A DNA stretch of 64,000 bases from Patescibacteria group bacterium. Lineage in GTDB: Bacteria; Patescibacteriota; Microgenomatia; UBA8517. The stretch lies in assembly GCA_026416845.1 (NCBI GenBank), contig JAOAEL010000001.1:117940-181939 (forward strand), in the 5' to 3' direction. This document shows, piece by piece, positions 1-64,000 of this stretch. Position 1 is the stretch's first letter, and each line of letters opens with the position of its first letter. The position numbers and the translations under genes were made by a program. The notes under the pieces were generated by a model that had not been told where the DNA came from, ran no database searches, and saw nothing but the letters and a program-made list of their open reading frames with translations.

Positions 1-214
1 AAACATCTTTATCCAATCTCTTAAAAAAATTTTCAATTTCACTTTGACTTGACACATCAAGTTTTTGATAAAAAACTTCTGATTTTTTCTCTTTTGGCTT
101 AGTTTTGTTGTAAGTGGCTATAATTTGCAGTCTTTCTTGCAAAAGCAAATCAATCAAAGCCAATCCTAAAGGACTAGTACCTCCAAAAATTACAACTTTT
201 TTATTTTTGCGCAT
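1..214 (-). CDS. Partial CDS (N-terminus only, continues past the window start): SDR/NAD(P)-binding Rossmann-fold oxidoreductase or epimerase
   Basis: Reverse-complement translation from the ATG at 212-214 gives MRKNKKVVIFGGTSPLGLALIDLL..., a glycine-rich dinucleotide-binding N-terminus (GGxSxxG). It is open to the window edge and overlaps the stop of the next gene by ~14 nt. It is not in the supplied ORF track. Confidence 0.4.
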   Translation of the reverse strand, partial: MRKNKKVVIFGGTSPLGLALIDLLLQERLQIIATYNKTKPKEKKSEVFYQKLDVSSQSEIENFFKRLDKDV

Positions 215-1331
215 AAATTTTTTCAATTAAACTTAAGCTTTTCTTTTTTGCATCTTCCCATGAATACCTGCGAGAAAACAACAAACAAAATTTAACCATC
301 TTTTCATAATTTTTGTCAGACACAAGTGACATAATATACTTCCAAAGATTCTTTCTATCTTTAATATCAACTAAAACTCCCGACTTGCCGTTAACAATCG
401 AATCGCTACAACCTGACACACTATACGCAACAACCGGAGTGCCAGCGGCGGCCGCTTCAATATTTACAAGTCCCCATCCCTCACGAACAGATGGGTTTAC
501 CATAACATGAGCGCGCGACAAAAGATCAAATTTCTTGTGATCGTTAACATACCCAAAATATGTTGTGTTTTTCCCTATATTCAAAACCTTGATTCGCTTT
601 TTTAAATTATCTTTCATTTCAGGCGAAGCCCTGCCAACAATCCAAAATTGCCAATTCGCATCTCTAATATTTATCTCACCAAAAGCTTCCAAAGCATCAA
701 ATATACCTTTATCATAACTTATTGCTCCCAAAAATATAGCCGTTTTTCTCTTTTCCTTAGGAGGAAGCTTTTTTGGAATTTCATCTAGGTTTAAACCATT
801 ATTTATCACAGTAATATTTTTAGAAGGAATGCCACAATTTATTAAATCTTTTCTTGTTGATTCAGAAACCGTCATAAAAGCAATATTTCGATAAAAAAAT
901 TTAAAAATAAAAGGTTCCAAGTAATACCCCAAGAAACCAACTATTTTGTTAAATGGCCATTTCCACTCATTGAGCCACCAAACATCGCGAGCAACTTCGT
1001 GTATAAAAGCAAGCTTTTTGACTTTTACATATAAAGGAGTGAAAAAGGGAATTCCATGAAATTGGTCCACAACTAGATCATAATTTTGATGATTGCCAAA
1101 TATATACCAGAAAAAAGCCGATAAATGCACACCGCCCACACAACTGCCTTTTCTTATTATTTGCACTTGATCTATGAACTCTTCGCGTTTAGCTTTATTA
1201 AAATAAGAGCTAAACCAAGTAACACTATGCCCTTTTGATATCCATCCTTTTGCATGTTCCAACGTAACTTTTTCCGCTCCACCAGCATTGGGATGTTTAG
1301 GATCACGCCAGTTAAGAATCAGTATGTTCAT
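201..1331 (-). CDS. Glycosyltransferase family 4 (GT-B fold, group 1)
   Basis: C-terminal EGWGLVNIEAAAAGTPVVAYSVSGCSDSIVNGKSGVLV is the classic GT4 E-X7-E / nucleotide-sugar-binding motif. Size 376 aa. Confidence 0.8.
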   Translation of the reverse strand: MNILILNWRDPKHPNAGGAEKVTLEHAKGWISKGHSVTWFSSYFNKAKREEFIDQVQIIRKGSCVGGVHLSAFFWYIFGNHQNYDLVVDQFHGIPFFTPLYVKVKKLAFIHEVARDVWWLNEWKWPFNKIVGFLGYYLEPFIFKFFYRNIAFMTVSESTRKDLINCGIPSKNITVINNGLNLDEIPKKLPPKEKRKTAIFLGAISYDKGIFDALEAFGEINIRDANWQFWIVGRASPEMKDNLKKRIKVLNIGKNTTYFGYVNDHKKFDLLSRAHVMVNPSVREGWGLVNIEAAAAGTPVVAYSVSGCSDSIVNGKSGVLVDIKDRKNLWKYIMSLVSDKNYEKMVKFCLLFSRRYSWEDAKKKSLSLIEKIYAQK

Positions 1332-1391
1332 ATATCTTTGGGAAAAATCTAAAAATTACCAATTTGCAACGAAAACTTGATAAAGAAATTG

Positions 1392-2189
1392 CTAAATTGA
1401 CAAATATCTGGGAGTAATCCAATTTTTTCTATTTGAATCATCATAATAACGAATTATTTTCAACCTGTAAAAAACGGCCAAAGTATCCCAAATCATTTTC
1501 AAAACTGTTCTCCAAAACCCTTTGCTAACTATAGTGGAAGTGCCAAACTCCATTTTAAGCTCAACTGGGCCTTCATAAATTTTTCTATAACCTAAAAAAT
1601 GCGAAACAGACAGCAACTCTATATCAAAGGCAAACTCTTTTACTAAAACTCTTGGCAAAACTCTTTTTAACACCTCTCGCTTAAAAAATTTCATTCCAAC
1701 TTGAGTATCTTTGACATCTAATCCAAACAAAACTCTGACAAACATTTGATAACCAAAAGAAAGTATTCTCCTTTGCCAAGGATAAACAACTTTGCTTGCC
1801 TGGTGTCTTTTTGAACCAATTAGAATGTCAGCGTCATACCACTCAAAATGCTCAAGCAAAAGCGGTAAACCATAAGGGTTAAGATCCTTGCCAGCATCTA
1901 TAAATCCGATTATGTCTCCTTTGGCATTTGCCATTCCATAACGCACCGCATGCCCTTTCCCTAAGTTTTTTTCATAACTTAAAACCTTAACAATTCCAGG
2001 AAATTTTTTTTCAAGTTTTTTGGCTTCTTGTTCCGTTTTGTCCAAAACTCCATCTACAACACAAATAATTTCATAATTGTATCTAATTCTGTCTAAAACA
2101 TTTTTAAGAATTAACAAATTTTCCTTGATTGTTTTCTCAGCTTTATAAGCTGGTACGACAATAGAAACAAATCTTCTGCTACTTTTCAT
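1392..2189 (-). CDS. Glycosyltransferase family 2 (GT-A); start taken at the internal Met (MKSSRRF...)
   Basis: SIVVPAYKAEKTIKENL...VVDGVLDKT...IDAGKDL matches the GT2 N-terminal fold with a DxD-like motif. The longer ORF-track start (2237) would overlap the upstream flippase gene by 47 nt; the ATG at 2187-2189 avoids this. Confidence 0.7.
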   Translation of the reverse strand: MKSSRRFVSIVVPAYKAEKTIKENLLILKNVLDRIRYNYEIICVVDGVLDKTEQEAKKLEKKFPGIVKVLSYEKNLGKGHAVRYGMANAKGDIIGFIDAGKDLNPYGLPLLLEHFEWYDADILIGSKRHQASKVVYPWQRRILSFGYQMFVRVLFGLDVKDTQVGMKFFKREVLKRVLPRVLVKEFAFDIELLSVSHFLGYRKIYEGPVELKMEFGTSTIVSKGFWRTVLKMIWDTLAVFYRLKIIRYYDDSNRKNWITPRYLSI

Positions 2190-2190
2190 T

Positions 2191-3477
2191 TTAGAGAAAT
2201 TTATATTTCTTAAGCAAAAAATACAAAACAAATCCAAACGTCATGACACACACACTTATAGTAGACATTACAACTATTTGCAAAATTGATTCATTATACA
2301 ATCGAATTAGAATGTACTGCACAAATGCGGCAATAAGGGGAATTACGACAACTTTTGTATCATCACGAGACAAAAAATAATTTAGCATTAAAGCGCCAAT
2401 TGTATAAACACTTATAAAAATTCCAAATAAATATAGTTGATTAGCCGCAATTAAATATTTATCTCCATATAAAATATTTATAACAAGCTTTGGAAAAAGA
2501 AAATAAATAAATGTAACACCCAAACAAACCAAAACTGTCATGGACATGCTTATCAAAAATATGTCGTTTGAATTTTTTCTCTCTGAATATTTTTTCGCAA
2601 TTAAAGGAAACATTACACTTGCAATTGGAGCAGTTCCAAAAAATATTATCTTTCCCAAAGTAGATAAAGCAGCATAAATTCCAGCGTCAAAAGAGCTCAA
2701 ATGATGTTTTGCCAATAAAACATCTGTTGATATCAATGAATTTACAGAAAAAGTAGAAAAAAGGGTAGGTATAGCATATTTAAAAATTGACAGCTTGTTT
2801 TTTAGTTTGATTTTAAATTTTAAAACTAAAATATTTCTCAAATAATACAACATTACCATTATCTCCAAAACCAACGCTATCAAAAATCCAACCAACGCTC
2901 CTGCCACCTCCCAACCTAAATAAACAGCAATCACGCCAAGTGCTAATCTTGTTATTATCTGGACATTTGTCGAAAGCACATTTGGCAAAAACATTAAAAG
3001 ACCTTGCAATATTGATTTCAAAGCCATTGATACTATAAATAAACCGACAATTGGAGCTACAACATACATAATGCTTTGATGAATATGAAAAAATTTGGAG
3101 GTAAAAGGAGCAAGTGCAACAAGCAAAACGGCAATTCCAACACCTATGAAAATGCTTGCAAGTGAAAACCAGCTAATCACAGCTTTTTGCGCTTGCGCTT
3201 TTGAGGATGAAATAAATTTGACAACAACAATAGAAAGAAAAGACAAAGAAGTTATAACAAGCGAGATAAAAGTTATTGTAGTTGCCAACTCTCCATATTG
3301 ATTAGGATCAAGCATTCTTCCTATTACAAAGTGATATATTGACGCAAAAAAATTAGCAACATTAGAACCAAAAACCATAATCGCGCTACCAGCAAACACC
3401 GGATGAGAAACCGCATCTTTGAAAGAAACAGGCTTGCCAAAAAAACTAAATTTGAAGCTTGAAATTTTCTGCCACAT
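2191..3477 (-). CDS. Wzx-like polysaccharide/oligosaccharide flippase (MOP superfamily)
   Basis: 428 aa, about 12 predicted hydrophobic helices, typical flippase length and composition. Embedded in the GT cluster. Confidence 0.6.
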   Translation of the reverse strand: MWQKISSFKFSFFGKPVSFKDAVSHPVFAGSAIMVFGSNVANFFASIYHFVIGRMLDPNQYGELATTITFISLVITSLSFLSIVVVKFISSSKAQAQKAVISWFSLASIFIGVGIAVLLVALAPFTSKFFHIHQSIMYVVAPIVGLFIVSMALKSILQGLLMFLPNVLSTNVQIITRLALGVIAVYLGWEVAGALVGFLIALVLEIMVMLYYLRNILVLKFKIKLKNKLSIFKYAIPTLFSTFSVNSLISTDVLLAKHHLSSFDAGIYAALSTLGKIIFFGTAPIASVMFPLIAKKYSERKNSNDIFLISMSMTVLVCLGVTFIYFLFPKLVINILYGDKYLIAANQLYLFGIFISVYTIGALMLNYFLSRDDTKVVVIPLIAAFVQYILIRLYNESILQIVVMSTISVCVMTFGFVLYFLLKKYKFL

Positions 3478-4614
3478 TTAAGATATCCAATAACCTCTTG
3501 TAAAAAGCATCACTGTAAGACCTAAAATTGCAAAAAACGAAATAAACATTACATAAACTATACTTTTATTAACTTTGGAAAAATAAGTTGAATAAACAAT
3601 AAAAACCGGAAACGCAGTCAGAACATACCTTGGCAAAGATGAAAAACTTCCCGAGAAAGTCGATAATACAAAAATTAATGCCGAATAAAAAGCGTAAACA
3701 AACTTTTTCTGGATAAATAAAAGAACAATGCCAAAAATAAAAAATATTGCGCTAAACAACTCCAGAAAAACAGTATAAACAAAAGGTAAATAATTTAAAT
3801 CCAAATTTGGTATTATCTTAAAAAAATATCTATAAAGAATCTGCGGGAATAAAATAAAAGTGCCGGCTCTTTGCTCGCCAAAAACTTCTCCCAAATTTTT
3901 GGCAAACAAAAACGGATCTCCAAAATATAAAAACAAATATGCCATATAAACAAACAATCCCAAAGGCGCGATAAACAAACCAAAAAGAAATCTAGCATTA
4001 AATCTTTGTTTTGATAAAAGAAATTCAACCAGCAAAACCGGTATTAATGCTATTCCAGTTATTCTTGTTGCTGTTGACAAGGCACAGAAAATTCCAGCTA
4101 GAAACCACCTTTTTTTCCTAATAAAATAAAATGCCCAAACGGAAAACAACAAAAAAAGAGATTCCGTATAAAAGCTTGCAAAATAAAAAGAGGTTGGAAA
4201 AAGCAAAATAAAAAACAAAAATAACAATTGGTTTACATTTCTGAAATCCAATTTAATTATTTTTATTATCCCATACAAAGCAAAAATCAAAGAAAAATAG
4301 GAAACAAAAAGTCCGATATAAGCCAAATTCTCAAATCTATCACCTGTTAAATTATTCAAAAAAGAAATAATGAAAGGATATAAAGGAAAGAAAAAATGCT
4401 TTAGATTTTGATAGCCATTAGAAGCAATTGACAGGTAATGTTCCCCATCAAAATTAAGCCAAGCATAAGGGTATGGGTTATTTAAGTAATTAGATATTCC
4501 TCCACCCAAAAAATCATACCGCAAAGCAAAAATAAAAATGCCAAAAAACAAAAACATGTTGATAGCAAATAACCACAAAAAAACAATAAAAAATATTTTC
4601 AGAAACATAATCAT
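3478..4614 (-). CDS. Multi-pass membrane protein, probable GT-C fold mannosyltransferase-like (PIG-V/Gpi18-like pattern)
   Basis: Highly hydrophobic 378 aa. WLNFDGEHYLSIASNGY resembles the conserved N-terminal loop of the GPI-mannosyltransferase-2-like family. Assignment is tentative. Confidence 0.4.
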   Translation of the reverse strand: MIMFLKIFFIVFLWLFAINMFLFFGIFIFALRYDFLGGGISNYLNNPYPYAWLNFDGEHYLSIASNGYQNLKHFFFPLYPFIISFLNNLTGDRFENLAYIGLFVSYFSLIFALYGIIKIIKLDFRNVNQLLFLFFILLFPTSFYFASFYTESLFLLFSVWAFYFIRKKRWFLAGIFCALSTATRITGIALIPVLLVEFLLSKQRFNARFLFGLFIAPLGLFVYMAYLFLYFGDPFLFAKNLGEVFGEQRAGTFILFPQILYRYFFKIIPNLDLNYLPFVYTVFLELFSAIFFIFGIVLLFIQKKFVYAFYSALIFVLSTFSGSFSSLPRYVLTAFPVFIVYSTYFSKVNKSIVYVMFISFFAILGLTVMLFTRGYWIS

Positions 4615-5744
4615 TTTTGGATCAAGTTGTACACTTTGAGAGTGTCAAGCGCTGTTTTCCCCCAAGAATATTTTTTGGATATTTTTAAGCCTTCTTTGAT
4701 CATATTTGAACGAAGCAATGAATTGCAAAGAACTTCAGAGAGCTTACTCACAAGATCATCCACGTCATGTGGATCAAAATAAACAGCTGACTTACCGGCA
4801 ACTTCCACAAGCGCTTGAGTTTTGGCGCAGACCACAGGAGTGCCAACCGACATAGCTTCTGCAACAGGCATTCCAAAACCTTCATAATAAGAAGGTTGAC
4901 AATAAACAGTCGCTAGATTGTATATGCAATTTAGCATTTTGTCCTCCACATATCCTAATCTATAAACATTTTTGCTTTTAGAAAATTCTTCAATAAGATT
5001 CTTCAAATGAGCAATCTCGGGATGGTAGGTATTAAAAACTCTACGCAAGTGATCTCTAAAACCTTTGATACTTCCATAAATCGCCTGCTTGTCAACTTCA
5101 GCCGCGGCTTTTCCGCATATAACAAGCGGCATATCAATTTTTTGGCAAGCTTTAACCAATGAAACTAAATTTTTGTTGTAATTAACATCGCCAACATATA
5201 AAACAAAACGCGCGGGCAAGTTTAATTTCTTTCTTATTTTAGGCAACTCTAATTTGGATATCTTTTTAATAAAAGATCTACAAGATAAATGGGTAACATG
5301 AACTTTTTGAGGATCAATATCTGTAAATCGTATAATATCCTTTTTCGTAGTTTCTGAATTTGCAATAATCGCTTTAGCTTTCTTTAGAATCTTTTTTTGA
5401 ATTTGCCAATTAATATTTCCTCTTATTCCTCCCGGATAATTCCTAGGGTATATCAAAGGAATCATATCATGAATAGTTACCACAGAATTTTCCGGAAGTC
5501 TAAAAGGCAGTGACCTTTCAAAAATACTAAACGCCGTAAAATGAACCACATCATAATCAGTGAAAATCAACCTCGAATTTCTTGAAAAATCAAAGGCATT
5601 GACATTTAAATTGTAAGCTTTCGATTGCAATTTTTTTAAGTTGTTTATCAGCTCTTTGGCATAAGTCCCAACACCTCTAACGCTATGTCCAGATAAAGTC
5701 GGTCCAGAATCAATTGCGACTCTCATAAGAAAAAAATCATTCAA
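4611..5744 (-). CDS. Glycosyltransferase family 4
   Basis: EGFGMPVAEAMSVGTPVVCAKTQALVEVAGKSAVYF is a GT4 signature. 4-nt overlap with its neighbours. Confidence 0.8.
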   Translation of the reverse strand: MNDFFLMRVAIDSGPTLSGHSVRGVGTYAKELINNLKKLQSKAYNLNVNAFDFSRNSRLIFTDYDVVHFTAFSIFERSLPFRLPENSVVTIHDMIPLIYPRNYPGGIRGNINWQIQKKILKKAKAIIANSETTKKDIIRFTDIDPQKVHVTHLSCRSFIKKISKLELPKIRKKLNLPARFVLYVGDVNYNKNLVSLVKACQKIDMPLVICGKAAAEVDKQAIYGSIKGFRDHLRRVFNTYHPEIAHLKNLIEEFSKSKNVYRLGYVEDKMLNCIYNLATVYCQPSYYEGFGMPVAEAMSVGTPVVCAKTQALVEVAGKSAVYFDPHDVDDLVSKLSEVLCNSLLRSNMIKEGLKISKKYSWGKTALDTLKVYNLIQK

Positions 5745-6652
5745 AATTTTTTCAACTCAAGATCCTTTTTCACTTCTGAATAATATTTAAAATACGCAAT
5801 GGGAAAATGCAAAGCTGAAAAGAAAGACCATATAAATCCTCTCATACCATCCCTAAACCCCAAATGTCTAAAATACAATTTCACAAAAAACAAAGTTGGC
5901 TTAACAAAAGAATAATATAACAAGTTCCACAAGCTGACACTAACATTTTGCGACTTAAATTTCATCGCAGTCAAATCTGTGTATCTGTTTGCGCGATACA
6001 AATACCTTTCAAAAGTTGGAGAATCATAATGCAAAAGGTCAAAATAACACCAACTTACCCTGCCATTTACCTTCATTTGTTCATGAACTGATTCTCCGGG
6101 CAAATAAGCCTTGCCTTTTTTAAACAATCTAATCACACCATCAGGATAGACACCAGCATAAGTAATAGGTTTACCTAAAAATATGTTTTTTCTTGGCAAA
6201 TAATAGGCAACAACCTCGCCATCAGAATCGCGTCTCCCGTCTCGTTTGTTAATATTTTCCTGATGTTGGTAAAACAAACGGTCTTTATATTTTTTCAACT
6301 TTGAATTAATGTGTTTTGCAATAAACTGATCATGTTTGCCATCCAAAATACTTTTAATCTCCCACGCCAACTCTTCAGAGACACACTCATCAGCGTCAAG
6401 TTGCAAAATCCAATCTCCACAAGCCTTTTTGTTTGCTTTTTCTTTGGTTATATGAAAGATAGGTTCATGATCAGTATCAAAAACTTTTGCGCCAAAAGAT
6501 TTTGCTATTTTAACTGTATCATCGTTGGAATGTTCATCGAAAATCACTATCTCATCAGCAATATCTTTGACAGAATTAAGGCATCTTGCAATATTTGCTT
6601 CCTCGTTTTTGGTAGCCAAAGTCACAGAGAGCTTAGTTTTTCTTTTTCCCAT
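5741..6652 (-). CDS. Glycosyltransferase family 2
   Basis: LSVTLATKNEEANIARCLNSVKDIADEIVIFDEHSNDDT ... LQLDADE (DxD-type) is a GT2-like N-terminus. Confidence 0.75.
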   Translation of the reverse strand: MGKRKTKLSVTLATKNEEANIARCLNSVKDIADEIVIFDEHSNDDTVKIAKSFGAKVFDTDHEPIFHITKEKANKKACGDWILQLDADECVSEELAWEIKSILDGKHDQFIAKHINSKLKKYKDRLFYQHQENINKRDGRRDSDGEVVAYYLPRKNIFLGKPITYAGVYPDGVIRLFKKGKAYLPGESVHEQMKVNGRVSWCYFDLLHYDSPTFERYLYRANRYTDLTAMKFKSQNVSVSLWNLLYYSFVKPTLFFVKLYFRHLGFRDGMRGFIWSFFSALHFPIAYFKYYSEVKKDLELKKF

Positions 6653-7928
6653 TTTTTAGTATGAGCCTTGCAACTTTTATACCTAATTCTATCGCATAAT
6701 TAGTGCCTCTGTCGTATGGATAAACCTGTTGCATATTGCACAAATAAACTCCGGCAATCGGAGTTTCAAACGAAGGAATAAATTTAGAATAATTAACAGA
6801 AACAATAGGCTGAGCAAATTTTGCTTTAAAAACATATGCCTTTTTTATCCAACTCTTTGAAAAACCTTGATTTATCTTTTTCAAATGCGGCAAAAATTCG
6901 GCTATTAATTCCTCGGCCGATTTATTAAAATAAACATGATCATCCGGTAAATAATTGCCTATATAAACAATATGTTCATTGCCATAATTTTTTTTGTCCA
7001 TAAAGTTGGTGTGTTGCACAATCGCCAGAAAAGGCATTGATAAATCGTTTATATTTAACCAATAAGTATTATCTTCCAAAAAAGACTTGTTTAGTCTTAA
7101 AACAAGATTAATAGCCCCCAAACTTCTTGACTTTGTGAATTTCTTTACATATGAACTTGGCAATCCTTCAACAATTTTAACAAAATAAGCATTTGGTAAA
7201 GTACAAACAACTTTATCAAACACATAAGATGAGCCGTCTGAAGTTTCTAAAATCAAGCCTCTTTCTCGTTTTTTTATTTGAATCACCTTACTTTTATAAT
7301 TAATTGAGACTTCATACTTTTGTGTCATATGTTTTTGCAAATTGTAAGCAAAATTCAAAAAGCCTCCTTCTGGATACCCTAAACTGGCGCTTCTTTTATG
7401 AATTCTCGCCCAAAACCAAGTAGCTGAAATCAATTTTGCATAGTTGCCAAATTTTCCAATAAAAAGTGGACCCCACAAAACATTCCAAGAATTAATTCCG
7501 GCAGTTTGCACAATAAAATCATATGCTGTTCTTCCTTCTAAATTCCTCCAGAATGGAGAAAGCTTAAGATAAGAAAGCATAAAGGCAGTCTTTACTCGGT
7601 CAAGCAAAGGTAATTGGTTAAACCGCATCAAAGTAAACGGCGAATCTATTTGATAAATTTTCCCATTGTAATAAGTCGAGGTTTTAGGCCTTATAAAAAA
7701 AACCCGATGCCCTATATCTTGAGCTAAATTAAGCGCAGCGTTATCAGACCTAAACCAATGATGATAATGATATTCAAGCGTCCAGTTCCAATTTTTCTCT
7801 TTAAAACCAAGTGCCAAACCACCCGGCTTGTCTTCTGCTTCAAATACAACCACTTCAACACCATTTTTAGCCAATTCGTAAGCGCAAGCCAACCCGCCAA
7901 AACCAGCACCAATGATCGCAACTTTCAT
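6633..7928 (-). CDS. FAD/NAD(P)-binding oxidoreductase (amine-oxidase / protoporphyrinogen-oxidase-like; UDP-galactopyranose-mutase-like not excluded)
   Basis: N-terminal MKVAIIGAGFGGLACAYELAKNGVEVVVFEAEDKPGG is a GxGxxG dinucleotide-binding motif followed by the acidic residue, with a C-terminal GVYLCN... flavoprotein-like tail. Confidence 0.65.
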   Translation of the reverse strand: MKVAIIGAGFGGLACAYELAKNGVEVVVFEAEDKPGGLALGFKEKNWNWTLEYHYHHWFRSDNAALNLAQDIGHRVFFIRPKTSTYYNGKIYQIDSPFTLMRFNQLPLLDRVKTAFMLSYLKLSPFWRNLEGRTAYDFIVQTAGINSWNVLWGPLFIGKFGNYAKLISATWFWARIHKRSASLGYPEGGFLNFAYNLQKHMTQKYEVSINYKSKVIQIKKRERGLILETSDGSSYVFDKVVCTLPNAYFVKIVEGLPSSYVKKFTKSRSLGAINLVLRLNKSFLEDNTYWLNINDLSMPFLAIVQHTNFMDKKNYGNEHIVYIGNYLPDDHVYFNKSAEELIAEFLPHLKKINQGFSKSWIKKAYVFKAKFAQPIVSVNYSKFIPSFETPIAGVYLCNMQQVYPYDRGTNYAIELGIKVARLILKNGKKKN

Positions 7929-7955
7929 TTTAGATTCAGGTAAAAAAATAACTGC

Positions 7956-9650
7956 CTAATTTGCCACAACTAAAAAATACAAAAAATTGTTTGAACCATA
8001 AATTCTTTTTATTATGTTAGCTTCGGAAGGAATTTCCTTAGGACTGCCAATGATAATACTATCAGGATATTCTAAAGCAGTTTTATAAAAATCAATTGGT
8101 TCAAAGATAAAACGATCAAAAGCAGAAACAGTGGAAAACCCAAAATTATCTCTTGGAGTAAGATCGTGATTATTTTGAAAAACATATGGATCATACTTTA
8201 AGTAAAACAAAAATAAAATATAAGGCTGGTCGTAAAAATTTGTAATAACTATTTTTTTGTCTTTGTGATTTTCTCTTAAATAATCAACCAGTTCTTTTAC
8301 CCCATATTGAGAAGAATAAGGATATTCATAAGACATATGTTTATAATACATGTGCAAATAACGAAACAGGCTCCAACACAAAACACAAATCAGAAGCAAA
8401 CAACCAAAACCAAAGTAAATTTTGTTCTTATTCTCATAAATCCAATTGACTATTGAATAAAATCCTATAGAACTAATTATCGTTAAAGGCACAACCATAT
8501 TTTGTGCTCTTAAAGCATGAGGGGATTGAAATGTAAGTGCGGCCGCAAAAGGAGAAACGACAAGCCAACATAAAATAATCCCTAGATTTTTGTTACGAGA
8601 AAGACTAAAGATTGATTTGGCGTTAACTATTTGCAAAAGACCAATAATAATAAACAAAAGCTCAAATCCATACAACAAACCAGTCTCGGGAACCTTGTTT
8701 CTTTGTATATCATCTCCTGACAAAAACAAAAACTCTCCATGAAAATGATCAACATAATTTTGCAGAAAAGCCAAAAAATAATTCACATACTTATTGTGAA
8801 AACTCATTGCCCAAAAACTATTTGGGTGAAAATGTTCTCCTCTTTGTTCGTTAACTCTTGCTATTGGACCCGGATCAGCAAAGATTCCAACACCAGAAGC
8901 TCTGGAAATTCCGGCAGGACCAAAAAAATCAATTATTAAAGGAATCAGCAAAAACACTGACAAAGCAAAAGGAAATATCAGTTTTTTCCAATAAAGCATT
9001 AATATTTTTCTAAAAAAAATTGCCAAACCAAAAACCAAAAGAGGGACTATCACCCTTGAGGCATGATAGGTGTACAAAGACAAAACAAAACAAATGAGAG
9101 AAAATAACAAAAATTTAAATCTAAACAAGTTTGCGTCATTAAATTCTTTCTTCATGTAAACCAAGAAGAAGTAAACACCAAGAATAATAAAAAAAGTGGC
9201 GACATTGACTTCCCAAGCGCCACGCGAAAAATGAATATGCCAAGGAGAAATAGCAAGCAAAAAAGCGGACAGTTCTGGAAGCGAAAACTGAAAATTCAAA
9301 ATTGAAAATTTTCTGCAATTGGGAAATGATACATGAATCAACCAATACAAAATTATCACCGTGCCAACACCCGCCAAAGCTCCCGGAATTCTTACCGCCC
9401 ATTCATTTAACCCAAACAACCAAACAAATGGAATTGCCAAATACACATAAAAACCTGGTTTATAATCATTAAATGATTGAAAATGAATAGGAAATGGATT
9501 TGCGTGTTCGTCTTTGCCAGTTTTAATTAAAGAATAAGCGTTATAGCCAAGAGCCGCTTCATCCGCGTTCAACGCCGGATATCCACCTAGATTCCAAAAA
9601 CGCAATGTAAAAGCTATAAAAATTATCAAAAAAAATAAACTTTTTTTCAT
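7956..9650 (-). CDS. GT-C membrane glycosyltransferase, PMT/ArnT (GT39/GT83-like) family
   Basis: N-terminal loop NADEAALGYNAYSLIKTGKDEHANPFP carries the DE motif of ArnT/PMT-type enzymes. About 12 TM helices plus a C-terminal soluble domain. Paralogous to the four similar genes below. Confidence 0.75.
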   Translation of the reverse strand: MKKSLFFLIIFIAFTLRFWNLGGYPALNADEAALGYNAYSLIKTGKDEHANPFPIHFQSFNDYKPGFYVYLAIPFVWLFGLNEWAVRIPGALAGVGTVIILYWLIHVSFPNCRKFSILNFQFSLPELSAFLLAISPWHIHFSRGAWEVNVATFFIILGVYFFLVYMKKEFNDANLFRFKFLLFSLICFVLSLYTYHASRVIVPLLVFGLAIFFRKILMLYWKKLIFPFALSVFLLIPLIIDFFGPAGISRASGVGIFADPGPIARVNEQRGEHFHPNSFWAMSFHNKYVNYFLAFLQNYVDHFHGEFLFLSGDDIQRNKVPETGLLYGFELLFIIIGLLQIVNAKSIFSLSRNKNLGIILCWLVVSPFAAALTFQSPHALRAQNMVVPLTIISSIGFYSIVNWIYENKNKIYFGFGCLLLICVLCWSLFRYLHMYYKHMSYEYPYSSQYGVKELVDYLRENHKDKKIVITNFYDQPYILFLFYLKYDPYVFQNNHDLTPRDNFGFSTVSAFDRFIFEPIDFYKTALEYPDSIIIGSPKEIPSEANIIKRIYGSNNFLYFLVVAN

Positions 9651-9660
9651 CTTCTTATGC

Positions 9661-11388
9661 CTATTTAACTTTTACAACAGTAAACGCAATTGACCCATCA
9701 AGATTTTTTATCCTACTCACAAGTTCATATCCGCTCCATTTGTCAAAATCAGAAGGTATAGAGATCTCATTTCCAACTATTATTGACCCTTCTTCTGCAT
9801 GTTTAGGCCAACTAAAGTTTTCAAAATAAATACTGTCAATTGATTTAACCAATGAAACGTCATGTCTGTTTTCTTTATATCTTTCTAATTTTCTTGCTTG
9901 TAATTTACGAGGATCGTATTGGCTATAGAATAAATAGTAAATATAAGGTTGAGCATAAGATTGCTGAAATATAATCTTGTTCTCAGATTCAATATAAAGT
10001 TTTAATGATTGAACTACTTGTTTGTAACCAAATTGCCAATGCTTGGCATTATGAATTGGCTGATGGATAAAATACGCGTCAATAAAGTAAATAAAACTAA
10101 CTAAATAAGAAGTGAAAAGAAACCCAAATAAAGAGCTTCTTATCAACCAATTTTTAGATTTGTCCAAAAAATCAACAAAATAAATAAACCCAAAAGCGCA
10201 AATAATTGTCAAGGGTATTAACATATTCAAAGACCTCACTGCATGCACTTGATCGCGAGACAAAACCGCTGGCAATGGGGAAATAATCAACCAAGATACA
10301 ACAAACACGCTAAGTTTTAAACTGTTTATTTTAAATAAAGAATAAAAACCAAGAACAAGAAAAAGAACATCCGCAAAAAGCAAAACTCCATGATTGGGCG
10401 GTAAATGGCGCGGATTTTGCCAATCCCCTTCAAAAAACAAAAATCTCCCCGAGAAATGATTAAACCACCTTCCTAAAATGCCCCTTGCAAAATTCAGAGC
10501 TTCATTATGAAAAAGATAGTACTGCAAATCGCCTTTTTGCTCATTAGCTCTTTGCAAAAACTGATTAATGTATTCTTCAGATCTTGGGTAAGAAAAAACA
10601 CTAAAAACTTCCAATCTTCCAGCTTCGCCTGCCCTAAAACTTAACAAAACAGGAAAAATTACTATAAATGAAACAATAAAAGAAACCAAAAGATAGAAAA
10701 TCTTGCCTCTAAAATCCTTAAGCAACTCCTGATAAAAAACCAAAACAAGAACAAAAAATACAATCAATGAAGATAATTTCGCTCCTTGATATGTAAGCAA
10801 TGTCAAGGCAAACGCAAAAAATGAAAATATTAAACACTTGTAATTTTTTACACCTCTTATAAACATTAATATTCCAAACAACGTAATGGTCAAAGAAACA
10901 TTTGCTTCCCATCCTCCACGAGAAAAGGCGATGTGCCAAGGACTAACAGCCAATAAAAAACTTGCAACCAAAGGCGCAAAATAATAAATCTTAGACAATT
11001 TCTGATTTTTTTCCTGATTTTTAAGATTATCAAAAAATTCTTTTAATATTTTGTAAATCAAAAAAATCGCAAAAATGCCAGCAATAGCGCTAGGCAGACG
11101 CACACTTAACTCAGTCAAGCCAAGAAAAAAAACAAAAGGAATAACAAAATAAACATATAATGCAGGCTTGTAATCTCCAAAAGATTCAATGATTAGTGGC
11201 AAAAATTTTCCATGTTCATCTTTTCCGGTTTTCAAAATTGAATAAGCGTTATAGCCAAGAGCCGCTTCATCGGGGGTAAGCGAAGGAGGATTCGTGCTCA
11301 AATTATAAATTCTTAATAAACTTGCAATGAAAATAACTACAATTAAAACAAGTTTGTCAATTTTCTCAAATGAACAATTAATTTTCAT
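9661..11388 (-). CDS. GT-C membrane glycosyltransferase, PMT/ArnT-like (paralog 2); start taken at MKINCS...
   Basis: TPDEAALGYNAYSILKTGKDEHGKFLPL motif. 570-580 aa with many TM segments. Using the internal Met reduces the overlap with the upstream paralog to ~11 nt. Confidence 0.75.
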   Translation of the reverse strand: MKINCSFEKIDKLVLIVVIFIASLLRIYNLSTNPPSLTPDEAALGYNAYSILKTGKDEHGKFLPLIIESFGDYKPALYVYFVIPFVFFLGLTELSVRLPSAIAGIFAIFLIYKILKEFFDNLKNQEKNQKLSKIYYFAPLVASFLLAVSPWHIAFSRGGWEANVSLTITLFGILMFIRGVKNYKCLIFSFFAFALTLLTYQGAKLSSLIVFFVLVLVFYQELLKDFRGKIFYLLVSFIVSFIVIFPVLLSFRAGEAGRLEVFSVFSYPRSEEYINQFLQRANEQKGDLQYYLFHNEALNFARGILGRWFNHFSGRFLFFEGDWQNPRHLPPNHGVLLFADVLFLVLGFYSLFKINSLKLSVFVVSWLIISPLPAVLSRDQVHAVRSLNMLIPLTIICAFGFIYFVDFLDKSKNWLIRSSLFGFLFTSYLVSFIYFIDAYFIHQPIHNAKHWQFGYKQVVQSLKLYIESENKIIFQQSYAQPYIYYLFYSQYDPRKLQARKLERYKENRHDVSLVKSIDSIYFENFSWPKHAEEGSIIVGNEISIPSDFDKWSGYELVSRIKNLDGSIAFTVVKVK

Positions 11389-13087
11389 AAATTTCAAACG
11401 CAACCGAGCCATCTAAAAACTTTATTTGATCAATTTTATTCCAATTCACAGCGCCAATTTCATGAGAACTAAAAAGCAAACATTTAACTAAACTACAGTC
11501 TATTTCTTTCTTGCTTTCAGTTACAAAAATATTTGATTCAATTTTTTCATTTATTTGCCAGTCATTTACAAAAACAAATTTGTCAAAACCATCCACCCAC
11601 CACCAGTTTGATTGAAAAAACCTATTAAGATTTTGATCTTGAATATATTTGGCCGGGTCCCATTTCAAGTAAAACAAAACAAACATATGAGGCTCTCCGT
11701 ACTTTTTAGTAAAAACAATTCGATCGTAGTTGGAATAATTTCGCTTTACATAATCAAGCGCTTGTTTGTACCCATATTGCCAAGCTTGCGAATAACGCAA
11801 AGCATACTGGCTAAAATAATTTCTTAAATATTCTTCGGCAAATGTCCAAAAAGTGAGAATATAAAATACAACAAAAACAACTTTATATTTTTTAAACAAA
11901 ATTAATTTTTCTTTTAGAAAAAAGTAAGAACTGACTAATCCATAAGAAGTTATAATCATAGGCACTGGCAACATGGTAACGCTTCTTAACACATGAGGCG
12001 ATTCTCTGGTCAAGCTAGAAGCAAATGCGCCCGAAATAAGCCAGAATATAATTAAATATTTGTTTTTTAATTTTGAAAAAATCACAAAAACCAAACCTAA
12101 ATAGAAAAATACAATGTTTGCTTTATTTAATAAACCATACCCGGGAACGCTAAATTGATAATGAGATCCTCCGTTTGTAAAAAGATAAGAAACTTCAAAA
12201 TGAGATAGCAAATTCTGTGCGAATCGCCAAACTAAGTAAGTCCCCTTGTTGTACAAAATCCGATCAATAAAATCAGGGTATTCAGAAACTCTCCTTAATT
12301 CATTTATTTCATTTATCGCTCCTTCATCGATAATTGACACTTTCGAATACCTTGCTTGTCCAACTGGAGTAATTAATTGCACAAACATTGGAATAATCAT
12401 AAAAACTAATATTGCAACACTAATAAAAAATTTCGATTTTTCTGTCTTTGAAATATAAATCAAGTTCTTTCTGTAAATTAAAAACATAAATACCAAAATA
12501 GGGGGCACAAAAACCCTAGCTGAGTTATATGTCCAAGTTGACAAAGACAAAAAGAAAAAAGAGAAAGACAAGAATAAAGCATTTTGAAAAGATTTGAAAA
12601 AAAGTAAAATACCCAACACCACAAACGAAAATGCCAAATTAGCTTCAAAAGCTCCTCTGGAAATAAAAAACGTCCATGGCTCGATTGCGACAAAGAAAGT
12701 AGCCAAAATTGCTATAAATTCTTTATTTTTTTTATCCTTGAAAATCTCTTTAGACAAAAAGTAGGTAAATAAAACCGCAAGAGAACCAAACAAAATAGAA
12801 ACAAACCTCACTCCTAATTCATTAAGTCCAAAAACCGCGATTGAAGGCGCTGTAAAATATATATAAACAGGAAGTTTGTAATCTCCATAAGCTCTAAAAA
12901 TCAAAGGCATAAACTCTCCCCACTCGTCTTTAGCAGTTTTTAAAATCGAATAAGCATTATAACCATGCGAGATTTCGTCCCAATTGAGAGAAGGCGGAAT
13001 TTTTTCTATATTCCAAAAACGCAAAACAAAAGCAAAAATGAAAATGAAAAGAATTATTAATTTTGAATTTTTTAATAATTTACTCAT
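11378..13087 (-). CDS. GT-C membrane glycosyltransferase, PMT/ArnT-like (paralog 3)
   Basis: WDEISHGYNAYSILKTAKDEWGEFMPL motif, with the same architecture as its neighbours. Confidence 0.75.
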   Translation of the reverse strand: MSKLLKNSKLIILFIFIFAFVLRFWNIEKIPPSLNWDEISHGYNAYSILKTAKDEWGEFMPLIFRAYGDYKLPVYIYFTAPSIAVFGLNELGVRFVSILFGSLAVLFTYFLSKEIFKDKKNKEFIAILATFFVAIEPWTFFISRGAFEANLAFSFVVLGILLFFKSFQNALFLSFSFFFLSLSTWTYNSARVFVPPILVFMFLIYRKNLIYISKTEKSKFFISVAILVFMIIPMFVQLITPVGQARYSKVSIIDEGAINEINELRRVSEYPDFIDRILYNKGTYLVWRFAQNLLSHFEVSYLFTNGGSHYQFSVPGYGLLNKANIVFFYLGLVFVIFSKLKNKYLIIFWLISGAFASSLTRESPHVLRSVTMLPVPMIITSYGLVSSYFFLKEKLILFKKYKVVFVVFYILTFWTFAEEYLRNYFSQYALRYSQAWQYGYKQALDYVKRNYSNYDRIVFTKKYGEPHMFVLFYLKWDPAKYIQDQNLNRFFQSNWWWVDGFDKFVFVNDWQINEKIESNIFVTESKKEIDCSLVKCLLFSSHEIGAVNWNKIDQIKFLDGSVAFEIYEN

Positions 13088-14763
13088 AAAGTTCTAACAA
13101 TAAAAAATGCGATCTCGCCTGAGGGATAATTTATAGTTTCATAAGCTAAATTGACATTTGGCAACATTTCTTCAGGTAAAACAACCAAAATTTCCCCGTT
13201 TGACAATTCATTAAAATCAGAACTTTCTATTGCTTGAAAAGTGTATTTGCCAAGAGAGTATTTGTACATCTGATCCAAAAAAGTTAAGCCCTCTTCACGA
13301 TATCTAACCCAATCTTTAGCATTTTTTTGATATATCAAGGGATCGATTTTATTAACAAAAGCAAGATAAATATGAGGTTCAGATAATCTCCTACTAATTA
13401 CTACTTTATTAGCTGATATGCTTGAATTAAGATATTCAAATAATTCAATTCTCCCATATAACATAGCTTTTGCAACCAAATCATTTTGATTGCCCAAATA
13501 AGTCTGAATTGATAAACCCAACTGGTAAAAAACAAATAAAATTAAAATAAAAACAGAAAGATTAACTGCATATCTCAAATTATTAATTTTTTTAATCAAA
13601 GAAACAAAATAAGCAAATCCTAAAGCAGACGCTACATGAATGAAAGGCAACATTGTCGCCGCTCTGTTTGCCGCGTATCCAACTCCCATGGTCAACGCCG
13701 CTGGCAAAACAGCTATCAATAAAAAAATCAAAATAAAAATCAGCATTTTATTTTTTGACAAAATAGCAAAAAAAACAAAAAAAATTAAAGCAACCACTTC
13801 AATAAAATAAACAACTCCAATGCCTGGCACCATGCCATAAGTAGCTTCCCCCGGTCCTCTTGTAACCAAAAATTCTTTTGAAAAATATTTGATATAATTA
13901 TCTTTGAATCTACGCGCGACAACCAAGTATTTGTTGTTTGTAATTTTAGCCAAAGTAGGGTCTAATCCACTTTGTATAGCTTTGAGTCTTGCTTCGGCTT
14001 GCGCTTCCAAAGCTCCTCTAAAAATGCTTACATCCTGAGCTCTCTTTAATCCACCTTGGAAAAAAGTTGAAACAACCACTAAAAAAAATATCGCAAAAAC
14101 TGCCAACGAAACTATCAAATATTTAAGATTAACTTTTATAAGCTTTTTTAAAAAAAACATCACTAAAATTCCAACCACAATTGGTGTAACAAATCTAGCC
14201 GCATGATAAGTAAATAAATTAAGCCCAAAAACAAAAGCGCTCAATAACAAAAATTTATAATTTTCCAAACCCTTAAGAAACAAAAGTATTCCAAGAGGCA
14301 TAAAAAACGAAGTTAAATTTGCCTCAAAAGCGCCTCTTGATAGTTGAACGTGCCAAGGGGAAACAGCAAGTAAAAAAGAAGCTAAAAGTTCCACCTTAAA
14401 TTTATCTAAATTATGAGATTTCAAATAATTCATCCTAATATGTTTAATCAAAAAGTAAGTTACAAGAACCGCAAAAACTGAAAGCAAAGCATTAGGCAAT
14501 CTCACAACCCAAACCTCAAGACCAAAAAAAGCAACAAAAGGCACAAGCAAATATGCATAAAGTGGCGCTTTAAAATCTCCAAATGACTCCAAAACCAAAG
14601 GCAAAAATCTTCCCCACTGATCGCGCCCTGTGTGAAGTATTGAATATGCATCATAACCAAAAGAAGCTTCATCCGGAGTAAATCCATTTGGATATTGATG
14701 AATAAACAGAACTCGAAGCAAAACTGCCAATGACAAAATGGCTAACAAAATATATTTATCCAT
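13084..14763 (-). CDS. GT-C membrane glycosyltransferase, PMT/ArnT-like (paralog 4)
   Basis: TPDEASFGYDAYSILHTGRDQWGRFLPL motif. 4-nt overlap with paralog 3. Confidence 0.75.
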   Translation of the reverse strand: MDKYILLAILSLAVLLRVLFIHQYPNGFTPDEASFGYDAYSILHTGRDQWGRFLPLVLESFGDFKAPLYAYLLVPFVAFFGLEVWVVRLPNALLSVFAVLVTYFLIKHIRMNYLKSHNLDKFKVELLASFLLAVSPWHVQLSRGAFEANLTSFFMPLGILLFLKGLENYKFLLLSAFVFGLNLFTYHAARFVTPIVVGILVMFFLKKLIKVNLKYLIVSLAVFAIFFLVVVSTFFQGGLKRAQDVSIFRGALEAQAEARLKAIQSGLDPTLAKITNNKYLVVARRFKDNYIKYFSKEFLVTRGPGEATYGMVPGIGVVYFIEVVALIFFVFFAILSKNKMLIFILIFLLIAVLPAALTMGVGYAANRAATMLPFIHVASALGFAYFVSLIKKINNLRYAVNLSVFILILFVFYQLGLSIQTYLGNQNDLVAKAMLYGRIELFEYLNSSISANKVVISRRLSEPHIYLAFVNKIDPLIYQKNAKDWVRYREEGLTFLDQMYKYSLGKYTFQAIESSDFNELSNGEILVVLPEEMLPNVNLAYETINYPSGEIAFFIVRTL

Positions 14764-14770
14764 ATCTCAA

Positions 14771-16021
14771 TTATACCTTCTGCTTGGTAACCGATTTAAA
14801 AACAAAAACATACAAAAGAATATTCGCAAAACTTAAAATTAACTTGAAATGATAATTGCTAAGAACATTTTCCAAAAAAGGCAGTGAGGGCGACCAAAAC
14901 AAGTGATATAAATTCAAAAGATGAACAGCGGAAACCAAAAAATATAAAATCCAAATTTTAGGAATAAACGCCAATAAAAGGGTGGCATAAGGAAAAAATG
15001 GATAAAGATACCTTTCGTGAATTCTTGTCATGAACAAAAAAACGGTAAATGAAATTACCGCAAGAGCTGAAAATAATTTTTTATCTGAAAAGTCATTTTT
15101 TAATTTGTACATAAAATAAATTACTGCCCAAACAGGAATGACAAATCCCCAAATTCGCGCAGGCAAGCCGAAATAAGTTATAGAATCGAGTGTTTCCCCT
15201 GAATCAACTATCCACCAAAAATTAAAGGCGTTCGCGCTTAGATAACCTATTTCTCCCGGAATAAAACGCTGAGTGTAAATTCGCAAAAACCAGATGAAAA
15301 CATCAATCTTAGGATAAAACCAAACACAAGTTAGCAATACAACAAAAGCGCATACAAATAACGCTCTAAGCCAGTAGAATATTTTGTGCTTTTGAAAGAT
15401 CGCAACAATAAACAACACAGGAGCAAAATATAAAAGCGAACCTTTAAAAAGAACTGACAGGGTATAAAACAAAAACGCAATTGTTATTCTTTTTTGCAAT
15501 AAAGTAAATACCGATAAAATACCCAACAAATTGACAACAGAATCGGTCTGCCCCCACACCGAAGAGTTATACCAGATTACAGGATTTAATAACCAAACAA
15601 AACAAATTAATAAAGCTTTTCTTCGGCTAAAATTTTTAAAAATTAAATACTTATAAATAATTGCTCCAATTGCAATGTCCGCAATTATAGAGGGAAGTTT
15701 CATAAGTAAAACCATACCTTTGTCTTCCCAAAACCAAATAATAGTGGATGGAAAAAAACCAAAAGAATTGTTTAAATACCAAAAAGTATCTTTAAAAAAA
15801 TTCCATAAGAAAACCAAACCTCCAAGCATTAAAATAGTTAGAGGTGGCTGATTGGGGGCAGAGTATTGCCAACTATCTCTTTCGTAGAAATTCAAAATTC
15901 CGTTTTCATAAACTTCTATACCCCATGAAATTTGATTATTGAGATCACCATGGTATCCAATAAAAACAAATGATAACCTTAATATAAGAGAGAATAAAAA
16001 TATGACATGTAAAGGCTTCAT
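14771..16021 (-). CDS. Multi-pass membrane protein, probable GT-C glycosyltransferase (WGQ[TV]DS family; paralog of 16130-17359)
   Basis: 416 aa and highly hydrophobic. Shares NPVIWYNSSVWGQTDSVVNLLGI with the next gene (NSVIWGQVDSIVAFFLI). Confidence 0.45.
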   Translation of the reverse strand: MKPLHVIFLFSLILRLSFVFIGYHGDLNNQISWGIEVYENGILNFYERDSWQYSAPNQPPLTILMLGGLVFLWNFFKDTFWYLNNSFGFFPSTIIWFWEDKGMVLLMKLPSIIADIAIGAIIYKYLIFKNFSRRKALLICFVWLLNPVIWYNSSVWGQTDSVVNLLGILSVFTLLQKRITIAFLFYTLSVLFKGSLLYFAPVLFIVAIFQKHKIFYWLRALFVCAFVVLLTCVWFYPKIDVFIWFLRIYTQRFIPGEIGYLSANAFNFWWIVDSGETLDSITYFGLPARIWGFVIPVWAVIYFMYKLKNDFSDKKLFSALAVISFTVFLFMTRIHERYLYPFFPYATLLLAFIPKIWILYFLVSAVHLLNLYHLFWSPSLPFLENVLSNYHFKLILSFANILLYVFVFKSVTKQKV

Positions 16022-16129
16022 GTAAAAACTTTGATTAAAAAAACTATTAATTTATTTTGTCTCCGACAATAAAATAGTTAAAATTCGCATATATAAAAAT
16101 TTGACAATATTTTTCTTTAATCTCAAACC

Positions 16130-17359
16130 TTATTTGTTAAATCGAATTAAAAACTTAAAAACCAAAAAATAGTTTATTATGTTTAAAATAGACAAAGCAA
16201 AAACCATCATGTTGACCCAAGAGTTATTGGCATACGAAGCAAATTTATATGAATAAATCAAATTAACAAAATAAATCAGAAATAAAATATAAACACTAAA
16301 TCTTTTTAGTCCTTTAATAAAAGGTGTTGCCAAAAGAAGCAACACAAAACCATAGTAAGGATGTCTCTCATGCATTCTAGTCATAAACATTGGCAAAGCC
16401 AAAAAGATTATAGATCCATAAAAAATTAACATTCTATGCGCATCGAATATCCCAATATTGTTTTTAAACAAGAGGATATATCTAATGAATGCAAATGAAT
16501 ATACAAAAATAAAAAGTAGCAAGCCAATATTGTGATATGTCATACCCCAAATCTGCTCTTTATCTGAGACATAATTGAAACCGCCATGAAAGACATTTGT
16601 AATCACAAGCCAAAAATTAAACATGTTTAAAGTTGTATATTGCCAAAAATTAGCTGTATACAAGTTTCTCTCAATCACAAAATCAATAAAGTTCCCCTTC
16701 GCAAACGGCACAAAAGTAAGCAAAAACATTAATGCGAATGTCAAAAGAAAAACAAAAACTTTATTAAATCCATACCTTCGCAGTAAATAGTAAGCGAAAA
16801 AAGGCAAGATCAAGATAATTACTGGTTTTATTGATTGTCCCAAACCCAAAAAAATTCCTGAAAGCAAATATTTTTTACACAAAAACAAATAAATTGCACT
16901 AATCAAAAAGAAAGCAACTATGCTGTCAACTTGCCCCCAAATTACAGAATTCATCAAAAATCCGGGATAAAACGCATAAAAAGCTGAAACCATAAAAGCT
17001 TTTGCTCTATCAACCAATTTGCTTGAGATTAAATATATCAAAACACTGTTTGCTATATCGGTAAAAAACGATGGCAATTTATAAACAAACTCCAAATCAA
17101 TATAAAAAAGTTTGGTGTTAATAAAATAGTACAACTTGCCAATAAACCAAAGCGCATACAAGTAACCGGGAAGATAATCAGAATTCTCAATATCGTAAAA
17201 ATAACTCCACTTGTGCCTTATTAAAGACAAAGACCATTCACTAAATGTAAATATATCGGGATGAGAGTTGGAAAAAAATAGAAAGGGAATTCTAATCACA
17301 AAAGAAATTATAAAGACAAAAAAGATGCATGTTTTATCAGTTGTTAAAAACCTATTCAT
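16130..17359 (-). CDS. Multi-pass membrane protein, probable GT-C glycosyltransferase (WGQ[TV]DS family)
   Basis: 409 aa. Shares the WGQxDS motif and an R(M/I)HERY/HPY motif near the C-terminus with the preceding paralog. Confidence 0.45.
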   Translation of the reverse strand: MNRFLTTDKTCIFFVFIISFVIRIPFLFFSNSHPDIFTFSEWSLSLIRHKWSYFYDIENSDYLPGYLYALWFIGKLYYFINTKLFYIDLEFVYKLPSFFTDIANSVLIYLISSKLVDRAKAFMVSAFYAFYPGFLMNSVIWGQVDSIVAFFLISAIYLFLCKKYLLSGIFLGLGQSIKPVIILILPFFAYYLLRRYGFNKVFVFLLTFALMFLLTFVPFAKGNFIDFVIERNLYTANFWQYTTLNMFNFWLVITNVFHGGFNYVSDKEQIWGMTYHNIGLLLFIFVYSFAFIRYILLFKNNIGIFDAHRMLIFYGSIIFLALPMFMTRMHERHPYYGFVLLLLATPFIKGLKRFSVYILFLIYFVNLIYSYKFASYANNSWVNMMVFALSILNIINYFLVFKFLIRFNK

Positions 17360-19068
17360 TCTTTCGCAAACAAATAAAAAGCGGGTTCTCCTGATGGATA
17401 AGCTATTGCGTCAAGCAAAACAAGATCACCAGGAGTCCTTTCTGGTTCTTGTATTAAATTCACTTTTACTTCTTTTTCTGTTGCCAAATAAATGCTTTTA
17501 GATGGCAACACTTTCCCCCAATCATAAAGACCGGCATTTTGAGGACTTCCAAAATAGTATCTGTCAATAAAACCAACTTCACCAAATCCAGTTATATCAG
17601 CTTTTTTAAATGGATAACCTTTATGCCACCAGAAAGGATCATAAGGATACAAAGCGGCAAAAAATATCCAAGCAGGTTCACCATACATGCTAATAATTAT
17701 CTTGTCATAATTTTTTTCATAGTTTTTAAGTGAAGTAATAGCTTCTCTAAAACCATAATGCCACCACCTCTCTGAATCATATTTGTTATGTACCCAATAA
17801 TAATGACTGTAAAAAATAAAATTTGCCAAAAAAATTACAAAATAAGAACCAGTTAAAAAAATCTTTAATTTGAAATTCTGAATTGAAAACAGATAGTAAA
17901 TACCAAATGAAATTAGAAACACCAAAGGAACTAAAATAGTAATAAGACGAGTGGCATGATTCCCTCCATCACGAGTAAGCGAAGCTGGCAAAGCGCCAAA
18001 AATTAGCATAAAAACAATAAAATATTTATGCCTCTTAGTAATATTTTTAGAAGCAAAGAAAAACACAATACCAAAAATCAACAAAATAAAATCTACTTGA
18101 TAAAACTGACCCATTTGTTTTATAGAATGCCTCAAATTGGGATCGCCAGATATAAAAAGAAATTCTGTAGAGAATGACTTTAATAAATTATCAAAAATCA
18201 AAGAAATCCATAAAAAAAACTTATTATGATAAAACTTATCAGCAAAAGAAGGTTGCAATCCTTCTACCAATTCATTTCTGTCGTAAGCATCCAACATTCT
18301 AGCGGTACCAATTTCTGACTCTTTTGTCGGGTCTGTGAAAATACTTATGTAAGAAAATCTCTGTGTTCCACCACCAAAAAATGTTGAATAAAATGTTGGC
18401 AAACCTAAAAATATCAGGAAAATTAACGCGCTGAAAATTTCTTTTTTTGAAAATTTAAAAATTTCCCTAAACCAGAATAAAAAGAGAAAAAACATAAGAA
18501 AAGGAGTAAAAAATTTAGCAGTGCTGTAAATGAGAGGAGTTAAAGTAAGCAAAGAAACAGAAAGCCAAAAAAATTTGCCACCATTTCTGACCGAATAAAA
18601 GAAAAAATACAATCCAAAAACAAGAAAAAAAAGCAACATTGTAACTTCAAAACCAGCTCGTGAGTACTGAATATGCCATGGAGACAAGGCAAGAACAAAA
18701 GCGACAATCAAACCAAAATAATCTTTGTTAAATACTTGTTTTGCGAGAAGATAAATCCCTAAAATAGTTAGAATCCCAAAAATTGCGGCTGGCAATCTCA
18801 CTCCATAAGGGCTAATTCCAAATATAGCCACTGTTGGAACTGATGCATACAAATAAAGAGGCGTCCTCCATTCTGCCAGAGACTGAAAATGAAGTGGCAT
18901 AAAATTTCCTGAGTAATCTTTGCCTGTTTTCAAGATCGAATAAGCGTGATACCCCACATCCAATTCATCTCCAAACATAGAAACAGGCACTTCATCTAAT
19001 TTCCAAAGTCTTAAAAATGAAGCAATAAACAAAATAAAAAACAAAAATATTTTTTTCCTATTAAACAT
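17356..19068 (-). CDS. GT-C membrane glycosyltransferase, PMT/ArnT-like (paralog 5)
   Basis: FGDELDVGYHAYSILKTGKDYSGNFMPL motif. 570 aa. Confidence 0.75.
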   Translation of the reverse strand: MFNRKKIFLFFILFIASFLRLWKLDEVPVSMFGDELDVGYHAYSILKTGKDYSGNFMPLHFQSLAEWRTPLYLYASVPTVAIFGISPYGVRLPAAIFGILTILGIYLLAKQVFNKDYFGLIVAFVLALSPWHIQYSRAGFEVTMLLFFLVFGLYFFFYSVRNGGKFFWLSVSLLTLTPLIYSTAKFFTPFLMFFLFLFWFREIFKFSKKEIFSALIFLIFLGLPTFYSTFFGGGTQRFSYISIFTDPTKESEIGTARMLDAYDRNELVEGLQPSFADKFYHNKFFLWISLIFDNLLKSFSTEFLFISGDPNLRHSIKQMGQFYQVDFILLIFGIVFFFASKNITKRHKYFIVFMLIFGALPASLTRDGGNHATRLITILVPLVFLISFGIYYLFSIQNFKLKIFLTGSYFVIFLANFIFYSHYYWVHNKYDSERWWHYGFREAITSLKNYEKNYDKIIISMYGEPAWIFFAALYPYDPFWWHKGYPFKKADITGFGEVGFIDRYYFGSPQNAGLYDWGKVLPSKSIYLATEKEVKVNLIQEPERTPGDLVLLDAIAYPSGEPAFYLFAKE

Positions 19069-19867
19069 TGTAAATTTTTTTAACCAGCTGATTGGTTTTC
19101 ATGACAAACCAAATAAGATAATGCTTTAAAGCGCCATGATAAATTTTACTGGATGGAACAAGTCTTCTCCATTGATTATAACCATAACCGCTTTTGCCTA
19201 GATGATGAACAACTTTGACATATGGCAAGTAATATATAGATAAACCAAAATTTCTAATCTTTCTACAATAATCAAGATCCTCAAAATACATAAAATATTT
19301 TTCATTCAAAAATGGCGCATATCTTCTGGCAATAGGAGTAATAAGAAAAGCGGCCATAACAGCACTCTCAATTTCAACAGGAGCCTTGCCTTTGGGAACA
19401 TATTGCCCATAATTTCCTTTCATGTTAAACCAATATTCTAAAATGGCACCACTTAATGTTGGTAATTTGAACACAGACTTTTGAACTGAACCATCTGAAT
19501 TTAAAAGGCGCGGAACCACAACTCCAACATTAGGATGAAAATCGGCAAAATCAATCAAGCGATCAATGACATAATCGCTAATTTCAGCATCAGAATTAAG
19601 CAAAAATAAATACTTTCCCTTTGCTATTTTTATACCTTGATTATTAGCTTTTGCAAAACCCAAATTTTTATTATTTTTTATCAGTTTCAACTTACTTCCA
19701 AATTTTTGCAAGCTTTGGCAAGTGCCATCGCAAGAAGCGTTGTCAACAACTATTACCTCAATCTTCTTTTTAGTCTTTGAACGAAAAACTGATTTAACAC
19801 ACGACAAAGTGTAATTTTTGGTATTGTAACTTACAACAATAACAGAAACATCTATCTCTTTATCCAT
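19061..19867 (-). CDS. Glycosyltransferase family 2
   Basis: VSVIVVSYNTKNYTLSCVKSV...VVDNASCDGT...LLNSDAE is a GT2 N-terminal fold. Confidence 0.7.
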   Translation of the reverse strand: MDKEIDVSVIVVSYNTKNYTLSCVKSVFRSKTKKKIEVIVVDNASCDGTCQSLQKFGSKLKLIKNNKNLGFAKANNQGIKIAKGKYLFLLNSDAEISDYVIDRLIDFADFHPNVGVVVPRLLNSDGSVQKSVFKLPTLSGAILEYWFNMKGNYGQYVPKGKAPVEIESAVMAAFLITPIARRYAPFLNEKYFMYFEDLDYCRKIRNFGLSIYYLPYVKVVHHLGKSGYGYNQWRRLVPSSKIYHGALKHYLIWFVMKTNQLVKKIYNV

Positions 19868-19874
19868 ACTTTAA

Positions 19875-20771
19875 TCAACTAAACATTGCCAAAACTGCCT
19901 CATCTGATAACTTAATGTGTTTTTTTTCTTTTCTTCTAAAACTCGCAATTAAACCAATTTTTGTAAGCGCCATAATAACTACAACAATATATCCTGGATG
20001 CAACAAAGACCTATTGATTAAACCAAAAATATGCTTTTTCATCAGACTTTTCGAAGTAATATTCTTCCACATAAAAATAAGATGATTCCTTTCTTGAATC
20101 CTCATTTTAAATTTTTTATCAATGGCTCTTGTTGTGCCTTCGTGAATATGTGAAACAATAGCTTTTGGTTCCCACAAACATTTATAACCTCTCTTCCAAG
20201 CGCGATAGCTCAAATCAACATCTTCCCAGTAAAAAGGACTAAACAGATTAGCATCCATACCTGAAAGTTTTAGATAATAACTTCTTCTAAAAACACCAGA
20301 ACCTCCGCTAACCCACATAGTTTTTGTGGTTTCTTTCAATTCATCCAAACCTTTGTGAACAAAATAACCATTTTCAAAACTCCCAATAGCAGGCCCGTAA
20401 CCTCTTTCATGAAAAGATACACCAAAAACGGAAATATCTTCAAAATGTTTCAAGGTTGGAAATACAAAATTTTCGCTCACACTAACATCATTGTTAAGCA
20501 AGACAACCAGACTGCAACGTGAATTTTTAACTCCAGTATTAACAGCAAAAGAAAAACCGCGATTCTTTGAATGACGAAAAATTTTCACTTGCGGATATTT
20601 TTCTTTAATGTATGCGACACTATCATCAGTTGAACAGTCATCTACAACAATTATCTCCTTAATCATATTTAAATTATTTTTGCTAGCTTTTATCACTGAA
20701 GGCAAATGCTTTTTTAACAAATGCTTACCATTATAGTTAGGGATAATAACTGATACCGAGTTTTTATTCAT
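19875..20771 (-). CDS. Glycosyltransferase family 2
   Basis: VSVIIPNYNGKHLLKKHLPSV...VVDDCSTDDS...LLNNDV is a GT2 signature. Confidence 0.75.
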   Translation of the reverse strand: MNKNSVSVIIPNYNGKHLLKKHLPSVIKASKNNLNMIKEIIVVDDCSTDDSVAYIKEKYPQVKIFRHSKNRGFSFAVNTGVKNSRCSLVVLLNNDVSVSENFVFPTLKHFEDISVFGVSFHERGYGPAIGSFENGYFVHKGLDELKETTKTMWVSGGSGVFRRSYYLKLSGMDANLFSPFYWEDVDLSYRAWKRGYKCLWEPKAIVSHIHEGTTRAIDKKFKMRIQERNHLIFMWKNITSKSLMKKHIFGLINRSLLHPGYIVVVIMALTKIGLIASFRRKEKKHIKLSDEAVLAMFS

Positions 20772-23119
20772 TTTTCTTTGCGATAATTGCTATAAATTGT
20801 AAAAAAAGATAAAAACAAAAAAGTGGCAAGACTAATCCAGAGAGAATAATAAAATGTTTTTGGCTTATAAAACATCTCTATTTTATTTGTGCCAGCATTC
20901 ACATAAAAAGACTGAAAAATTAGATTTGCTTTAAATATTTTAGCCGGCAAACCGTTAACATATAATTTCCAACTGTCATCATAGCTAACCGAGTGAAAAA
21001 CATACGAATCTATTGAAGTTTCAATTTCAAAAGATATTTTGTTCTTACCAAGCAAATAATTTGTAACTTTATATTCAGGCTCTTCATTTGATGAAACTAC
21101 CAACTTTTCCTCTAAAAATATATATTTACCTTTTGTTGTTAGCATTTTTTGTATTAATTCTTTTTGATCACTTACAAAAAACACCTGATTAGACAACCAA
21201 ACTCTAGGCAAATAGAAAAGGTATTCATACACAGATATTCTCCCTTCATCAAAAACTTTTTTATAATTTTCAATGTTATTGCCGTTGTACAAATAACCAT
21301 TAACATCAATTCCACCCAGTCTATTTTTGGGATAATCAATAATATACTTCAGATTTGAATATGCCAAAAGCGGGGAAGAAAAATTATGCACCAATCCATA
21401 ACGTCCACTCAACGCAGATAAGTCCCCCTTGTTTACAACAGAATACCATTTGCTATTAATTTCTGGATAAATTGAATCATAACCTTCTACCGACTGAATA
21501 CGAAAAGGCATGAAGAGATTTAAAGGAATTCCTCCCGCAATTCTAAATTGCTCTTTTTCTGAGTGTTGTTTTAAAAAAGAAATTATCCTAGTTTCAGGAA
21601 AAACAAACTCTCTTTGAGAAAAAGGCGTATTTTTGTTTGCATACCAAACCATTTCAAATGTTAACAAAAATAAAAGTATATATCTTGCGTAATTCAATTT
21701 ATTAAATCTCTTGGCTGTATAAATTACAAAAACCATAAAAATCAGTACCAACGTAGCAGGAATCATATTTTTTAGAGAAACCTGCATTTTATTTTGATCA
21801 TTAGGGAAGAGATTAATACCATAGACTGAAATATATGGAGTAAAATAAATGAAAATTCCAATCCCTGCAGTAATCAACAACAAAACCAAACAAATTTTTA
21901 ATATTAAATTCGAACTGCCTTTTACTTCATCAAATCTCAATGCCGATAAAGTAGCAGCAAAAAAACCAACAACAAATAGTATTCTGCTTGCGGAGCTTGT
22001 GCCTAATCCCGGGATATTCAAAATGTACGGCAGATATGCCAAGGGTGTGGGGAAAAGCATTATTAAAGAAAACAAAATACCAATTTTAAAATATTTTTCA
22101 GATCTTGTTTTGCTTCTTTTAATAAAACCAAAAATTAAAAACACAAGAGCTGTAACACCAAAAAAAGCCATATATTCATGAAAACCAAATTTGCCCCAAT
22201 AATTTCCGGTGACAACGTTTCCATAAAAATCCGGCCATATAAAGTTTGTGATTTTGTGCCAATGCATAATTCCATAAAAATACTCAACAATATAAGGGTC
22301 GTCGCGACGTATTGAACTTAAATACAATTCCAAAGTTGGCAAAAGTTGTGGCAAAGATAAAAATACACCGAAAATTTGTCCAAGTATCGCCTTGATGAGA
22401 ATCTTGATCTTCTCATGAAACAAATAAAAAGCGTAAGTAAAATAAATGACAGTTATGTATAACGGCACTTGAAAATCACCAGCAGTGTAAACAAAGAAAA
22501 AACCTATTGAGATTAAAAATATGTACAAGAAGTTTTGTCTATTTGAATATTTATGCAAGCACCAAAGCAAAAAAGGCAACCATAAACCAGCGTGGCCACC
22601 AGTTGCAAATTCCAACCAAGCAATCATATAACCACTGTAAGAAAAAGCAATTGCCCCAAATAAAGATGCCAACTGTGATAAATTTAATTTCTTTAAAAAC
22701 AAATATGTAAAAACACCCGACAATAAAACTTGTGAATATACAAGCAAGCTCCAAGCATCAATATCATTTAAAAAAAGGTAAAAAACATTAAGAGGATAAA
22801 GCACAGCCGAATGTAGTGTTGCCAAAAATGGACTTCCAGAAAACATATAATGATTCCATAAAGGGACAGATCCGTTTCTCCAAAATTCTCCCACAAGTTG
22901 CCTCCAAGGATAGAATTGAGAAAAAGCATCGGTTTTCTCCAAATTTTTTATTGGGATACCAGTTGGATAATCATCCCAAGATATTTCCGTCCAAGGGATA
23001 TGCGCCCCAACCAAAGCATCGACAGGCAATGGAACTTTACCATTCAAAAAGTAAGGGTGAAAAAATATTGCTGAGATTAAAAATATATAAAAAAAACAAA
23101 GCCAATTTGAAAACTTCAT
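20768..23119 (-). CDS. Large polytopic membrane protein, YfhO-like (GT-C type glycosyltransferase candidate)
   Basis: 783 aa. N-terminal FFHPYFLNGKVPLPVDALVGAHIPW and overall TM-rich organisation with a C-terminal soluble domain resemble the YfhO family. Family call is tentative. Confidence 0.5.
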   Translation of the reverse strand: MKFSNWLCFFYIFLISAIFFHPYFLNGKVPLPVDALVGAHIPWTEISWDDYPTGIPIKNLEKTDAFSQFYPWRQLVGEFWRNGSVPLWNHYMFSGSPFLATLHSAVLYPLNVFYLFLNDIDAWSLLVYSQVLLSGVFTYLFLKKLNLSQLASLFGAIAFSYSGYMIAWLEFATGGHAGLWLPFLLWCLHKYSNRQNFLYIFLISIGFFFVYTAGDFQVPLYITVIYFTYAFYLFHEKIKILIKAILGQIFGVFLSLPQLLPTLELYLSSIRRDDPYIVEYFYGIMHWHKITNFIWPDFYGNVVTGNYWGKFGFHEYMAFFGVTALVFLIFGFIKRSKTRSEKYFKIGILFSLIMLFPTPLAYLPYILNIPGLGTSSASRILFVVGFFAATLSALRFDEVKGSSNLILKICLVLLLITAGIGIFIYFTPYISVYGINLFPNDQNKMQVSLKNMIPATLVLIFMVFVIYTAKRFNKLNYARYILLFLLTFEMVWYANKNTPFSQREFVFPETRIISFLKQHSEKEQFRIAGGIPLNLFMPFRIQSVEGYDSIYPEINSKWYSVVNKGDLSALSGRYGLVHNFSSPLLAYSNLKYIIDYPKNRLGGIDVNGYLYNGNNIENYKKVFDEGRISVYEYLFYLPRVWLSNQVFFVSDQKELIQKMLTTKGKYIFLEEKLVVSSNEEPEYKVTNYLLGKNKISFEIETSIDSYVFHSVSYDDSWKLYVNGLPAKIFKANLIFQSFYVNAGTNKIEMFYKPKTFYYSLWISLATFLFLSFFTIYSNYRKEK

Positions 23120-24150
23120 ACAATCTCTTTCACTTTCTTAAAAAAAACCTCCAACGAAAATTGTTTGGCTTTTTTAGTTGCATTTTTTGAAACTTGTTTT
23201 TGCAAATTAACATTGGAAAAAATTTCTGCAGTCTTTTTTACCAACTGTGATTGTTCTCTCCATAAAAATCCATCTACGCCATCACTAACTATTTCCTTAT
23301 GCCCCCCAGCATTATATGCAAAAACAACAGTACCTGAAGCCATAGCCTCTACCAATGAAATGCCAAAATGCTCAACTTTTTGAGGATATTTAATCTCATC
23401 AACTCCAAACCCAGAAGCTGTCCAAAATATCTTGGCTTTGGTATAATAATTTTTTACTATCTCATAATCAACGCTTGTATAAATTTCAATTGGAAATCCT
23501 TCTGACAATCGAATAAGATTTTTCACATATTTATCAGCGCCAATATCAGCACCCCCAATTAAAATTAGTTTAAAGTTTTGAAACTCTTTATGTTTTACAT
23601 ACAATTTCTTAAAAGCGGATACCAAAACATCTTGACGCTTTGCCTGAGCAAGCTGGGAAAATCTACCAACAGAAAGAATAATATTTTCTTTAGTTTTAGA
23701 TGCCTTAAGATCAGAAACTGAGACTGGTGGATACAAAACTATGCTGTTAATTCCGTATTCATTGTCAATCACGCTTTTTGTAAAATTTGAATTACAAATT
23801 ACTTCTTTCACCCTAAAAAGCTTCATTTTATTAATCAAAGATCTGCCATCAACACCCTTAAACGGCACCTGAAAATGAATAAAATTTCTCCTTGCGCTCA
23901 TAAGAGGTATGCTCCCATCAGATACCCAAAAACACAAATCGTATCCGTTACCTTTTCTTATATCGTGAACAATATTGATTTTCTTTAGAGAAAGTCCAAA
24001 TCGAGACTCTAGTTTGTCTTTGATGGAAGTATCATGCCAAAACAAATCTACATTATAACCTAGCTTGTTTAAAGCTATTGCAAAACACAAACTATATCTT
24101 TCTCCACCACCGAATGTATCCAAATAAGGATTATAAATTGCGGCTTTCAT
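23116..24150 (-). CDS. Glycosyltransferase family 4
   Basis: EHFGISLVEAMASGTVVFAYNAGGHKEIVSDGVDGFL is a GT4 motif. Confidence 0.8.
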   Translation of the reverse strand: MKAAIYNPYLDTFGGGERYSLCFAIALNKLGYNVDLFWHDTSIKDKLESRFGLSLKKINIVHDIRKGNGYDLCFWVSDGSIPLMSARRNFIHFQVPFKGVDGRSLINKMKLFRVKEVICNSNFTKSVIDNEYGINSIVLYPPVSVSDLKASKTKENIILSVGRFSQLAQAKRQDVLVSAFKKLYVKHKEFQNFKLILIGGADIGADKYVKNLIRLSEGFPIEIYTSVDYEIVKNYYTKAKIFWTASGFGVDEIKYPQKVEHFGISLVEAMASGTVVFAYNAGGHKEIVSDGVDGFLWREQSQLVKKTAEIFSNVNLQKQVSKNATKKAKQFSLEVFFKKVKEIV

Positions 24151-24967
24151 TTACTTTTTCATTAACAATTTGTAACTCCCAAAGCTTAGCGTACGTAAAA
24201 AACTTGCTCCACATTTGATAAATTGCATATATTATCCCTTCTATACCATCTTTATAGCTTTTTTGGACAATCATTCTAAAAATTAACTCACTAAACATTA
24301 TACGCAAAAATCTCCACCAAACCATTTTAGGATGTTTCGCTTCATATAACATCTTTGCCTCTATCAAAGACCACTTGTTAGTTTTTGTAACCATATCAGT
24401 TAAATTATCATGCTTTAAATGAATAATTGGATTTGTAAGATAACCAAGTTCGCCTTTGTAGACAGGCTCTTCATGCAAATCATTTTTGTAACCAATCAAA
24501 CTTTTTTTAAGAAAAAATCTCTTTTGATAATCAGGCCACTGCCCACCATATCTCATCTCCTTGCCCAAAATAAAATTTCTTCTTGGCACAGCATACGCTT
24601 TTGGCAACGATTTGTCTTCGGATTTAATAATTCCTAATATTTCTTCACCCAAATCATCAGTTAATCTTTCATCCGCATCAAGATAAAAAATCCACTTGCC
24701 CAAAGCTATCTTTAGTCCAGCATTTCTCCAATCGCTATATGATCCGTTTTTTAATTCCAAAACTTTAGCGAAAAAACCTTTTGCTATTTGAACAGTTTTA
24801 TCCATTGAACCGCTATCAACTAAAACAATCTCATCTGCATATTTACTTGCAGATTTAAGACATTCATATATTTTTAACTCTTCATTTTTGGCAATCACAA
24901 TAACACTTAAGTTGACTTTTTTTGCTTTTCTTCTAACAATCGCATTTTTCATACTCAAGATAATCAA
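24131..24967 (-). CDS. Glycosyltransferase family 2
   Basis: LSVIVIAKNEELKIYECLKSASKYADEIVLVDSGSMDKT ... YLDADE is a GT2 signature. Confidence 0.7.
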   Translation of the reverse strand: MIILSMKNAIVRRKAKKVNLSVIVIAKNEELKIYECLKSASKYADEIVLVDSGSMDKTVQIAKGFFAKVLELKNGSYSDWRNAGLKIALGKWIFYLDADERLTDDLGEEILGIIKSEDKSLPKAYAVPRRNFILGKEMRYGGQWPDYQKRFFLKKSLIGYKNDLHEEPVYKGELGYLTNPIIHLKHDNLTDMVTKTNKWSLIEAKMLYEAKHPKMVWWRFLRIMFSELIFRMIVQKSYKDGIEGIIYAIYQMWSKFFTYAKLWELQIVNEKVNESRNL

Positions 24968-25899
24968 ACTTTAAAACTACCTTTGCCAAAATTACCGGCA
25001 TAAAAATCAATTACTCCCCTACGTTGCCATTCTCTGCCAAAAAACAAAAATTTCATAGACTCTCTAAAAAGAGCAAATTTGGCTCTTAAATTGGCATATT
25101 TAAACCCAAATAAAAGCCTGTTTCTTGTAATATAGTAATCATTAAGATCGCTTCCAATACGCGAGCTTTGAGCTACCTTATGCCAAATAACAGCGCTTGG
25201 CACATACAACAATTTAAAGCCATTTTTTTGAATTCTCAAAGATAAATCTGTGTCTTCCAAATACAAAAAATATCTTTCGTCAAAAAACCCAGATTCCAAA
25301 ATAGCCTGTGTTTTATATAAAACACAGGCTCCAGTTGCAAAATCTGTTTTACAGACTTGGTCAAATTGTCCAACATCCATTTGATCAACTCCATGGTTCG
25401 AAGCGTAAACATTATCCCAATCTATGTCGCCACCGGCATACCAGATTACTCTGCCTAAATCTTTTTTTTTGTATCTGTTTTTGTGATATTCATATCCTTT
25501 GGCAAAGTAAATCTTAGGAGACAAAGCGCCAATTTTTTTATCCGTCATCCCAACATCAATCAAATTTTTCAAAAAATTTTTATCAACATATGTGTCATTA
25601 TTTAAAACCAATATATAATCCGCAGATTTTTCAACCGCCATTCGCAAACCAACATTATTGCCGCCGGCAAAACCTAAATTTCTTTTGTTTTTAACAAGAG
25701 ACAAATTAAAAACACTAGATCTAAAAGAACTCACAAAATTTTCAAGTTTCGCAAGCTCAATATTGTTAGAACAATTGTCAACCACTAAAACCTCGATACA
25801 GAAATTTGCTTTATTAATTTTTGCCAGAGATTCCAGACATTCTTTTGTGTCTTCAAATCTATTCCAATTAAGAACAATAATAAAAACGGTCAAACTCAT
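24964..25899 (-). CDS. Glycosyltransferase family 2
   Basis: TVFIIVLNWNRFEDTKECLESL...VVDNCSNN...LNNDTYV is a GT2 signature. It contains an A9 tract in the coding region (25472-25480 on the + strand). Confidence 0.7.
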   Translation of the reverse strand: MSLTVFIIVLNWNRFEDTKECLESLAKINKANFCIEVLVVDNCSNNIELAKLENFVSSFRSSVFNLSLVKNKRNLGFAGGNNVGLRMAVEKSADYILVLNNDTYVDKNFLKNLIDVGMTDKKIGALSPKIYFAKGYEYHKNRYKKKDLGRVIWYAGGDIDWDNVYASNHGVDQMDVGQFDQVCKTDFATGACVLYKTQAILESGFFDERYFLYLEDTDLSLRIQKNGFKLLYVPSAVIWHKVAQSSRIGSDLNDYYITRNRLLFGFKYANLRAKFALFRESMKFLFFGREWQRRGVIDFYAGNFGKGSFKV

Positions 25900-25907
25900 A
25901 CCTTTTA

Positions 25908-26804
25908 CTAAAACCTAAACTTTCTTTTGATCCTATAAACCAAGCCTTTGCCCTCTCTCAAACAAGCATCTGCGTGCCAATAATTTTTCTCACTCTTAAC
26001 CTCTCTAAAAACTTGCTCCAACTCTTGAAGTGACAATTGCTCCTGCCTAAACTTTTGATATTGCCACACTTTTAGATAAACGATAAATTCTGAAAATGCC
26101 TGCAACAAAGACAAAGCCAAGCCATGCAAACCATCTTTATAACCACTGGATTGATAAAACCTTCTAATAAACTCGATAGATGGCTTATTAATTAAGTCTT
26201 TCCAAGAAAAATTGTAATTTTTCTTTATCAAATCATTCGCTTGCGCAGATGTGTAACGCAACATTTTTTGCAAATATTGATCAATAGTTTGATAATTGTG
26301 ATGAATTATTGCGTATTTTTCATTTTCTTCAATATCTTTGCCTTTCCCAGAAGCATCAGGAACCGAATGTATTTCGTTCTTCCAAACAACACAACCTTTT
26401 TTAAAAAAACGTATATTGTAATCAGGCCACCACATTGAATTTTTAATCCATTTGCCAAAGATTATGTTTTTCCTGGGTAGCCTATAATAATCAATTTCCT
26501 TTTGATTGCTAAACTTTCTAAGCAAATCTGATAATTTAGGACCTATTTCTTCATCCGCGTCAAGCACCAACACCCAATCGTGAGTAACTTTTGATATAGC
26601 AAAATTTCGCGCTGGTTCAACATAATTAGTTCTAGGATGCCGATAAACCTTTGCGCCAAATTTTTTGGCAATTTCGCATGTTTTATCTTCCGAATCCATA
26701 TCCACAACGACAACTTCATCGGCAAGATTTCTAACTGACTTAAAAACCTTAGGCAAATTTTTTTCCTCGTTTAAGGTATTAATAACCACAGATATTTTAG
26801 CCAT
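25908..26804 (-). CDS. Glycosyltransferase family 2
   Basis: ISVVINTLNEEKNLPKVFKSVRNLADEVVVVDMDSEDKT ... LVLDADEE is a GT2 signature. Confidence 0.7.
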   Translation of the reverse strand: MAKISVVINTLNEEKNLPKVFKSVRNLADEVVVVDMDSEDKTCEIAKKFGAKVYRHPRTNYVEPARNFAISKVTHDWVLVLDADEEIGPKLSDLLRKFSNQKEIDYYRLPRKNIIFGKWIKNSMWWPDYNIRFFKKGCVVWKNEIHSVPDASGKGKDIEENEKYAIIHHNYQTIDQYLQKMLRYTSAQANDLIKKNYNFSWKDLINKPSIEFIRRFYQSSGYKDGLHGLALSLLQAFSEFIVYLKVWQYQKFRQEQLSLQELEQVFREVKSEKNYWHADACLREGKGLVYRIKRKFRF

Positions 26805-26869
26805 AGTTAGATTATATCCTAAGCAACGCCTACAAGATTAAATCTCAATCAAATTTTAGACCTTATCTG

Positions 26870-28573
26870 CTATTCACTAACTTTGTAAATATCTACTTCT
26901 TGGTTTTCAAAAATTCTGTATATTCCCAGTTGCGACTCTCCCAACCTTGCTCTTTGTCCTTTTATCCAATAAATGTATTTTATGTTATTATCTTTTAAAA
27001 ATTTCTGCGCCTTGTCAGCTTCGTCTTCCAACAAAAAATCTTCCACCATTTTTCTTCTTTGTCTCCAATTAAAATTAGTTATGTCAAGATTTACTTCATC
27101 TTCCAAAAAAGTTGGTTTCTTTGAAAAAGCCGACACATAAGCCGTAGATTCATACAAATAAAGCGGTCTTGGAGGGTTGCTCATGGCATCGTACGCTTTT
27201 TGTCTATCAAAAGGATATGTTAAAACCACCCCATCTTCTTGCAATGCTAAAAACGAAAGAGCTTCCAATTCATAAATAGACAATTTGGCAGGGGGTCTAT
27301 CTGGCAAATATTGATTTAACGCAAAAATGGTAGTTGGCAATGTCAAAAAAATCAAAACAATAGACAAGATTACTTTAATCAATAAAACTCTTACATTCTC
27401 TAAAAAATTACTAAAGGCTATACCAGATAATATCCCCAAAAAGAAAATCGAATAATAAAAAAACTGAATGCTGTTCCAAGGAGTTCCAATCTGAACAAAA
27501 AAAGTGGGTATTACGGTTCCTACAATTAAAATGCTAAAAACAAAGACACTAATCCAATCTATATTTGTTAGATTTCTAAAACTTTTCATAATTTCCCAAA
27601 CACCCAAAATTCTAGTCCCTGAATTCCCAACAAAAAAAATAATAAAGGCAATGCCATAAGCAAGCGCTACTTTTAAATAATCACCGCTAAGTCTGTAATT
27701 TGTCATAGCGCTATAATATTTATCCCATCCAAGTCTGTCTGATAAAGCCACCATTGACTCTAAAAACCAAAAAGGTTGCCAAATAAAAGTCGATTCTTTT
27801 CCTAAAAACGGAATCAAAAAAATAAAAAGAATTGCCAAAGAAAAAAAAGAAAAAGGCAAAAGAAAATATTTTCTACTAAAAAATGCCATATACAATGAAG
27901 AAACTACAAATCCAAAAACAACAAGCAAGCCGGAATAAGCTTTGATTTGTACTAAAAATCCAAAGATTATAGAAGCTAAAAACAAACTCAATTTGTTATT
28001 GCGCGCAATTCCATAATTCGCAAAAATCAAAGCCAAAAGCATTAATATCAAAGAAAGCGCAAACGGCGGATTTATGAGAGTAGATATCCCTTGCTGTGAC
28101 CAAAACATGCTCTCTCCACCAAAATTTCCCGTCCTAAAAAAACCAACTAACCAACCCCAACTTCCACCAAAGTAAACAAAAAAAACGGCCCACATGGCAG
28201 AACCATGGGATTTTTTCCACTCAAAAACAAATTTGTAAGCTAAAAAACCTATAAAAAAAGCCAAAACAGGAGGTAAGATATGAAAATATATGTTTATGAT
28301 TGGAATTTTGGTTAAATTGTGAATAGTTGCAACTAAAAAACTAAAACCCAAGTGATAATTTTTTATTTCTTCGCCTGAATAAATCGGCATTTCTTTTGAA
28401 CCTTTTGCAATACTTTCGGCTAAAGAAATATGCCAAATTGCATCGTGACCATTTGCACCCCAAAAGCCCATTCCATAGTCATACACTAATCCGCTTTTAA
28501 CCATAGTTAAAGACCAAACAATCGTGCCTAACAATATAAGAAAATATTTGGCAATTTTATCTATCATTTTCAT
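26870..28573 (-). CDS. Polytopic membrane protein with a C-terminal soluble domain (GT-C-like candidate, family unknown)
   Basis: 567 aa. N-terminal ~400 aa are highly hydrophobic (10+ helices); the C-terminal ~150 aa are hydrophilic. No recognisable motif. Confidence 0.35.
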   Translation of the reverse strand: MKMIDKIAKYFLILLGTIVWSLTMVKSGLVYDYGMGFWGANGHDAIWHISLAESIAKGSKEMPIYSGEEIKNYHLGFSFLVATIHNLTKIPIINIYFHILPPVLAFFIGFLAYKFVFEWKKSHGSAMWAVFFVYFGGSWGWLVGFFRTGNFGGESMFWSQQGISTLINPPFALSLILMLLALIFANYGIARNNKLSLFLASIIFGFLVQIKAYSGLLVVFGFVVSSLYMAFFSRKYFLLPFSFFSLAILFIFLIPFLGKESTFIWQPFWFLESMVALSDRLGWDKYYSAMTNYRLSGDYLKVALAYGIAFIIFFVGNSGTRILGVWEIMKSFRNLTNIDWISVFVFSILIVGTVIPTFFVQIGTPWNSIQFFYYSIFFLGILSGIAFSNFLENVRVLLIKVILSIVLIFLTLPTTIFALNQYLPDRPPAKLSIYELEALSFLALQEDGVVLTYPFDRQKAYDAMSNPPRPLYLYESTAYVSAFSKKPTFLEDEVNLDITNFNWRQRRKMVEDFLLEDEADKAQKFLKDNNIKYIYWIKGQRARLGESQLGIYRIFENQEVDIYKVSE

Positions 28574-28574
28574 C

Positions 28575-30065
28575 TCAGTTTTTTCTAATGAATTGACTAA
28601 TTATTTTTTTGATATCTTTTACTAGATCGTCTCCTGCAAATAAATATAGAGTTGCTAAATAAATTAAACCGCCAAGCAAAATCAAAGCGATTAAAGAAAG
28701 TAAAGAAATTGTCATCAATTTGCTCAAAAGAAAAACAAAAATGCCCATCAAAACTGAGGAAAACAAAGGTTTATAGATAGCAAACGCGATATCAAACTTA
28801 AAAATTTTTCTTGCCACAAATATAGCAACAATAGAACTGGATCCAACAATCGCATAACCCAAAGCCGCCCCATTTACACCATGAAAAATTGATAAAACAG
28901 GAATAAAAAGCCAAGTCAATAAAACCCACATTAACATTAAATAAAATGTGATTTTTATTCTGCCAGTTGCATTCAACAAATTGGTCAATGGAGTGGTTGC
29001 GGCGGCAAACATAGTGTTTATGGAAACCAAAAACAAAGGCACCAAAGCAGGTCGCCACTTTTCATAGTTTGGCAGTAAATCTAAAACAAAAGAAGATAAG
29101 ACAACCATACCCACAACACTCGGAAAAATCAAAGCACAGACAAAAAAAATCGATTTATTCACCGCTTTTATAAGATAATCTTTCTGCTCCTGCATTCTTG
29201 AGAACGCGGGAAATGTCACTTTCATAACATTATCCATAATTAAACGCAGAGGCGTCTGCGACCACTTTTGCGCCCATCCCAAATACCCCACACCAGATGT
29301 CCCTATAATTCCTCCAATAAAAGCTGTAATTCCATCGTCTTTTATAGTTGCCAAAAATGTGTTTAGTTGATAAGGAATCCCAAAACGCAAAAGTTGTTTT
29401 AATTCAACAAAGGAAAACGCAAATCCTATATTCCATGGACGAATCACATAGATCGCAACAAGTCCAACTATAGCTCTAGCAAGGATAGCCCAGAAAAAAC
29501 TATCAACTCCATACCCTAGCCACGCCAAAAACACAGCAACAACATGGTAGGTTAGATTTTCCAAAAGATCAGGAATTATTAACTTCTCAAATTTCAGTTC
29601 TCGTTCCAATAAAACTGATGGAATAGTTTTGAGCGACGCAAGAAAAAAAGAAAAACCAAACGCGAAAAGAAGCATGGTCACCTGATTTGTAAGGTTATAA
29701 AACTTGACTAAAAATGGAGTTAAAAAAGCTAAAACAAGCAAAATAAACAAAACCAAGATCTGCTGAACAGTGAAAGTTGTTCTTAATTGAGTATTTGTTG
29801 GATTATCCTTTTTTTGAATCAACGAAGCGGCAAGACCAATATCAGAAAAATATCTCAGAAAACCAATTACAGCGGAAACTATTAAAAAAATACCTATCTC
29901 TGACTGATCCAAAAAAACCGTCAAGAAAAAGAAGGCAACAAGGGATAAAGCTTGCATAAAAAATGTCCTGCCACCCATTATTGCAATGCCTCTTACTGAT
30001 CTTAACTTCACATCTGATAAATCTAGATTTTCTATCGAGTTTGAGTGGCTAGTTTTTTTACTCAC
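28575..30065 (-). CDS. Wzx-like oligosaccharide flippase (polysaccharide biosynthesis protein family)
   Basis: 496 aa with about 12-14 TM helices. It is the second flippase-type protein in the block. Confidence 0.6.
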   Translation of the reverse strand: MSKKTSHSNSIENLDLSDVKLRSVRGIAIMGGRTFFMQALSLVAFFFLTVFLDQSEIGIFLIVSAVIGFLRYFSDIGLAASLIQKKDNPTNTQLRTTFTVQQILVLFILLVLAFLTPFLVKFYNLTNQVTMLLFAFGFSFFLASLKTIPSVLLERELKFEKLIIPDLLENLTYHVVAVFLAWLGYGVDSFFWAILARAIVGLVAIYVIRPWNIGFAFSFVELKQLLRFGIPYQLNTFLATIKDDGITAFIGGIIGTSGVGYLGWAQKWSQTPLRLIMDNVMKVTFPAFSRMQEQKDYLIKAVNKSIFFVCALIFPSVVGMVVLSSFVLDLLPNYEKWRPALVPLFLVSINTMFAAATTPLTNLLNATGRIKITFYLMLMWVLLTWLFIPVLSIFHGVNGAALGYAIVGSSSIVAIFVARKIFKFDIAFAIYKPLFSSVLMGIFVFLLSKLMTISLLSLIALILLGGLIYLATLYLFAGDDLVKDIKKIISQFIRKN

Positions 30066-30080
30066 AAACTTATTGTATCG

Positions 30081-31895
30081 CTAGAGATAGAATGATCGAA
30101 GTGATAAAAGTTTTTTCCCTATCATGAGATAAAAAAACAATACCCAAGAACCAAACGAAATTAAATTAGAAATTGTGCGTATTGGCGTGTTAAAAAGTTG
30201 CACATAAATAAAATTATCTCCCTTCTCTAGATCTATATACATTCTCCCCCATTCTTCATCATCAGCGATATATTTTTTTGTTTCCTTTCCATTTACAAAA
30301 ACTCTCCAACCGGGAAAATCAAGAATGTTTATGCGAATTTGTGCTAAATCAGTTGTCACCAAAATATTGCCTTTGCTCCAATACGTGCCATTTTCTTCCT
30401 TTGAAACTGCACCAGAACCAAAAACAAATTCAAAAGTTTCCTTTTTGGGGCTTTTTGGGGCCGTCTTTGCATGCACTGGCAAATAGTCATAAATTCCCGC
30501 AGTTTGCTGTAATTCCCAAGCAACACCAGAAAACTTCTCCTCATCAGTTAATTTTCCCATTTTGCCATACTCAGGCAAGAAATAGTTCCAATTAAAAACC
30601 ATCACAGCAAAAATAAAAAGAAAACCTAAAAACACTGAAAATCTACCTTTTATGTATACAAAAATAGCGCCTACTACAAATGACAATGAAAAAATAACAA
30701 TAGTCATGAATCTCCACGGAAATTGAAGATACTTAAGCTGATCAATCGCCATCCAAATATTTATTGACCGCACGTGTGTCATAAACGCACCAAACCATCC
30801 AACCATAAACAAAAATAAAACAGCCATTATAGTTTTATCTTTAAAAGCGATAATAAAACCTTCTTCCCTAGATTTGATAACTAATCTAGAAAAAACATAA
30901 ACAAAAACAACCAAACTCAAAACCCAATGTAAGTATCCTATCTGAAAAGACATTTTGTCCTCCTCTAGCCAGACTGATGGTCCATAACCCCAATATCGCG
31001 AAAAAAGCAATTGATTTAAACTAACAAAATGAGCGTTGTAATCATAATAACCTTCCAATTGAGACTTTATTTGTGTATATTTGTTTTCAAAAATTGCGGG
31101 TAAAGTAAAAAAAGCCGCCATCCCCAAAGACAACAAACCAGACAAAAAAAGTTTAGGTATTTTACCCCAAGCATTTTCTATCCATAAAATCAAAAGCAAC
31201 CAGGCAAAAAAAACTGGTGTAAAAATCAAAACCATTAAATTGTGTGAAGTAAAAAGAGCAAAATAAGAAAAAGCAAAAGCCAGAAACCAAAATCTTGAAT
31301 TTTCCTTTGTGGCAGTAATTAATTTATATGAAGTATAAAAAATCAACGGAAACCAAGTTAGAGCCCATGATTCATTCATAGCTCCTCGGACATATACATC
31401 GACAGCATGGTAAGGCGCCCAAATATAAAAAGCGGAAGACACAATCGCTGGCATATGCAATTTAAGATTCCCAATTTTTAAGCTATTCATCAAAAATTCA
31501 CGCGATAGGTAATACATAAACACACCAGATAAAATAACAGATGCAGAAAAAGTGTATTTGACAGTATTAACAAAACTAAAACCTAAAATTCTAAAAATTT
31601 GACCAATTAAATATGGTAGCGGAGGATAAAAGTTAAAAAGAGGAAACCCATAACCGTATCCCATATCAGGCACCCATCTGCAGGGAATTTGTCCATCCTG
31701 GAAGCATTTCTCCATCTGCAATTGTCTCATCATCTGAAGATCATCGTGCATGTTAAAATAACCTTCCTGGAAAATAAGCGTTCTGCAGGCCAATACGCCA
31801 ATTATAATTACTGTCCACAAATTCAAATCAAAAAGTGTAGATTTTATTTTTTTGATCATAAAAGACAATAAAAAAGTCAACCTTGCAAAAAGCAA
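30081..31895 (-). CDS. Polytopic membrane protein with a C-terminal soluble domain (GT-C/YfhO-like candidate)
   Basis: 604 aa. TM-rich N-terminal two thirds and a hydrophilic C-terminus. No confident family assignment. Confidence 0.35.
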   Translation of the reverse strand: MLFARLTFLLSFMIKKIKSTLFDLNLWTVIIIGVLACRTLIFQEGYFNMHDDLQMMRQLQMEKCFQDGQIPCRWVPDMGYGYGFPLFNFYPPLPYLIGQIFRILGFSFVNTVKYTFSASVILSGVFMYYLSREFLMNSLKIGNLKLHMPAIVSSAFYIWAPYHAVDVYVRGAMNESWALTWFPLIFYTSYKLITATKENSRFWFLAFAFSYFALFTSHNLMVLIFTPVFFAWLLLILWIENAWGKIPKLFLSGLLSLGMAAFFTLPAIFENKYTQIKSQLEGYYDYNAHFVSLNQLLFSRYWGYGPSVWLEEDKMSFQIGYLHWVLSLVVFVYVFSRLVIKSREEGFIIAFKDKTIMAVLFLFMVGWFGAFMTHVRSINIWMAIDQLKYLQFPWRFMTIVIFSLSFVVGAIFVYIKGRFSVFLGFLFIFAVMVFNWNYFLPEYGKMGKLTDEEKFSGVAWELQQTAGIYDYLPVHAKTAPKSPKKETFEFVFGSGAVSKEENGTYWSKGNILVTTDLAQIRINILDFPGWRVFVNGKETKKYIADDEEWGRMYIDLEKGDNFIYVQLFNTPIRTISNLISFGSWVLFFYLMIGKKLLSLRSFYL

Positions 31896-31901
31896 AAATT
31901 G

Positions 31902-33452
31902 TCAGTTTAACTTATAAAGAAACAAAGTTTCGCTAACTCCCAAATTTTCATATTCTTTTGTGCCTTTTTGTCTTTGCGCTTTAGGAAATGAAATTACTTC
32001 CTCCAACCCAACATCTGTTGGGTTAACTTTCAACCTTGAATCGTTAATAACCAAATAAGTTTTGTTGCCATGTTCTTTTGACTCTTTAAGACTTTTAGGA
32101 ATTTCTTTCAAATCAATTCCAACTCCAATAACTGTTATTTCAGGCACATCATTCAAATAAATCTGCAAACCATCAGGAAGAGTACCAAAATAACCTTCAG
32201 TGCCAACAACTATTTTTGTTTTAGGATCATTTTTATATTCTTCTTTCAAATATCTTGATATTTCATAAATCCCAGTGCCAGCAGTCCATTCTTCCAAATA
32301 TCCCGATCTTTCTCCTGTAGGCAAAGACGCTTTGGCAGGATTAGTTAACAAATAATAATTTAAAACCAAAGATTGAGCAAAAAAAACAATCAAAGCCCCA
32401 TATGACAATTTTTTAATCCATGTATTAGAAATAAAAAAAGCAGAAGCCAAAATACAAAAGTATGGAACTGTAAACAAAATATACCTAGCAGTATACACTT
32501 TGGCAAATGTTGCTGTAACAAGTATAGGCAAAAGCCCCATAATTAGCAAAAAAAACAACTCCTTCTTTTTGCCTTTTGAAATTAAAACGCAAATCCCTAA
32601 AAAAACCAAAAATACAAATCCCAAAGTCCCCAACATCAAATACCACTCAAATGCCCTATGTAAGAAAGGTAACAAAGGATCAAATGGACTATCAAAAATG
32701 TGCGATAAAGGATAAACATAATCTTTGTTCCTAATTGCGAGCATGTGAAAATTTGGTCCCAACCTCATTATGTTCTGGATCACAAAAGCAATTATATAAA
32801 TTACCAAATAAAATCCAATTATCTTTAAAATTTGATGCAATTTTTTCACTTTTTTATCAAATTTAAAAAAAACCAAAGCAAAAGGCGCTAGTATAGCAAA
32901 AAAAATCGCGGGCGATTTTGTCAAGAAAGCAAGCCCCAACAAACCACCAGCTATCATTGCTGTATCAAGTCTTTTGTAAAAAACTGTAAAAACAATAAAA
33001 ACGCTCGTCCATACACCAATCGCAGTAAGCAAGGAATCCACAAGCGCCATGCGATCAAAAAACACCAAATAAGGAACAATCGCAGAAATTAAAGCAGAAA
33101 CAATCGCCAAAGCAAAATTTCTAAACAACAAAAAGCTCAACAAAAAAGTTCCTGAAATTGTAAACATTCCAGAAATTACAGAAACAAATCTGCCAGCTAC
33201 AAGTGGATCATCAAACACTTTTAGAAAAGGAATTGTAACCCACATAAAAAGAGGTTGTTTCCCATCAGAAAGAGGCAAAAAACGCAAAGTGGCATCCGCG
33301 TGCATTATTTGCGACCACCTTATATAAATAGCCTCATCAGCAAAAACAGGTAATACAGTAAGGTTTATAAATCGCAAACAAAAACCTATAAACAAAATCA
33401 AACTAACTAACAAAAATATATTGCTAACTCTAACCTTAAATTCAGATTTCAT
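31902..33452 (-). CDS. GT-C membrane glycosyltransferase, ArnT/PMT-like
   Basis: LPVFADEAIYIRWSQIM is the ArnT-type DEA.Y loop motif. 516 aa and TM-rich. Confidence 0.7.
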   Translation of the reverse strand: MKSEFKVRVSNIFLLVSLILFIGFCLRFINLTVLPVFADEAIYIRWSQIMHADATLRFLPLSDGKQPLFMWVTIPFLKVFDDPLVAGRFVSVISGMFTISGTFLLSFLLFRNFALAIVSALISAIVPYLVFFDRMALVDSLLTAIGVWTSVFIVFTVFYKRLDTAMIAGGLLGLAFLTKSPAIFFAILAPFALVFFKFDKKVKKLHQILKIIGFYLVIYIIAFVIQNIMRLGPNFHMLAIRNKDYVYPLSHIFDSPFDPLLPFLHRAFEWYLMLGTLGFVFLVFLGICVLISKGKKKELFFLLIMGLLPILVTATFAKVYTARYILFTVPYFCILASAFFISNTWIKKLSYGALIVFFAQSLVLNYYLLTNPAKASLPTGERSGYLEEWTAGTGIYEISRYLKEEYKNDPKTKIVVGTEGYFGTLPDGLQIYLNDVPEITVIGVGIDLKEIPKSLKESKEHGNKTYLVINDSRLKVNPTDVGLEEVISFPKAQRQKGTKEYENLGVSETLFLYKLN

Positions 33453-33454
33453 CG

Positions 33455-34213
33455 CTAAATTTTGTATTTTCCCATAATTGAATTAAGTCTAACCTTTATA
33501 AGGTCAAAAAGCCCATCAATGGAATCTTTAATTGGATTTACCCTAACAGTGCCTTTATGGTGCCATTTAACAGGAACTTCTCTGACTTGAAGAGAAAGTT
33601 TCCTTGCAATGTACAAAAGCTCTAAATCAAACCCAGCTTTGACTGCTGAACCTTTTATTTGTTGATTATTACGAAACACTTTCATTTTTTTGAAAATTAC
33701 ACGGGCAGCATTTTTCTTAAAAGCTTTAAAACCACATTGCGTGTCTTTGTAAGGCAATCTAAGAATCAAATACCTTAAGATAGAAAATCCTGCCGCCATG
33801 GCACGACGCACTAAAGGAGCTCCTTCTCTACCAGAACGAGAACCAATTACTATATCTACATTATTATCAAATTCAGGCAAAATCTTTTCCAACTGGTCTA
33901 TCGGAGTTGCTTGATCCATATCGGTAAATAAAATAATTTCACCTTTGGCTTTTAACATCCCGGCAATAACAGTTGCCGCTTTGCCTCTATGTGGTTCGTT
34001 ATACAAGTAAAAATTTTTGTGTCTTTTAACAAAGTCTAAAACCATTTTTGAAGTATCATCTGTGCTTCCATCGTTAACAACCAAAACTTCCCAAGAATAA
34101 TTTTGTTTCTTTAAATAATTGTAAACCTCATCAAGAACCTTGTTTCTTAGATTAGAAACTTCATTATAAGCCGGTATCACAACAGATAAAAACACTTTAT
34201 TCTTCTTTTTCAT
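33455..34213 (-). CDS. GT2 polyprenol-phosphate sugar transferase (DPM1/ArnC/GtrB-like)
   Basis: LSVVIPAYNEVSNLRNKVL...VVNDGSTDDT...FTDMDQA, 252 aa. It sits immediately downstream of an ArnT-like GT-C gene, a classic lipid-linked sugar donor/user pair. Confidence 0.75.
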   Translation of the reverse strand: MKKKNKVFLSVVIPAYNEVSNLRNKVLDEVYNYLKKQNYSWEVLVVNDGSTDDTSKMVLDFVKRHKNFYLYNEPHRGKAATVIAGMLKAKGEIILFTDMDQATPIDQLEKILPEFDNNVDIVIGSRSGREGAPLVRRAMAAGFSILRYLILRLPYKDTQCGFKAFKKNAARVIFKKMKVFRNNQQIKGSAVKAGFDLELLYIARKLSLQVREVPVKWHHKGTVRVNPIKDSIDGLFDLIKVRLNSIMGKYKI

Positions 34214-34230
34214 AAACTTTTTTTAACTAT

Positions 34231-35766
34231 CTAATCAGTATAACCCCACATAGTGTCAGTTATGTTCTCGTTTGGTCCTTTGCACCTATCTAATACACCA
34301 TCTTGATCGTACCTATCATAATCCGGATATATTAAACCTAAAGAACCAAAATTCACATCAGTTGGAAATATATCCTTTAAAGGAAAAACTATAGTGTACA
34401 CAGGGACATCTTTACTAGGTTTAGTAACATGCATTTTTTCTAACCAAAAAAGATAACGATATCCTAAATTGTAACCCGGATCTGTTATATAAGACACCGC
34501 CACACAAGGATAACCTTTCTCATACGCGTCTTTTTTTATCTCCTTCACCAAAGCTAGCTTATGAACATATTCAATACCAGCAGGTTTGAAACTGTATAAC
34601 CTATTTATGTTATGAAAAGCAAAAATTAAAGCAAGAATTAATCCCAAAATTCGGAACTTTTTACTTAGCCAAACATAATTGAATAAAAGAACAATAATAA
34701 AAATCCACGGAAAAACCAGACCATTAAGATAGTATTCTGAAACTGGCTTGGAATAAAGCGAAAAAAATAAAATCAAAAACAAATTCCAAAGCAAAAAAAT
34801 TATTATTAGACTTTTATCCAAAACCTTTTTTCTAAACAAATAAACGCTTGCGAATACCAAAAATAGCGGTAGTAAATAATAAAAGGAAGAATCAGGATGC
34901 CAAACCAATGTTGTTATGTTCTGAGCTGAAATATGCAAAACTCTATAAAATTGAGCCAAACCTTCATACGTAGATCCTTGATCAGCGCTAAAAGCATTTA
35001 CCAAAGATTTTATTTGAATAAAATTATGACGAAACTCAAAAATAAAAAACGGAGCAGAAGTCAGCAAAAAAGAAAGAAAGCCAATAAAAATCTCTTTCAA
35101 TCTTGGTTTAATACGTGCCAAAATAATAGCAACTGCAATCAAAGGCAACAAAAGAGCTAGAGAAACATGAATATGCCATATTAAACCAACTAAAATGCCA
35201 ACAACAAAAAACCCTTGCAAATGTTTGCCGTCAATTATTTTTTTAATACCAAAAAAATACCAAATACACCATAACAACATAGGAGACGTAGGGAAAACCC
35301 CTCGATCGTTGCTAACGGCAAAGTATGAAATTGAATAAAAAAACGAAGCCCACAAACCAACACTTTTATTAAATAAATTATTAAAAACATAATAAATGCT
35401 ATAAATTGTCAGAAGTCCAATTAATGTCATCATCCATATCCCGCCCACTGGACTCATATTGAAAAAAATATAAAAAGGCACCAACAAATAATAAAAAAGG
35501 GGGCCAATAAAAACTCCTTGTGTGGAAGTTTCTTGACCAATTAACCTAAGATGCTTGTTTTCAACAATATCTTTGATTATCCACCCAGCTAAATCTTGAT
35601 CATGCCCATGATTTAGCCACTGCACACTTTGATAAGTTCTTAAATGCAATCCAATTAAAAGAATTATTAGTAAAACCCAGTTTTGCTTTAAGAAAAACAA
35701 AAAATTTTCACTGAAATTTCTAAACATGTCAAATTCTCTCTCTTCTCTGGACAAATATGCCACCAA
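34231..35766 (-). CDS. GT-C membrane glycosyltransferase candidate (PMT_2-like, D-[EQ]-G-R-D-A subfamily); true start probably at an internal Met
   Basis: NHGHDQDLAGWIIKD...LIGQETSTQGVFIGPLFYYLLVPF is shared with the 35729 and 37854 genes. The overlap with the upstream gene suggests a later start. Confidence 0.5.
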   Translation of the reverse strand: MVAYLSREEREFDMFRNFSENFLFFLKQNWVLLIILLIGLHLRTYQSVQWLNHGHDQDLAGWIIKDIVENKHLRLIGQETSTQGVFIGPLFYYLLVPFYIFFNMSPVGGIWMMTLIGLLTIYSIYYVFNNLFNKSVGLWASFFYSISYFAVSNDRGVFPTSPMLLWCIWYFFGIKKIIDGKHLQGFFVVGILVGLIWHIHVSLALLLPLIAVAIILARIKPRLKEIFIGFLSFLLTSAPFFIFEFRHNFIQIKSLVNAFSADQGSTYEGLAQFYRVLHISAQNITTLVWHPDSSFYYLLPLFLVFASVYLFRKKVLDKSLIIIFLLWNLFLILFFSLYSKPVSEYYLNGLVFPWIFIIVLLFNYVWLSKKFRILGLILALIFAFHNINRLYSFKPAGIEYVHKLALVKEIKKDAYEKGYPCVAVSYITDPGYNLGYRYLFWLEKMHVTKPSKDVPVYTIVFPLKDIFPTDVNFGSLGLIYPDYDRYDQDGVLDRCKGPNENITDTMWGYTD

Positions 35767-37261
35767 ATCTAGACTCTTCTAAGATTTTGGTGTTTCCTTG
35801 ATACTTCAAAAGCCAATTTTCTAATCTTTCAGGATGAGGTGGGTCAACTTCATAAAGCACATATAAAACAGATTGCTTTTCTTTCTTGTCATATCCACAA
35901 AGACTTTTGCCACATCGTCTTTCGCCAATCCACAAAAACAAATAATCATAAGCATAAGGTATTACAGGTGGCACATAGACATCTATGTTATAACTTTTGA
36001 TATTGTTTTTATAAGCATTATCATATATCCAATTTACAGCTTGTTTTTGGTTACCTAAAGTAATATGAGTCGGCCCGTCAACACCGGCATTCAAAAAATT
36101 TCTAAGAAGAATTGAATTCTGATACAGAAAACCAATAAAGAAAAGAGATACCACTAATTTGCCCATAAAAGAAGACTTAAACAAAACAGCAAGACCAATT
36201 GCAAAAAAAAGAATCATCGGCAAATAGTAGCCAGTTAAATAATAATCATAAATATTGCCATAATTTCCTTGAAAAAGGATATAAAAGAAAGCAGGCACAG
36301 CAAAAAAAATTCCAAAAATTATAAATATATTTTTGTTTAGACTATTTCTGAAATACAATAAAGTCAAAAAAGACAATAAAGAAATTGCATGAGAATATTT
36401 GGTAAGACCCAAGAATAGTTTTGACTGGAAAACATCCCAAAAATAAGCTAATCTTATATTCAACACATCCCAAAAATTTAGTCTGAAACTTTTTTGTTCA
36501 ACAATTACCTTGTAGAAATTATTAAAAAGCAAATTGTCATGTCTGAAATTAAACAGTATCTGAGGCAACAAAGTTAAAAAAAAGATAAAAAAACTAATCA
36601 AGAATGTTTTAGGACTAGGAAAATTTGATTTAAATACAAGACTGAAAATTATAACAATAGGTATATAAAACACTCCGCTTGCAGATTCAAATTGCATGGA
36701 TGCTCCAACCAAAAAAGCGACAACAGGCCACAAAATATGACTGTTTTTATTGCCTTTGGCAATCTCCCACAACGCCCAAAGCAATAAAACACTGGTAAGT
36801 AAAATCGGGGTTGGATTGGAAACCCATCTGCCTGCAAGAACAATGTAATAAGATATGGCACATAATAAAACCGCAAAAAGCCCGGCAGTTCTAGAATGCA
36901 TTTCTTTCCCCAAAACATAAACGACCAAAAGAGCCAAAGTAGAAATGAAAGCCAAAAAATATGCCACAAATATAGGATCTCCTCTTCCCAGAAGATAAAA
37001 TGGCGCAATTAAGTAATAGTATAAGGGACCTAAAAAAATGCCAGCCAAACCTGTCACAGGACCTACTAAAAACAACTTCCCTTCATTCCAAAATCTCCAA
37101 ATAACCAAAGCGTCACGACCTTGATCGTAATAAAACCCTATCAGATCCTCTGCTCTATACACTCTAAGAAAAAAAGCAATTATTAGTAAAAGTAATAAAA
37201 ATAAGTAAGCGAGTTTATTTTGTTTTATTTCCAAGAAGATGCTGTTAAAAACTTTTAACAT
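35729..37261 (-). CDS. GT-C membrane glycosyltransferase candidate (PMT_2-like, DQGRDA subfamily)
   Basis: YYDQGRDALVIWRF...LVGPVTGLAGIFLGPLYYYLIAPF. 510 aa and TM-rich. Confidence 0.5.
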   Translation of the reverse strand: MLKVFNSIFLEIKQNKLAYLFLLLLLIIAFFLRVYRAEDLIGFYYDQGRDALVIWRFWNEGKLFLVGPVTGLAGIFLGPLYYYLIAPFYLLGRGDPIFVAYFLAFISTLALLVVYVLGKEMHSRTAGLFAVLLCAISYYIVLAGRWVSNPTPILLTSVLLLWALWEIAKGNKNSHILWPVVAFLVGASMQFESASGVFYIPIVIIFSLVFKSNFPSPKTFLISFFIFFLTLLPQILFNFRHDNLLFNNFYKVIVEQKSFRLNFWDVLNIRLAYFWDVFQSKLFLGLTKYSHAISLLSFLTLLYFRNSLNKNIFIIFGIFFAVPAFFYILFQGNYGNIYDYYLTGYYLPMILFFAIGLAVLFKSSFMGKLVVSLFFIGFLYQNSILLRNFLNAGVDGPTHITLGNQKQAVNWIYDNAYKNNIKSYNIDVYVPPVIPYAYDYLFLWIGERRCGKSLCGYDKKEKQSVLYVLYEVDPPHPERLENWLLKYQGNTKILEESRFGGIFVQRRERI

Positions 37262-37263
37262 TC

Positions 37264-37851
37264 TTATAACCCTAAAAGTTGCACTAGCTTTTTATAAACT
37301 TCATATGTGGCATAAGCATCAGTTAATGCTCCATGAACATCATCAACTTTTATTTCTAACTCTCTTGCTATGGTTCGCAAGGACAATTTACTAGGTTTAT
37401 TTCTATTCTTAAAATAAATGTAAGCCAAAGAAATCACATCCAAAAAATGGTAATCAAATTTTGGTTTGATTCTTGCTTTTTCAAAAGAAAGGCCCAAAAA
37501 AGACCAATCAAATGCGATATTCCATCCAATTAACATAGCTTTATCAGCTAGATCATTTAATATATTTAAAGCCGTAACAATATCTACACTATCTTTCCAA
37601 TCCTCATCTCTGAACTTTATTATTTCAAGAGCGACAGGATCAGCGTCTTTTAGCTTAGTTGGTGCAACTTTTATGCTTTTCTTTGTCAAAACCTGCAAGC
37701 TTTTTTGTTCAACCACAACCAAACCTATCTCTAAAACCTCATGAGTCAATACATCTAAACCGCTCATTTCCAAATCTATAAAAACCAGCTTCCTGTCTCT
37801 AAAATCAAATTTCTCCTTCTCTTCACCCATGCTCATAAAAGACTTTGACAT
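37264..37851 (-). CDS. DEDDh 3'-5' exonuclease (DnaQ/oligoribonuclease-like)
   Basis: Exo I FIDLEMSGLD..EVLEIG, Exo II LIGWNIAFDWSFL and Exo III HGALTDAYATYEVY motifs are all present in the canonical order. Confidence 0.75.
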   Translation of the reverse strand: MSKSFMSMGEEKEKFDFRDRKLVFIDLEMSGLDVLTHEVLEIGLVVVEQKSLQVLTKKSIKVAPTKLKDADPVALEIIKFRDEDWKDSVDIVTALNILNDLADKAMLIGWNIAFDWSFLGLSFEKARIKPKFDYHFLDVISLAYIYFKNRNKPSKLSLRTIARELEIKVDDVHGALTDAYATYEVYKKLVQLLGL

Positions 37852-37853
37852 AT

Positions 37854-39431
37854 TTAGTTATTATAATGAACTAATTTATAAAGTGTTACACCAGATACAT
37901 CCCATTCAGACTCCACTTTGCTCCAACCAAAATTTGCAATTTCAGCTTTCGCATTGGTTGTCGGATTGCATTTGTCTTTTGGCAATTCGCAAACCACAAA
38001 AAGTTGCTTGGCTATTGTGTATTCCAGTCGTAATGGATCGATTTTTAACAAATTGGAATTTTCTTTCTCCAAAAAATACTGATATGCTCCTTCATAATTC
38101 CTCTCCGCAATTACAGCAAAATTAAACGGTTTGCCTTGAGATTCACTGATAATTTTGTTAGCAACCTCCATGGATCTTTGCAATTGTTTATTGGGATGAT
38201 ATTTTAGAGGAGTTTGTGAGAAATGCAAATAAAAAATGTAAAAAATCAAGATTGCTGACACAAAAAAACTAATTGGCAAGACTTTCTTAAGATCAAAAAC
38301 CAACATCGAAAACAAAATAAAAGGGGCAGTAAACAAAAAGCCAAAATAATGATCGTAAATTTCTTGTTTGTAATTACCTAGGCCAATAAAAGCAAAAATA
38401 AGCCATAAACAAACTAATAAATAAGGGGATTCCAAAATAAACTTCTTTTTTGATTTGATTAATAAAATCACTCCAGACAAAACTAAAAACCATGAAACTA
38501 TTAGTCCGCCAGTTTTATCTGTAGCCGCGATCAAGCGGGAATTTAAATTTTCAAAAAGCGGCCAAAATTTTGGCAAGGCATTCCATGGTTTTGCGGAAAC
38601 AGTTTCCTGGCGATTAGAGAAAAAGGTTGCAATTGCTGAAAAGTTTCGCCATCCATGTCTGGCATCAAAAATAAAAAGAGGACTCATCAAAAAAGCAAAT
38701 ATTAAAAACCCAATTATTGAATTTTTAAGAAACAATTTCAACTTAAACTTGTCTTTTTTCGCTTTAAAAAAGGTAAACAAAAAATACAATAAGATGGTGG
38801 GCAAAAGCAACAAACCAAGATAATGAGACTGCAACACAAAAGCAAAACTAATTCCTAAAACAATAAGCCACTTAAAGTCTAAATTTTTATAAATTTTCCA
38901 TATTGAATATACGCACAACAAAGAAAAAAACGGCATTATATTAGGATTCCACGAAGATCTGTTATAGATAATTACAATTGGAGATGTACTATATAAAAAA
39001 GCCGCCAGCAAAGCGACATAATTGGTTTGTCCCTTTTTACAAGGAAAAACTTCCTTAACAAACAACCAAATTAAAAATGCTGTTACGACACCAAAAAGTG
39101 CAACCATCACAGAAGGTCCAACAGGAGAAAAATTAAATATCAACAAAAATGGCGCAATTAGATAATAATACAAAGGCCCCAAATACATATTGCCAATGGA
39201 AGTTCCTGGTCCTATCAAAATAAGGTCAAAATTTACAAGCAAATTTCTGACAATAATAGCGTCTCGTCCTTCATCCCCCAAAAAAGTCATATATTCAGAT
39301 ATTCTATAAAGGCGTAAAAAACCACCTATAAATAAAATAAAAATCAAAGAGAAATTTTCCTGAGGATTTTTGTAAAACCAATTTTTTATTATGCAAACAA
39401 AACTAAAAAGAGCTACCTTAGCTTTCTCCAT
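37854..39431 (-). CDS. GT-C membrane glycosyltransferase candidate (PMT_2-like, DEGRDA subfamily)
   Basis: FLGDEGRDAIIVRNL...LIGPGTSIGNMYLGPLYYYLIAPF. 525 aa. Confidence 0.5.
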   Translation of the reverse strand: MEKAKVALFSFVCIIKNWFYKNPQENFSLIFILFIGGFLRLYRISEYMTFLGDEGRDAIIVRNLLVNFDLILIGPGTSIGNMYLGPLYYYLIAPFLLIFNFSPVGPSVMVALFGVVTAFLIWLFVKEVFPCKKGQTNYVALLAAFLYSTSPIVIIYNRSSWNPNIMPFFSLLCVYSIWKIYKNLDFKWLIVLGISFAFVLQSHYLGLLLLPTILLYFLFTFFKAKKDKFKLKLFLKNSIIGFLIFAFLMSPLFIFDARHGWRNFSAIATFFSNRQETVSAKPWNALPKFWPLFENLNSRLIAATDKTGGLIVSWFLVLSGVILLIKSKKKFILESPYLLVCLWLIFAFIGLGNYKQEIYDHYFGFLFTAPFILFSMLVFDLKKVLPISFFVSAILIFYIFYLHFSQTPLKYHPNKQLQRSMEVANKIISESQGKPFNFAVIAERNYEGAYQYFLEKENSNLLKIDPLRLEYTIAKQLFVVCELPKDKCNPTTNAKAEIANFGWSKVESEWDVSGVTLYKLVHYNN

Positions 39432-40132
39432 AATCTAAAAAGATCCACAAAACTTTTGATAATCACATTTAAATTGGCGCCTGTTCCTACACCTTTTTTA
39501 CGGGGATAATGACTAACTGGAATTTCTACTATTTTAAACTTGTTCTTTTTTGCTTTTATTAAAAATTCGCTTGATATGAACGCTCCTCTTTCGGACTCTA
39601 ATTTGGGTATTTCTTCAATTACTTTTTTACTAATTAATTTAAATCCACAATCAATATCTCTTACTTTCAATCCAAAAAGCAAATAAACCATAGTTTCCCA
39701 TAAAAAACTATTTACTTTTCTATAAAATGGGACTTGCCGCTTGCGATAATATCCAATAACAAGATCAGCATTTGTTTTTTTTTGAGTTGCGATGAATTTA
39801 TCTATCTCAGAAAAATCAAATTGTCCATCCGCATCTGTAAAGGCTATCCAAGAATATTTTGCATTGTAAAAGCCACTCTTAAGAGCGGCGCCATAACCCC
39901 TGTTTTTAGAGTGATTTATAACTTTAACTCTTTTATCATCGCTGGCAAGCTTTTTGGCAATTGCAAGAGTTTTATCTTTAGAGCCATCATTAATTATCAG
40001 AATTTCCCATTTAGAAGCAATGTCATTTAAAACTTTAACAGCTTTCAATACAGTCTCTTTGATATTTCCTTCTTCATTGTAGGCTGGAAAAAACACAGAA
40101 ATTTCATCAATAAGAGAATTTTTATTTTTCAT
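39413..40132 (-). CDS. GT2 polyprenol-phosphate sugar transferase-like
   Basis: ISVFFPAYNEEGNIKETVLKAVKVL...IINDGSKDKT...FTDADGQ, 239 aa. Confidence 0.75.
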   Translation of the reverse strand: MKNKNSLIDEISVFFPAYNEEGNIKETVLKAVKVLNDIASKWEILIINDGSKDKTLAIAKKLASDDKRVKVINHSKNRGYGAALKSGFYNAKYSWIAFTDADGQFDFSEIDKFIATQKKTNADLVIGYYRKRQVPFYRKVNSFLWETMVYLLFGLKVRDIDCGFKLISKKVIEEIPKLESERGAFISSEFLIKAKKNKFKIVEIPVSHYPRKKGVGTGANLNVIIKSFVDLFRLWRKLR

Positions 40133-40213
40133 TTTATGTCAAAGTCTAACATAAATTTAGAGAGAATAACCATAACTTGTAAAATTGCTAAATTTGAGTA
40201 TATCATCTGATGG

Positions 40214-41374
40214 ATGGCAAAAAGCTTTTTGAAAACAATATCTCTTATTGTCATTTTTTCTCTTGCGCCTACATTTTTACTGTGGCTGCCTTTTTTCTTA
40301 AGAATAGAAAACGTATTTGGTATACCTCTCCCCAAAGATGGCATGGCAACAGTTGTGGCTAATTATGATGGACCTTTGTACATCGTCGTATCTAAAACTT
40401 TTTACGATCCTCAAGCTGTGGGCGAATTTCCATTCACACTTCCATCTGAATACTATGCAGCGCATTTTCCTTTATTTCCTTTATTAATCAAAATTTTTTC
40501 CTCGTTCACCAATTCCATATACGCAATGCTTATAGCAACCATTTTATTCAGTATTATAGGTACTTATTATTTCTATTTACTTGCCAAAGATATTGTCGGA
40601 GAAAAAAAGGCACTATGGCTTGCGTTTGTATTTAGTATTTTCCCAGCAAGATGGTTAATTGTAAGATCTGTAGGCGCCGCAGAGCCAATGTTTTTAGCGG
40701 CAATTACAGCGTCATTGTACTACTTTAGAAGAGAAAATTACTGGATGGCAGGAACATGGGGAGCGTTAGCGCAACTAACAAAATCTCCCGGAATCCTGCT
40801 TTTTATAGGATTTTGCATTTCAATAATCATAGCACATTTCAGAAAAACAGCTTTTGCAAGCATACTAGAAGCATTCTCATTAAAAAGTTTGATAAAAACT
40901 ATCCCACTACTTCTAATCCCTATCGCACTAGTAGGAGTTTTTTGCCTGTACTACTTTAGAATGGGAAACTTTTTTGCTTACTTTAATTCTGGAGACAACA
41001 TACATTTGTTTTTCCCACCTTTTCAAGTCTTTAACTATTCACAAGCATGGGTAGGCACATTTTGGCTTGAAGAAATAATATTTTTGTATCTCTTGGGACT
41101 TCTTGGATTTTTCAAGCTAGTTTCAATGAAAGAAGAAAAATTATATTGCTTTTATGCAGTTTTTTTAATCTCACTTTTTTTTGTCGCACACAGAGACATA
41201 CTTAGATATGGGCTTCCGATCGCTCCATTGGCTTTAATTGCCTTTCATGAAACTCTTACCAAAAAAGAATTTAAAATAATATTTGGAATTTTGTTACTGC
41301 CAATATATCTTTACGCGCTCACATACATATCTCAAAACACAATGCCAATCACAAACTGGAGTAAGCTGATATAA
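40214..41374 (+). CDS. Polytopic membrane protein (GT-C-like candidate); it is the only plus-strand gene inside the glycosylation block
   Basis: 386 aa with about 11 TM helices. VANYDGPLYIVVSKTFYDP loop. Divergently oriented from the 39413 GT2. Confidence 0.4.
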   Translation: MAKSFLKTISLIVIFSLAPTFLLWLPFFLRIENVFGIPLPKDGMATVVANYDGPLYIVVSKTFYDPQAVGEFPFTLPSEYYAAHFPLFPLLIKIFSSFTNSIYAMLIATILFSIIGTYYFYLLAKDIVGEKKALWLAFVFSIFPARWLIVRSVGAAEPMFLAAITASLYYFRRENYWMAGTWGALAQLTKSPGILLFIGFCISIIIAHFRKTAFASILEAFSLKSLIKTIPLLLIPIALVGVFCLYYFRMGNFFAYFNSGDNIHLFFPPFQVFNYSQAWVGTFWLEEIIFLYLLGLLGFFKLVSMKEEKLYCFYAVFLISLFFVAHRDILRYGLPIAPLALIAFHETLTKKEFKIIFGILLLPIYLYALTYISQNTMPITNWSKLI

Positions 41375-41386
41375 ATTTTTTATTCT

Positions 41387-42583
41387 TTAAGAAGACAAAA
41401 AGTTTGAATTTTTGTTCTTAATTATATTCCTTATCCTCTCAACAAAAGGCACTTTCCAAGTTCTCCATATCACCGCATTGTACATAAAATAGTTATAAGG
41501 CATGATGAAAAACAAAATTATAAACGGAAGCAATAATTGCCTATACTGACTACCAAAAATAAAAACACCCAAAGAACCAACTGTCGTTTGAATCAGTAAA
41601 GCGCCCATAGAAGTCAAGTTAAACTGAAAAAACTTAAGCGCCCATTTATGAAATCCGCGAATTCTTTCTTTCCTAAAAGTCCAAAAATTATTTAACAAGA
41701 AATTGTTTATTATTGCCATCTCAACAGCTAATGCCCAAATCACTGGTTCAGGCAAAAAATCCTCATACCTGCCAAAAAACCACAATCCAGTGGCATTGAC
41801 CAGATAACCAACAAATCCAACAGTCCCAAATTTTACGAATCTCTTTTTGTCCAAAATTCCAAGAATAATTGCAAGCTTGAATGTTGAGATCATTTCTTTG
41901 GCATCAAATTTTGACTTCTCTTCTGTTCTTGGGGCAAACTCAAGCGGAATCTCAACAACATTTTTGGCAAGCTTTATACTTTGATACAACAAATCAACTT
42001 TATAAGCAAAACGTTTCAGTTCCCTAATATTCTCCAAATCTATTTTATCTAAAACCCCATTTACTTTAGTTAATCTAAAACCTGTTGTTAAATCATGTAT
42101 TTTAAAATTAAGCAAAGCCAGTCTGATAAAGAGATTTCCAAAATAGCTCACAATTCTTCTTGAAATCGCCCACTCTTTTGGAATAGATCCTCCTTTGATA
42201 TATCTTGAACCTATCACATAATCTGCACCTTTGAGATATGCTTCAACCATAGGAATCACAAATCGTGGCGGATGTTGGAAATCCGAATCCATTTCTATAA
42301 CAGCATCAGCTTTTAAGTTTTCCATTGCATATCTAAATCCCCAAATATAAGCCCAACCCAAGCCTCTTTTTTCCGGCTCAAGCAATAAATGCAAGTTTTT
42401 ATAACCTTTAAGCAATTTTTTGACATACTGGCCAGTGCCATCTGGAGAATTTCCATCTACTATAAGAAGGTGCATCTGAGCATTTTTAATTTTTGGAAAT
42501 ACATCATCCAAAAGGGCAGGAATCATCCTCTTGATATTTGCCAATTCATTGTAAGTTGGCATCACAATTACAATTTTGTCCAT
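41387..42583 (-). CDS. GT2 polyprenol-phosphate glycosyltransferase fused to a C-terminal GtrA-like 4-TM domain
   Basis: VIVMPTYNELANIKRMIPAL...IVDGNSPDGT...EMDSDFQH (GT2) followed by C-terminal GTVGFVGYLVNATGLWFF...NNFWTFR (GtrA-type). Confidence 0.75.
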   Translation of the reverse strand: MDKIVIVMPTYNELANIKRMIPALLDDVFPKIKNAQMHLLIVDGNSPDGTGQYVKKLLKGYKNLHLLLEPEKRGLGWAYIWGFRYAMENLKADAVIEMDSDFQHPPRFVIPMVEAYLKGADYVIGSRYIKGGSIPKEWAISRRIVSYFGNLFIRLALLNFKIHDLTTGFRLTKVNGVLDKIDLENIRELKRFAYKVDLLYQSIKLAKNVVEIPLEFAPRTEEKSKFDAKEMISTFKLAIILGILDKKRFVKFGTVGFVGYLVNATGLWFFGRYEDFLPEPVIWALAVEMAIINNFLLNNFWTFRKERIRGFHKWALKFFQFNLTSMGALLIQTTVGSLGVFIFGSQYRQLLLPFIILFFIMPYNYFMYNAVIWRTWKVPFVERIRNIIKNKNSNFLSS

Positions 42584-42716
42584 ATATTGATGTTAACAAA
42601 TAAAACGAACTATTACACAACACATTCAAAAAATCAAATGCTAAAATATGACATATCTGTATACCTAATACTTTAATCTGAACAACATTTGAACAACAAA
42701 AGAAAATAAACTCATT
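42584..42716. promoter_or_regulatory. Divergent promoter region between the minus-strand glycosylation block and the plus-strand exporter operon
   Basis: 133 bp AT-rich gap flanked by outward-facing starts (42583 minus, 42717 plus). No specific -35/-10 assignment made. Confidence 0.3.
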
Positions 42717-43787
42717 ATGTTTTCACTTATAGGATGGTTAAACAAAAATAAAAAAAAGTTTTTTTTGACTTTTCTTGGTCTAGCTCTAATTGCATGGTGG
42801 ATTTGGTCGTCGCAGGGTAAGCCTACCGAAGTAGATATAGCTACCGCTTACGAAGGAGAAATCATTCAATACGTATCAGCGTCAGGCAAAATTGCCGCAA
42901 GTCAAGCCGTTAATTTAACTTTTCAAACTTCAGGCAAATTGGCATATGTTGGCGTATCAGAAGGAGACAAAATAAAAAAGGGAAAACTTGTAGCCGCGCT
43001 TGACAAAAAGCGACTAGAACAAACGCTAAGAAAATATTTAAATGCTTTTGAGAAAGAATTTAGCAATTTTGAAGACTCAAACGATTCAATCAAGGATTTG
43101 GTACTCACAGACTCAGTCAGACGTATCAAAAACAGAGCGCAAATTGATCTAAATCAAGCAGTTTTAGATGTTGAAATCCAGAATGAAACTATCCGCTTAG
43201 CTAATTTATATTCGCCAATTGACGGCATAGTAATAACAGCAAATCCTAAACATGCAGGCATGAATGTAAATCCAGGAAACGCAAGTTTTGAGATAGTAAA
43301 CCCTCAAACAGTATATTTTGAAGCAAAAGTGAACGAAACAGATATATCTCAAATACAAGAAGGTTTGCCGGTTGAATTAAAACTTGACGCGTATCCTGAT
43401 GAAATTTTATACCAGAAGGTAAATTCAATTTCTTTTTCAAGCACAACGACCTCAACTGGAGCAACAGCGTATATTGTAAACGTTTCTCTCCCACCAAATG
43501 AAAATCTGAAATACAGACTTGGAATGAATGGCGATATAAAAATCATAATAGCCCAAAAAAAAGATGTTATTTTAGCGCCTCAAACCGCGCTCGTGGAAAC
43601 AGAAAACAAAAAATATATTTGGATAATCGAAAACGGCTTATCAAAAAAAGTTGAAGTTGAGACAGGAATTTTCTCAACAAATGAAATAGAGATAATAAAA
43701 GGATTAAGAAAAGGAGATCAAATTATAAATAGGCCGCCATCTGATCTTAAGGAAAATGCAAAGGTAATACAAAAACGCAAAAAATAA
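42717..43787 (+). CDS. Periplasmic adaptor / membrane-fusion protein (HlyD/MacA-like)
   Basis: N-terminal TM anchor, then a biotinyl/lipoyl-like hairpin (GKIAASQAVNLTFQTSGKLAYVGVSEGDKIKKGKLVAAL), a coiled-coil region and beta-barrel domains. Sits upstream of the ABC pair. Confidence 0.7.
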   Translation: MFSLIGWLNKNKKKFFLTFLGLALIAWWIWSSQGKPTEVDIATAYEGEIIQYVSASGKIAASQAVNLTFQTSGKLAYVGVSEGDKIKKGKLVAALDKKRLEQTLRKYLNAFEKEFSNFEDSNDSIKDLVLTDSVRRIKNRAQIDLNQAVLDVEIQNETIRLANLYSPIDGIVITANPKHAGMNVNPGNASFEIVNPQTVYFEAKVNETDISQIQEGLPVELKLDAYPDEILYQKVNSISFSSTTTSTGATAYIVNVSLPPNENLKYRLGMNGDIKIIIAQKKDVILAPQTALVETENKKYIWIIENGLSKKVEVETGIFSTNEIEIIKGLRKGDQIINRPPSDLKENAKVIQKRKK

Positions 43788-43813
43788 TTTAAGTTAATGT
43801 CCCAAAACTTTTC

Positions 43814-44497
43814 ATGGATAAAGTTGTAGTTCTTCAATCAATTAAAAAAATATATCCAATTGGAGATGCGCAAATAGAAGTTCTTAAGAATGTTTCACTT
43901 GCCATATACGAAGGTGAATTTGTGGCAATTGTAGGGCCTTCAGGAAGCGGCAAATCCACACTAATGCACATTATCGGACTTTTAGATAAACCAACAAGCG
44001 GAGAGGTAATACTTGTCAACCGCAATGTTTCATCATTTACTGAAACAGAACTTGCGGAACTTAGAAACAAATATATTGGCTTTGTATTTCAATTTTTTAA
44101 TTTACTGCCACGCACAAGCGCGATAGACAACGTAATTTTACCTCTAACTTATTCAAAAGTACCTCAAAAAGAATGGCAAGAAAAAGCAAAAGCGATGCTT
44201 GATGTAGTTGGGCTGTCGCAAAGAATATACCATACTCCATCTCAATTGTCAGGCGGACAACAACAAAGAGTGGCAATAGCAAGAGCTTTAATAAATAATC
44301 CTAAAATAATACTAGCAGACGAACCAACAGGAAATTTAGACAGTAAATCTGGCCAAGAAATAATAAATATTTTCAAAAAACTAAACAAAGAAGGTAACAC
44401 AATAGTTTTAGTCACTCATGAACCTGATATTGCCAAACAAGCTAAAAGAATAATCGAAGTGAAAGACGGCGAAATTATAAGAGACACAAAAGTATGA
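43814..44497 (+). CDS. ABC transporter ATP-binding protein (MacB/LolD-type)
   Basis: Walker A GPSGSGKST, signature LSGGQQQRVAIARAL, Walker B ILADEPTGNLD. 227 aa, ends with a TGA stop. Confidence 0.9.
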   Translation: MDKVVVLQSIKKIYPIGDAQIEVLKNVSLAIYEGEFVAIVGPSGSGKSTLMHIIGLLDKPTSGEVILVNRNVSSFTETELAELRNKYIGFVFQFFNLLPRTSAIDNVILPLTYSKVPQKEWQEKAKAMLDVVGLSQRIYHTPSQLSGGQQQRVAIARALINNPKIILADEPTGNLDSKSGQEIINIFKKLNKEGNTIVLVTHEPDIAKQAKRIIEVKDGEIIRDTKV

Positions 44498-45690
44498 AAG
44501 AGGTTGTTGTTTTGTCTTTCAAAAACATTCTGCGGAACAAAGTGCGATCTGCTCTTACTATGCTTGGAATAATAATAGGAGTATCTGCCGTCATACTTCT
44601 AATATCCGTAGGACAAGGATTGCAAAAATACATAACAAGTCAATTTGAAAGACTAGGTGCAAACACAATTAATGTTTTACCCGGCAAAGTCACCTTGGAT
44701 GAAGGGTTCGCAGGTAGCGGACCAAACTTTGCAGGCAGTAAGTTAACATTAGAAATGGCTAACGATCTCCAAAAAATAGGCGATCCAATAAGCATAGTAG
44801 GAGCGGAAAATGAAGTCTCGGCAACAGTTTCATACAAAGGCAAATCAAAATACACAACAGTCGCCGGCATAACTGTGGGTTACGCAAAAATACTTAATCT
44901 GGAAATAGAAGAAGGAAGAGAAATATCTCAAACCGATATTGACTTAGGCAGAAAAGTGGTAGTCATAGGCAAATCAATACAAGAAGACCTTTTTGGACAA
45001 AGTACAGCCATAGGCAAACAAATAACAATAGCCCAAGAACGTTATGAAGTTATAGGAATACTTGCCGAGATAGGTTCGGCGGGGATAGGAATTGACATTG
45101 ATAATTTCGTCGCAATCCCAATCACAACCGCAAGTAGAATCTCAGGGTCTGACAAAATTCAGGTTATTTCAATAAAAGCTAAATCCAAAGATGACATGGA
45201 TGAAACAATAGAAATCACCAAAAGGTATTTAAGCACTAAACTAAAAGAAGACGAATTTAGCATTATTGATCAATCAAATCTTTTAAGCACTATTACACAA
45301 ATACTTAATGTTCTCACACTAGCACTTGGAGGAATTGCCGCGATCTCTCTTGTGGTAGGCGGTGTTGGGATCATGAATATAATGCTAGTCTCAGTAACGG
45401 AAAGAACAAGAGAAATAGGACTTAGGAAAGCAGTGGGAGCCAAACCAAATGATATACTAATTCAGTTTTTAATAGAAGCGACAACATTATCAGTTGCCGG
45501 TGGAACAATAGGCATACTAATTGGTTGGGGAGGATCAATTGTACTAAATCAGTTTTTCCCTACATCTGTTACAATTTGGGCTGTGACTTTGGCTTTTGGA
45601 GTATCAGCGGCAGTTGGTATAATCTTTGGCGTCGCCCCTGCCATCAGAGCATCGCGATTAAATCCTATAACCGCCTTACGATATGAATAA
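44494..45690 (+). CDS. ABC transporter permease, FtsX/MacB-type
   Basis: N-terminal TM, large extracytoplasmic domain, then three C-terminal TM helices (FtsX fold). ATGA overlap with the ATPase gene. Confidence 0.85.
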   Translation: MKEVVVLSFKNILRNKVRSALTMLGIIIGVSAVILLISVGQGLQKYITSQFERLGANTINVLPGKVTLDEGFAGSGPNFAGSKLTLEMANDLQKIGDPISIVGAENEVSATVSYKGKSKYTTVAGITVGYAKILNLEIEEGREISQTDIDLGRKVVVIGKSIQEDLFGQSTAIGKQITIAQERYEVIGILAEIGSAGIGIDIDNFVAIPITTASRISGSDKIQVISIKAKSKDDMDETIEITKRYLSTKLKEDEFSIIDQSNLLSTITQILNVLTLALGGIAAISLVVGGVGIMNIMLVSVTERTREIGLRKAVGAKPNDILIQFLIEATTLSVAGGTIGILIGWGGSIVLNQFFPTSVTIWAVTLAFGVSAAVGIIFGVAPAIRASRLNPITALRYE

Positions 45691-45757
45691 AAAAGGGGTA
45701 TAAATTAAAAATTCAGATTTAAACTAAAACAAATATTTAATCTTATACAACAAAATT

Positions 45758-46414
45758 ATGAAAATAGATATTCTAACACTTTTCCCTGAAATGTTTTCTG
45801 CTGTATTTGAATATTCAATTATTGGCAGAGCGCAAAAAGAAAATTATGTGTCAATTAACATACATCAATTGCGCAATTGGGCAGATGGAAAGTATCAAAA
45901 GGTTGATGACAGGCCATTCGGTGGCGGAGTTGGAATGCTTCTTAAAATAGAACCAATTCATAAAGCTATAAAATCACTGAATAGCAATCAGAACGCAAGA
46001 GTAATACTCACAGATGCCGGCGGAGAAATATTTACACAAAAAAAAGCGCAAAAACTTTGCAAAGAAAAACACCTGATATTTATCTGTGGAAGATACGAAG
46101 GAGTTGATCATAGGGTGCATGAACACATAGCAGACGAGATATTATCAATAGGAGAATTTGTTTTAACAGGCGGTGAAATTCCAACTATGATAATGGTAGA
46201 CACAATAGTAAGACTAATCCCCGGAGTGCTTCGCAAGGAAGAAGCTGTTTTATATGAATCGTTTTCCGAAAGCAAAGATCAAACAATCTTAACAGAATAC
46301 CCGCAATACACAAGACCAGAAATTTATAATAACTGGAAAGTACCTGAAATTCTACTGAGTGGAGATCACAAAAAAATAGCGGAATGGAGAAATCTAAAAT
46401 CAAAAAAAACGTAA
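45758..46414 (+). CDS. trmD: tRNA (guanine37-N1)-methyltransferase
   Basis: MKIDILTLFPEMF..., GGGVGMLLKIEPI and RYEGVDHRV are hallmark TrmD segments. 218 aa. Confidence 0.9.
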   Translation: MKIDILTLFPEMFSAVFEYSIIGRAQKENYVSINIHQLRNWADGKYQKVDDRPFGGGVGMLLKIEPIHKAIKSLNSNQNARVILTDAGGEIFTQKKAQKLCKEKHLIFICGRYEGVDHRVHEHIADEILSIGEFVLTGGEIPTMIMVDTIVRLIPGVLRKEEAVLYESFSESKDQTILTEYPQYTRPEIYNNWKVPEILLSGDHKKIAEWRNLKSKKT

Positions 46415-46434
46415 AAATGTAAAAAAGTTAGATC

Positions 46435-47277
46435 TTAATACCCTTTATAACTTGGCAATGTAAAATTGTTGTTATATCTCATATCAATCCTTATACTAAG
46501 CTTCTTTAAAAGTCTATTTAATAACATGACACTAGGACTGATACTAGCCAAAAAAAATAATTCAAAAGAAAAATTCCTCGCAATAATTCTAGGAACGGAA
46601 TATAAGTCAGATCTTGGCAAAATAACGTTGTTATCATATGACAAAGCCATCCAGTATCTTGCCTTCTTCACAGAAGAAACAATAGATTGGCTGTACTTGC
46701 CATAGGGATAAGAAAAGAAACGAATATTAAAACCAAGTTTTTTTAGCTTTAATTTTGAATCCCTAATTTCTTTTTTTCTCTCCAAAGAAGAAAGCTTGCC
46801 AAAATCAGCATGGCTATCTGAATGACAACCTATATCCCACCCCTCAGAAGATAACTTGTGTAAACTTCTCTTATTAAGACAATCATATTGATGGTTGGCA
46901 GAAGAGTTTTTCCTATCTGATATTACAAAAACAGTCGGTTTAATACCATTCTCTTTTAGGAAATCTTTAACTAATAAAATACTTTTATCTCCTCCGTCAA
47001 AAGTAACCGCAAAACTTTTTTTAACCAAAGCCTTTTTGTCTAAAATATGGTAATAAACATCATATAAAGAAACGGGATTTCTGTGCTTTAGCAAAATGTT
47101 TATTTGTTTTTTGAAGTTATCAATCGAAATGCTATCAGGATCCGACCTTCCTATTGTTTTATAACACAAGACAACCACTTTTGCATGACGATCAAAAATC
47201 ACATCGACAAAGTATAAAATTAAACAAACAATTTTGTACAAAAAACCCAAAAATGAAAACTTGATAGATTGAAACAT
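46435..47277 (-). CDS. Polysaccharide deacetylase family protein (NodB-homology domain)
   Basis: FAVTFDGGDKS...TVFV and the downstream HSDSHADF histidine motif fit the CE4 deacetylase fold. It has an N-terminal hydrophobic segment. Confidence 0.6.
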   Translation of the reverse strand: MFQSIKFSFLGFLYKIVCLILYFVDVIFDRHAKVVVLCYKTIGRSDPDSISIDNFKKQINILLKHRNPVSLYDVYYHILDKKALVKKSFAVTFDGGDKSILLVKDFLKENGIKPTVFVISDRKNSSANHQYDCLNKRSLHKLSSEGWDIGCHSDSHADFGKLSSLERKKEIRDSKLKLKKLGFNIRFFSYPYGKYSQSIVSSVKKARYWMALSYDNNVILPRSDLYSVPRIIARNFSFELFFLASISPSVMLLNRLLKKLSIRIDMRYNNNFTLPSYKGY

Positions 47278-47384
47278 TGGAAAAACAAAATTGAGGCAGA
47301 AAACTCTAGCTTTGGAAACAGCTTCTTACATGCAGGAAGCTAGTATACAAAAACTTGCATCATAAAAGCAAATTTGTGCAAAAT

Positions 47385-48263
47385 CTAAAGAACCAATTTA
47401 TCAACAATATCTCTTATAGATCTTTGTGGTAGATCTAAAGTTTTGCAAGATTCTTCACACAAAAGACCTCCATATTGAGGGTACCTTCTTTTGTCTTCAT
47501 CTGACATTTTTATTCCTCTTAAGTCAATAGATTTCTTGAAAACCTTGGACAAGTAATAAGACGCTATATCATAAGGGGAACTTACATCCGAAGAACTAAC
47601 ATGAAATGTGCCGGGGGAAATATCCTTTTGAATAATTTTGGTTAAAGCCACAGCCACATCATCGATAAATGTCAATCCAATTTTTTGATCAGTAAACAAA
47701 GGATACAAATTCCCACTTTCATAAAGATTTAATATTTTGTGAAGATAATCTAATTTTGCTTCAAAATTAACACGCACTGGGTTGTTTATCCTTACGATAT
47801 AAGCACTACTTGGGAGATTTTCTCTAACATAACTTTCGGCCAACGCTTTTGTATAACCATACCAATTAAGAATTTCAGAATCTAAAACTGGCATACTGCT
47901 TTCAGGATATGGACCCTTATTATCAGGTCTTCCTGAAAAAACCATATCAGTAGATATATATATAAACTTTATTCCTTTGCCTTTAGCAGCATCAACCAAA
48001 TTTTTTGTACCCTCAAAATTTACAACATAACACTCTCCTTTTTTATCATTCCGTTGTTTCTCAGCTTCGGAGACATTGGTAAAAGCGGCAAAATGCACAA
48101 CCGCGCAAAAATCAAAACTTGAAAACAAAGCGTTTATCGAAACTGGATCGGTAATATCTAGCTCAATTTCTTTAGGATAATGCAACAAATCAGAATCTGG
48201 GTAAAGTTCTATAAATCTAGACCCTACCAGTCCTGTTGACCCTGTAACAAGTATGCGCTTCAT
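47385..48263 (-). CDS. rmlD: dTDP-4-dehydrorhamnose reductase-like NAD-dependent reductase
   Basis: MKRILVTGSTGLVGSRF Rossmann N-terminus. ~290 aa. It is the last gene of the rmlA-B-C-D run. Confidence 0.65.
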   Translation of the reverse strand: MKRILVTGSTGLVGSRFIELYPDSDLLHYPKEIELDITDPVSINALFSSFDFCAVVHFAAFTNVSEAEKQRNDKKGECYVVNFEGTKNLVDAAKGKGIKFIYISTDMVFSGRPDNKGPYPESSMPVLDSEILNWYGYTKALAESYVRENLPSSAYIVRINNPVRVNFEAKLDYLHKILNLYESGNLYPLFTDQKIGLTFIDDVAVALTKIIQKDISPGTFHVSSSDVSSPYDIASYYLSKVFKKSIDLRGIKMSDEDKRRYPQYGGLLCEESCKTLDLPQRSIRDIVDKLVL

Positions 48264-48265
48264 AT

Positions 48266-48787
48266 TTAAATTTTAGATAGCGGCAAGGAATTCTTATCAG
48301 CATTAGAAAGTTCAGGAGCCTTCGTAGGCCAAGGGGTATTTAATTCAGGGTCATTCCAAGCTATACGTCTCATTCCATCTTCAGTATAGTATTTATCCAC
48401 CAAATAAAAATAGTCGATAGGTTTGTCACCCAAAACATAATAAGCATTTGCCAACATGGGTAGCAAGAAAAAAGCGCAACAATCGTAAGATGAAACTTTG
48501 CAAGTATATACCTTCTTGTACGTTGACGAATTAGGATCAATATCTGCTATTGCTATAAAAACCTCACCAACCGGATATATCAACTTCGCCCATGGATTTG
48601 CATGAAAACCACGCAAAACATTTGGATTTGAACGGGAATGGTTCCATTGAACAGGTAGAAATTCATAATTGGTTTCAGACAACAAAGATTTTCTAAAGAC
48701 TTCACAAAAAAAACCTCTGGAATCTTTTATTAGATCAAGTTCTATCTTCCAAAGGCCGTTAATGTGAGTTTTTTGAATTTTTGCCAT
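48266..48787 (-). CDS. rmlC: dTDP-4-dehydrorhamnose 3,5-epimerase; start taken at the internal MAKIQKT...
   Basis: INGLWKIELDLIKDSRGFFCEVF...LRGFHAN is an RmlC cupin signature. The ORF-track N-terminal extension would run 77 nt into rmlB. Confidence 0.8.
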   Translation of the reverse strand: MAKIQKTHINGLWKIELDLIKDSRGFFCEVFRKSLLSETNYEFLPVQWNHSRSNPNVLRGFHANPWAKLIYPVGEVFIAIADIDPNSSTYKKVYTCKVSSYDCCAFFLLPMLANAYYVLGDKPIDYFYLVDKYYTEDGMRRIAWNDPELNTPWPTKAPELSNADKNSLPLSKI

Positions 48788-48788
48788 G

Positions 48789-49793
48789 TTAAATTTGCAT
48801 CGTCTTTTTGTACAACTTTTCAGACTTTTTCTTGATTGGCTCCCACCACCATCTATTTTTTTCATACCAGTTTATCGTTTTTGCAATATAGTCGTCAAAA
48901 CTAAAAAGCGGTTTCCAATTAAGTTGCTTTCTTATCTTTGAAGAATCAATAGCATACCTGCGATCATGACCAGGCCTATCTTTTACAAACTGTATTTTAG
49001 AATCAGGCAAATTCATTGTGCGAAGTATAATTTTTGCTACTTCCAGATTATTTATTTCGCGATCGCTCCCACCAACCAAATAAGTTTCTCCTTCTTTTCC
49101 ACTTTTGATGACAAGATCAATCGCTCTCACATGATCCTCCACATACAACCAATCACGAACATACTTGCCATCTCCATATATTTTAATATTCTCTCCTGTC
49201 AATAAATTCGTAATCATTCTTGGGATAAATTTTTCAGTATCTTGATACGGCCCATAATTATTCGAGGTATTTGTAATTGTCACCGGCAATCCATAAGTAT
49301 AAAAATATGCTCTTGCCAAATGATCTGCAGCCGCTTTGCTTGCTGCATATGGGCTTCTTGGATTATAAGAAGTCTGTTCAGTGAATTTTCCTCCATGAAA
49401 AGGCAATTCCCCAAAAACTTCGTCTGTTGAAACAAGGTGAAATCTTTTTATTTTATTTTTTAAAGCGGCATCAAGCAAATTTTGTGTGCCAAGCACATTC
49501 GTTTTAACAAAAATTAACGGATCAAGTATAGATCTGTCCACATGAGTCTCCGCCGCAAAATGAACAACAATATCAGTTTCCTTAATCAAATCATTTACCA
49601 ATTTGCGATTGCAAATATCTCCCTTGACAAATCTATAATTACTTTGGTTTGAAAAATCAAAAGTGGAAGACAGATGACCCGCATATGTTAGCTTGTCAAG
49701 GTTTACAACCTGATGATCAGGATACTTTGCCAACCAATAACGAATAAAATTGCTACCTATAAACCCACAACCACCTGTAACTAGCAATTTCAT
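48789..49793 (-). CDS. rmlB: dTDP-glucose 4,6-dehydratase
   Basis: MKLLVTGGCGFIGSNFIRYWL..., catalytic YAASKAAADHL (YxxxK), 334 aa. Confidence 0.9.
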   Translation of the reverse strand: MKLLVTGGCGFIGSNFIRYWLAKYPDHQVVNLDKLTYAGHLSSTFDFSNQSNYRFVKGDICNRKLVNDLIKETDIVVHFAAETHVDRSILDPLIFVKTNVLGTQNLLDAALKNKIKRFHLVSTDEVFGELPFHGGKFTEQTSYNPRSPYAASKAAADHLARAYFYTYGLPVTITNTSNNYGPYQDTEKFIPRMITNLLTGENIKIYGDGKYVRDWLYVEDHVRAIDLVIKSGKEGETYLVGGSDREINNLEVAKIILRTMNLPDSKIQFVKDRPGHDRRYAIDSSKIRKQLNWKPLFSFDDYIAKTINWYEKNRWWWEPIKKKSEKLYKKTMQI

Positions 49794-49796
49794 AAC

Positions 49797-50513
49797 TCAA
49801 CTGTTTTTCTTTTGAAACCAATAACTATTTACTTCAAAAAGTGAATCGAAAGTCCCCGCGTCACGCCAGTAACCCTTCAATTCTGACCAAGAAAGTTTAT
49901 TTTCTTTTAAATACAACCTGTTCACATCTGTGATCTCTAATTCTCCTCTTTTTGATGGTTTGATGTTTTTGATTTTATCAAAAACAGTATTATCGTATAT
50001 ATAAAGTCCAGTTACAGCGTATGAAGATTTAGGGTTTTTAGGTTTTTCTGTTATTTCTATTATCTTTCCGTCCGAATCAAAGGTGGTCACTCCAAAGCGA
50101 TGGGGATCAATCACTTTCTTTAGAAAAATTTTGGCGCCATCTGAAAATTCTTTTACATCATCAGAGATATCAGCGTCTGTGCAATTATCACCTAGAATTA
50201 CAACTACATTTTCATTATCCGCATAATCCTCAGCTAAAGACAACGCATCGGCAATGCCACCTTCTCTCTCCTGGTACGCAAATGATAAATTTTTTATCCC
50301 TAAATGTTTACCGTTTCTTAAAACTCTCAAAAAGTGTCCCGCATGAGGTCCCCCTACAACAATCATAATATCTGTTATTCCAGCTTTCACCAAAGTTTCT
50401 ATTGGATAAAAGATCATTGGTTTATCGTAAACAGGAAGCAAATGTTTATTTGTTGCGTGCGTAAGTGGATACAATCTAGTTCCAAGTCCGCCTGCAAGTA
50501 TTACACCTTTCAT
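49797..50513 (-). CDS. rmlA: Glucose-1-phosphate thymidylyltransferase (short form)
   Basis: MKGVILAGGLGTRLYPLTHATNKHLLPVYDKPMIFYPIETL is a sugar-nucleotidyltransferase signature. The position upstream of rmlBCD supports the RmlA call. Confidence 0.75.
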   Translation of the reverse strand: MKGVILAGGLGTRLYPLTHATNKHLLPVYDKPMIFYPIETLVKAGITDIMIVVGGPHAGHFLRVLRNGKHLGIKNLSFAYQEREGGIADALSLAEDYADNENVVVILGDNCTDADISDDVKEFSDGAKIFLKKVIDPHRFGVTTFDSDGKIIEITEKPKNPKSSYAVTGLYIYDNTVFDKIKNIKPSKRGELEITDVNRLYLKENKLSWSELKGYWRDAGTFDSLFEVNSYWFQKKNS

Positions 50514-50748
50514 GCAAGGAAATTATATTCACTTAGTAAAAATTTGTACATATCAAAAATATCTCCTGCCAAATGCTTCCTTTATCCAAAAAATTCTCTT
50601 GTTTTTTGAACTACATTTTTAATCAAAAGTTTACAAAACTATAAATTCTTCTATCTTCAACTTTGCAATCTTCATTCATGTATATTTGTCAGCAACTTTT
50701 GATACTTTTCAACTTTATTGTTTTGTTTTTGCCACAAATCTAATTCAT

Positions 50749-51192
50749 TTAACTACACCAACAACCTCTTTTATCATCTTTTGCGTTAACCCAAAAAAAC
50801 CAACATCTACCTATATGCATTTCGAGCTCATACTTTGCCAAAAACGCATAGTCGTTTATTTCAAATTCAATCGCATGCGCAAGAGATAAACTAATAAGCG
50901 TTTGAGTGTATATTTTGTCTCTCAGGACTGGTTTCCTTTTGTATATTTTCTTTTTCCAAAATATCTGGCACTTTTTTATTGCGATACATAATAACAACAG
51001 TCACAAAACCAACTTCGCAAGCGCCACATCAATTATCTTTGCGCAAAAATCAGTACCAACAATAAGCTTGTAAACGCTTAACGGATCATCTTTTATAAAT
51101 AAAAATATTTCATTAATAACTCCAGCAAGCGACATCTGACCTTTTGTGGAACTAAAAAAGGCGTTTTTTGGGCTTAACTCAGAGTATAACAA
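50749..51192 (-). pseudogene. Possible gene remnant: 146-codon reading frame interrupted by a single in-frame TGA (51001-51003)
   Basis: ORF-track entries 51001-51192 and 50749-50997 are in the same frame and are separated only by one TGA. There are no recognisable motifs. They lie inside a 767-bp non-coding stretch. Confidence 0.15.
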
Positions 51193-51280
51193 TTTGTTTC
51201 ATAATCCCTCAAAAACAACAACGTACATAAAAGATTATAGCTTGATTAACTAAAATCTTTGTGTTGTATAATAACCAAGC

Positions 51281-52177
51281 ATGGCAAAATTTAACCCAAT
51301 TAAAAAAGCTGTGATTGCGGCGGCTGGATACGGCACAAGATTTCTTCCAGCGACTAAAAATCAACCAAAAGAAATGCTACCTATAATAGACAAGCCAATT
51401 ATTCAATATTTGGTGGAGGAAGCAATAGATAGTGGAATTGAAGACATTATTTTAGTGACAAGACATGGGCATTCAGCAATGGAAAATCATTTTGATTCCA
51501 ATTACGAATTGGAAGTAATGTTGGAAAGTCAAGGAAAAACGGAACTGTTGGAAAAAGTCAGAAGAGTTTCCCAAATGGCAAATGTGGTATATGTAAGACA
51601 AAGAAAACATTTGCCATACGGCAATGGAACCCCGCTTCTGACAGTAAAAGACTTAATAAGCCAAAACGAAAGATTTGTTTATATGTTTGGAGACGATTTG
51701 GTTTTATCTAAAATACCATGCACAAAACAAATCATTGATTATTCTGACAAAAAGGATGGAGCCGTTATCGCAGCTGTTCAAGAAGTGCCTTTGGAGGAAG
51801 TAAAAAGATACGGCATATACAAAATTGCCAAAGGATCAAATGATAAAGTCGAAAATGCCATAGAAAAGCCATCGCCAGAAGAGGCCCCATCACAACTTGC
51901 ACAATTTGGTAGGTTTGTGCTTAATTATGAAATCATAAATGTGCTTAATAAAAACTATAAAGAAGGGAAGCTTGGCAAGGATGGCGAGCTCTGGCTTACA
52001 GACGCGATAATATCTTACGCTCAAAAAAATCCTGTCTACGCGGCAAAAATAGATGGTGAATGGATGACAACTGGCGATCCTCTCAGGTACATGCAAGCAC
52101 AAGTAAAATTTGCGCTGGCAAGAGAAGATATAGGCAAAAGCTTTGCAGAATTCTTAAAAACTCTTAAACTCGATTAA
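51281..52177 (+). CDS. galU: UTP--glucose-1-phosphate uridylyltransferase
   Basis: KAVIAAAGYGTRFLPATKNQPKEMLPIIDKPIIQYLVEEA and the downstream VEKP motif region. 298 aa. Confidence 0.85.
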   Translation: MAKFNPIKKAVIAAAGYGTRFLPATKNQPKEMLPIIDKPIIQYLVEEAIDSGIEDIILVTRHGHSAMENHFDSNYELEVMLESQGKTELLEKVRRVSQMANVVYVRQRKHLPYGNGTPLLTVKDLISQNERFVYMFGDDLVLSKIPCTKQIIDYSDKKDGAVIAAVQEVPLEEVKRYGIYKIAKGSNDKVENAIEKPSPEEAPSQLAQFGRFVLNYEIINVLNKNYKEGKLGKDGELWLTDAIISYAQKNPVYAAKIDGEWMTTGDPLRYMQAQVKFALAREDIGKSFAEFLKTLKLD

Positions 52178-52192
52178 AAAATAATCTTTTTC

Positions 52193-52456
52193 TTAGGACC
52201 TAAGCAACAAAGAAAATACAACAGTTACACCTAAAATCGCGATCATAATATACTCTGCCACAATAGAAATCTGCAAATCCCCTTTTGTGTGATGGTGAAC
52301 AATCCCCCAAGCTACATAACCAGTCGCCATAGCTATCACAACAGCCATTCTTGCGCCTAAATCGTAAGAAAACACATTAAATCCAATTACTCCAGCCAAA
52401 AGCACACCAAAAAGTGGAAGATATTGTTGAGCATATTTTGCTATTTTTTTCTTCAT
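52193..52456 (-). CDS. Small membrane protein (2-3 TM), unknown function
   Basis: 87 aa with hydrophobic stretches LPLFGVLLAGVIGF and IMIAILGVTVVFSLLL. Co-directional with the CAP-domain gene. Confidence 0.3.
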   Translation of the reverse strand: MKKKIAKYAQQYLPLFGVLLAGVIGFNVFSYDLGARMAVVIAMATGYVAWGIVHHHTKGDLQISIVAEYIMIAILGVTVVFSLLLRS

Positions 52457-52496
52457 ATAAAATTTGATTATTTTTTTTAATTCAATTTAACTTTTT

Positions 52497-53447
52497 TTAA
52501 AGAATCTCTCCAGCCTTGGCTACAATAATAATTACTATAATCATGACCAAAAAAGCAAAATGCGCAAAATTCTTGCCCCCTATACGCGGAACTTTTCTAA
52601 CTGCAATTAAAGCGCCATCAATAACTGTAGCAATAGACAATAAACCAACTACAATCAAGGAAACATTCTTTGTAGTGTCAAAAGGAGAAATCTTCAAAGA
52701 TGAATCTTTCTCAACCAAACCCGTAGAAGATGCGACATATACTACAACAGGTTCTGTTTCGCTTGGCGTATGAGTGGGAGTTGGAATAATAGTTGGACTT
52801 TTGACAGCAGTTTCAAATTTTGATTCAGGCAGTTTTTTCGAAACGCTATTTTTTTGAGCAACCGGCAATTGGGATGAAGATGCTTGAGTCCCAAAAAGCT
52901 GGACAATTATTGTAGTGTCAACTCCATTTAAATCACCTTCAACAACAGCAACGCCAATTTCCGTGTATTTTGGAGAAAGCAAATTTTCCTTGTGCGAAGG
53001 GGAAGCCATCCAAGCATCAACAGCAGAAACTGCATTGGCAAAATCGCGTGCCAAATTCTCGCCGGCATATTTGTAATTGTATCCAACCAAATTAAAAAAA
53101 TACCAAGGCTGAGTCCCATCAGGAGCCACATGCGCCCAATAATCATTGGCTAGCATATGCTCACCTTTTTTTCTGGCGGCTTCGGCAAGCAATGGGTTAT
53201 TCTTAAGCTCGGGCAAACCATTAGCCACACGCTTTTGATTAGAAATAGAAATCACTTCAGTAACAGATATTTGAGAAGCATACCCCAAAACACGAGCTCC
53301 TGTTTGCGGCAAGAAACTAATTATGGCTTGAACCAAAAGCAAAAATGCCAAAACATAAGTAAGAAAGCTAAAATGCAAAACTCTTGCTCTTTGATTGTTG
53401 CTATGATGTGGAGTGAAATAATGCAAAAAAAGGCTAACAAGTATCAT
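52497..53447 (-). CDS. CAP/SCP-domain (YkwD-like) protein with an N-terminal TM, a Pro/Thr-rich linker and a C-terminal membrane anchor
   Basis: NDYWAHVAPDGTQPWYFFNLVGYNYKYAGENLA...WMASPSHKENLLSPKYTEIGVAV is a CAP-domain signature, followed by the PTIIPTPTHTPSETEP linker and C-terminal hydrophobic helices. Confidence 0.7.
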   Translation of the reverse strand: MILVSLFLHYFTPHHSNNQRARVLHFSFLTYVLAFLLLVQAIISFLPQTGARVLGYASQISVTEVISISNQKRVANGLPELKNNPLLAEAARKKGEHMLANDYWAHVAPDGTQPWYFFNLVGYNYKYAGENLARDFANAVSAVDAWMASPSHKENLLSPKYTEIGVAVVEGDLNGVDTTIIVQLFGTQASSSQLPVAQKNSVSKKLPESKFETAVKSPTIIPTPTHTPSETEPVVVYVASSTGLVEKDSSLKISPFDTTKNVSLIVVGLLSIATVIDGALIAVRKVPRIGGKNFAHFAFLVMIIVIIIVAKAGEIL

Positions 53448-53595
53448 ACCTAAAATTAAAAGGCAATTTATCTATTCATATTAGTTAGATAAAAGCCAAA
53501 TGGCAACCAATAATTTTTATTACGATGTTACAAATTGATATTTTTAAGTCTACAAATGACTAACTTTGCTTTTATTTGCGCATTTAAGATATGGT

Positions 53596-53630
53596 TGACA
53601 CAAAAACCGAAACAGGATTTAAATAAGTTA
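53596..53630 (+). promoter_or_regulatory. Candidate sigma70-type promoter upstream of the first TasA-like gene
   Basis: TTGACA (53596-53601), a 17-nt spacer, then TTTAAAT as a -10-like element. GGAG is 9 nt before the ATG at 53673. Confidence 0.3.
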
Positions 53631-53672
53631 GCTTTAGCTTCTTAACTGTCAACCGCTCACGGAGACATTGAG

Positions 53673-54860
53673 ATGGTTTGTACCCTTAATTTACGGTTTG
53701 TTTTTCTCATGAAGCAAATATTACTGTCCATCGCCACAATAGCCGCAATAGGAAGCATATCTTTTGGCTTGTCCTCGGCTTTTTTTTCTGACACAGAAAC
53801 TTCGCAGGCAAACTCTTTGACTGCTGGATCTTTTGACCTTTTGTTAAACGGAGGCAACAACACTTCCGCGATTGTGAACATTAATGATTTAAAACCGGGA
53901 GACAATCAAATAGTAGAAAAATCTTTGCGAATAGAAGATAACTCGGGTTATGTTTTCATGCACATAAAAGATCTGTTACCTTCTCAAGGCACGCAAACAG
54001 AACCTGAGATCTTAGAAGAAAATGGCACTCCAAAATTTGACATACAAAACTACATCAAATACGATCTTGAAGCAAACAACCAAACAATCATTTCATTAGA
54101 CAACCAAGTTTTTCTGCCGGAAGTCGTCTCTTGCTGGATACCTCTTGGAGAATTGCCAGGACAAACAAATGTTTCTGTAAAACAAAGTTTTCACTTGGAT
54201 CCGAACGTCACAAATTGGGCACAAGGAGACACGCTTAGCTTTGTTGAAGAATTTTATTCTGTTCAGAGCAGAAACAACTCCAATCCAGCTCCGCCAGTTT
54301 CTTTGACTGGAAGAATTTGGGATAAAAACATCAAAAAGTGTGTAAATTGTCCATCTGGGATTCTTTTTGCCGACGGAGTAGACAGCGCAAATACCAAACA
54401 AGGCACTTTGAAAAACGGCAATCCAATAACAGATCCAAATAGAACAAATCCTTTAAACGCAACAGGACCTAATAACTGGGTAAACGGCACAGGAACAAAC
54501 TTTTTCTCACTGGGAAAAGGAGGGTATATTACTCTGACTTTTTCATCGCCGGTGGTTAACGAACTAGGCAATGATCTTACCTTCTACGAAGCCACAAATG
54601 GCAGAGCGACATATCCTGAAGAGAAAGCGGATGTTTATGTAAGTTTTGATGGAGTCAGCTACTTTTTCATTGGCACAGTAACAAGTGAACCGGGTCCCGG
54701 TGGAGACGGCATTATGGAGTTAGATATCGCGCCTTCGGGATTGCCTTCCATAAAATATGTGCGTTTAATAGACACGACAAATTTCACTCCTCACGCAAAC
54801 AACGCTGACGGCTACGACATTGACGCGGTAAAAGCAAAAAGCGCATGTCTAAAACAATGA
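53673..54860 (+). CDS. Secreted TasA/camelysin-like protein with a SipW-cognate-class signal peptide (alternative start at 53709, MKQILLS)
   Basis: N-terminus ...LLSIATIAAIGSISFGLSSAFFSDTETSQANSLTAGSFDL carries the A-FFSDTETS hallmark of SipW-dependent signal peptides. A NINDLKPGDNQIVEKSLRIEDN core motif is shared with the two paralogs. Confidence 0.7.
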   Translation: MVCTLNLRFVFLMKQILLSIATIAAIGSISFGLSSAFFSDTETSQANSLTAGSFDLLLNGGNNTSAIVNINDLKPGDNQIVEKSLRIEDNSGYVFMHIKDLLPSQGTQTEPEILEENGTPKFDIQNYIKYDLEANNQTIISLDNQVFLPEVVSCWIPLGELPGQTNVSVKQSFHLDPNVTNWAQGDTLSFVEEFYSVQSRNNSNPAPPVSLTGRIWDKNIKKCVNCPSGILFADGVDSANTKQGTLKNGNPITDPNRTNPLNATGPNNWVNGTGTNFFSLGKGGYITLTFSSPVVNELGNDLTFYEATNGRATYPEEKADVYVSFDGVSYFFIGTVTSEPGPGGDGIMELDIAPSGLPSIKYVRLIDTTNFTPHANNADGYDIDAVKAKSACLKQ

Positions 54861-55012
54861 ACAAAAAATCAAAATGGAACAAAAAAGATTTATCAATTTT
54901 CTTAAGTTAAAAAACTTTATCATTTTTGTCACTTCCAAGTCAAAAGCTTAAAGTGGCATGATGACAAAGTTTTTGCAAATCAAAAAAAGGGGGTGAAAAA
55001 AATTAAGTTTAT

Positions 55013-55933
55013 ATGAAAAAGATTTTAATAAGTTTGTTAACAATTGGCGCGGTTGGAAGCCTTGCTTTCGGAGCAACATCGGCATTTTTCTCTGATACAG
55101 AAACGTCAACAAACAACAAAATAGTCGCTGGGAAACTAGATCTGAAAGTTGATAGCACTGCCCATTATGCTGGAATGGTATGTAAAAATAATGTCTGGAC
55201 AGATGAAGATAATGATCAAACAAACAATCCAAGACCTGAACTTCTAGGTAAAACTTGTTCGGGCACTTGGACATCAACCGATCTTGGTCCAACAAATCAG
55301 TTTTTCAATTTGTCAGATGTGAAACCGGGCGACACTGGAGAAAATACGCTCAGTCTTACGGTTTTGGACAATGATGCTTGGGCATGCATTGTAATGAAAA
55401 ATCTTAAAAATGATGAAAATCAATGTACAGAGCCTGAATCTGACCCGCAAAGCGGCAACGACACAACATGCGGAAACGATCCGGTTGGAGCAGGACTGGG
55501 CGAACTTGCTCAAAATCTGTACTTTACAGCATGGTTGGACCAGGGGAATCAAGCAGGTTGGCAAAATTCAGATAATGACAATACAAATGACGATCCGGGT
55601 GAAGGAGATAACAAGTGGCAAGGTCCAACACTTGAACCTTTGTTATTCTCAAACCAACAAGGTCCCGCGTCTGATGTCCTAAATGGAAAAGTATACGCTC
55701 TGGCTGATTCCACAAACGGGAATTATTTAGCTGGTAGCGTTACTAATTACATCGGGCTTCAGTGGTGCGCTGGACAAATGACTATATCTGGAAACACTAT
55801 CAGTTGTAACGGGGCGACAATGGGCAATAATACCCAAACCGATTCCTTGACAGCGGATGTTTCCATTTATGTGGAACAACGCAGAAACAATCCGGCATTT
55901 AAATGCGCCGGGGCGAATCTGCTTCCTAATTAA
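55013..55933 (+). CDS. Secreted TasA/camelysin-like protein with a SipW-cognate-class signal peptide (paralog 2)
   Basis: MKKILISLLTIGAVGSLAFGATSAFFSDTETSTNNKIVAGKLDLKVD, followed by FNLSDVKPGDTGENTLSLTVLDN. Confidence 0.7.
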   Translation: MKKILISLLTIGAVGSLAFGATSAFFSDTETSTNNKIVAGKLDLKVDSTAHYAGMVCKNNVWTDEDNDQTNNPRPELLGKTCSGTWTSTDLGPTNQFFNLSDVKPGDTGENTLSLTVLDNDAWACIVMKNLKNDENQCTEPESDPQSGNDTTCGNDPVGAGLGELAQNLYFTAWLDQGNQAGWQNSDNDNTNDDPGEGDNKWQGPTLEPLLFSNQQGPASDVLNGKVYALADSTNGNYLAGSVTNYIGLQWCAGQMTISGNTISCNGATMGNNTQTDSLTADVSIYVEQRRNNPAFKCAGANLLPN

Positions 55934-55952
55934 TGATTGTTTTTCCAAAAAC

Positions 55953-55982
55953 CCCTCGGGCGAAATTTGTTTCGCCCGAGGG
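55953..55982. terminator. 13-bp perfect GC-rich hairpin (CCCTCGGGCGAAA / TTTG / TTTCGCCCGAGGG) between TasA-like gene 2 and sipW; candidate attenuator or partial terminator
   Basis: Seen directly. The stem is exceptionally GC-rich for this genome. The + strand has no U-tract after it (AAAGGGAG...), but the minus-strand reading is followed by GUUUUUGG. Confidence 0.45.
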
Positions 55983-56062
55983 AAAGGGAGAATAGTAAAA
56001 CAAAAAAAATTGCAATATATCAAATTTAAAAAATTAGGCACAAAAGTTTATGAGATCAGAAT

Positions 56063-57292
56063 ATGAAATACTTTAGGAACTTTTTTTATGTTTTCAAAAA
56101 CGCAAGTTTAATTTTGCTCTTCACAGCGGCTTCATTAATAACTCTTTCACATTTTGGGTATTTAAAAACAATTAAACCATACATTGTTCAATCAGGCTCT
56201 ATGGAACCGTCAATACCAACAGGAAGCGTGATCTTTTCTCTCCATTCCAAACTTTATCAGCCGGGAGACATAATCACTTTTTTTGCAAACGGTGATCCTA
56301 AAACTGTTGTTACACACAGGCTCAATTTCAAAATTTTTAAAGACAATCAAACTATATACATCACCTCTGGAGACGCAAACGAAGACTTTGACAAATGGGA
56401 AGTGAGATATGAGCATATAGTTGGCAAAGTTGTGGCAATCATACCACATCTTGGGCATGTGATCGATTTTGCCAAAACACCACAAGGATTTATAGCTCTT
56501 GTGGTTGTTCCTGCAACAATCGTAATCTATGAAGAACTAAAAAACCTCCTGCGAGAAATTGGCAAGCTCGTTTTGGCAATCAAAATTTTTTTTAAAAAGA
56601 AAAAGGAAGAAAATTCAAGTCTATTTAATTTCGCAAAAAGCGTCAATCTAAATAGAATTTTTGTTTTTGTGCCAATTTTAGGAGTGTTTGTCTTTATAAC
56701 CGCAAATTCCGGAGGATACTTTTTAGATACAGAAAAAAGCGCAGGGAACGTTATAGGAGTTGCAACATCGTATAATTCGCCAACAATAACACCTACCAAC
56801 TCAAACTCACCCTCGCCAACCATCTCTCCTACAAGCACACTACCACCCACAAACACAATAACCGCCACAGCAACGCCAACAACAACTCCCACAATTTCTC
56901 CTATGGTTAAGCTAAACGAAGCCGCGCCTGCAACTAATCCCGAATGGGTAGAAATTTACAACACATACCCTACTGCCGATTTTCTTAAAAATTACTGGCT
57001 TGACGATGACACTAGTTTTACAAGCGACTCAGGAAACTCCCCAAAAGTGCTAATGTCATCGCTTGACACATCGAACACTTTATTCCCAACCATAGACCTT
57101 ACAAATCCAATTTTTAACAATACCGGAGATTTTATAGTTATTTTTGATAACTTGGGAAATCTTGTGGACTCGGTTAATTACACCAGTAATTTTGGCACTA
57201 AATCCATCGGTCGAGAAATTGACGGAACAGGAATATGGAAATTCCCTTGCGCTAATTCAACAAAAGGAGCAAGCAACAACACAAAATGTTAA
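56063..57292 (+). CDS. sipW: SipW-type (archaeal/ER-type) signal peptidase I fused through a Pro/Thr-rich linker to a C-terminal lamin-tail domain (LTD)
   Basis: TM helix, then catalytic-Ser box QSGSMEPSIPTGSVIF, His box TVVTHRL, second TM GFIALVVVPATIVIY, linker TPTNSNSPSPTISPTSTLPPTNTITATATPTTTPTISP, then LNEAAPATNPEWVEIYN...GDFIVIFDNLGNLVDSVNY, which matches the LTD consensus. Confidence 0.8.
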   Translation: MKYFRNFFYVFKNASLILLFTAASLITLSHFGYLKTIKPYIVQSGSMEPSIPTGSVIFSLHSKLYQPGDIITFFANGDPKTVVTHRLNFKIFKDNQTIYITSGDANEDFDKWEVRYEHIVGKVVAIIPHLGHVIDFAKTPQGFIALVVVPATIVIYEELKNLLREIGKLVLAIKIFFKKKKEENSSLFNFAKSVNLNRIFVFVPILGVFVFITANSGGYFLDTEKSAGNVIGVATSYNSPTITPTNSNSPSPTISPTSTLPPTNTITATATPTTTPTISPMVKLNEAAPATNPEWVEIYNTYPTADFLKNYWLDDDTSFTSDSGNSPKVLMSSLDTSNTLFPTIDLTNPIFNNTGDFIVIFDNLGNLVDSVNYTSNFGTKSIGREIDGTGIWKFPCANSTKGASNNTKC

Positions 57293-58311
57293 AAAAGATT
57301 TTTCTATTATCAATATCGACAGCGGCAATTTTAACAGTGATCTTTTGGCACAAAAACACGACAAAAAATGTCTACGCAATAGATCCTCTGATAATAACAT
57401 ACAACAATTCGCCCACACCAAATCCAGTTTTTAATGTGGCAAATTTCTTACCCGGAGACAATAAGATCGAGAAAATTAAAGTAAAAAACAATTTGCCAAG
57501 CGGAAGCTTCGGAGTCTCGGTGGATGGGATATTGGATCAAGAACAAAAAAACTTGGCAGAAATACTACAAATTACTATCACAGAAGTTGGTTTTGGGGAT
57601 ATTTATGGAGGTTCAACTGGCAAAAAAACTCTTAAACAGTTTCTGAACTCGCCACCAATTAACTTGGGAGTATTCCCATCAGGAAGTGAGAAAGAATATG
57701 AATACAAAATATTTTTCCCACATGAATCAGGCAACGAATATAAAAACGGGCATGTTGTCTTTACGCTAATTTTCAACAATTTTATAACAATTGATCTTCC
57801 AAAAGAATGCGCTCACTTGGCAAATCAAATTGTCAACGTAATTGAAGGCACTGAAGGCAATGACAACATACATTCAACCTACCTTAGCGACCTAATACTT
57901 GCCAAAGGAGGTAACGATAAAATCAGAGCTTCAAGCGGAAGCGATTGTATTGTAGCCGGAGACGGCAATGACACAATAGACGCAGGCACAGGCAATGAAG
58001 TTATTTTAGGCGGAGGAGGAAATGACAACATAAGAGGTGGTACAGGAAACGACACTATCTATGGAGGAAGCGGAAATGACAGAATCGACGCGGGAAGCGG
58101 AGACGATGTAGTCTATGGCGATGATGGAGATGACAACATAGAAGGCGGAAGCGACAAAGATAAACTATATGGCGGCAAAGGCAAAGATGACATAAGAGGC
58201 GGAAGCAACAACGACCTTTTAGACGGAGGAGAGGATTTTGACAAATTAAATGGAAATTCCGGCCAAGACACGTGCAAATTCGGCGAAGTGCTTAGTTCTT
58301 GTGAACTGTAA
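57286..58311 (+). CDS. Secreted TasA-like core protein with C-terminal RTX (hemolysin-type) calcium-binding repeats
   Basis: Signal anchor MLKKIFLLSISTAAILTVIFW; FNVANFLPGDNKIEKIKVKNN core shared with the two TasA-like paralogs; then 12 tandem GGxGxDxxx nonapeptides (GGNDKIRAS ... SNNDLLDGG). ATGTTAA overlap with the sipW stop. Confidence 0.7.
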   Translation: MLKKIFLLSISTAAILTVIFWHKNTTKNVYAIDPLIITYNNSPTPNPVFNVANFLPGDNKIEKIKVKNNLPSGSFGVSVDGILDQEQKNLAEILQITITEVGFGDIYGGSTGKKTLKQFLNSPPINLGVFPSGSEKEYEYKIFFPHESGNEYKNGHVVFTLIFNNFITIDLPKECAHLANQIVNVIEGTEGNDNIHSTYLSDLILAKGGNDKIRASSGSDCIVAGDGNDTIDAGTGNEVILGGGGNDNIRGGTGNDTIYGGSGNDRIDAGSGDDVVYGDDGDDNIEGGSDKDKLYGGKGKDDIRGGSNNDLLDGGEDFDKLNGNSGQDTCKFGEVLSSCEL

Positions 58312-58470
58312 ATATCATGAAAAGTAAAATTTTATTGTTTGAATCATATTTTAAAAAATTTTTTATATATTTTCTCATTTTAACCTGCTTTAATTTATTT
58401 GGCGCTTATGCCGTCTAATAAATTTTGTCAGCAGGATTAAGATTAAAAAGAAAGGAGGTGAAAAGAGAAA

Positions 58471-59061
58471 ATGTTACTCAAAAAGATAACAAGCAGTTTG
58501 GCAACATCTGGCGCTTTGTTGGTGTTGGCAACTGGAGCGGTATTTGCAAGCACAGATGTTACCATCTCGGGAAACGGAGAAGATTCAGTAAACACTGTGA
58601 AAGTTAACTTAACTAACACAACATCCGTTTACCAAAGCAATGCAACAAATGTCAAAAACGATGTCTCATCAAGTGCGTCAACCGGCTCAAACACCATTTC
58701 AAAAACAACAAATGGTAATGCCAAGATAGACACTGGGGACGCGACAAGCATGGTGTCTGTTATGGTTGCCGGCGGGAATAATCACCTGTCTAGCAATCCA
58801 TGCGGATGTGTAAATGGCGAAACGACAGTGACCGTCAAAAATAACGGAGCTGACTCAACCAACAAAGTAAAAGTGAAGTCTAAAAACACTTCACAACAAG
58901 GACAGCACGGAGAAACAAATGTATCAACATCTGTTTCTTCTAAAGCCAAAACCGGTAAAAATAAGGTTAAAAAAGCCACCGGTGGCAATTCTGAAGTCAA
59001 AACAGGTGACAGCGAAAGCGCCGTGTCTGTAATAGTAACCGGAGGCCATAATTATTTGTAA
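58471..59061 (+). CDS. Secreted two-repeat protein of an unrecognised N/T/S-rich repeat family (TGDA family)
   Basis: Signal peptide MLLKKITSSLATSGALLVLATGAVFA. Two ~80-aa repeats, each ending ...TG.N.....T.GN.....TGD..S.VSV.V.GG.N.L, plus a CGC pair. Strong RBS AAAGGAGGTG before the ATG. Confidence 0.6.
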   Translation: MLLKKITSSLATSGALLVLATGAVFASTDVTISGNGEDSVNTVKVNLTNTTSVYQSNATNVKNDVSSSASTGSNTISKTTNGNAKIDTGDATSMVSVMVAGGNNHLSSNPCGCVNGETTVTVKNNGADSTNKVKVKSKNTSQQGQHGETNVSTSVSSKAKTGKNKVKKATGGNSEVKTGDSESAVSVIVTGGHNYL

Positions 59062-59082
59062 TGAAAGCCTAACGGTTTAATC

Positions 59083-59122
59083 AAAAAACCTCCTGCCTAA
59101 GCGTAGGGGGTTTTTTATTTTT
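59083..59122. terminator. Bidirectional rho-independent terminator between the convergent 58471(+) and sortase(-) genes
   Basis: AAAAAA-CCTCCTGC-CTAA-GCGTAGGGGG-TTTTTTATTTTT: an 8-bp stem (with G-U pairs) flanked by an A-run on one side and a T-run on the other. Confidence 0.55.
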
Positions 59123-59129
59123 AGATAAA

Positions 59130-59681
59130 CTAGTCGACGGACAAAACAACAACCAATCTCTTGGAATCTTTATAGCCGCTACAAGTATACAAGGTAAGCT
59201 TTTTTTCTTCGCTCGATGGCGCAATAATTTTTGTATCCGTTGGCAAAACTTCCAAAACATCATCAACTTTATATTCAAACCAAGTTTTATTAGTTAAAAC
59301 AAAAACAGAGTCTCCTTTTTTTATATACTTTAAATTGCCAAACAAATTATCTTTTGCATGCCCAAATATGACCACATTGCCAATTTCTCCTGGATATGCG
59401 GACCCTACACCCCATCCAGCTTTATCATCAAACACCTCCCAATAACCACTTTTTACAAAAGATACTTGGACATTAACATTTAGTTTAAGATCTGGAATAA
59501 GTATTTTTTGCGGGATTTTTTCAGCGTCAATTTCATTGATTAAAGCAAATTCTTCCAGTGTTGCAACTTGATTAACAGATAAAACTGAAGCGTCCGCTTT
59601 TGGTTTAAACAAAAGCAACAAAACGCCAAGGGCAAAAAGACAAATGCCTATTGTAATTTTAGAAGGGTAATTTATTCTCAT
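59130..59681 (-). CDS. Sortase (cysteine transpeptidase), with an N-terminal membrane anchor
   Basis: Catalytic His in VIFGHAKDNLFGN, TLxTC-type Cys in KLTLYTCSG, Arg in RLVVVLS. The start is taken at the second Met (MRINYPSK); 59708 is also possible. Confidence 0.8.
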   Translation of the reverse strand: MRINYPSKITIGICLFALGVLLLLFKPKADASVLSVNQVATLEEFALINEIDAEKIPQKILIPDLKLNVNVQVSFVKSGYWEVFDDKAGWGVGSAYPGEIGNVVIFGHAKDNLFGNLKYIKKGDSVFVLTNKTWFEYKVDDVLEVLPTDTKIIAPSSEEKKLTLYTCSGYKDSKRLVVVLSVD

Positions 59682-60810
59682 TTTCACTCGCTTTTCCCGC
59701 CGAATCAATTATCATACCCAAACCCAAAACCAAAAACAAAATTCCAAACAAATAATTTAGATCCAAACTTTTTTCGCTTGAAGTTTTTGAAAGGCCCAAA
59801 ATTTCTCCGCCGCCAATGGCATTTTCGCCCAAAAAACTGGTTTTGCTTAAAAAATTTGCGTTATTGTTGTTTGCAGATCCGTCGTTTGGATTTTTAATGA
59901 TTGAATCTTCAGGAACAGTCGGAGGGTCATCAGGATCATCCCCATTATCAAAAAAACAACAATTAAAACTAATAAAATTTGAATTTATATAATCATTTCT
60001 TAAAAGAATATCTAAAAAAATATCGCCTGTAATTATTGCCGAATCTCCCAAATTGCCGCCAATGAAATTTTCACCACTATTTGCGTCAACAAAAACTTCA
60101 TTTAGAATCACTGAACTATTCTCAACAAAAACATTATTTTTTAAATTTTTGAAATTGTTTGCGCTACTCCCACCGACATAAGCGTTGTCAATAAACCTGA
60201 AACTTGAAGCATCTTCTGAAAGATTGGCAGGCAAACTAGAAATAGATGAATTAATTGGACCATTTTTTACAGATGTTACAACTTTTACATCCCCTGTTGT
60301 TATTTTTGTATTGCGAGAATTATCATTTGCTTTATTGAGACCAGTGTTTGCAACCCCAACAATTTTAGTTTTAATTACAGCGCTATTTTGAGAAACAAAA
60401 TTATTTGACAAATTGCTTGAAGAACTAACTGTATTTGTTGAATTAGAACCATTGTTATTAATGTTAACCTGCTGGTTTATCTTGGCAGTTTCACAACAAT
60501 TATCTTTAAAACCATTTTGATTTGATAAATTAATCGCGGTCTGACTAATTTTCGCGTCGCCAGTTTTTACGTTAACTTCATCTCCACTTTGATCAATTAA
60601 ATTTGATCCGGTGTTTGTATTAGAAAAGACATCGTTTTGAATAGATGAGTTGTTTGTTTGCAAAACATTTACCGAATTTGACAATTGAACAATCGCCTGA
60701 CTTGAAGAATCGGAACCGTTATCAGATATCGTCAACTCATACCCAAGCGCACACTTTGGTTGACATAAAAATATGAAAAAAAAGATTAGAAAAACAAAAA
60801 ATTTAGACAT
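59659..60810 (-). CDS. Secreted repeat protein, TGDA family (paralog)
   Basis: Signal peptide MSKFFVFLIFFFIFLCQPKCALG. Repeats ISDNGSDSS...NTNTGSNLIDQSGDEVNVKTGDAKISQ and NNGSNSTNTV...ANTGLNKANDNSRNTKITTGDVKVV. Has a CC pair and a C-terminal hydrophobic segment without LPxTG. Confidence 0.6.
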   Translation of the reverse strand: MSKFFVFLIFFFIFLCQPKCALGYELTISDNGSDSSSQAIVQLSNSVNVLQTNNSSIQNDVFSNTNTGSNLIDQSGDEVNVKTGDAKISQTAINLSNQNGFKDNCCETAKINQQVNINNNGSNSTNTVSSSSNLSNNFVSQNSAVIKTKIVGVANTGLNKANDNSRNTKITTGDVKVVTSVKNGPINSSISSLPANLSEDASSFRFIDNAYVGGSSANNFKNLKNNVFVENSSVILNEVFVDANSGENFIGGNLGDSAIITGDIFLDILLRNDYINSNFISFNCCFFDNGDDPDDPPTVPEDSIIKNPNDGSANNNNANFLSKTSFLGENAIGGGEILGLSKTSSEKSLDLNYLFGILFLVLGLGMIIDSAGKASENENKLPF

Positions 60811-60872
60811 AGCAAAAATTGCGTTCTGAGGAAATCTGAGATTAATACTTTTGAGGATTTTCCTTTAAAAAA

Positions 60873-63221
60873 TCACTTTCTCGAGAACATCGCAAGTATA
60901 GCGTTTTTGTTTTTTGCAATAAATAAACCCGTGAAAATTGGGATTAATGTCAGAAGCCATGCAAGATTTATGTTGATAGTTTTTTTCTCATTTCTGATTT
61001 CAGCACTTTCAACAAAGGCGTCTACATCACCAACAATCCCAGTTTCGCTTTGATCTTTAGAACCTGAAAATGCCAAAACTGATTTGTTGGAATTACTAGC
61101 TTTTTTCGATATCGCTTTATTTGAAAAAATCTTTTTATTTGATTCTTCCTTCATATTTGTAACTTCATTATAAACCTGAAAACCGGAAGTGTTTGGGTTT
61201 GCAAGAGTGCTACTTTTGTCTTTTTCGGCTACTCCTCCGCGTCCACTATCGTTAACTGAAGATGGCTTCGAACCAACATAATCAGGAGAGACAAAATTAC
61301 CAACCCAACTGCCAAACACATTTACAACTGTCACGAATAATCTGCCGCTACCGACTATATTGTTATTTACAAAGTTAACCAAATTGGCAACAATGTTTGC
61401 GTCTCCGGTAACAATATTTGTATTGCCACCGGTATTTTTGCTTGCCTGATTTTTGCCAGTATTAGCCGAAAGATTCAAATTATTAGTGACATTTGCAGTG
61501 TTTGATTGAACAATTGTATTGTTTGCGATTGAAGAGCTAAAAGCATTGTTAAATGAATTTGCGCCATTGCCATTATTTGAAGCATAAATTTCTCCATTTT
61601 CATCAACTAAAAACTCAATCCCATTTGATCCAGCCAAATTTGCGCCTTCAGGAGACCCCAATATTCTACCAACCCAATTTCCAGCCTGATTAATAAGAAC
61701 AAGCCACCAATCCCCGCCAACTATATTTGTGTTTGCAACATTGATAACTTGCGCAGTGACATTTGCATTCCCTGAATTAACAGTGTTATTGCCATCTGTA
61801 TTTTTACTCACTTCGTTTTCACCCGTGTTGGCGTCAAAAAACAAGTTGTTGTTTATATTGGCATTATTAAACTGATACAACTGATCGTTTGAACTGACAC
61901 TTGCATCCGCAGTGTTTGTAGAGTGTGCGCCATTGCCTGTATTTTGAACATTGCCAGACAAAAGACAACAAGGCAAACCAAATCCGAAAGGAGCAATTAT
62001 GTCTCCAACCAAATTGCCAAAAATATTTACAACACCATAAATCACATTGCCAGCTATGTTATTGTTTACAAAAGTCAAAGCGTTTGCAGAAACATTCGCA
62101 TCGCCAGTGGTAATTGTCACATCTCCGCCAGTATTTTTATCCGCATAATTTTTGCCGGTATTGGAATCAAGCTTAAGTGTGTTCAAAACCACAGCATCGT
62201 TAGTCTGAAATTTATTTGTGTTTAGCGCATAATCAAGCAAAGCGTTATTCGAAGAATTCGCGCCATTTTGATGGTTGGCAACATTACCTCCACCCAAAGT
62301 TGAACAGTTAACTATGCACGCATTGCCAAAATCCAAAACAATATCCCCAATGTGATCATCTTCAACATTAAACTCTGCAATAACCACCCCATCAACATTT
62401 GTGTTGACAGAAGTAATAATAGTGCCAGTTGTATTTGCGTTGCCTGTTTTAATGTTTACATTGCCAACATTTTTGGAAGCGGAATTTCCGCCAGTGTTAG
62501 TATCTTGAGAAACTGAATTTATAACAACAGCTTTATTGTCTTGAATTGTGTTTGAATTATTTTCAGAAACAAAAGCTCCATTGTTTGCAGAACCAGATCC
62601 ATTGCCTTCATTAACAACAGCAGAAGCACCACCTGCCAAGCCGGTAGGCACTGCCGATAAATTGCTGTTTGCAACCACAGCTCCGGTGACAGAATTTGTC
62701 GCATTGCCAGTTCTTAGATCAGTTTTACCCGAATTTCCATCTGAGTTTTGTCCCCCTGTAGAATTATCAACAGCCAAACTTTTAGGAGAAACTGAAGAAG
62801 ACTGCTGGTTCTCAGCAGGTGAACTTGAATTATCTGAAGCGGCAAAATCAGAGTTAATTGATCTATCTCTTTTTGTTTTTTCATTTGAACTTTCTGAATT
62901 TTTTGGTTTGGAATTATTACCAGATTGATCACCTTGAGAAGAACCAGAATTTTGGCTATCTGGCAAATTATTTAGACTGCCAGAGGGAATGGTAGGAGCA
63001 GTCGGGGCAACAGGAGGAATTGGAGCCGCAGGTGGAGTTGGAGACAAAGGCGGAGATGGCGCGTTGGGAGCCATAGGCGCCGACGGAGCAACCGGAGCGC
63101 TTGGCACTGATGGAATTTCAGAAGCCAAAACCCCTGCCACTTGCACAAATAAAATTACAAATATAGTAAAAAGGGCAATTATTCTTTTAGTTATACTTTT
63201 TATAAATTTTATAAATTGCAT
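60873..63221 (-). CDS. Large (782 aa) secreted surface protein: Pro-rich N-terminal tract, four or five ~110-aa TGDA-family repeats, and a C-terminal hydrophobic anchor
   Basis: Signal peptide, then PSVPSAPVAPSAPMAPNAPSPPLSPTPPAAPIPPVAPTAPTIPSG. Repeats such as LDSNTGKNYADKNTGGDVTITTGDANVSANALTFVNNNIAGNV and LSANTGKNQASKNTGGNTNIVTGDANIVANLVNFVNNNIVG. C-terminal LAWLLTLIPIFTGLFIAKNKN. Confidence 0.65.
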   Translation of the reverse strand: MQFIKFIKSITKRIIALFTIFVILFVQVAGVLASEIPSVPSAPVAPSAPMAPNAPSPPLSPTPPAAPIPPVAPTAPTIPSGSLNNLPDSQNSGSSQGDQSGNNSKPKNSESSNEKTKRDRSINSDFAASDNSSSPAENQQSSSVSPKSLAVDNSTGGQNSDGNSGKTDLRTGNATNSVTGAVVANSNLSAVPTGLAGGASAVVNEGNGSGSANNGAFVSENNSNTIQDNKAVVINSVSQDTNTGGNSASKNVGNVNIKTGNANTTGTIITSVNTNVDGVVIAEFNVEDDHIGDIVLDFGNACIVNCSTLGGGNVANHQNGANSSNNALLDYALNTNKFQTNDAVVLNTLKLDSNTGKNYADKNTGGDVTITTGDANVSANALTFVNNNIAGNVIYGVVNIFGNLVGDIIAPFGFGLPCCLLSGNVQNTGNGAHSTNTADASVSSNDQLYQFNNANINNNLFFDANTGENEVSKNTDGNNTVNSGNANVTAQVINVANTNIVGGDWWLVLINQAGNWVGRILGSPEGANLAGSNGIEFLVDENGEIYASNNGNGANSFNNAFSSSIANNTIVQSNTANVTNNLNLSANTGKNQASKNTGGNTNIVTGDANIVANLVNFVNNNIVGSGRLFVTVVNVFGSWVGNFVSPDYVGSKPSSVNDSGRGGVAEKDKSSTLANPNTSGFQVYNEVTNMKEESNKKIFSNKAISKKASNSNKSVLAFSGSKDQSETGIVGDVDAFVESAEIRNEKKTININLAWLLTLIPIFTGLFIAKNKNAILAMFSRK

Positions 63222-63297
63222 ATAATTTTTTTGTATTTTTTAGTTTCTTTACTTTAAAAAATTTTTAAACTTTATTTTTTATCTTCTACCTTCTGGT

Positions 63298-63335
63298 TTT
63301 GGGTGATCCGTCGAAGTGCAAACGAATCACCCAAA
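63298..63335. repeat. Perfect 10-bp inverted repeat TTTGGGTGAT ... ATCACCCAAA with an 18-nt loop, between two repeat-protein genes
   Basis: Read directly from the sequence. It lies 3' of the 63354 gene and 5' of the 60873 gene. No U-tract on either strand, so it is more likely an operator or RNA-processing hairpin than a classical terminator. Confidence 0.4.
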
Positions 63336-63353
63336 TACCTTATAAAGGCTGGT

Positions 63354-64000
63354 CTACCCCATAAGGAATTCCAAAAGATCTCTCAAATTAAACGAAATGT
63401 TTAAATTGAAACCATACATTGGAAATTCCCATTCAGGAGTTTCACCATAAACATTGGAATTACCACCGTTTGTAACTTCCACATAGCTTTCGGCATCACC
63501 GGTTTTGATATAAGGATCTGATCCATCATAACCAGTTCCTTTCTTGGATTCGTTATAACCAGTGCCTGCGTCAGCATAAACTAAATTGTCGACACCGTAA
63601 CCGCCATTTGATTGAAAAACGCCAAGAGAGTCATCAAAGACTGCTTCAATGTCGTTTCTCGAATCATAACCATTTCCATGGATTTTTGCCAAAACATCAA
63701 AAAGACATCCGCAATCAACGTCTGCCCAATTGAAGTTTGTCATTGTGTCAACAACCACATCCACAGTGGCATCTCCTGTCTCTATGACAAAGTCACCACC
63801 TGTGTTTTTGTTTGCTTTATTGGAACCAGTTCCGGCATCAACATCAACTTTGTTGTAAACAGAAGCTGAGTTGTTTTGCACAACATTTAGATCGTGACCA
63901 AAGTCTAGATCCAAATCGTTTCTGCTATCAGCGCCGTTTCCAACAACCCAAGCGCTAAGAGTTTTGGCTCCGTTTCCGTTAGCACCAACTCTTGCAGAAT
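63354..64000 (-). CDS. Partial CDS (C-terminal part; N-terminus lies beyond the window end): secreted repeat protein, TGDA family
   Basis: The frame is open to the window edge: ...NGNGAKTLSAWVVGNGADSRNDLDLDFGHD is upstream of the ORF-track TTG start. Repeats DAGTGSNKANKNTGGDFVIETGDATVDVVV and DAGTGYNESKKGTGYDGSDPYIKTGDAESYVEV, plus a CGC pair. Confidence 0.55.
   Translation of the reverse strand, partial: SARVGANGNGAKTLSAWVVGNGADSRNDLDLDFGHDLNVVQNNSASVYNKVDVDAGTGSNKANKNTGGDFVIETGDATVDVVVDTMTNFNWADVDCGCLFDVLAKIHGNGYDSRNDIEAVFDDSLGVFQSNGGYGVDNLVYADAGTGYNESKKGTGYDGSDPYIKTGDAESYVEVTNGGNSNVYGETPEWEFPMYGFNLNISFNLRDLLEFLMG

Follow-up and report, generated by a model that had tools for sequence, protein, structure and literature searches.

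A five-gene cassette of secreted repeat proteins and a sortase in Microgenomates-type bacteria

The window, a stretch of 64,000 nucleotides from a Patescibacteria group bacterium, carries at its end four neighbouring genes for secreted repeat proteins, here termed A, B, C and D. Re-checking of the open reading frame list places all four exactly where the initial annotation had them, and 11 copies of the repeat can be delimited. The region contains the following features.

58471..59061, forward strand: A-type protein of 196 aa, with a signal peptide and two repeats around a CGC pair, without an anchor
59083..59116, no strand: bidirectional terminator-like hairpin with a 14-bp stem, between the 3' ends of A and the sortase gene
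59130..59708, reverse strand: sortase of 192 aa from a TTG start (PF04203)
59659..60810, reverse strand: B-type protein of 383 aa, with a signal peptide, three repeats, a linker and a sorting signal
59662..59793, reverse strand: sorting signal of B, identified by reading of the sequence
60873..63221, reverse strand: C-type protein of 782 aa, with 4.5 repeats and a transmembrane segment
63274..63356, reverse strand: RNA stem-loop directly 3' of the D stop codon, from folding and covariance
63354..64000, reverse strand, gene continuing past the window end: D-type protein, of which the C-terminal 214 residues with two repeats are visible

Gene A forms its own transcription unit, convergent with the sortase gene, and the hairpin between the two is flanked by an A-run on one side and a T-run on the other. 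The sortase gene overlaps the 3' end of B. The N-termini of A, B and C, read by eye, are basic, then hydrophobic, with small residues last, as in a Sec signal peptide. Besides the sortase, the neighbours include a SipW-type signal peptidase that carries a fused lamin-tail domain, two proteins whose N-termini are of the camelysin/TasA type and an RTX protein of 341 aa (57286-58311; PF00353, E 3e-29).

The repeat has the consensus I.GNG..S.N-x13-Q.N.A.V.N.V...A.TG.N.A..NTGG...I.TGDA.....V.N..N.N and a unit of about 85 aa (range about 80-110). The units delimited in the window measure about 80-108 aa and not the 45-110 aa first proposed. All 11 units (two in A, three in B, four plus a half unit in C, two visible in D) can be aligned across 84 profile columns, in which G, S, G, N and G positions are invariant. 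Among 909 distinct repeats from related loci, the G, N and T positions are 90-100% conserved. Aligning the repeat profile with itself in HHalign revealed no shorter internal period, hence the unit of about 80 aa appears to be the basic one. A Cys-Cys or Cys-x-Cys pair had been reported for each protein. Such pairs occur as CGC in A and D and as CC in B (twice) and C, with an additional C-x3-C in C.

The proteins consist of 11-16% Asn and 12-29% Ser plus Thr, and similarity among them could arise from such a low-complexity composition with no real family behind it. We consider this explanation virtually excluded. An HMM built from the four repeats of C only scores 70 bits on A, 66 on B and 78 on D, compared to 0.7, -0.6 and 5.6 bits for the best of 300 composition-matched shuffles of the respective protein. 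These cross-validated scores lie far above the shuffles, hence the repeat is not a composition effect, as had been anticipated. The thousands of homologues with invariant positions also speak against a compositional artefact.

A repeat HMM had been suggested as a route to homologues and their taxonomic spread. The exhaustive profile search across 1.84 billion representatives recovered 3,420 protein clusters at E<=1e-3, of which 777 remain at E<=1e-30, with all named sources belonging to CPR/Patescibacteria. A word-indexed search with the repeat profile yielded only 11 matches, which reflects a limit of sensitivity rather than rarity given the thousands found exhaustively. For described families, we searched Pfam 2025 (with single proteins and 60 family members), NCBIfam 2026, PHROGs and PDB sequences (with a single sequence and profiles). 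The best match of A-D in Pfam, NCBIfam and PHROGs has an E of 0.018 and falls far short of the cutoffs. Pfam searches returned no match to the repeat in eight diverse homologues and no recurrent family among 60 D-type members. PDB chains gave 0 matches at E up to 1-10, both in phmmer with C and in hmmsearch with profiles A1 and A2. Plasmid and phage collections gave no match to D-type proteins in tblastn, and neither did an exact look-up of B in a contig index. The literature on CPR sortase substrates, surface layers and TasA yielded no earlier description. As first assumed, the repeat fits no described family in the libraries searched, and profile evidence identifies it as a real family. The family is new, while the type of system is already known. 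Further CPR proteins carry the repeat as a fusion to DUF11, fn3, PG_binding_1 or dockerin domains, all of them extracellular contexts.

The four proteins differ in how they end. C begins with a signal peptide, a PxxP tract and a Ser/Asn-rich spacer, followed by 4.5 repeats each extended by an NNNIxG...V.N.FG.WVG insert. A Ser/Asn-rich stalk, a KTININLAW motif, a transmembrane segment and a basic tail complete the protein, and orthologues share this ending from the NLAW motif onwards. Both the PxxP tract and the insert, already recognized in the initial annotation, are conserved in 112 homologues. The structural model of C is all-beta with repeat cores at pLDDT >90; the best-conserved repeat part, I.GNG..S.N, and the Cys linkers are at pLDDT 33-55. 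From this model, we propose an all-beta, solenoid-like fold for the repeat. A Foldseek comparison of the model with viral structures returned nothing significant, and a single-sequence AlphaFold model of A reached a pLDDT of 37. The full-length D, taken from a near-identical contig (L005), has 410 aa and four repeats. In the window, D shows a CGC pair and a C-terminal tail of Trp, Phe and acidic residues, without an anchor. D-type proteins are very acidic, with a median of -14.7 charges per 100 aa. The second repeat of A is Lys-rich, and in 22 of 27 orthologues it is basic, at +5 compared to -2 for repeat 1. Both D and A carry repeats at either end with no obvious capping domain.

The same arrangement recurs elsewhere. 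Nearly all of about 80 loci show the order D, C, B and sortase, then A on the opposite strand, and A orthologues occupy this position in 31 loci. The loci stem from Gottesman-, Woese-, Davies-, Levy-, Chisholm- and Amesbacteria. By gene content and order, this region represents most of a five-gene cassette that is characteristic of CPR bacteria of the Microgenomates type. With A, B, C and D, the cassette comprises four distinct orthologue groups, anciently separated and not recent duplicates, with different anchors and expression signals, which disagrees with the tandem amplification initially proposed. The proposed SipW and TasA context is present in the window, but SipW/TasA-like genes occur within 6 kb of only about 10 of 84 cassette loci. 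The repeat proteins might serve as accessory or anchoring parts of a TasA-like fibre system made of SipW, the two camelysin/TasA-like proteins and the RTX protein, whose genes are adjacent here. We regard such a role as very unlikely. About 88% of the loci (e.g., L001 and L003) have no SipW/TasA genes nearby, and the SipW-cognate signal peptide model (TIGR04088) and camelysin (PF12389) match both upstream TasA-like proteins but none of A-D. Membership of the cassette in the SipW/TasA system was rejected because the association is confined to about 12% of loci.

The link to the sortase, also part of the initial annotation, is strengthened by the fixed gene order, the sorting signal on B and the co-variation of sortase and signal. 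B comprises a signal peptide, three repeats, the first and third of which are followed by CC, a linker rich in Pro, Asp and Gly and, at the C-terminus, a sorting signal. In the window, this signal reads EILG-LSKTS-S, followed by the hydrophobic segment LNYLFGILFLVLGLGMII and a short tail. The tail is weakly basic with two Lys, whereas tails of LPxTG-type orthologues are clearly basic (YLRLRSGRSP). Among 66 B-type orthologues, 38 carry LPx[TS]G-like motifs and 18 the GL[SA]x[TA][SAG] type found in the window; the 10 without a motif are mostly truncated genes. A motif is thus present in 56 of 66, and a hydrophobic segment comes next after it in the C-termini read. LSKTS can be aligned with the LAxTG signals that neighbouring proteins without the repeat carry, such as QVLGLATTGN. 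With an LPXTG-like pentapeptide near its C-terminus, B is a predicted sortase substrate. The sortase gene lies directly downstream of B in 48 of 66 loci, and we infer from sequence that the adjacent enzyme would cleave and transfer B.

The window sortase has an in-frame ATG nine codons past the TTG start, and FGH, TLYTC and KR motifs are present. It matches PF04203 (E 3e-24) and passes TIGR01076 with 59 bits (cutoff 39). No cassette sortase reaches the cutoff of an NCBIfam class model A-F, the scores being 48-74 bits where 160 is required. The window sortase scores best with class E (53 bits, cutoff 160) and the LPxTG-paired sortases with class C (62-74 bits, cutoff 160). Sortase identity is 47-48% within a motif type and 25% between types. 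C-type and D-type proteins show the same identities within and between the types (46-48% and 49-52%, respectively), so species relatedness does not explain the sortase split. Sequence comparison distinguishes two sortase lineages that co-vary with two signal types, and it places the window sortase in the lineage paired with GL[SA]x[TA][SG] signals.

The spacer between D and C encodes a stem-loop with a stem of about 15-25 bp, a loop containing GCACUUC and no U-run after it. The window hairpin folds at -34 kcal/mol with a z of -4.8. D-C spacers (n=66) have a median z of -5.8 with 98% below -2, compared to a median of 0.12 for C-B control spacers. The stem shows compensatory changes, and the covariance model R1 finds one hairpin in each locus and no other in 1.05 Mb. 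A cmscan of 58000-64000 against Rfam at E<=1 gave only a chance match elsewhere and assigned the hairpin to no family. An ordinary intrinsic terminator was considered and rejected, as a U-run is found in only 2 of 66 cases, the loop is conserved and R1 is site-specific. The D-C hairpin is a conserved, covarying and cassette-specific RNA element. Gene A is preceded by a strong Shine-Dalgarno sequence, AAAGGAGGTG. With Shine-Dalgarno strength standing in for expression and gene starts taken from a simple ORF caller, the median duplex energies are -16.2 kcal/mol for A and -15.3 for D. A duplex of -8 kcal/mol or lower occurs in 93% of A and 88% of D genes, and in 1% of C, 5% of B and 9% of sortase genes.

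We suggest that the cassette builds an anchored surface protein polymer, a fibre or a layer, of paralogous repeat proteins, a reading that we rate slightly above even. The very acidic D and the small A would be exported by Sec, remain unanchored and be made in bulk as building blocks. B would likewise be exported, and the adjacent sortase would cut the signal at its C-terminus, which reads LSKTS in the window and LPxTG in other lineages, and link B covalently to the cell wall. C would be held in the membrane by its C-terminal helix and present its repeat rod on a flexible stalk. B and C share their repeat with D and A, and hence might act as cell-bound seeds or docking sites on which free subunits stack through repeat-to-repeat contacts. 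With the D-C hairpin in place and ribosome-binding sites missing from C, B and the sortase, anchors and enzyme would remain scarce compared to subunits, although the hairpin could also act in another way than by setting subunit ratios. The predictions of export, of the cleavage and anchoring of B, of polymerisation and of subunit ratios all derive from sequence features.

The four proteins could instead be independent adhesins for a host cell or mineral surface, working as monomeric beta-helical rods with no polymer. This appears unlikely. D and A have no anchor yet the strongest translation signals, and an unanchored monomer would diffuse away into the medium. The four paralogues keep a fixed order and about 50% identity across many candidate phyla, unlike the variable number and sequence usual for host-specific adhesins. 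The abundance of acidic residues and of Asp and Asn could also point to a non-polymeric envelope scaffold or ion-binding coat, which would bind Ca2+ and buffer or stiffen the wall. Such a coat seems improbable, as the RTX nonapeptide family (GGxGxDxUx, PF00353) matches the neighbouring gene but none of A-D, and pairs of anchored and free paralogues would be left unexplained. Ca2+-dependent assembly is compatible with a polymer, and the two readings overlap to this extent.

Joining these elements, Microgenomates and related CPR bacteria with variant architectures might make a previously unseen kind of extracellular polymer. We advance this wider reading only tentatively. The polymer would consist of acidic, uncapped D and small, basic-tailed A, seeded on two cell-bound paralogues. 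One of these would be fixed to peptidoglycan by a dedicated, unclassified sortase and the other held in the membrane. Some members of the sortase lineage would recognise a non-canonical L[SA]x[TA][SG] signal, and an operon-specific structured RNA would set subunit ratios. The product could correspond to the fibres or S-layer-like coat observed on ultra-small bacteria from groundwater, and would be central to host contact.

CPR bacteria represent a large share of bacterial diversity, and 'hypothetical' is still the annotation of most lineage-specific proteins that they direct to the membrane or surface. A survey reported 35 families enriched in Microgenomates, most of them hypothetical, along with a sortase that is nearly ubiquitous (PMC6744442). 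The cassette provides four hypothetical families with a defined domain in common, groups them in a conserved operon with a partner enzyme and offers a model of their assembly that can be tested. Two divergent sortase lineages set against two sorting motifs provide natural enzyme-substrate pairs, with a bearing on sortase specificity and protein ligation tools. A new operon-specific RNA structure emerges as a by-product. If D is the main surface protein, it would offer a handle for labelling, enriching and imaging uncultivated cells.

The proposed polymer would be organised like chaplins or curli without being homologous to them. Chaplins are paralogous secreted proteins with one common domain and conserved Cys pairs, whose long members are fixed to the wall through a sortase signal (LAXTG). 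The short members are free and assemble on the long ones into a surface fibre layer. As in the Streptomyces chaplins (ChpA-H, PF03777, class E sortases), the cassette encodes a set of secreted paralogues with Cys pairs, in which a signal-bearing member stands beside free members. The window sortase also scores best against class E, and LSKTS aligns with LAxTG. However, the window proteins do not match PF03777, and the chaplin domain has about 40 hydrophobic residues, whereas the cassette repeat is about 85 aa long, polar, Asn-rich and present in 1-5 copies. Further features of the cassette are the membrane anchor of C, the fixed order of its five genes and an RNA element of its own. Relative to curli (CsgA/CsgB) and Fap (FapC/FapB), the repeat is about four times longer and shows no detectable internal sub-repeat. 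The cassette also has a sortase and no outer-membrane secretion channel, and its proteins match neither PF07012 nor Fap repeats. The cassette hence resembles chaplins, curli and Fap in how it is organised, and weakly also in its fold.

RTX beta-roll proteins, including the S-layer protein RsaA, differ from A-D in their GGxGxDxUx nonapeptide and in a C-terminal type I secretion signal, whereas the cassette proteins have N-terminal Sec signal peptides. Sortase-assembled Gram-positive pili (SpaA/Cna-B, class C) similarly have a sortase gene within a cluster of secreted structural paralogues and an LPxTG-type signal on a subunit, and the LPxTG-paired cassette sortases score best against their class. 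However, only one of the four cassette paralogues bears a sorting signal, the proteins contain no Cna-B/SpaA Ig-like domains, and no pilin-motif lysine was identified. The beta-helix of SufB/SufD, which are cytoplasmic Fe-S assembly proteins, resembles the cassette repeat in fold only, with 5-9% identity and without the repeat motif. One database protein (P0020) reads as a fusion of C to B.

The four neighboring secreted proteins, here A to D, share a repeat that is real. The features of the locus are as follows (window coordinates).

58471-59061, plus strand: A, 196 aa
59130-59708, minus strand: sortase
59659-60810, minus strand: B, 383 aa
60873-63221, minus strand: C, 782 aa
60876-60977, minus strand: K.[IV].[IV]NLAW motif and C-terminal transmembrane region of C
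63274-63356, minus strand: RNA hairpin directly after the D stop codon
63354 to the window end, minus strand: D, running off the window (translated to the edge)

Eleven repeat units could be delimited (two in A, three in B, four plus a half unit in C and two visible in D). Their alignment spans 84 profile columns, in which G, S, G, N and G are invariant. A hidden Markov model built from the C repeats alone gives A, B and D scores of 66-78 bits, compared to at most 5.6 bits for composition-matched shuffles of these proteins, which confirms the initial annotation of a genuine family rather than low-complexity sequence. The complete D is found on a contig of 97% identity from the metagenome-assembled 'Patescibacteria group bacterium SKYG105' (L005) and has four repeats in 410 aa. 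Across related loci, 909 distinct repeats yield the consensus I.GNG..S.N-x13-Q.N.A.[IV].N.[VLI]...A.TG.N.A..NTGG...I.TGDA.....[VI].N..N.N, in which two Gly positions are conserved at 100% and several Asn or Thr positions at 88-99%. No shorter internal period is detectable within the repeat. Cysteine pairs (CC, CGC or C-x3-C) are located in the inter-repeat linkers.

The protein family and the conserved cassette are both new and belong to a known kind of system. Searches of A-D against Pfam-A (2025), NCBIfam (2026) and PHROGs found no credible match, nor did Pfam scans of eight diverse homologues and of 60 D-type members individually. PDB sequences searched with single sequences and two profiles gave no credible match to the repeat either. 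Within these libraries the repeat thus stays outside known families, as the initial annotation suggested. Among the names seen, homologues are all called 'hypothetical protein' except for one spurious 'TonB' due to the Pro-rich tract. Literature searches recovered no description of the repeat family. The cassette families may be among 35 Microgenomates-enriched families, most of them hypothetical (PMC6744442). A profile search run exhaustively over 1.84 billion protein representatives retrieved 3,420 clusters at a cutoff of E<=1e-3; 2,324 of them pass E<=1e-10 and 777 pass E<=1e-30, with the best matches falling into two length classes (~400-500 aa and ~750 aa). The C-type protein is encoded by at least 187 species-representative genomes, a lower bound from a scan relying on exact peptide patterns. 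Genomes with informative titles belong to Gottesman-, Woese-, Davies-, Levy-, Chisholm- and Amesbacteria, plus a few that bear the label Parcubacteria. In metagenome-assembled genomes labelled Parcubacteria group and Berkelbacteria the members are more divergent, and some join the repeat to a DUF11, fn3, PG_binding_1 or dockerin domain, all extracellular contexts. Plasmid and phage collections contained no match to the repeat family. Many cassette contigs (L008, L012-L014, L019, L020 and others) are titled 'uncultured Gammaproteobacteria bacterium' (binchicken/SRP co-assemblies). These carry a Microgenomates-type cassette with C identities of 50-57%, and the titles are probably placeholders or wrong taxonomy.

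The order of the cassette is retained in nearly all of ~80 related loci.

Cassette order in related loci
Position 1: D-type, 4-5 repeats, ~410-450 aa
Position 2: C-type, ~700-800 aa
Position 3: B-type, 3 repeats (~380 aa) or 1 repeat (~195 aa)
Position 4: sortase, ~185 aa
Position 5: A-type, 2 repeats, ~200 aa, opposite strand

The database protein P0020 reads as a C-B fusion, and L048:5779 has eight repeats in 1046 aa. Single C-B proteins in some assemblies reflect either a true fusion or a frameshift or read-through, and confirm the adjacency of C and B. The recurrent order together with P0020 identifies A-D as four old orthologue groups. Local tandem amplification, the origin proposed initially, is therefore rejected. 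The proposed association with SipW and TasA does not hold either, as a gene resembling SipW or TasA is found within 6 kb of the cassette in only ~10 of 84 loci. They are thus recurrent neighbors outside the system proper. In the window, the SipW-type signal peptidase (56063-57292, plus strand; TIGR02228, 82 bits) continues into a linker rich in Thr and Pro and ends in a lamin-tail domain (PF00932, E 2e-8), an architecture unusual among signal peptidases. The end of this gene overlaps the start of a gene for a secreted 341-aa protein with six RTX calcium-binding repeats (57286-58311, plus strand; PF00353, E 3e-29). RTX-like neighbors occur in ~10 of 84 related loci. Two camelysin/TasA-type N-termini with SipW-cognate signal peptides are encoded at 53673-54860 and 55013-55933 (plus strand). 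Both proteins have long, divergent, Cys-containing C-terminal regions, and PF12389 matches the first 50-90 residues only.

The four proteins end differently. The C-terminus of B-types consists of a linker rich in Pro and Gly, then a pentapeptide motif and a hydrophobic segment. Among 66 distinct B-types, the motif is LPx[TS]G-like in 38 and GL[SA]x[TA][SAG], the window type, in 18; the remaining 10 are mostly truncated genes. The window signal (EILG-LSKTS-S) aligns with LAxTG signals (QVLG-LATTG-N) of non-repeat proteins beside second sortases in related loci. A recurrent [VI]LG tripeptide closely precedes the sortase signals of B-types and of unrelated LAxTG proteins (QVLGLATTGN), and is also found 30-40 residues ahead of the C-type transmembrane segment (window B and C; L033:3-536, L045:1682-2245, L053:1883-2407, L076:1322-2203). 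Possibly, the tripeptide is an extended recognition element. At the C-terminus of all C-types, a nearly invariant K.[IV].[IV]NLAW motif abuts the transmembrane segment, which is followed by a basic tail; the motif resembles no sorting signal known to us. D-types are without anchor, have an acidic, aromatic tail and are very acidic overall (median charge -14.7 per 100 residues). A-types terminate in the second repeat and are near neutral, the second repeat being basic in 22 of 27 orthologues (+5 versus -2 for the first).

The window sortase was compared to those in the same cassette position in L003-L084. Sortases following LPxTG-type and window-type B proteins share 25% identity between types and 47-48% within each type. 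In the same loci, identities of C-types (46-48%) and D-types (49-52%) are equal within and between types, hence species relatedness does not account for the sortase split. Two distinct sortase lineages appear to have served the cassette, and a matching signal accompanies each. The best class model is class C for the LPxTG-associated lineage and class E for the window lineage, with both far below every NCBIfam sortase class cutoff. The co-variation of sortase and signal is strong, indirect evidence for B as the likely substrate. The sortase link of the initial annotation is upheld by this co-variation and by the cassette order.

Translation signals differ along the cassette. Shine-Dalgarno duplexes have medians of -15.3 kcal/mol for D and -16.2 kcal/mol for A, reaching -8 or lower in 88% and 93% of genes, respectively. 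Medians for C, B and sortase are -0.6, -2.5 and -3.5 kcal/mol, with 1-9% of genes at -8 or lower. The window A gene has AAAGGAGGTG upstream and a strong bidirectional terminator-like hairpin downstream. The hairpin after D has a stem of ~15-25 bp with many compensatory changes and a GCACUUC loop (-34 kcal/mol, z -4.8 in the window). Of 66 distinct D-C spacers, 98% contain it (median z -5.8, versus 0.12 for control C-B spacers); CACUUC occupies the loop in 58 of 66, and a U-run follows in 2 of 66. A covariance model detects one hairpin per locus, always after D (e.g., L018:547-627 and L077:5581-5661), with no other hit across 1.05 Mb of related loci. The loci with a hit extend to some left out of model building. 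Rfam contains no match to the hairpin. In fimbrial operons, a stem-loop after the major-subunit gene raises its transcript relative to downstream genes. By analogy, raising the D transcript above downstream genes would be the likeliest role here.

An AlphaFold model of C residues 140-670, based on an alignment of 112 homologues, is all-beta (mean pLDDT 69.9, pTM 0.68). The inserts and the Q.N.A...NTGG...I.TGDA...N..N.N half of each repeat reach pLDDT 80-97, compared to 33-55 for the Cys linkers and the I.GNG..S.N half. Structure comparisons gave SufD 8.2, SufB 7.4, a putative adhesin and filamentous haemagglutinin both 6.9, RTX 6.5, the S-layer protein RsaA 5.6, FapC 5.1 and CsgA 3.9. Foldseek searches against PDB and BFVD returned nothing significant. 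We describe the predicted fold as solenoid-like without a close solved relative, in keeping with the solenoid suggested initially. Certain known surface-fibre systems use free subunits seeded by cell-bound paralogues. A-D share one probably stacking-prone repeat; D and A would be abundant free members, B the wall-anchored and C the membrane-anchored member, with a sortase dedicated to the cassette. A shared repeat with free, wall- and membrane-anchored members and a sortase matches the logic of seeded systems. This match favors an anchored surface polymer, either fibre or layer, as a somewhat probable product, for which we infer location, cleavage, assembly and subunit ratios. The main rival explanation regards A-D as independent beta-helical adhesins, which we consider rather improbable. 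For the anchored polymer, chaplins are nearest in organization and curli or Fap nearest in repeat chemistry, without homology in either case.

Cell-envelope sugar genes adjoin the cassette (46435-53447). These include homologues of the dTDP-rhamnose pathway (4,6-dehydratase, 3,5-epimerase and RmlD-type reductase), two nucleotidyl transferases and a polysaccharide deacetylase. A membrane-anchored CAP-domain protein is encoded there as well, and CAP-like neighbors occur in 16 related loci. The G+C content of the window is ~30-40%, and GC skew is negative in nearly all 2-kb bins across 1-64000 (about -0.1 to -0.35). Almost all open reading frames of at least 150 aa between 1 and 40 kb in the window are on the minus strand. 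Skew and strand bias are reminiscent of a strand composition disparity reported in a complete Microgenomates genome (PMC7143001).

Follow-up and report, generated by a model that had tools for sequence, protein, structure and literature searches.

A Microgenomates-type sortase probably dedicated to a neighbouring repeat protein with an LSKTS-type sorting signal

The 64-kb stretch of DNA analysed here (hereafter the window) is low in GC (about 33%) and densely packed with genes, and it holds a single sortase, which is encoded next to a series of genes for secreted repeat proteins (Table 1). On the minus strand, the operon runs from a TGDA-repeat paralogue at the window edge through the genes of a 782-aa and a 383-aa protein to the sortase. 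The 782-aa and 383-aa proteins have in common a repeat of approximately 90 aa, with the pattern NG.xS.N...Q.N.A.I.N...NTG.N...TGDA. A 196-aa paralogue, convergent with the sortase, matches the 383-aa protein by BLASTP (E = 1e-13); it lacks an anchor, and its position is kept in many related loci. The paralogue at the window edge, which has orthologues in related loci, likewise lacks a helix anchor and ends in a conserved amphipathic segment, FNLNISFNLRDLLEFLMG. The hairpin between the 196-aa gene and the sortase is likely, judging from its consensus features, to terminate transcription in both directions, and the minus-strand operon would then end with the sortase gene; the region contains six terminator-like sites, which is not above the shuffled expectation of 4.3. 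Scanning for promoters was uninformative (17 sites vs 16.3 expected). The overlap of the two reading frames by 23 nt, together with the terminator-like hairpin, suggests that the 383-aa gene and the sortase are co-expressed.

Table 1. Positions of the sortase, the TGDA-repeat paralogues and the associated elements within the window.
Feature	Position	Strand	Basis or remark
196-aa secreted TGDA paralogue, two repeats, ends ...TGGHNYL	58471..59061	+	BLASTP, synteny
14-bp hairpin with A-run and T-run flanks	59083..59116	.	Consensus scan only
Sortase, 183 aa	59130..59681	-	PF04203, triad, AF2 model
Predicted cognate substrate, 383 aa	59659..60810	-	23-nt overlap with sortase start
Sorting signal of the 383-aa protein	59662..59802	-	ILG-LSKTS, spacer, helix, tail
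Second LSKTS copy, residues 321-325 (FLSKTSF)	59836..59850	-	Without ILG prefix; not aligned with the motif of homologues
782-aa paralogue: signal peptide, Pro-rich segment, about 5 TGDA repeats, KKTININLAW, helix and basic tail	60873..63221	-	
3' portion of another TGDA paralogue (in related loci, about 415-430 aa)	63354..64000	-	Frame open to window end

The window enzyme is a genuine membrane-anchored sortase with an intact catalytic triad. It matched PF04203 at 85.4 bits (Pfam cutoff 26.6) and passed the generic NCBIfam sortase model TIGR01076 at 59.3 against a cutoff of 39.35. The initial annotation of this DNA had credited the enzyme with the full His/Cys(TLxTC)/Arg triad, and we confirmed this: His108 (FGHAK), Cys167 (TLYTCSG, nt 59175-59195) and Arg175 (SKRLV) were invariant across 14 full-length homologues, and the triad was retained in the sortases of all 60 of the 60 related loci described below. 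The full-length alignment of these 14 homologues argues for translation from the ATG at 59681, which is also the start in the homologues and in the NCBI record (protein P0001, 100% identical), annotated there as "sortase [Patescibacteria group bacterium]". In the AF2 model (mean pLDDT 81.7), an N-terminal membrane helix (residues 8-24) and a disordered linker (residues 26-49) precede a beta-barrel, which Foldseek matched to many solved sortases with a probability of 1.00. The chain ends only eight residues past Arg175.

We then considered what the enzyme might act on. No ORF within the 64-kb window carries a canonical LPxTG and a helix at its C-terminus, which agrees with the earlier view that none of the adjacent secreted proteins ends in LPxTG. 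For the 383-aa protein, the initial annotation had reported a hydrophobic helix followed by an acidic tail; this description holds, with a net tail charge of -1, but it overlooks a pentapeptide, LSKTS, at residues 340-344 (nt 59779-59793). The view that the locus has no obvious substrate is not confirmed. The C-terminus reads ...GGGEILG-LSKTS-SEKSLD-LNYLFGILFLVLGLGMII-DSAGKASENENKLPF, in which ILG-LSKTS (residues 337-344) is separated by a six-residue spacer, SEKSLD, from an 18-residue hydrophobic helix, LNYLFGILFLVLGLGMII (nt 59707-59760), and the helix is followed by a 15-aa tail, DSAGKASENENKLPF, with one Lys five residues past the helix. With an N-terminal signal peptide, read from the sequence, and a pentapeptide, helix and charged tail at its extreme C-terminus, the protein has the tripartite layout of a sorting signal. 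Relative to LPxTG, Ser replaces Pro at P3 and Ser replaces Gly at P1'.

Within the 64-kb window, the 383-aa protein was the only substantial ORF that combines a pentapeptide and helix tail of the exported type. The remaining regular-expression matches comprised five segments of 61-97 aa without a listed ORF or other support, two listed ORFs, one of 63 aa (51001-51192) and one of 87 aa (52193-52456), as well as stretches inside membrane helices. Curated models did not recognize the signal: the LPXTG anchor model TIGR01167 gave no match to the 383-aa tail even at E <= 10, and neither Pfam nor NCBIfam had a match for the 383-aa protein or a model for the tail or the TGDA repeat. When the curated sorting-signal models were run on six tails, TIGR01167 was touched solely by a YAETG tail from a distant clade, exactly at the cutoff of 15.9. 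Repeated motif modules also occur in this distant clade (GQVLGASTEGQVLGATTYAETG).

The C-termini of the 383-aa family share a motif position, as became apparent when they were aligned across species. Many homologues of the same length as the 383-aa protein exist, and in a MAFFT alignment its ILGLSKTS falls on the (V/I)LPATG of homologues; approximately half of the aligned sequences carry ILGLSxTS and a helix, and the other half carry, at the same position, (V/I)LPATG, a helix and the tail RLRSGRSP. A profile search of 1.84 billion cluster representatives retrieved 3335 members of the family, 883 of them at E <= 1e-30. Among the best profile matches, 153 full-length sequences were taken for a census of tails, in which LPxTG-type tails were the most numerous (99/153), followed by G-LSxT[SGA]-type tails (34/153) and other variants such as LAATG, LSATN and LPISG (19/153); a single sequence (P0019) has the motif with a truncated tail and no helix (1/153). 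Because these tails share one position, the family of the 383-aa protein is a family of sortase substrates, and, as read from the alignment, LSKTS is a derived replacement of LPxTG within it.

We scanned one genome per GTDB species and obtained 60 loci with relatives of the window sortase, most of them from Woese-, Gottesman- and Levybacteria (Microgenomates). Fifty of these loci have a gene that lies in the same direction as the sortase and abuts or overlaps it. The presence of [VILM]xG[LA][STAP] within the last 65 residues, followed by a hydrophobic stretch, was recorded for 42 of the 50 sortase-abutting genes and for 9 of the 830 other ORFs of the same loci (Fisher p = 1.2e-54), and several of the nine background matches are themselves evident substrates, for example VLGASTELPATG followed by a helix. 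Two of the eight exceptions among the abutting genes have a traceable cause: in one (L006) the signal sits in another frame, which indicates an assembly frameshift, and in another (L026) the protein is truncated directly past LGLSATSSK.

A logo built from 42 unique tails of the window's clade reads [PG]-x-[VI]-[LI]-G-L-[S38 A5 G2 P1]-x-[T37 A9]-[S27 G12 A6 H1]-[S/G]. The Leu of the motif is present in all of these tails, with T at +3 and S, G or A at +4 from it, and the natural variants LAPTG, LAATG and LPSAS share the register of LSxT[SGA]. In terms of sequence, this pattern of Leu, Thr and a small residue is as expected of the P4, P1 and P1' positions of a sortase signal. The helix core begins 1-11 residues past the motif in the tails of the clade. 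Their median net charge is +3; the window's tail, at -1, is among the 6 of 40 at or below 0.

Furthermore, the motif changes together with the sortase. Around the LPxTG-tailed homologues, the gene order is a paralogue of approximately 420 aa, an INLAW paralogue of approximately 730-790 aa, the protein of approximately 385 aa, the sortase and, often, a CAP-domain protein. All six of the LPxTG-tailed homologues with a sortase in reach (6/6) adjoin, in the same synteny, a clade (FAHSS...[IL][IL]QTCTP[IL]GT) different from that of the window enzyme, and the LSxTS-type homologues adjoin the window's clade (YTCSG). In a phmmer search with the window enzyme, the QTCTP-clade sortase scored 37 bits, compared with 84 bits for a distant member of the YTCSG clade (L040). 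In a neighbour-joining tree built from 66 catalytic domains, the sortases associated with each of three motif classes were monophyletic, namely LPxTG, GQVLGA[ST]T-[YML]AxTG and G-LSxT[SGA], the last including the window enzyme. One locus (L022) contains a window-type sortase, with the substrate tail VLGLSATH, beside a second sortase (LTLMTCWPAG) that adjoins an LPDTG protein, and therefore both systems coexist as separate pairs. We consider this co-variation, a pattern among sequences, to be the strongest evidence that the neighbour would be the cognate substrate and the altered pentapeptide the element recognized. The initial annotation had proposed that the substrates either use a non-canonical sorting motif or lie outside the window. 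The former option is supported, in that LSKTS stands where most family members have LPxTG and tracks the sortase clade; the latter is not needed for the main substrate, since the upstream neighbour carries LSKTS.

The 782-aa protein ends differently. A hydrophobic helix plus KNKN had been noted at its C-terminus, and both are there; INLA and the Pro of the helix are invariant in 17 orthologues. INLAW was considered as an alternative sortase signal and was ruled out, because KKxxINLAW and the helix are unchanged beside the LPxTG-type clade. The INLAW motif is thus identical next to the LPxTG-type and the LSxTS-type sortase clades, and the lack of co-variation means that the end of the 782-aa protein is probably a plain membrane anchor. 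It is most simply read as a stop-transfer anchor with a conserved juxtamembrane segment, and the protein itself is probably anchored in the membrane as a type I component of the shared surface module, rather than being a target of the sortase.

Classification with HMMs placed the enzyme in the sortase superfamily (PF04203, TIGR01076) but in no class from A to F or GN, as all class-level cutoffs were missed. Its best class-level NCBIfam score was for class E (NF033747, 53.2 bits vs cutoff 160), and lower scores were obtained with the models of class C (NF033745, 49.5 vs 160), class D (NF033746, 46.0 vs 165; NF058671, 46.5 vs 140), class GN (TIGR03784, 35.1 vs 158) and class F (NF033748, 33.8 vs 166). 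No class A model appeared among its NCBIfam matches at E <= 0.01, and the class A trait of LPxTG substrates spread around the genome is not matched here, where the substrate adjoins the sortase and is non-LPxTG. In single-sequence and profile searches of PDB sequences and in a fold search, structures of classes A, C, D and E were practically equidistant from the window sortase (E ~1e-10, identities of 21-30%), with SrtD of C. perfringens (4d70) as the best single-sequence match. Class assignment was thus attempted by HMM, PDB sequence, PDB profile and fold search, none of which favoured a class. Other sortases of the same bacterial group likewise fit no class.

Individual class features were also inspected. 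The window sortase has no DP[FWY] lid motif of class C in residues 25-60, where the linker was modelled as disordered, and it lacks the C-terminal membrane helix of class C. The aromatic residue of the beta3/beta4 loop, as located by sequence alignment, is Tyr96 in the window enzyme and Y, F, I, L or N across the clade. As the enzyme lies below the sequence thresholds of classes D, E and GN, it is not filed under any of them; we regard it as part of a sortase lineage outside the named classes, found in candidate-phyla bacteria of the Microgenomates type, whose recognition motif has probably changed.

Together, these results suggest that the sortase and its neighbour are, in all probability, a dedicated enzyme-substrate pair that uses an LSKTS-type signal. 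The 383-aa TGDA-repeat protein would be exported by the Sec pathway and retained in the membrane via its C-terminal helix, where the sortase, itself membrane-anchored and the product of the next, overlapping gene, would recognize the LPxTG-like ILG-LSKTS. By analogy to other sortases, cleavage after Thr343, between Thr and Ser, would leave the protein bound to Cys167 as a thioacyl intermediate, and the 383-aa protein would then be transferred to an amine acceptor, most likely a peptidoglycan precursor. Sortases that have an N-terminal anchor and act on one substrate alone attach it to peptidoglycan by default. We infer the steps past recognition, including the scissile Thr-Ser bond and the peptidoglycan acceptor, from general sortase enzymology (PMC5148588). 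Peptidoglycan synthesis genes and a Gram-positive-type envelope have been reported for Microgenomates (PMC7143001), for which a sortase family has also been described as near-ubiquitous (PMC6744442). The outcome would be a predicted beta-solenoid-like repeat protein displayed covalently on the wall, beside the 782-aa paralogue in the membrane and two secreted paralogues that lack an anchor. The substrate's fold and role are likewise deduced: the structural model of the 383-aa protein is of low confidence (pLDDT 58.8), and its resemblance to fibre and solenoid proteins (SufD, 8.5; RsaA S-layer, 6.5; RTX, 6.2; Curli CsgA, 6.1; FapC, 5.3) is only a hint that TGDA proteins may be fibrous or sheet-forming surface proteins.

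Polymerization of fibre subunits, as by a pilin-type sortase, had been raised earlier as an option. A class C-like enzyme would in that case build a covalent fibre, either by head-to-tail joining of TGDA subunits or by coupling the 383-aa protein to a lysine in one of its paralogues (782 aa, approximately 420 aa or 196 aa). The locus does encode four secreted repeat proteins that are paralogous, sequence and fold searches rank solved class C sortases among their best matches, the 383-aa model resembles curli, FapC and RTX, and a semi-conserved GKK lies just outside the helix of the 782-aa protein. Every pilin needs a sorting signal, however, and only one of the four paralogues has one; the alignment of the 383-aa family contains no invariant or near-invariant Lys, and no Lys is conserved at >=85% in the 782-aa family. 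The locus has one sortase and no second "housekeeping" enzyme, and this sortase, with neither lid nor C-terminal membrane helix, scores 49.5 with the class C HMM against the cutoff of 160. Given these observations, we regard polymerization as highly unlikely. Still less credible is that the enzyme is a general housekeeping sortase whose true substrates are LPxTG or other proteins elsewhere in the genome, so that the LSKTS tail would be a mere membrane anchor. The search for substrates covered 64 kb, and the contig is at least 212 kb long, which leaves room for additional substrates, but neither the adjacency of 42/50 against 9/830 nor the strict co-variation of motif and clade is expected of a housekeeping enzyme, and the P1 Thr and the small P1' residue are conserved beyond the needs of a plain anchor. 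Moreover, the LPDTG protein of L022 adjoins a second sortase, which suggests that, where the two are found together, LPxTG is left to a different enzyme.

A further alternative retains the pair and changes its chemistry: the (Q)VLG-[LA]-[ST] module might be read in another register, or the acceptor might be water, a glycopolymer, a lipid or another protein. In other Patescibacteria tails, the module VLGA[ST]T precedes genuine LPxTG or xAxTG by 1-3 residues, and some orthologues of the 782-aa protein have this module ahead of the INLAW anchor; GQVL-PATG and GQVL-GLSD allow an alignment in which L-G-L-S takes the place of P4-P1, and a very large block of glycosyltransferase genes adjoins the window. 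Against another register, the T at +3 and the S, G or A at +4 from Leu in the near clade fit cleavage of LSxTS between T and S, and the variants LAPTG, LAATG and LPSAS fall in the same register. Against another acceptor stands the default of such sortases, which is peptidoglycan anchoring. Peptidoglycan synthesis in Microgenomates (PMC7143001) points the same way. We therefore judge this alternative improbable, although less so than fibre polymerization, and retain the dedicated pair with the LSKTS-type signal as the preferred reading.

The closest functional parallels to this pair are class E sortases, whose signals have a residue other than Pro at P3, and class D and GN sortases, which have dedicated neighbouring substrates; P3 is occupied by Pro in approximately 90% of known sorting signals (PMC5148588). 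Class E enzymes recognize LAxTG through a conserved Tyr in the beta3/beta4 loop. Like class E (SrtE1/SrtE2 of Streptomyces coelicolor, which act on LAxTG of the long chaplins), the window system has a non-proline P3; some members of its clade pair with LAPTG or LAATG, and a sister clade pairs with [YML]AxTG. In both systems, one wall-anchored member belongs to a family of secreted repeat paralogues, as with the long and short chaplins (PMC5148588). Unlike class E, the window system has Ser and not Ala at P3 and mostly Ser at P1', scores 53 against 160, varies within the clade at the position of Tyr96, the presumed counterpart of that loop residue, occurs in Patescibacteria and not in Actinobacteria, and has a single adjacent substrate. 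With class D and the "class GN / marine" type (LPxTA; TIGR03784), it shares a small sortase beside one apparently dedicated substrate and a variant pentapeptide with a small non-Gly P1' in the window substrate; it departs from them in its scores (46 vs 165 and 35 vs 158) and in that neither Pro nor the P1' context of classes D and GN is kept. LSXTG tails have been predicted in surface proteins of Trueperella pyogenes, an organism without a class A sortase, and the authors of that study reported no evidence of sortase action on LSXTG (PMC7350218). Those predicted signals also have Ser at P3, but they come from an actinobacterium whose housekeeping sortase is of class E and serves many substrates, and have Gly at P1'.

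The nearest relative in genomic terms is the sister CPR clade (FAHSS...QTCTP), which has the same operon position, substrate family and host group and the same flanking genes, with an INLAW protein upstream and a CAP-domain protein downstream. Its enzyme differs from the window sortase (37 bits in phmmer) by an insertion past the catalytic His and by another beta7/beta8 loop, and its substrate carries canonical LPxTG and the RLRSGRSP tail. Our search of the accessible part of the literature turned up no account of three features, namely the LSxT[S/G] signal, its association with sortases of this clade and the operon of TGDA-repeat genes; papers on CPR bacteria in that part note the presence of sortases alone.

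A more doubtful proposal, built on analogy, is that the sortase, the LSxTS-tagged protein and the three other TGDA paralogues might constitute a hitherto undescribed module, conserved in Microgenomates, that forms a surface fibre or surface layer and in which the wall-linked protein would serve as a base or nucleator for the unanchored beta-solenoid paralogues. Such an arrangement can be likened to long and short chaplins or to curli CsgB and CsgA. Of the three paralogues, one is anchored by its helix through INLAW, one ends in an amphipathic FNLNxSF..LL peptide and one is a short secreted form.

Collectively, our findings largely explain the puzzle of a sortase without a substrate; the rewired specificity and the unannotated surface-protein module remain of interest. 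An orthologous operon that switches between two sortase clades and between two motifs would, if true, be a natural experiment on the rewiring of sortase specificity. The window clade, whose signals have Ser at P3 and mostly Ser at P1', together with an LPxTG sister clade acting on the same substrate family, would offer a clean comparative system for specificity determinants. The two clades are also a possible source of orthogonal ligation enzymes. Pipelines restricted to LPxTG or TIGR01167 will miss sortase substrates in a large part of the Microgenomates. The 3335 unannotated representatives of this repeat-protein family are probably a major wall-attached surface component of these ultra-small CPR bacteria.

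Many Patescibacteria sorting signals carry an additional conserved module, (G)QVLGA[ST]T, situated 1-3 residues upstream of LPxTG or [YML]AxTG and duplicated in some tails, e.g. GQVLGASTEGQVLGATTYAETG. The 383-aa protein predicted to be the substrate of the window sortase has two copies of LSKTS, the extra one preceding the aligned copy by 19 residues. The motif (G)KKxxxINLAW at the C-terminus of the 782-aa protein was retained in all orthologues, whichever of the two sortase clades adjoins; after it come a helix, in which one proline is invariant, and a basic tail. In some orthologues, this anchor likewise has VLGxxS/T upstream, resembling (G)QVLGA[ST]T. The motif could be a simple anchor, or some other machinery could read it as a signal.

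Three related loci are informative about individual sorting signals. In L022, two unlike sortases are convergent and adjoining, one beside a VLGLSATH tail and the other beside an LPDTG tail; since each adjoins its own tail type, this arrangement indicates orthogonal sorting pathways within one Levybacteria genome. In L006, the sorting signal of the substrate was found in another frame, a probable assembly frameshift in an acidic repeat. In L026, the substrate gene ends directly after LGLSATSSK, and no helix-coding sequence lies downstream of the stop.

Two further features concern the secreted TGDA repeat proteins. Alignment of the 383-aa family (A2) identified conserved adjacent cysteine pairs at the repeat ends, NCCE and NCCF (residues ~105-106 and 284-285 of the window protein), with C284 and C285 nearly invariant; the 782-aa family also has a conserved pair at a repeat end (C418 and C419). 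These pairs may form vicinal or inter-repeat disulfides. At its C-terminus, the ~420-aa paralogue has no helix; the conserved peptide found there, ...PEWEFPxxGFNLNxSFxLxDLLxxLG, is amphipathic and acidic-aromatic and may serve as an interaction or secretion signal.

Coordinates of features in the window and related loci
Feature	Location	Strand	Remarks
Envelope-glycosylation genes	window 200-42600	mostly (-)	very long co-directional block
CAP/YkwD-domain protein	window 52497-53447	(-)	
Putative fibre system	window 53673-58311	(+)	
Two TasA/camelysin-like proteins	window 53673-54860, 55013-55933	(+)	SipW-type signal peptides
SipW-type signal peptidase	window 56063-57292	(+)	fused to Lamin-tail domain
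RTX-repeat protein	window 57286-58311	(+)	end ...CEL
383-aa protein	window 59659-60810	(-)	
Second LSKTS copy, 383-aa protein	window 59836-59850	(-)	FLSKTSF...ILGLSKTSS
(G)KKxxxINLAW, juxtamembrane, 782-aa protein	window 60957-60977	(-)	also L002-L036 and L061-L066
~420-aa TGDA paralogue	window 63354-64000	(-)	also L004 5135-6385; L012 5228-6529; others
(G)QVLGA[ST]T examples	L022 7239-7979; L032 303-2714; L049 10873-13071		also L039-L055 upstream genes
Convergent sortases	L022 5042-7979		
Out-of-frame sorting signal	L006 9450-9900		
Substrate gene end	L026 9700-9960		

Next to the sortase cluster, the TasA/camelysin-like, SipW-type and RTX-repeat genes constitute a putative second fibre system, and in several related loci the RTX gene and that of the 196-aa TGDA paralogue again lie beside the sortase. 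Most related loci, whichever sortase clade they contain, also have the CAP/YkwD-domain protein immediately downstream of the sortase; this protein begins with a region containing the segment HSNNHKAK and has two helices at its C-terminus.

Of the many ORFs in the glycosylation block, those scanned encode a YfhO-like protein and a set of seven or more paralogous PMT/PMT_2-like GT-C membrane proteins (510-600 aa), several of which do not exceed the Pfam cutoff. In related loci, the same sortase cluster is bordered by genes for GT2/GT4 glycosyltransferases. Together, the block and these flanking genes suggest that surface proteins or wall polymers are heavily glycosylated.
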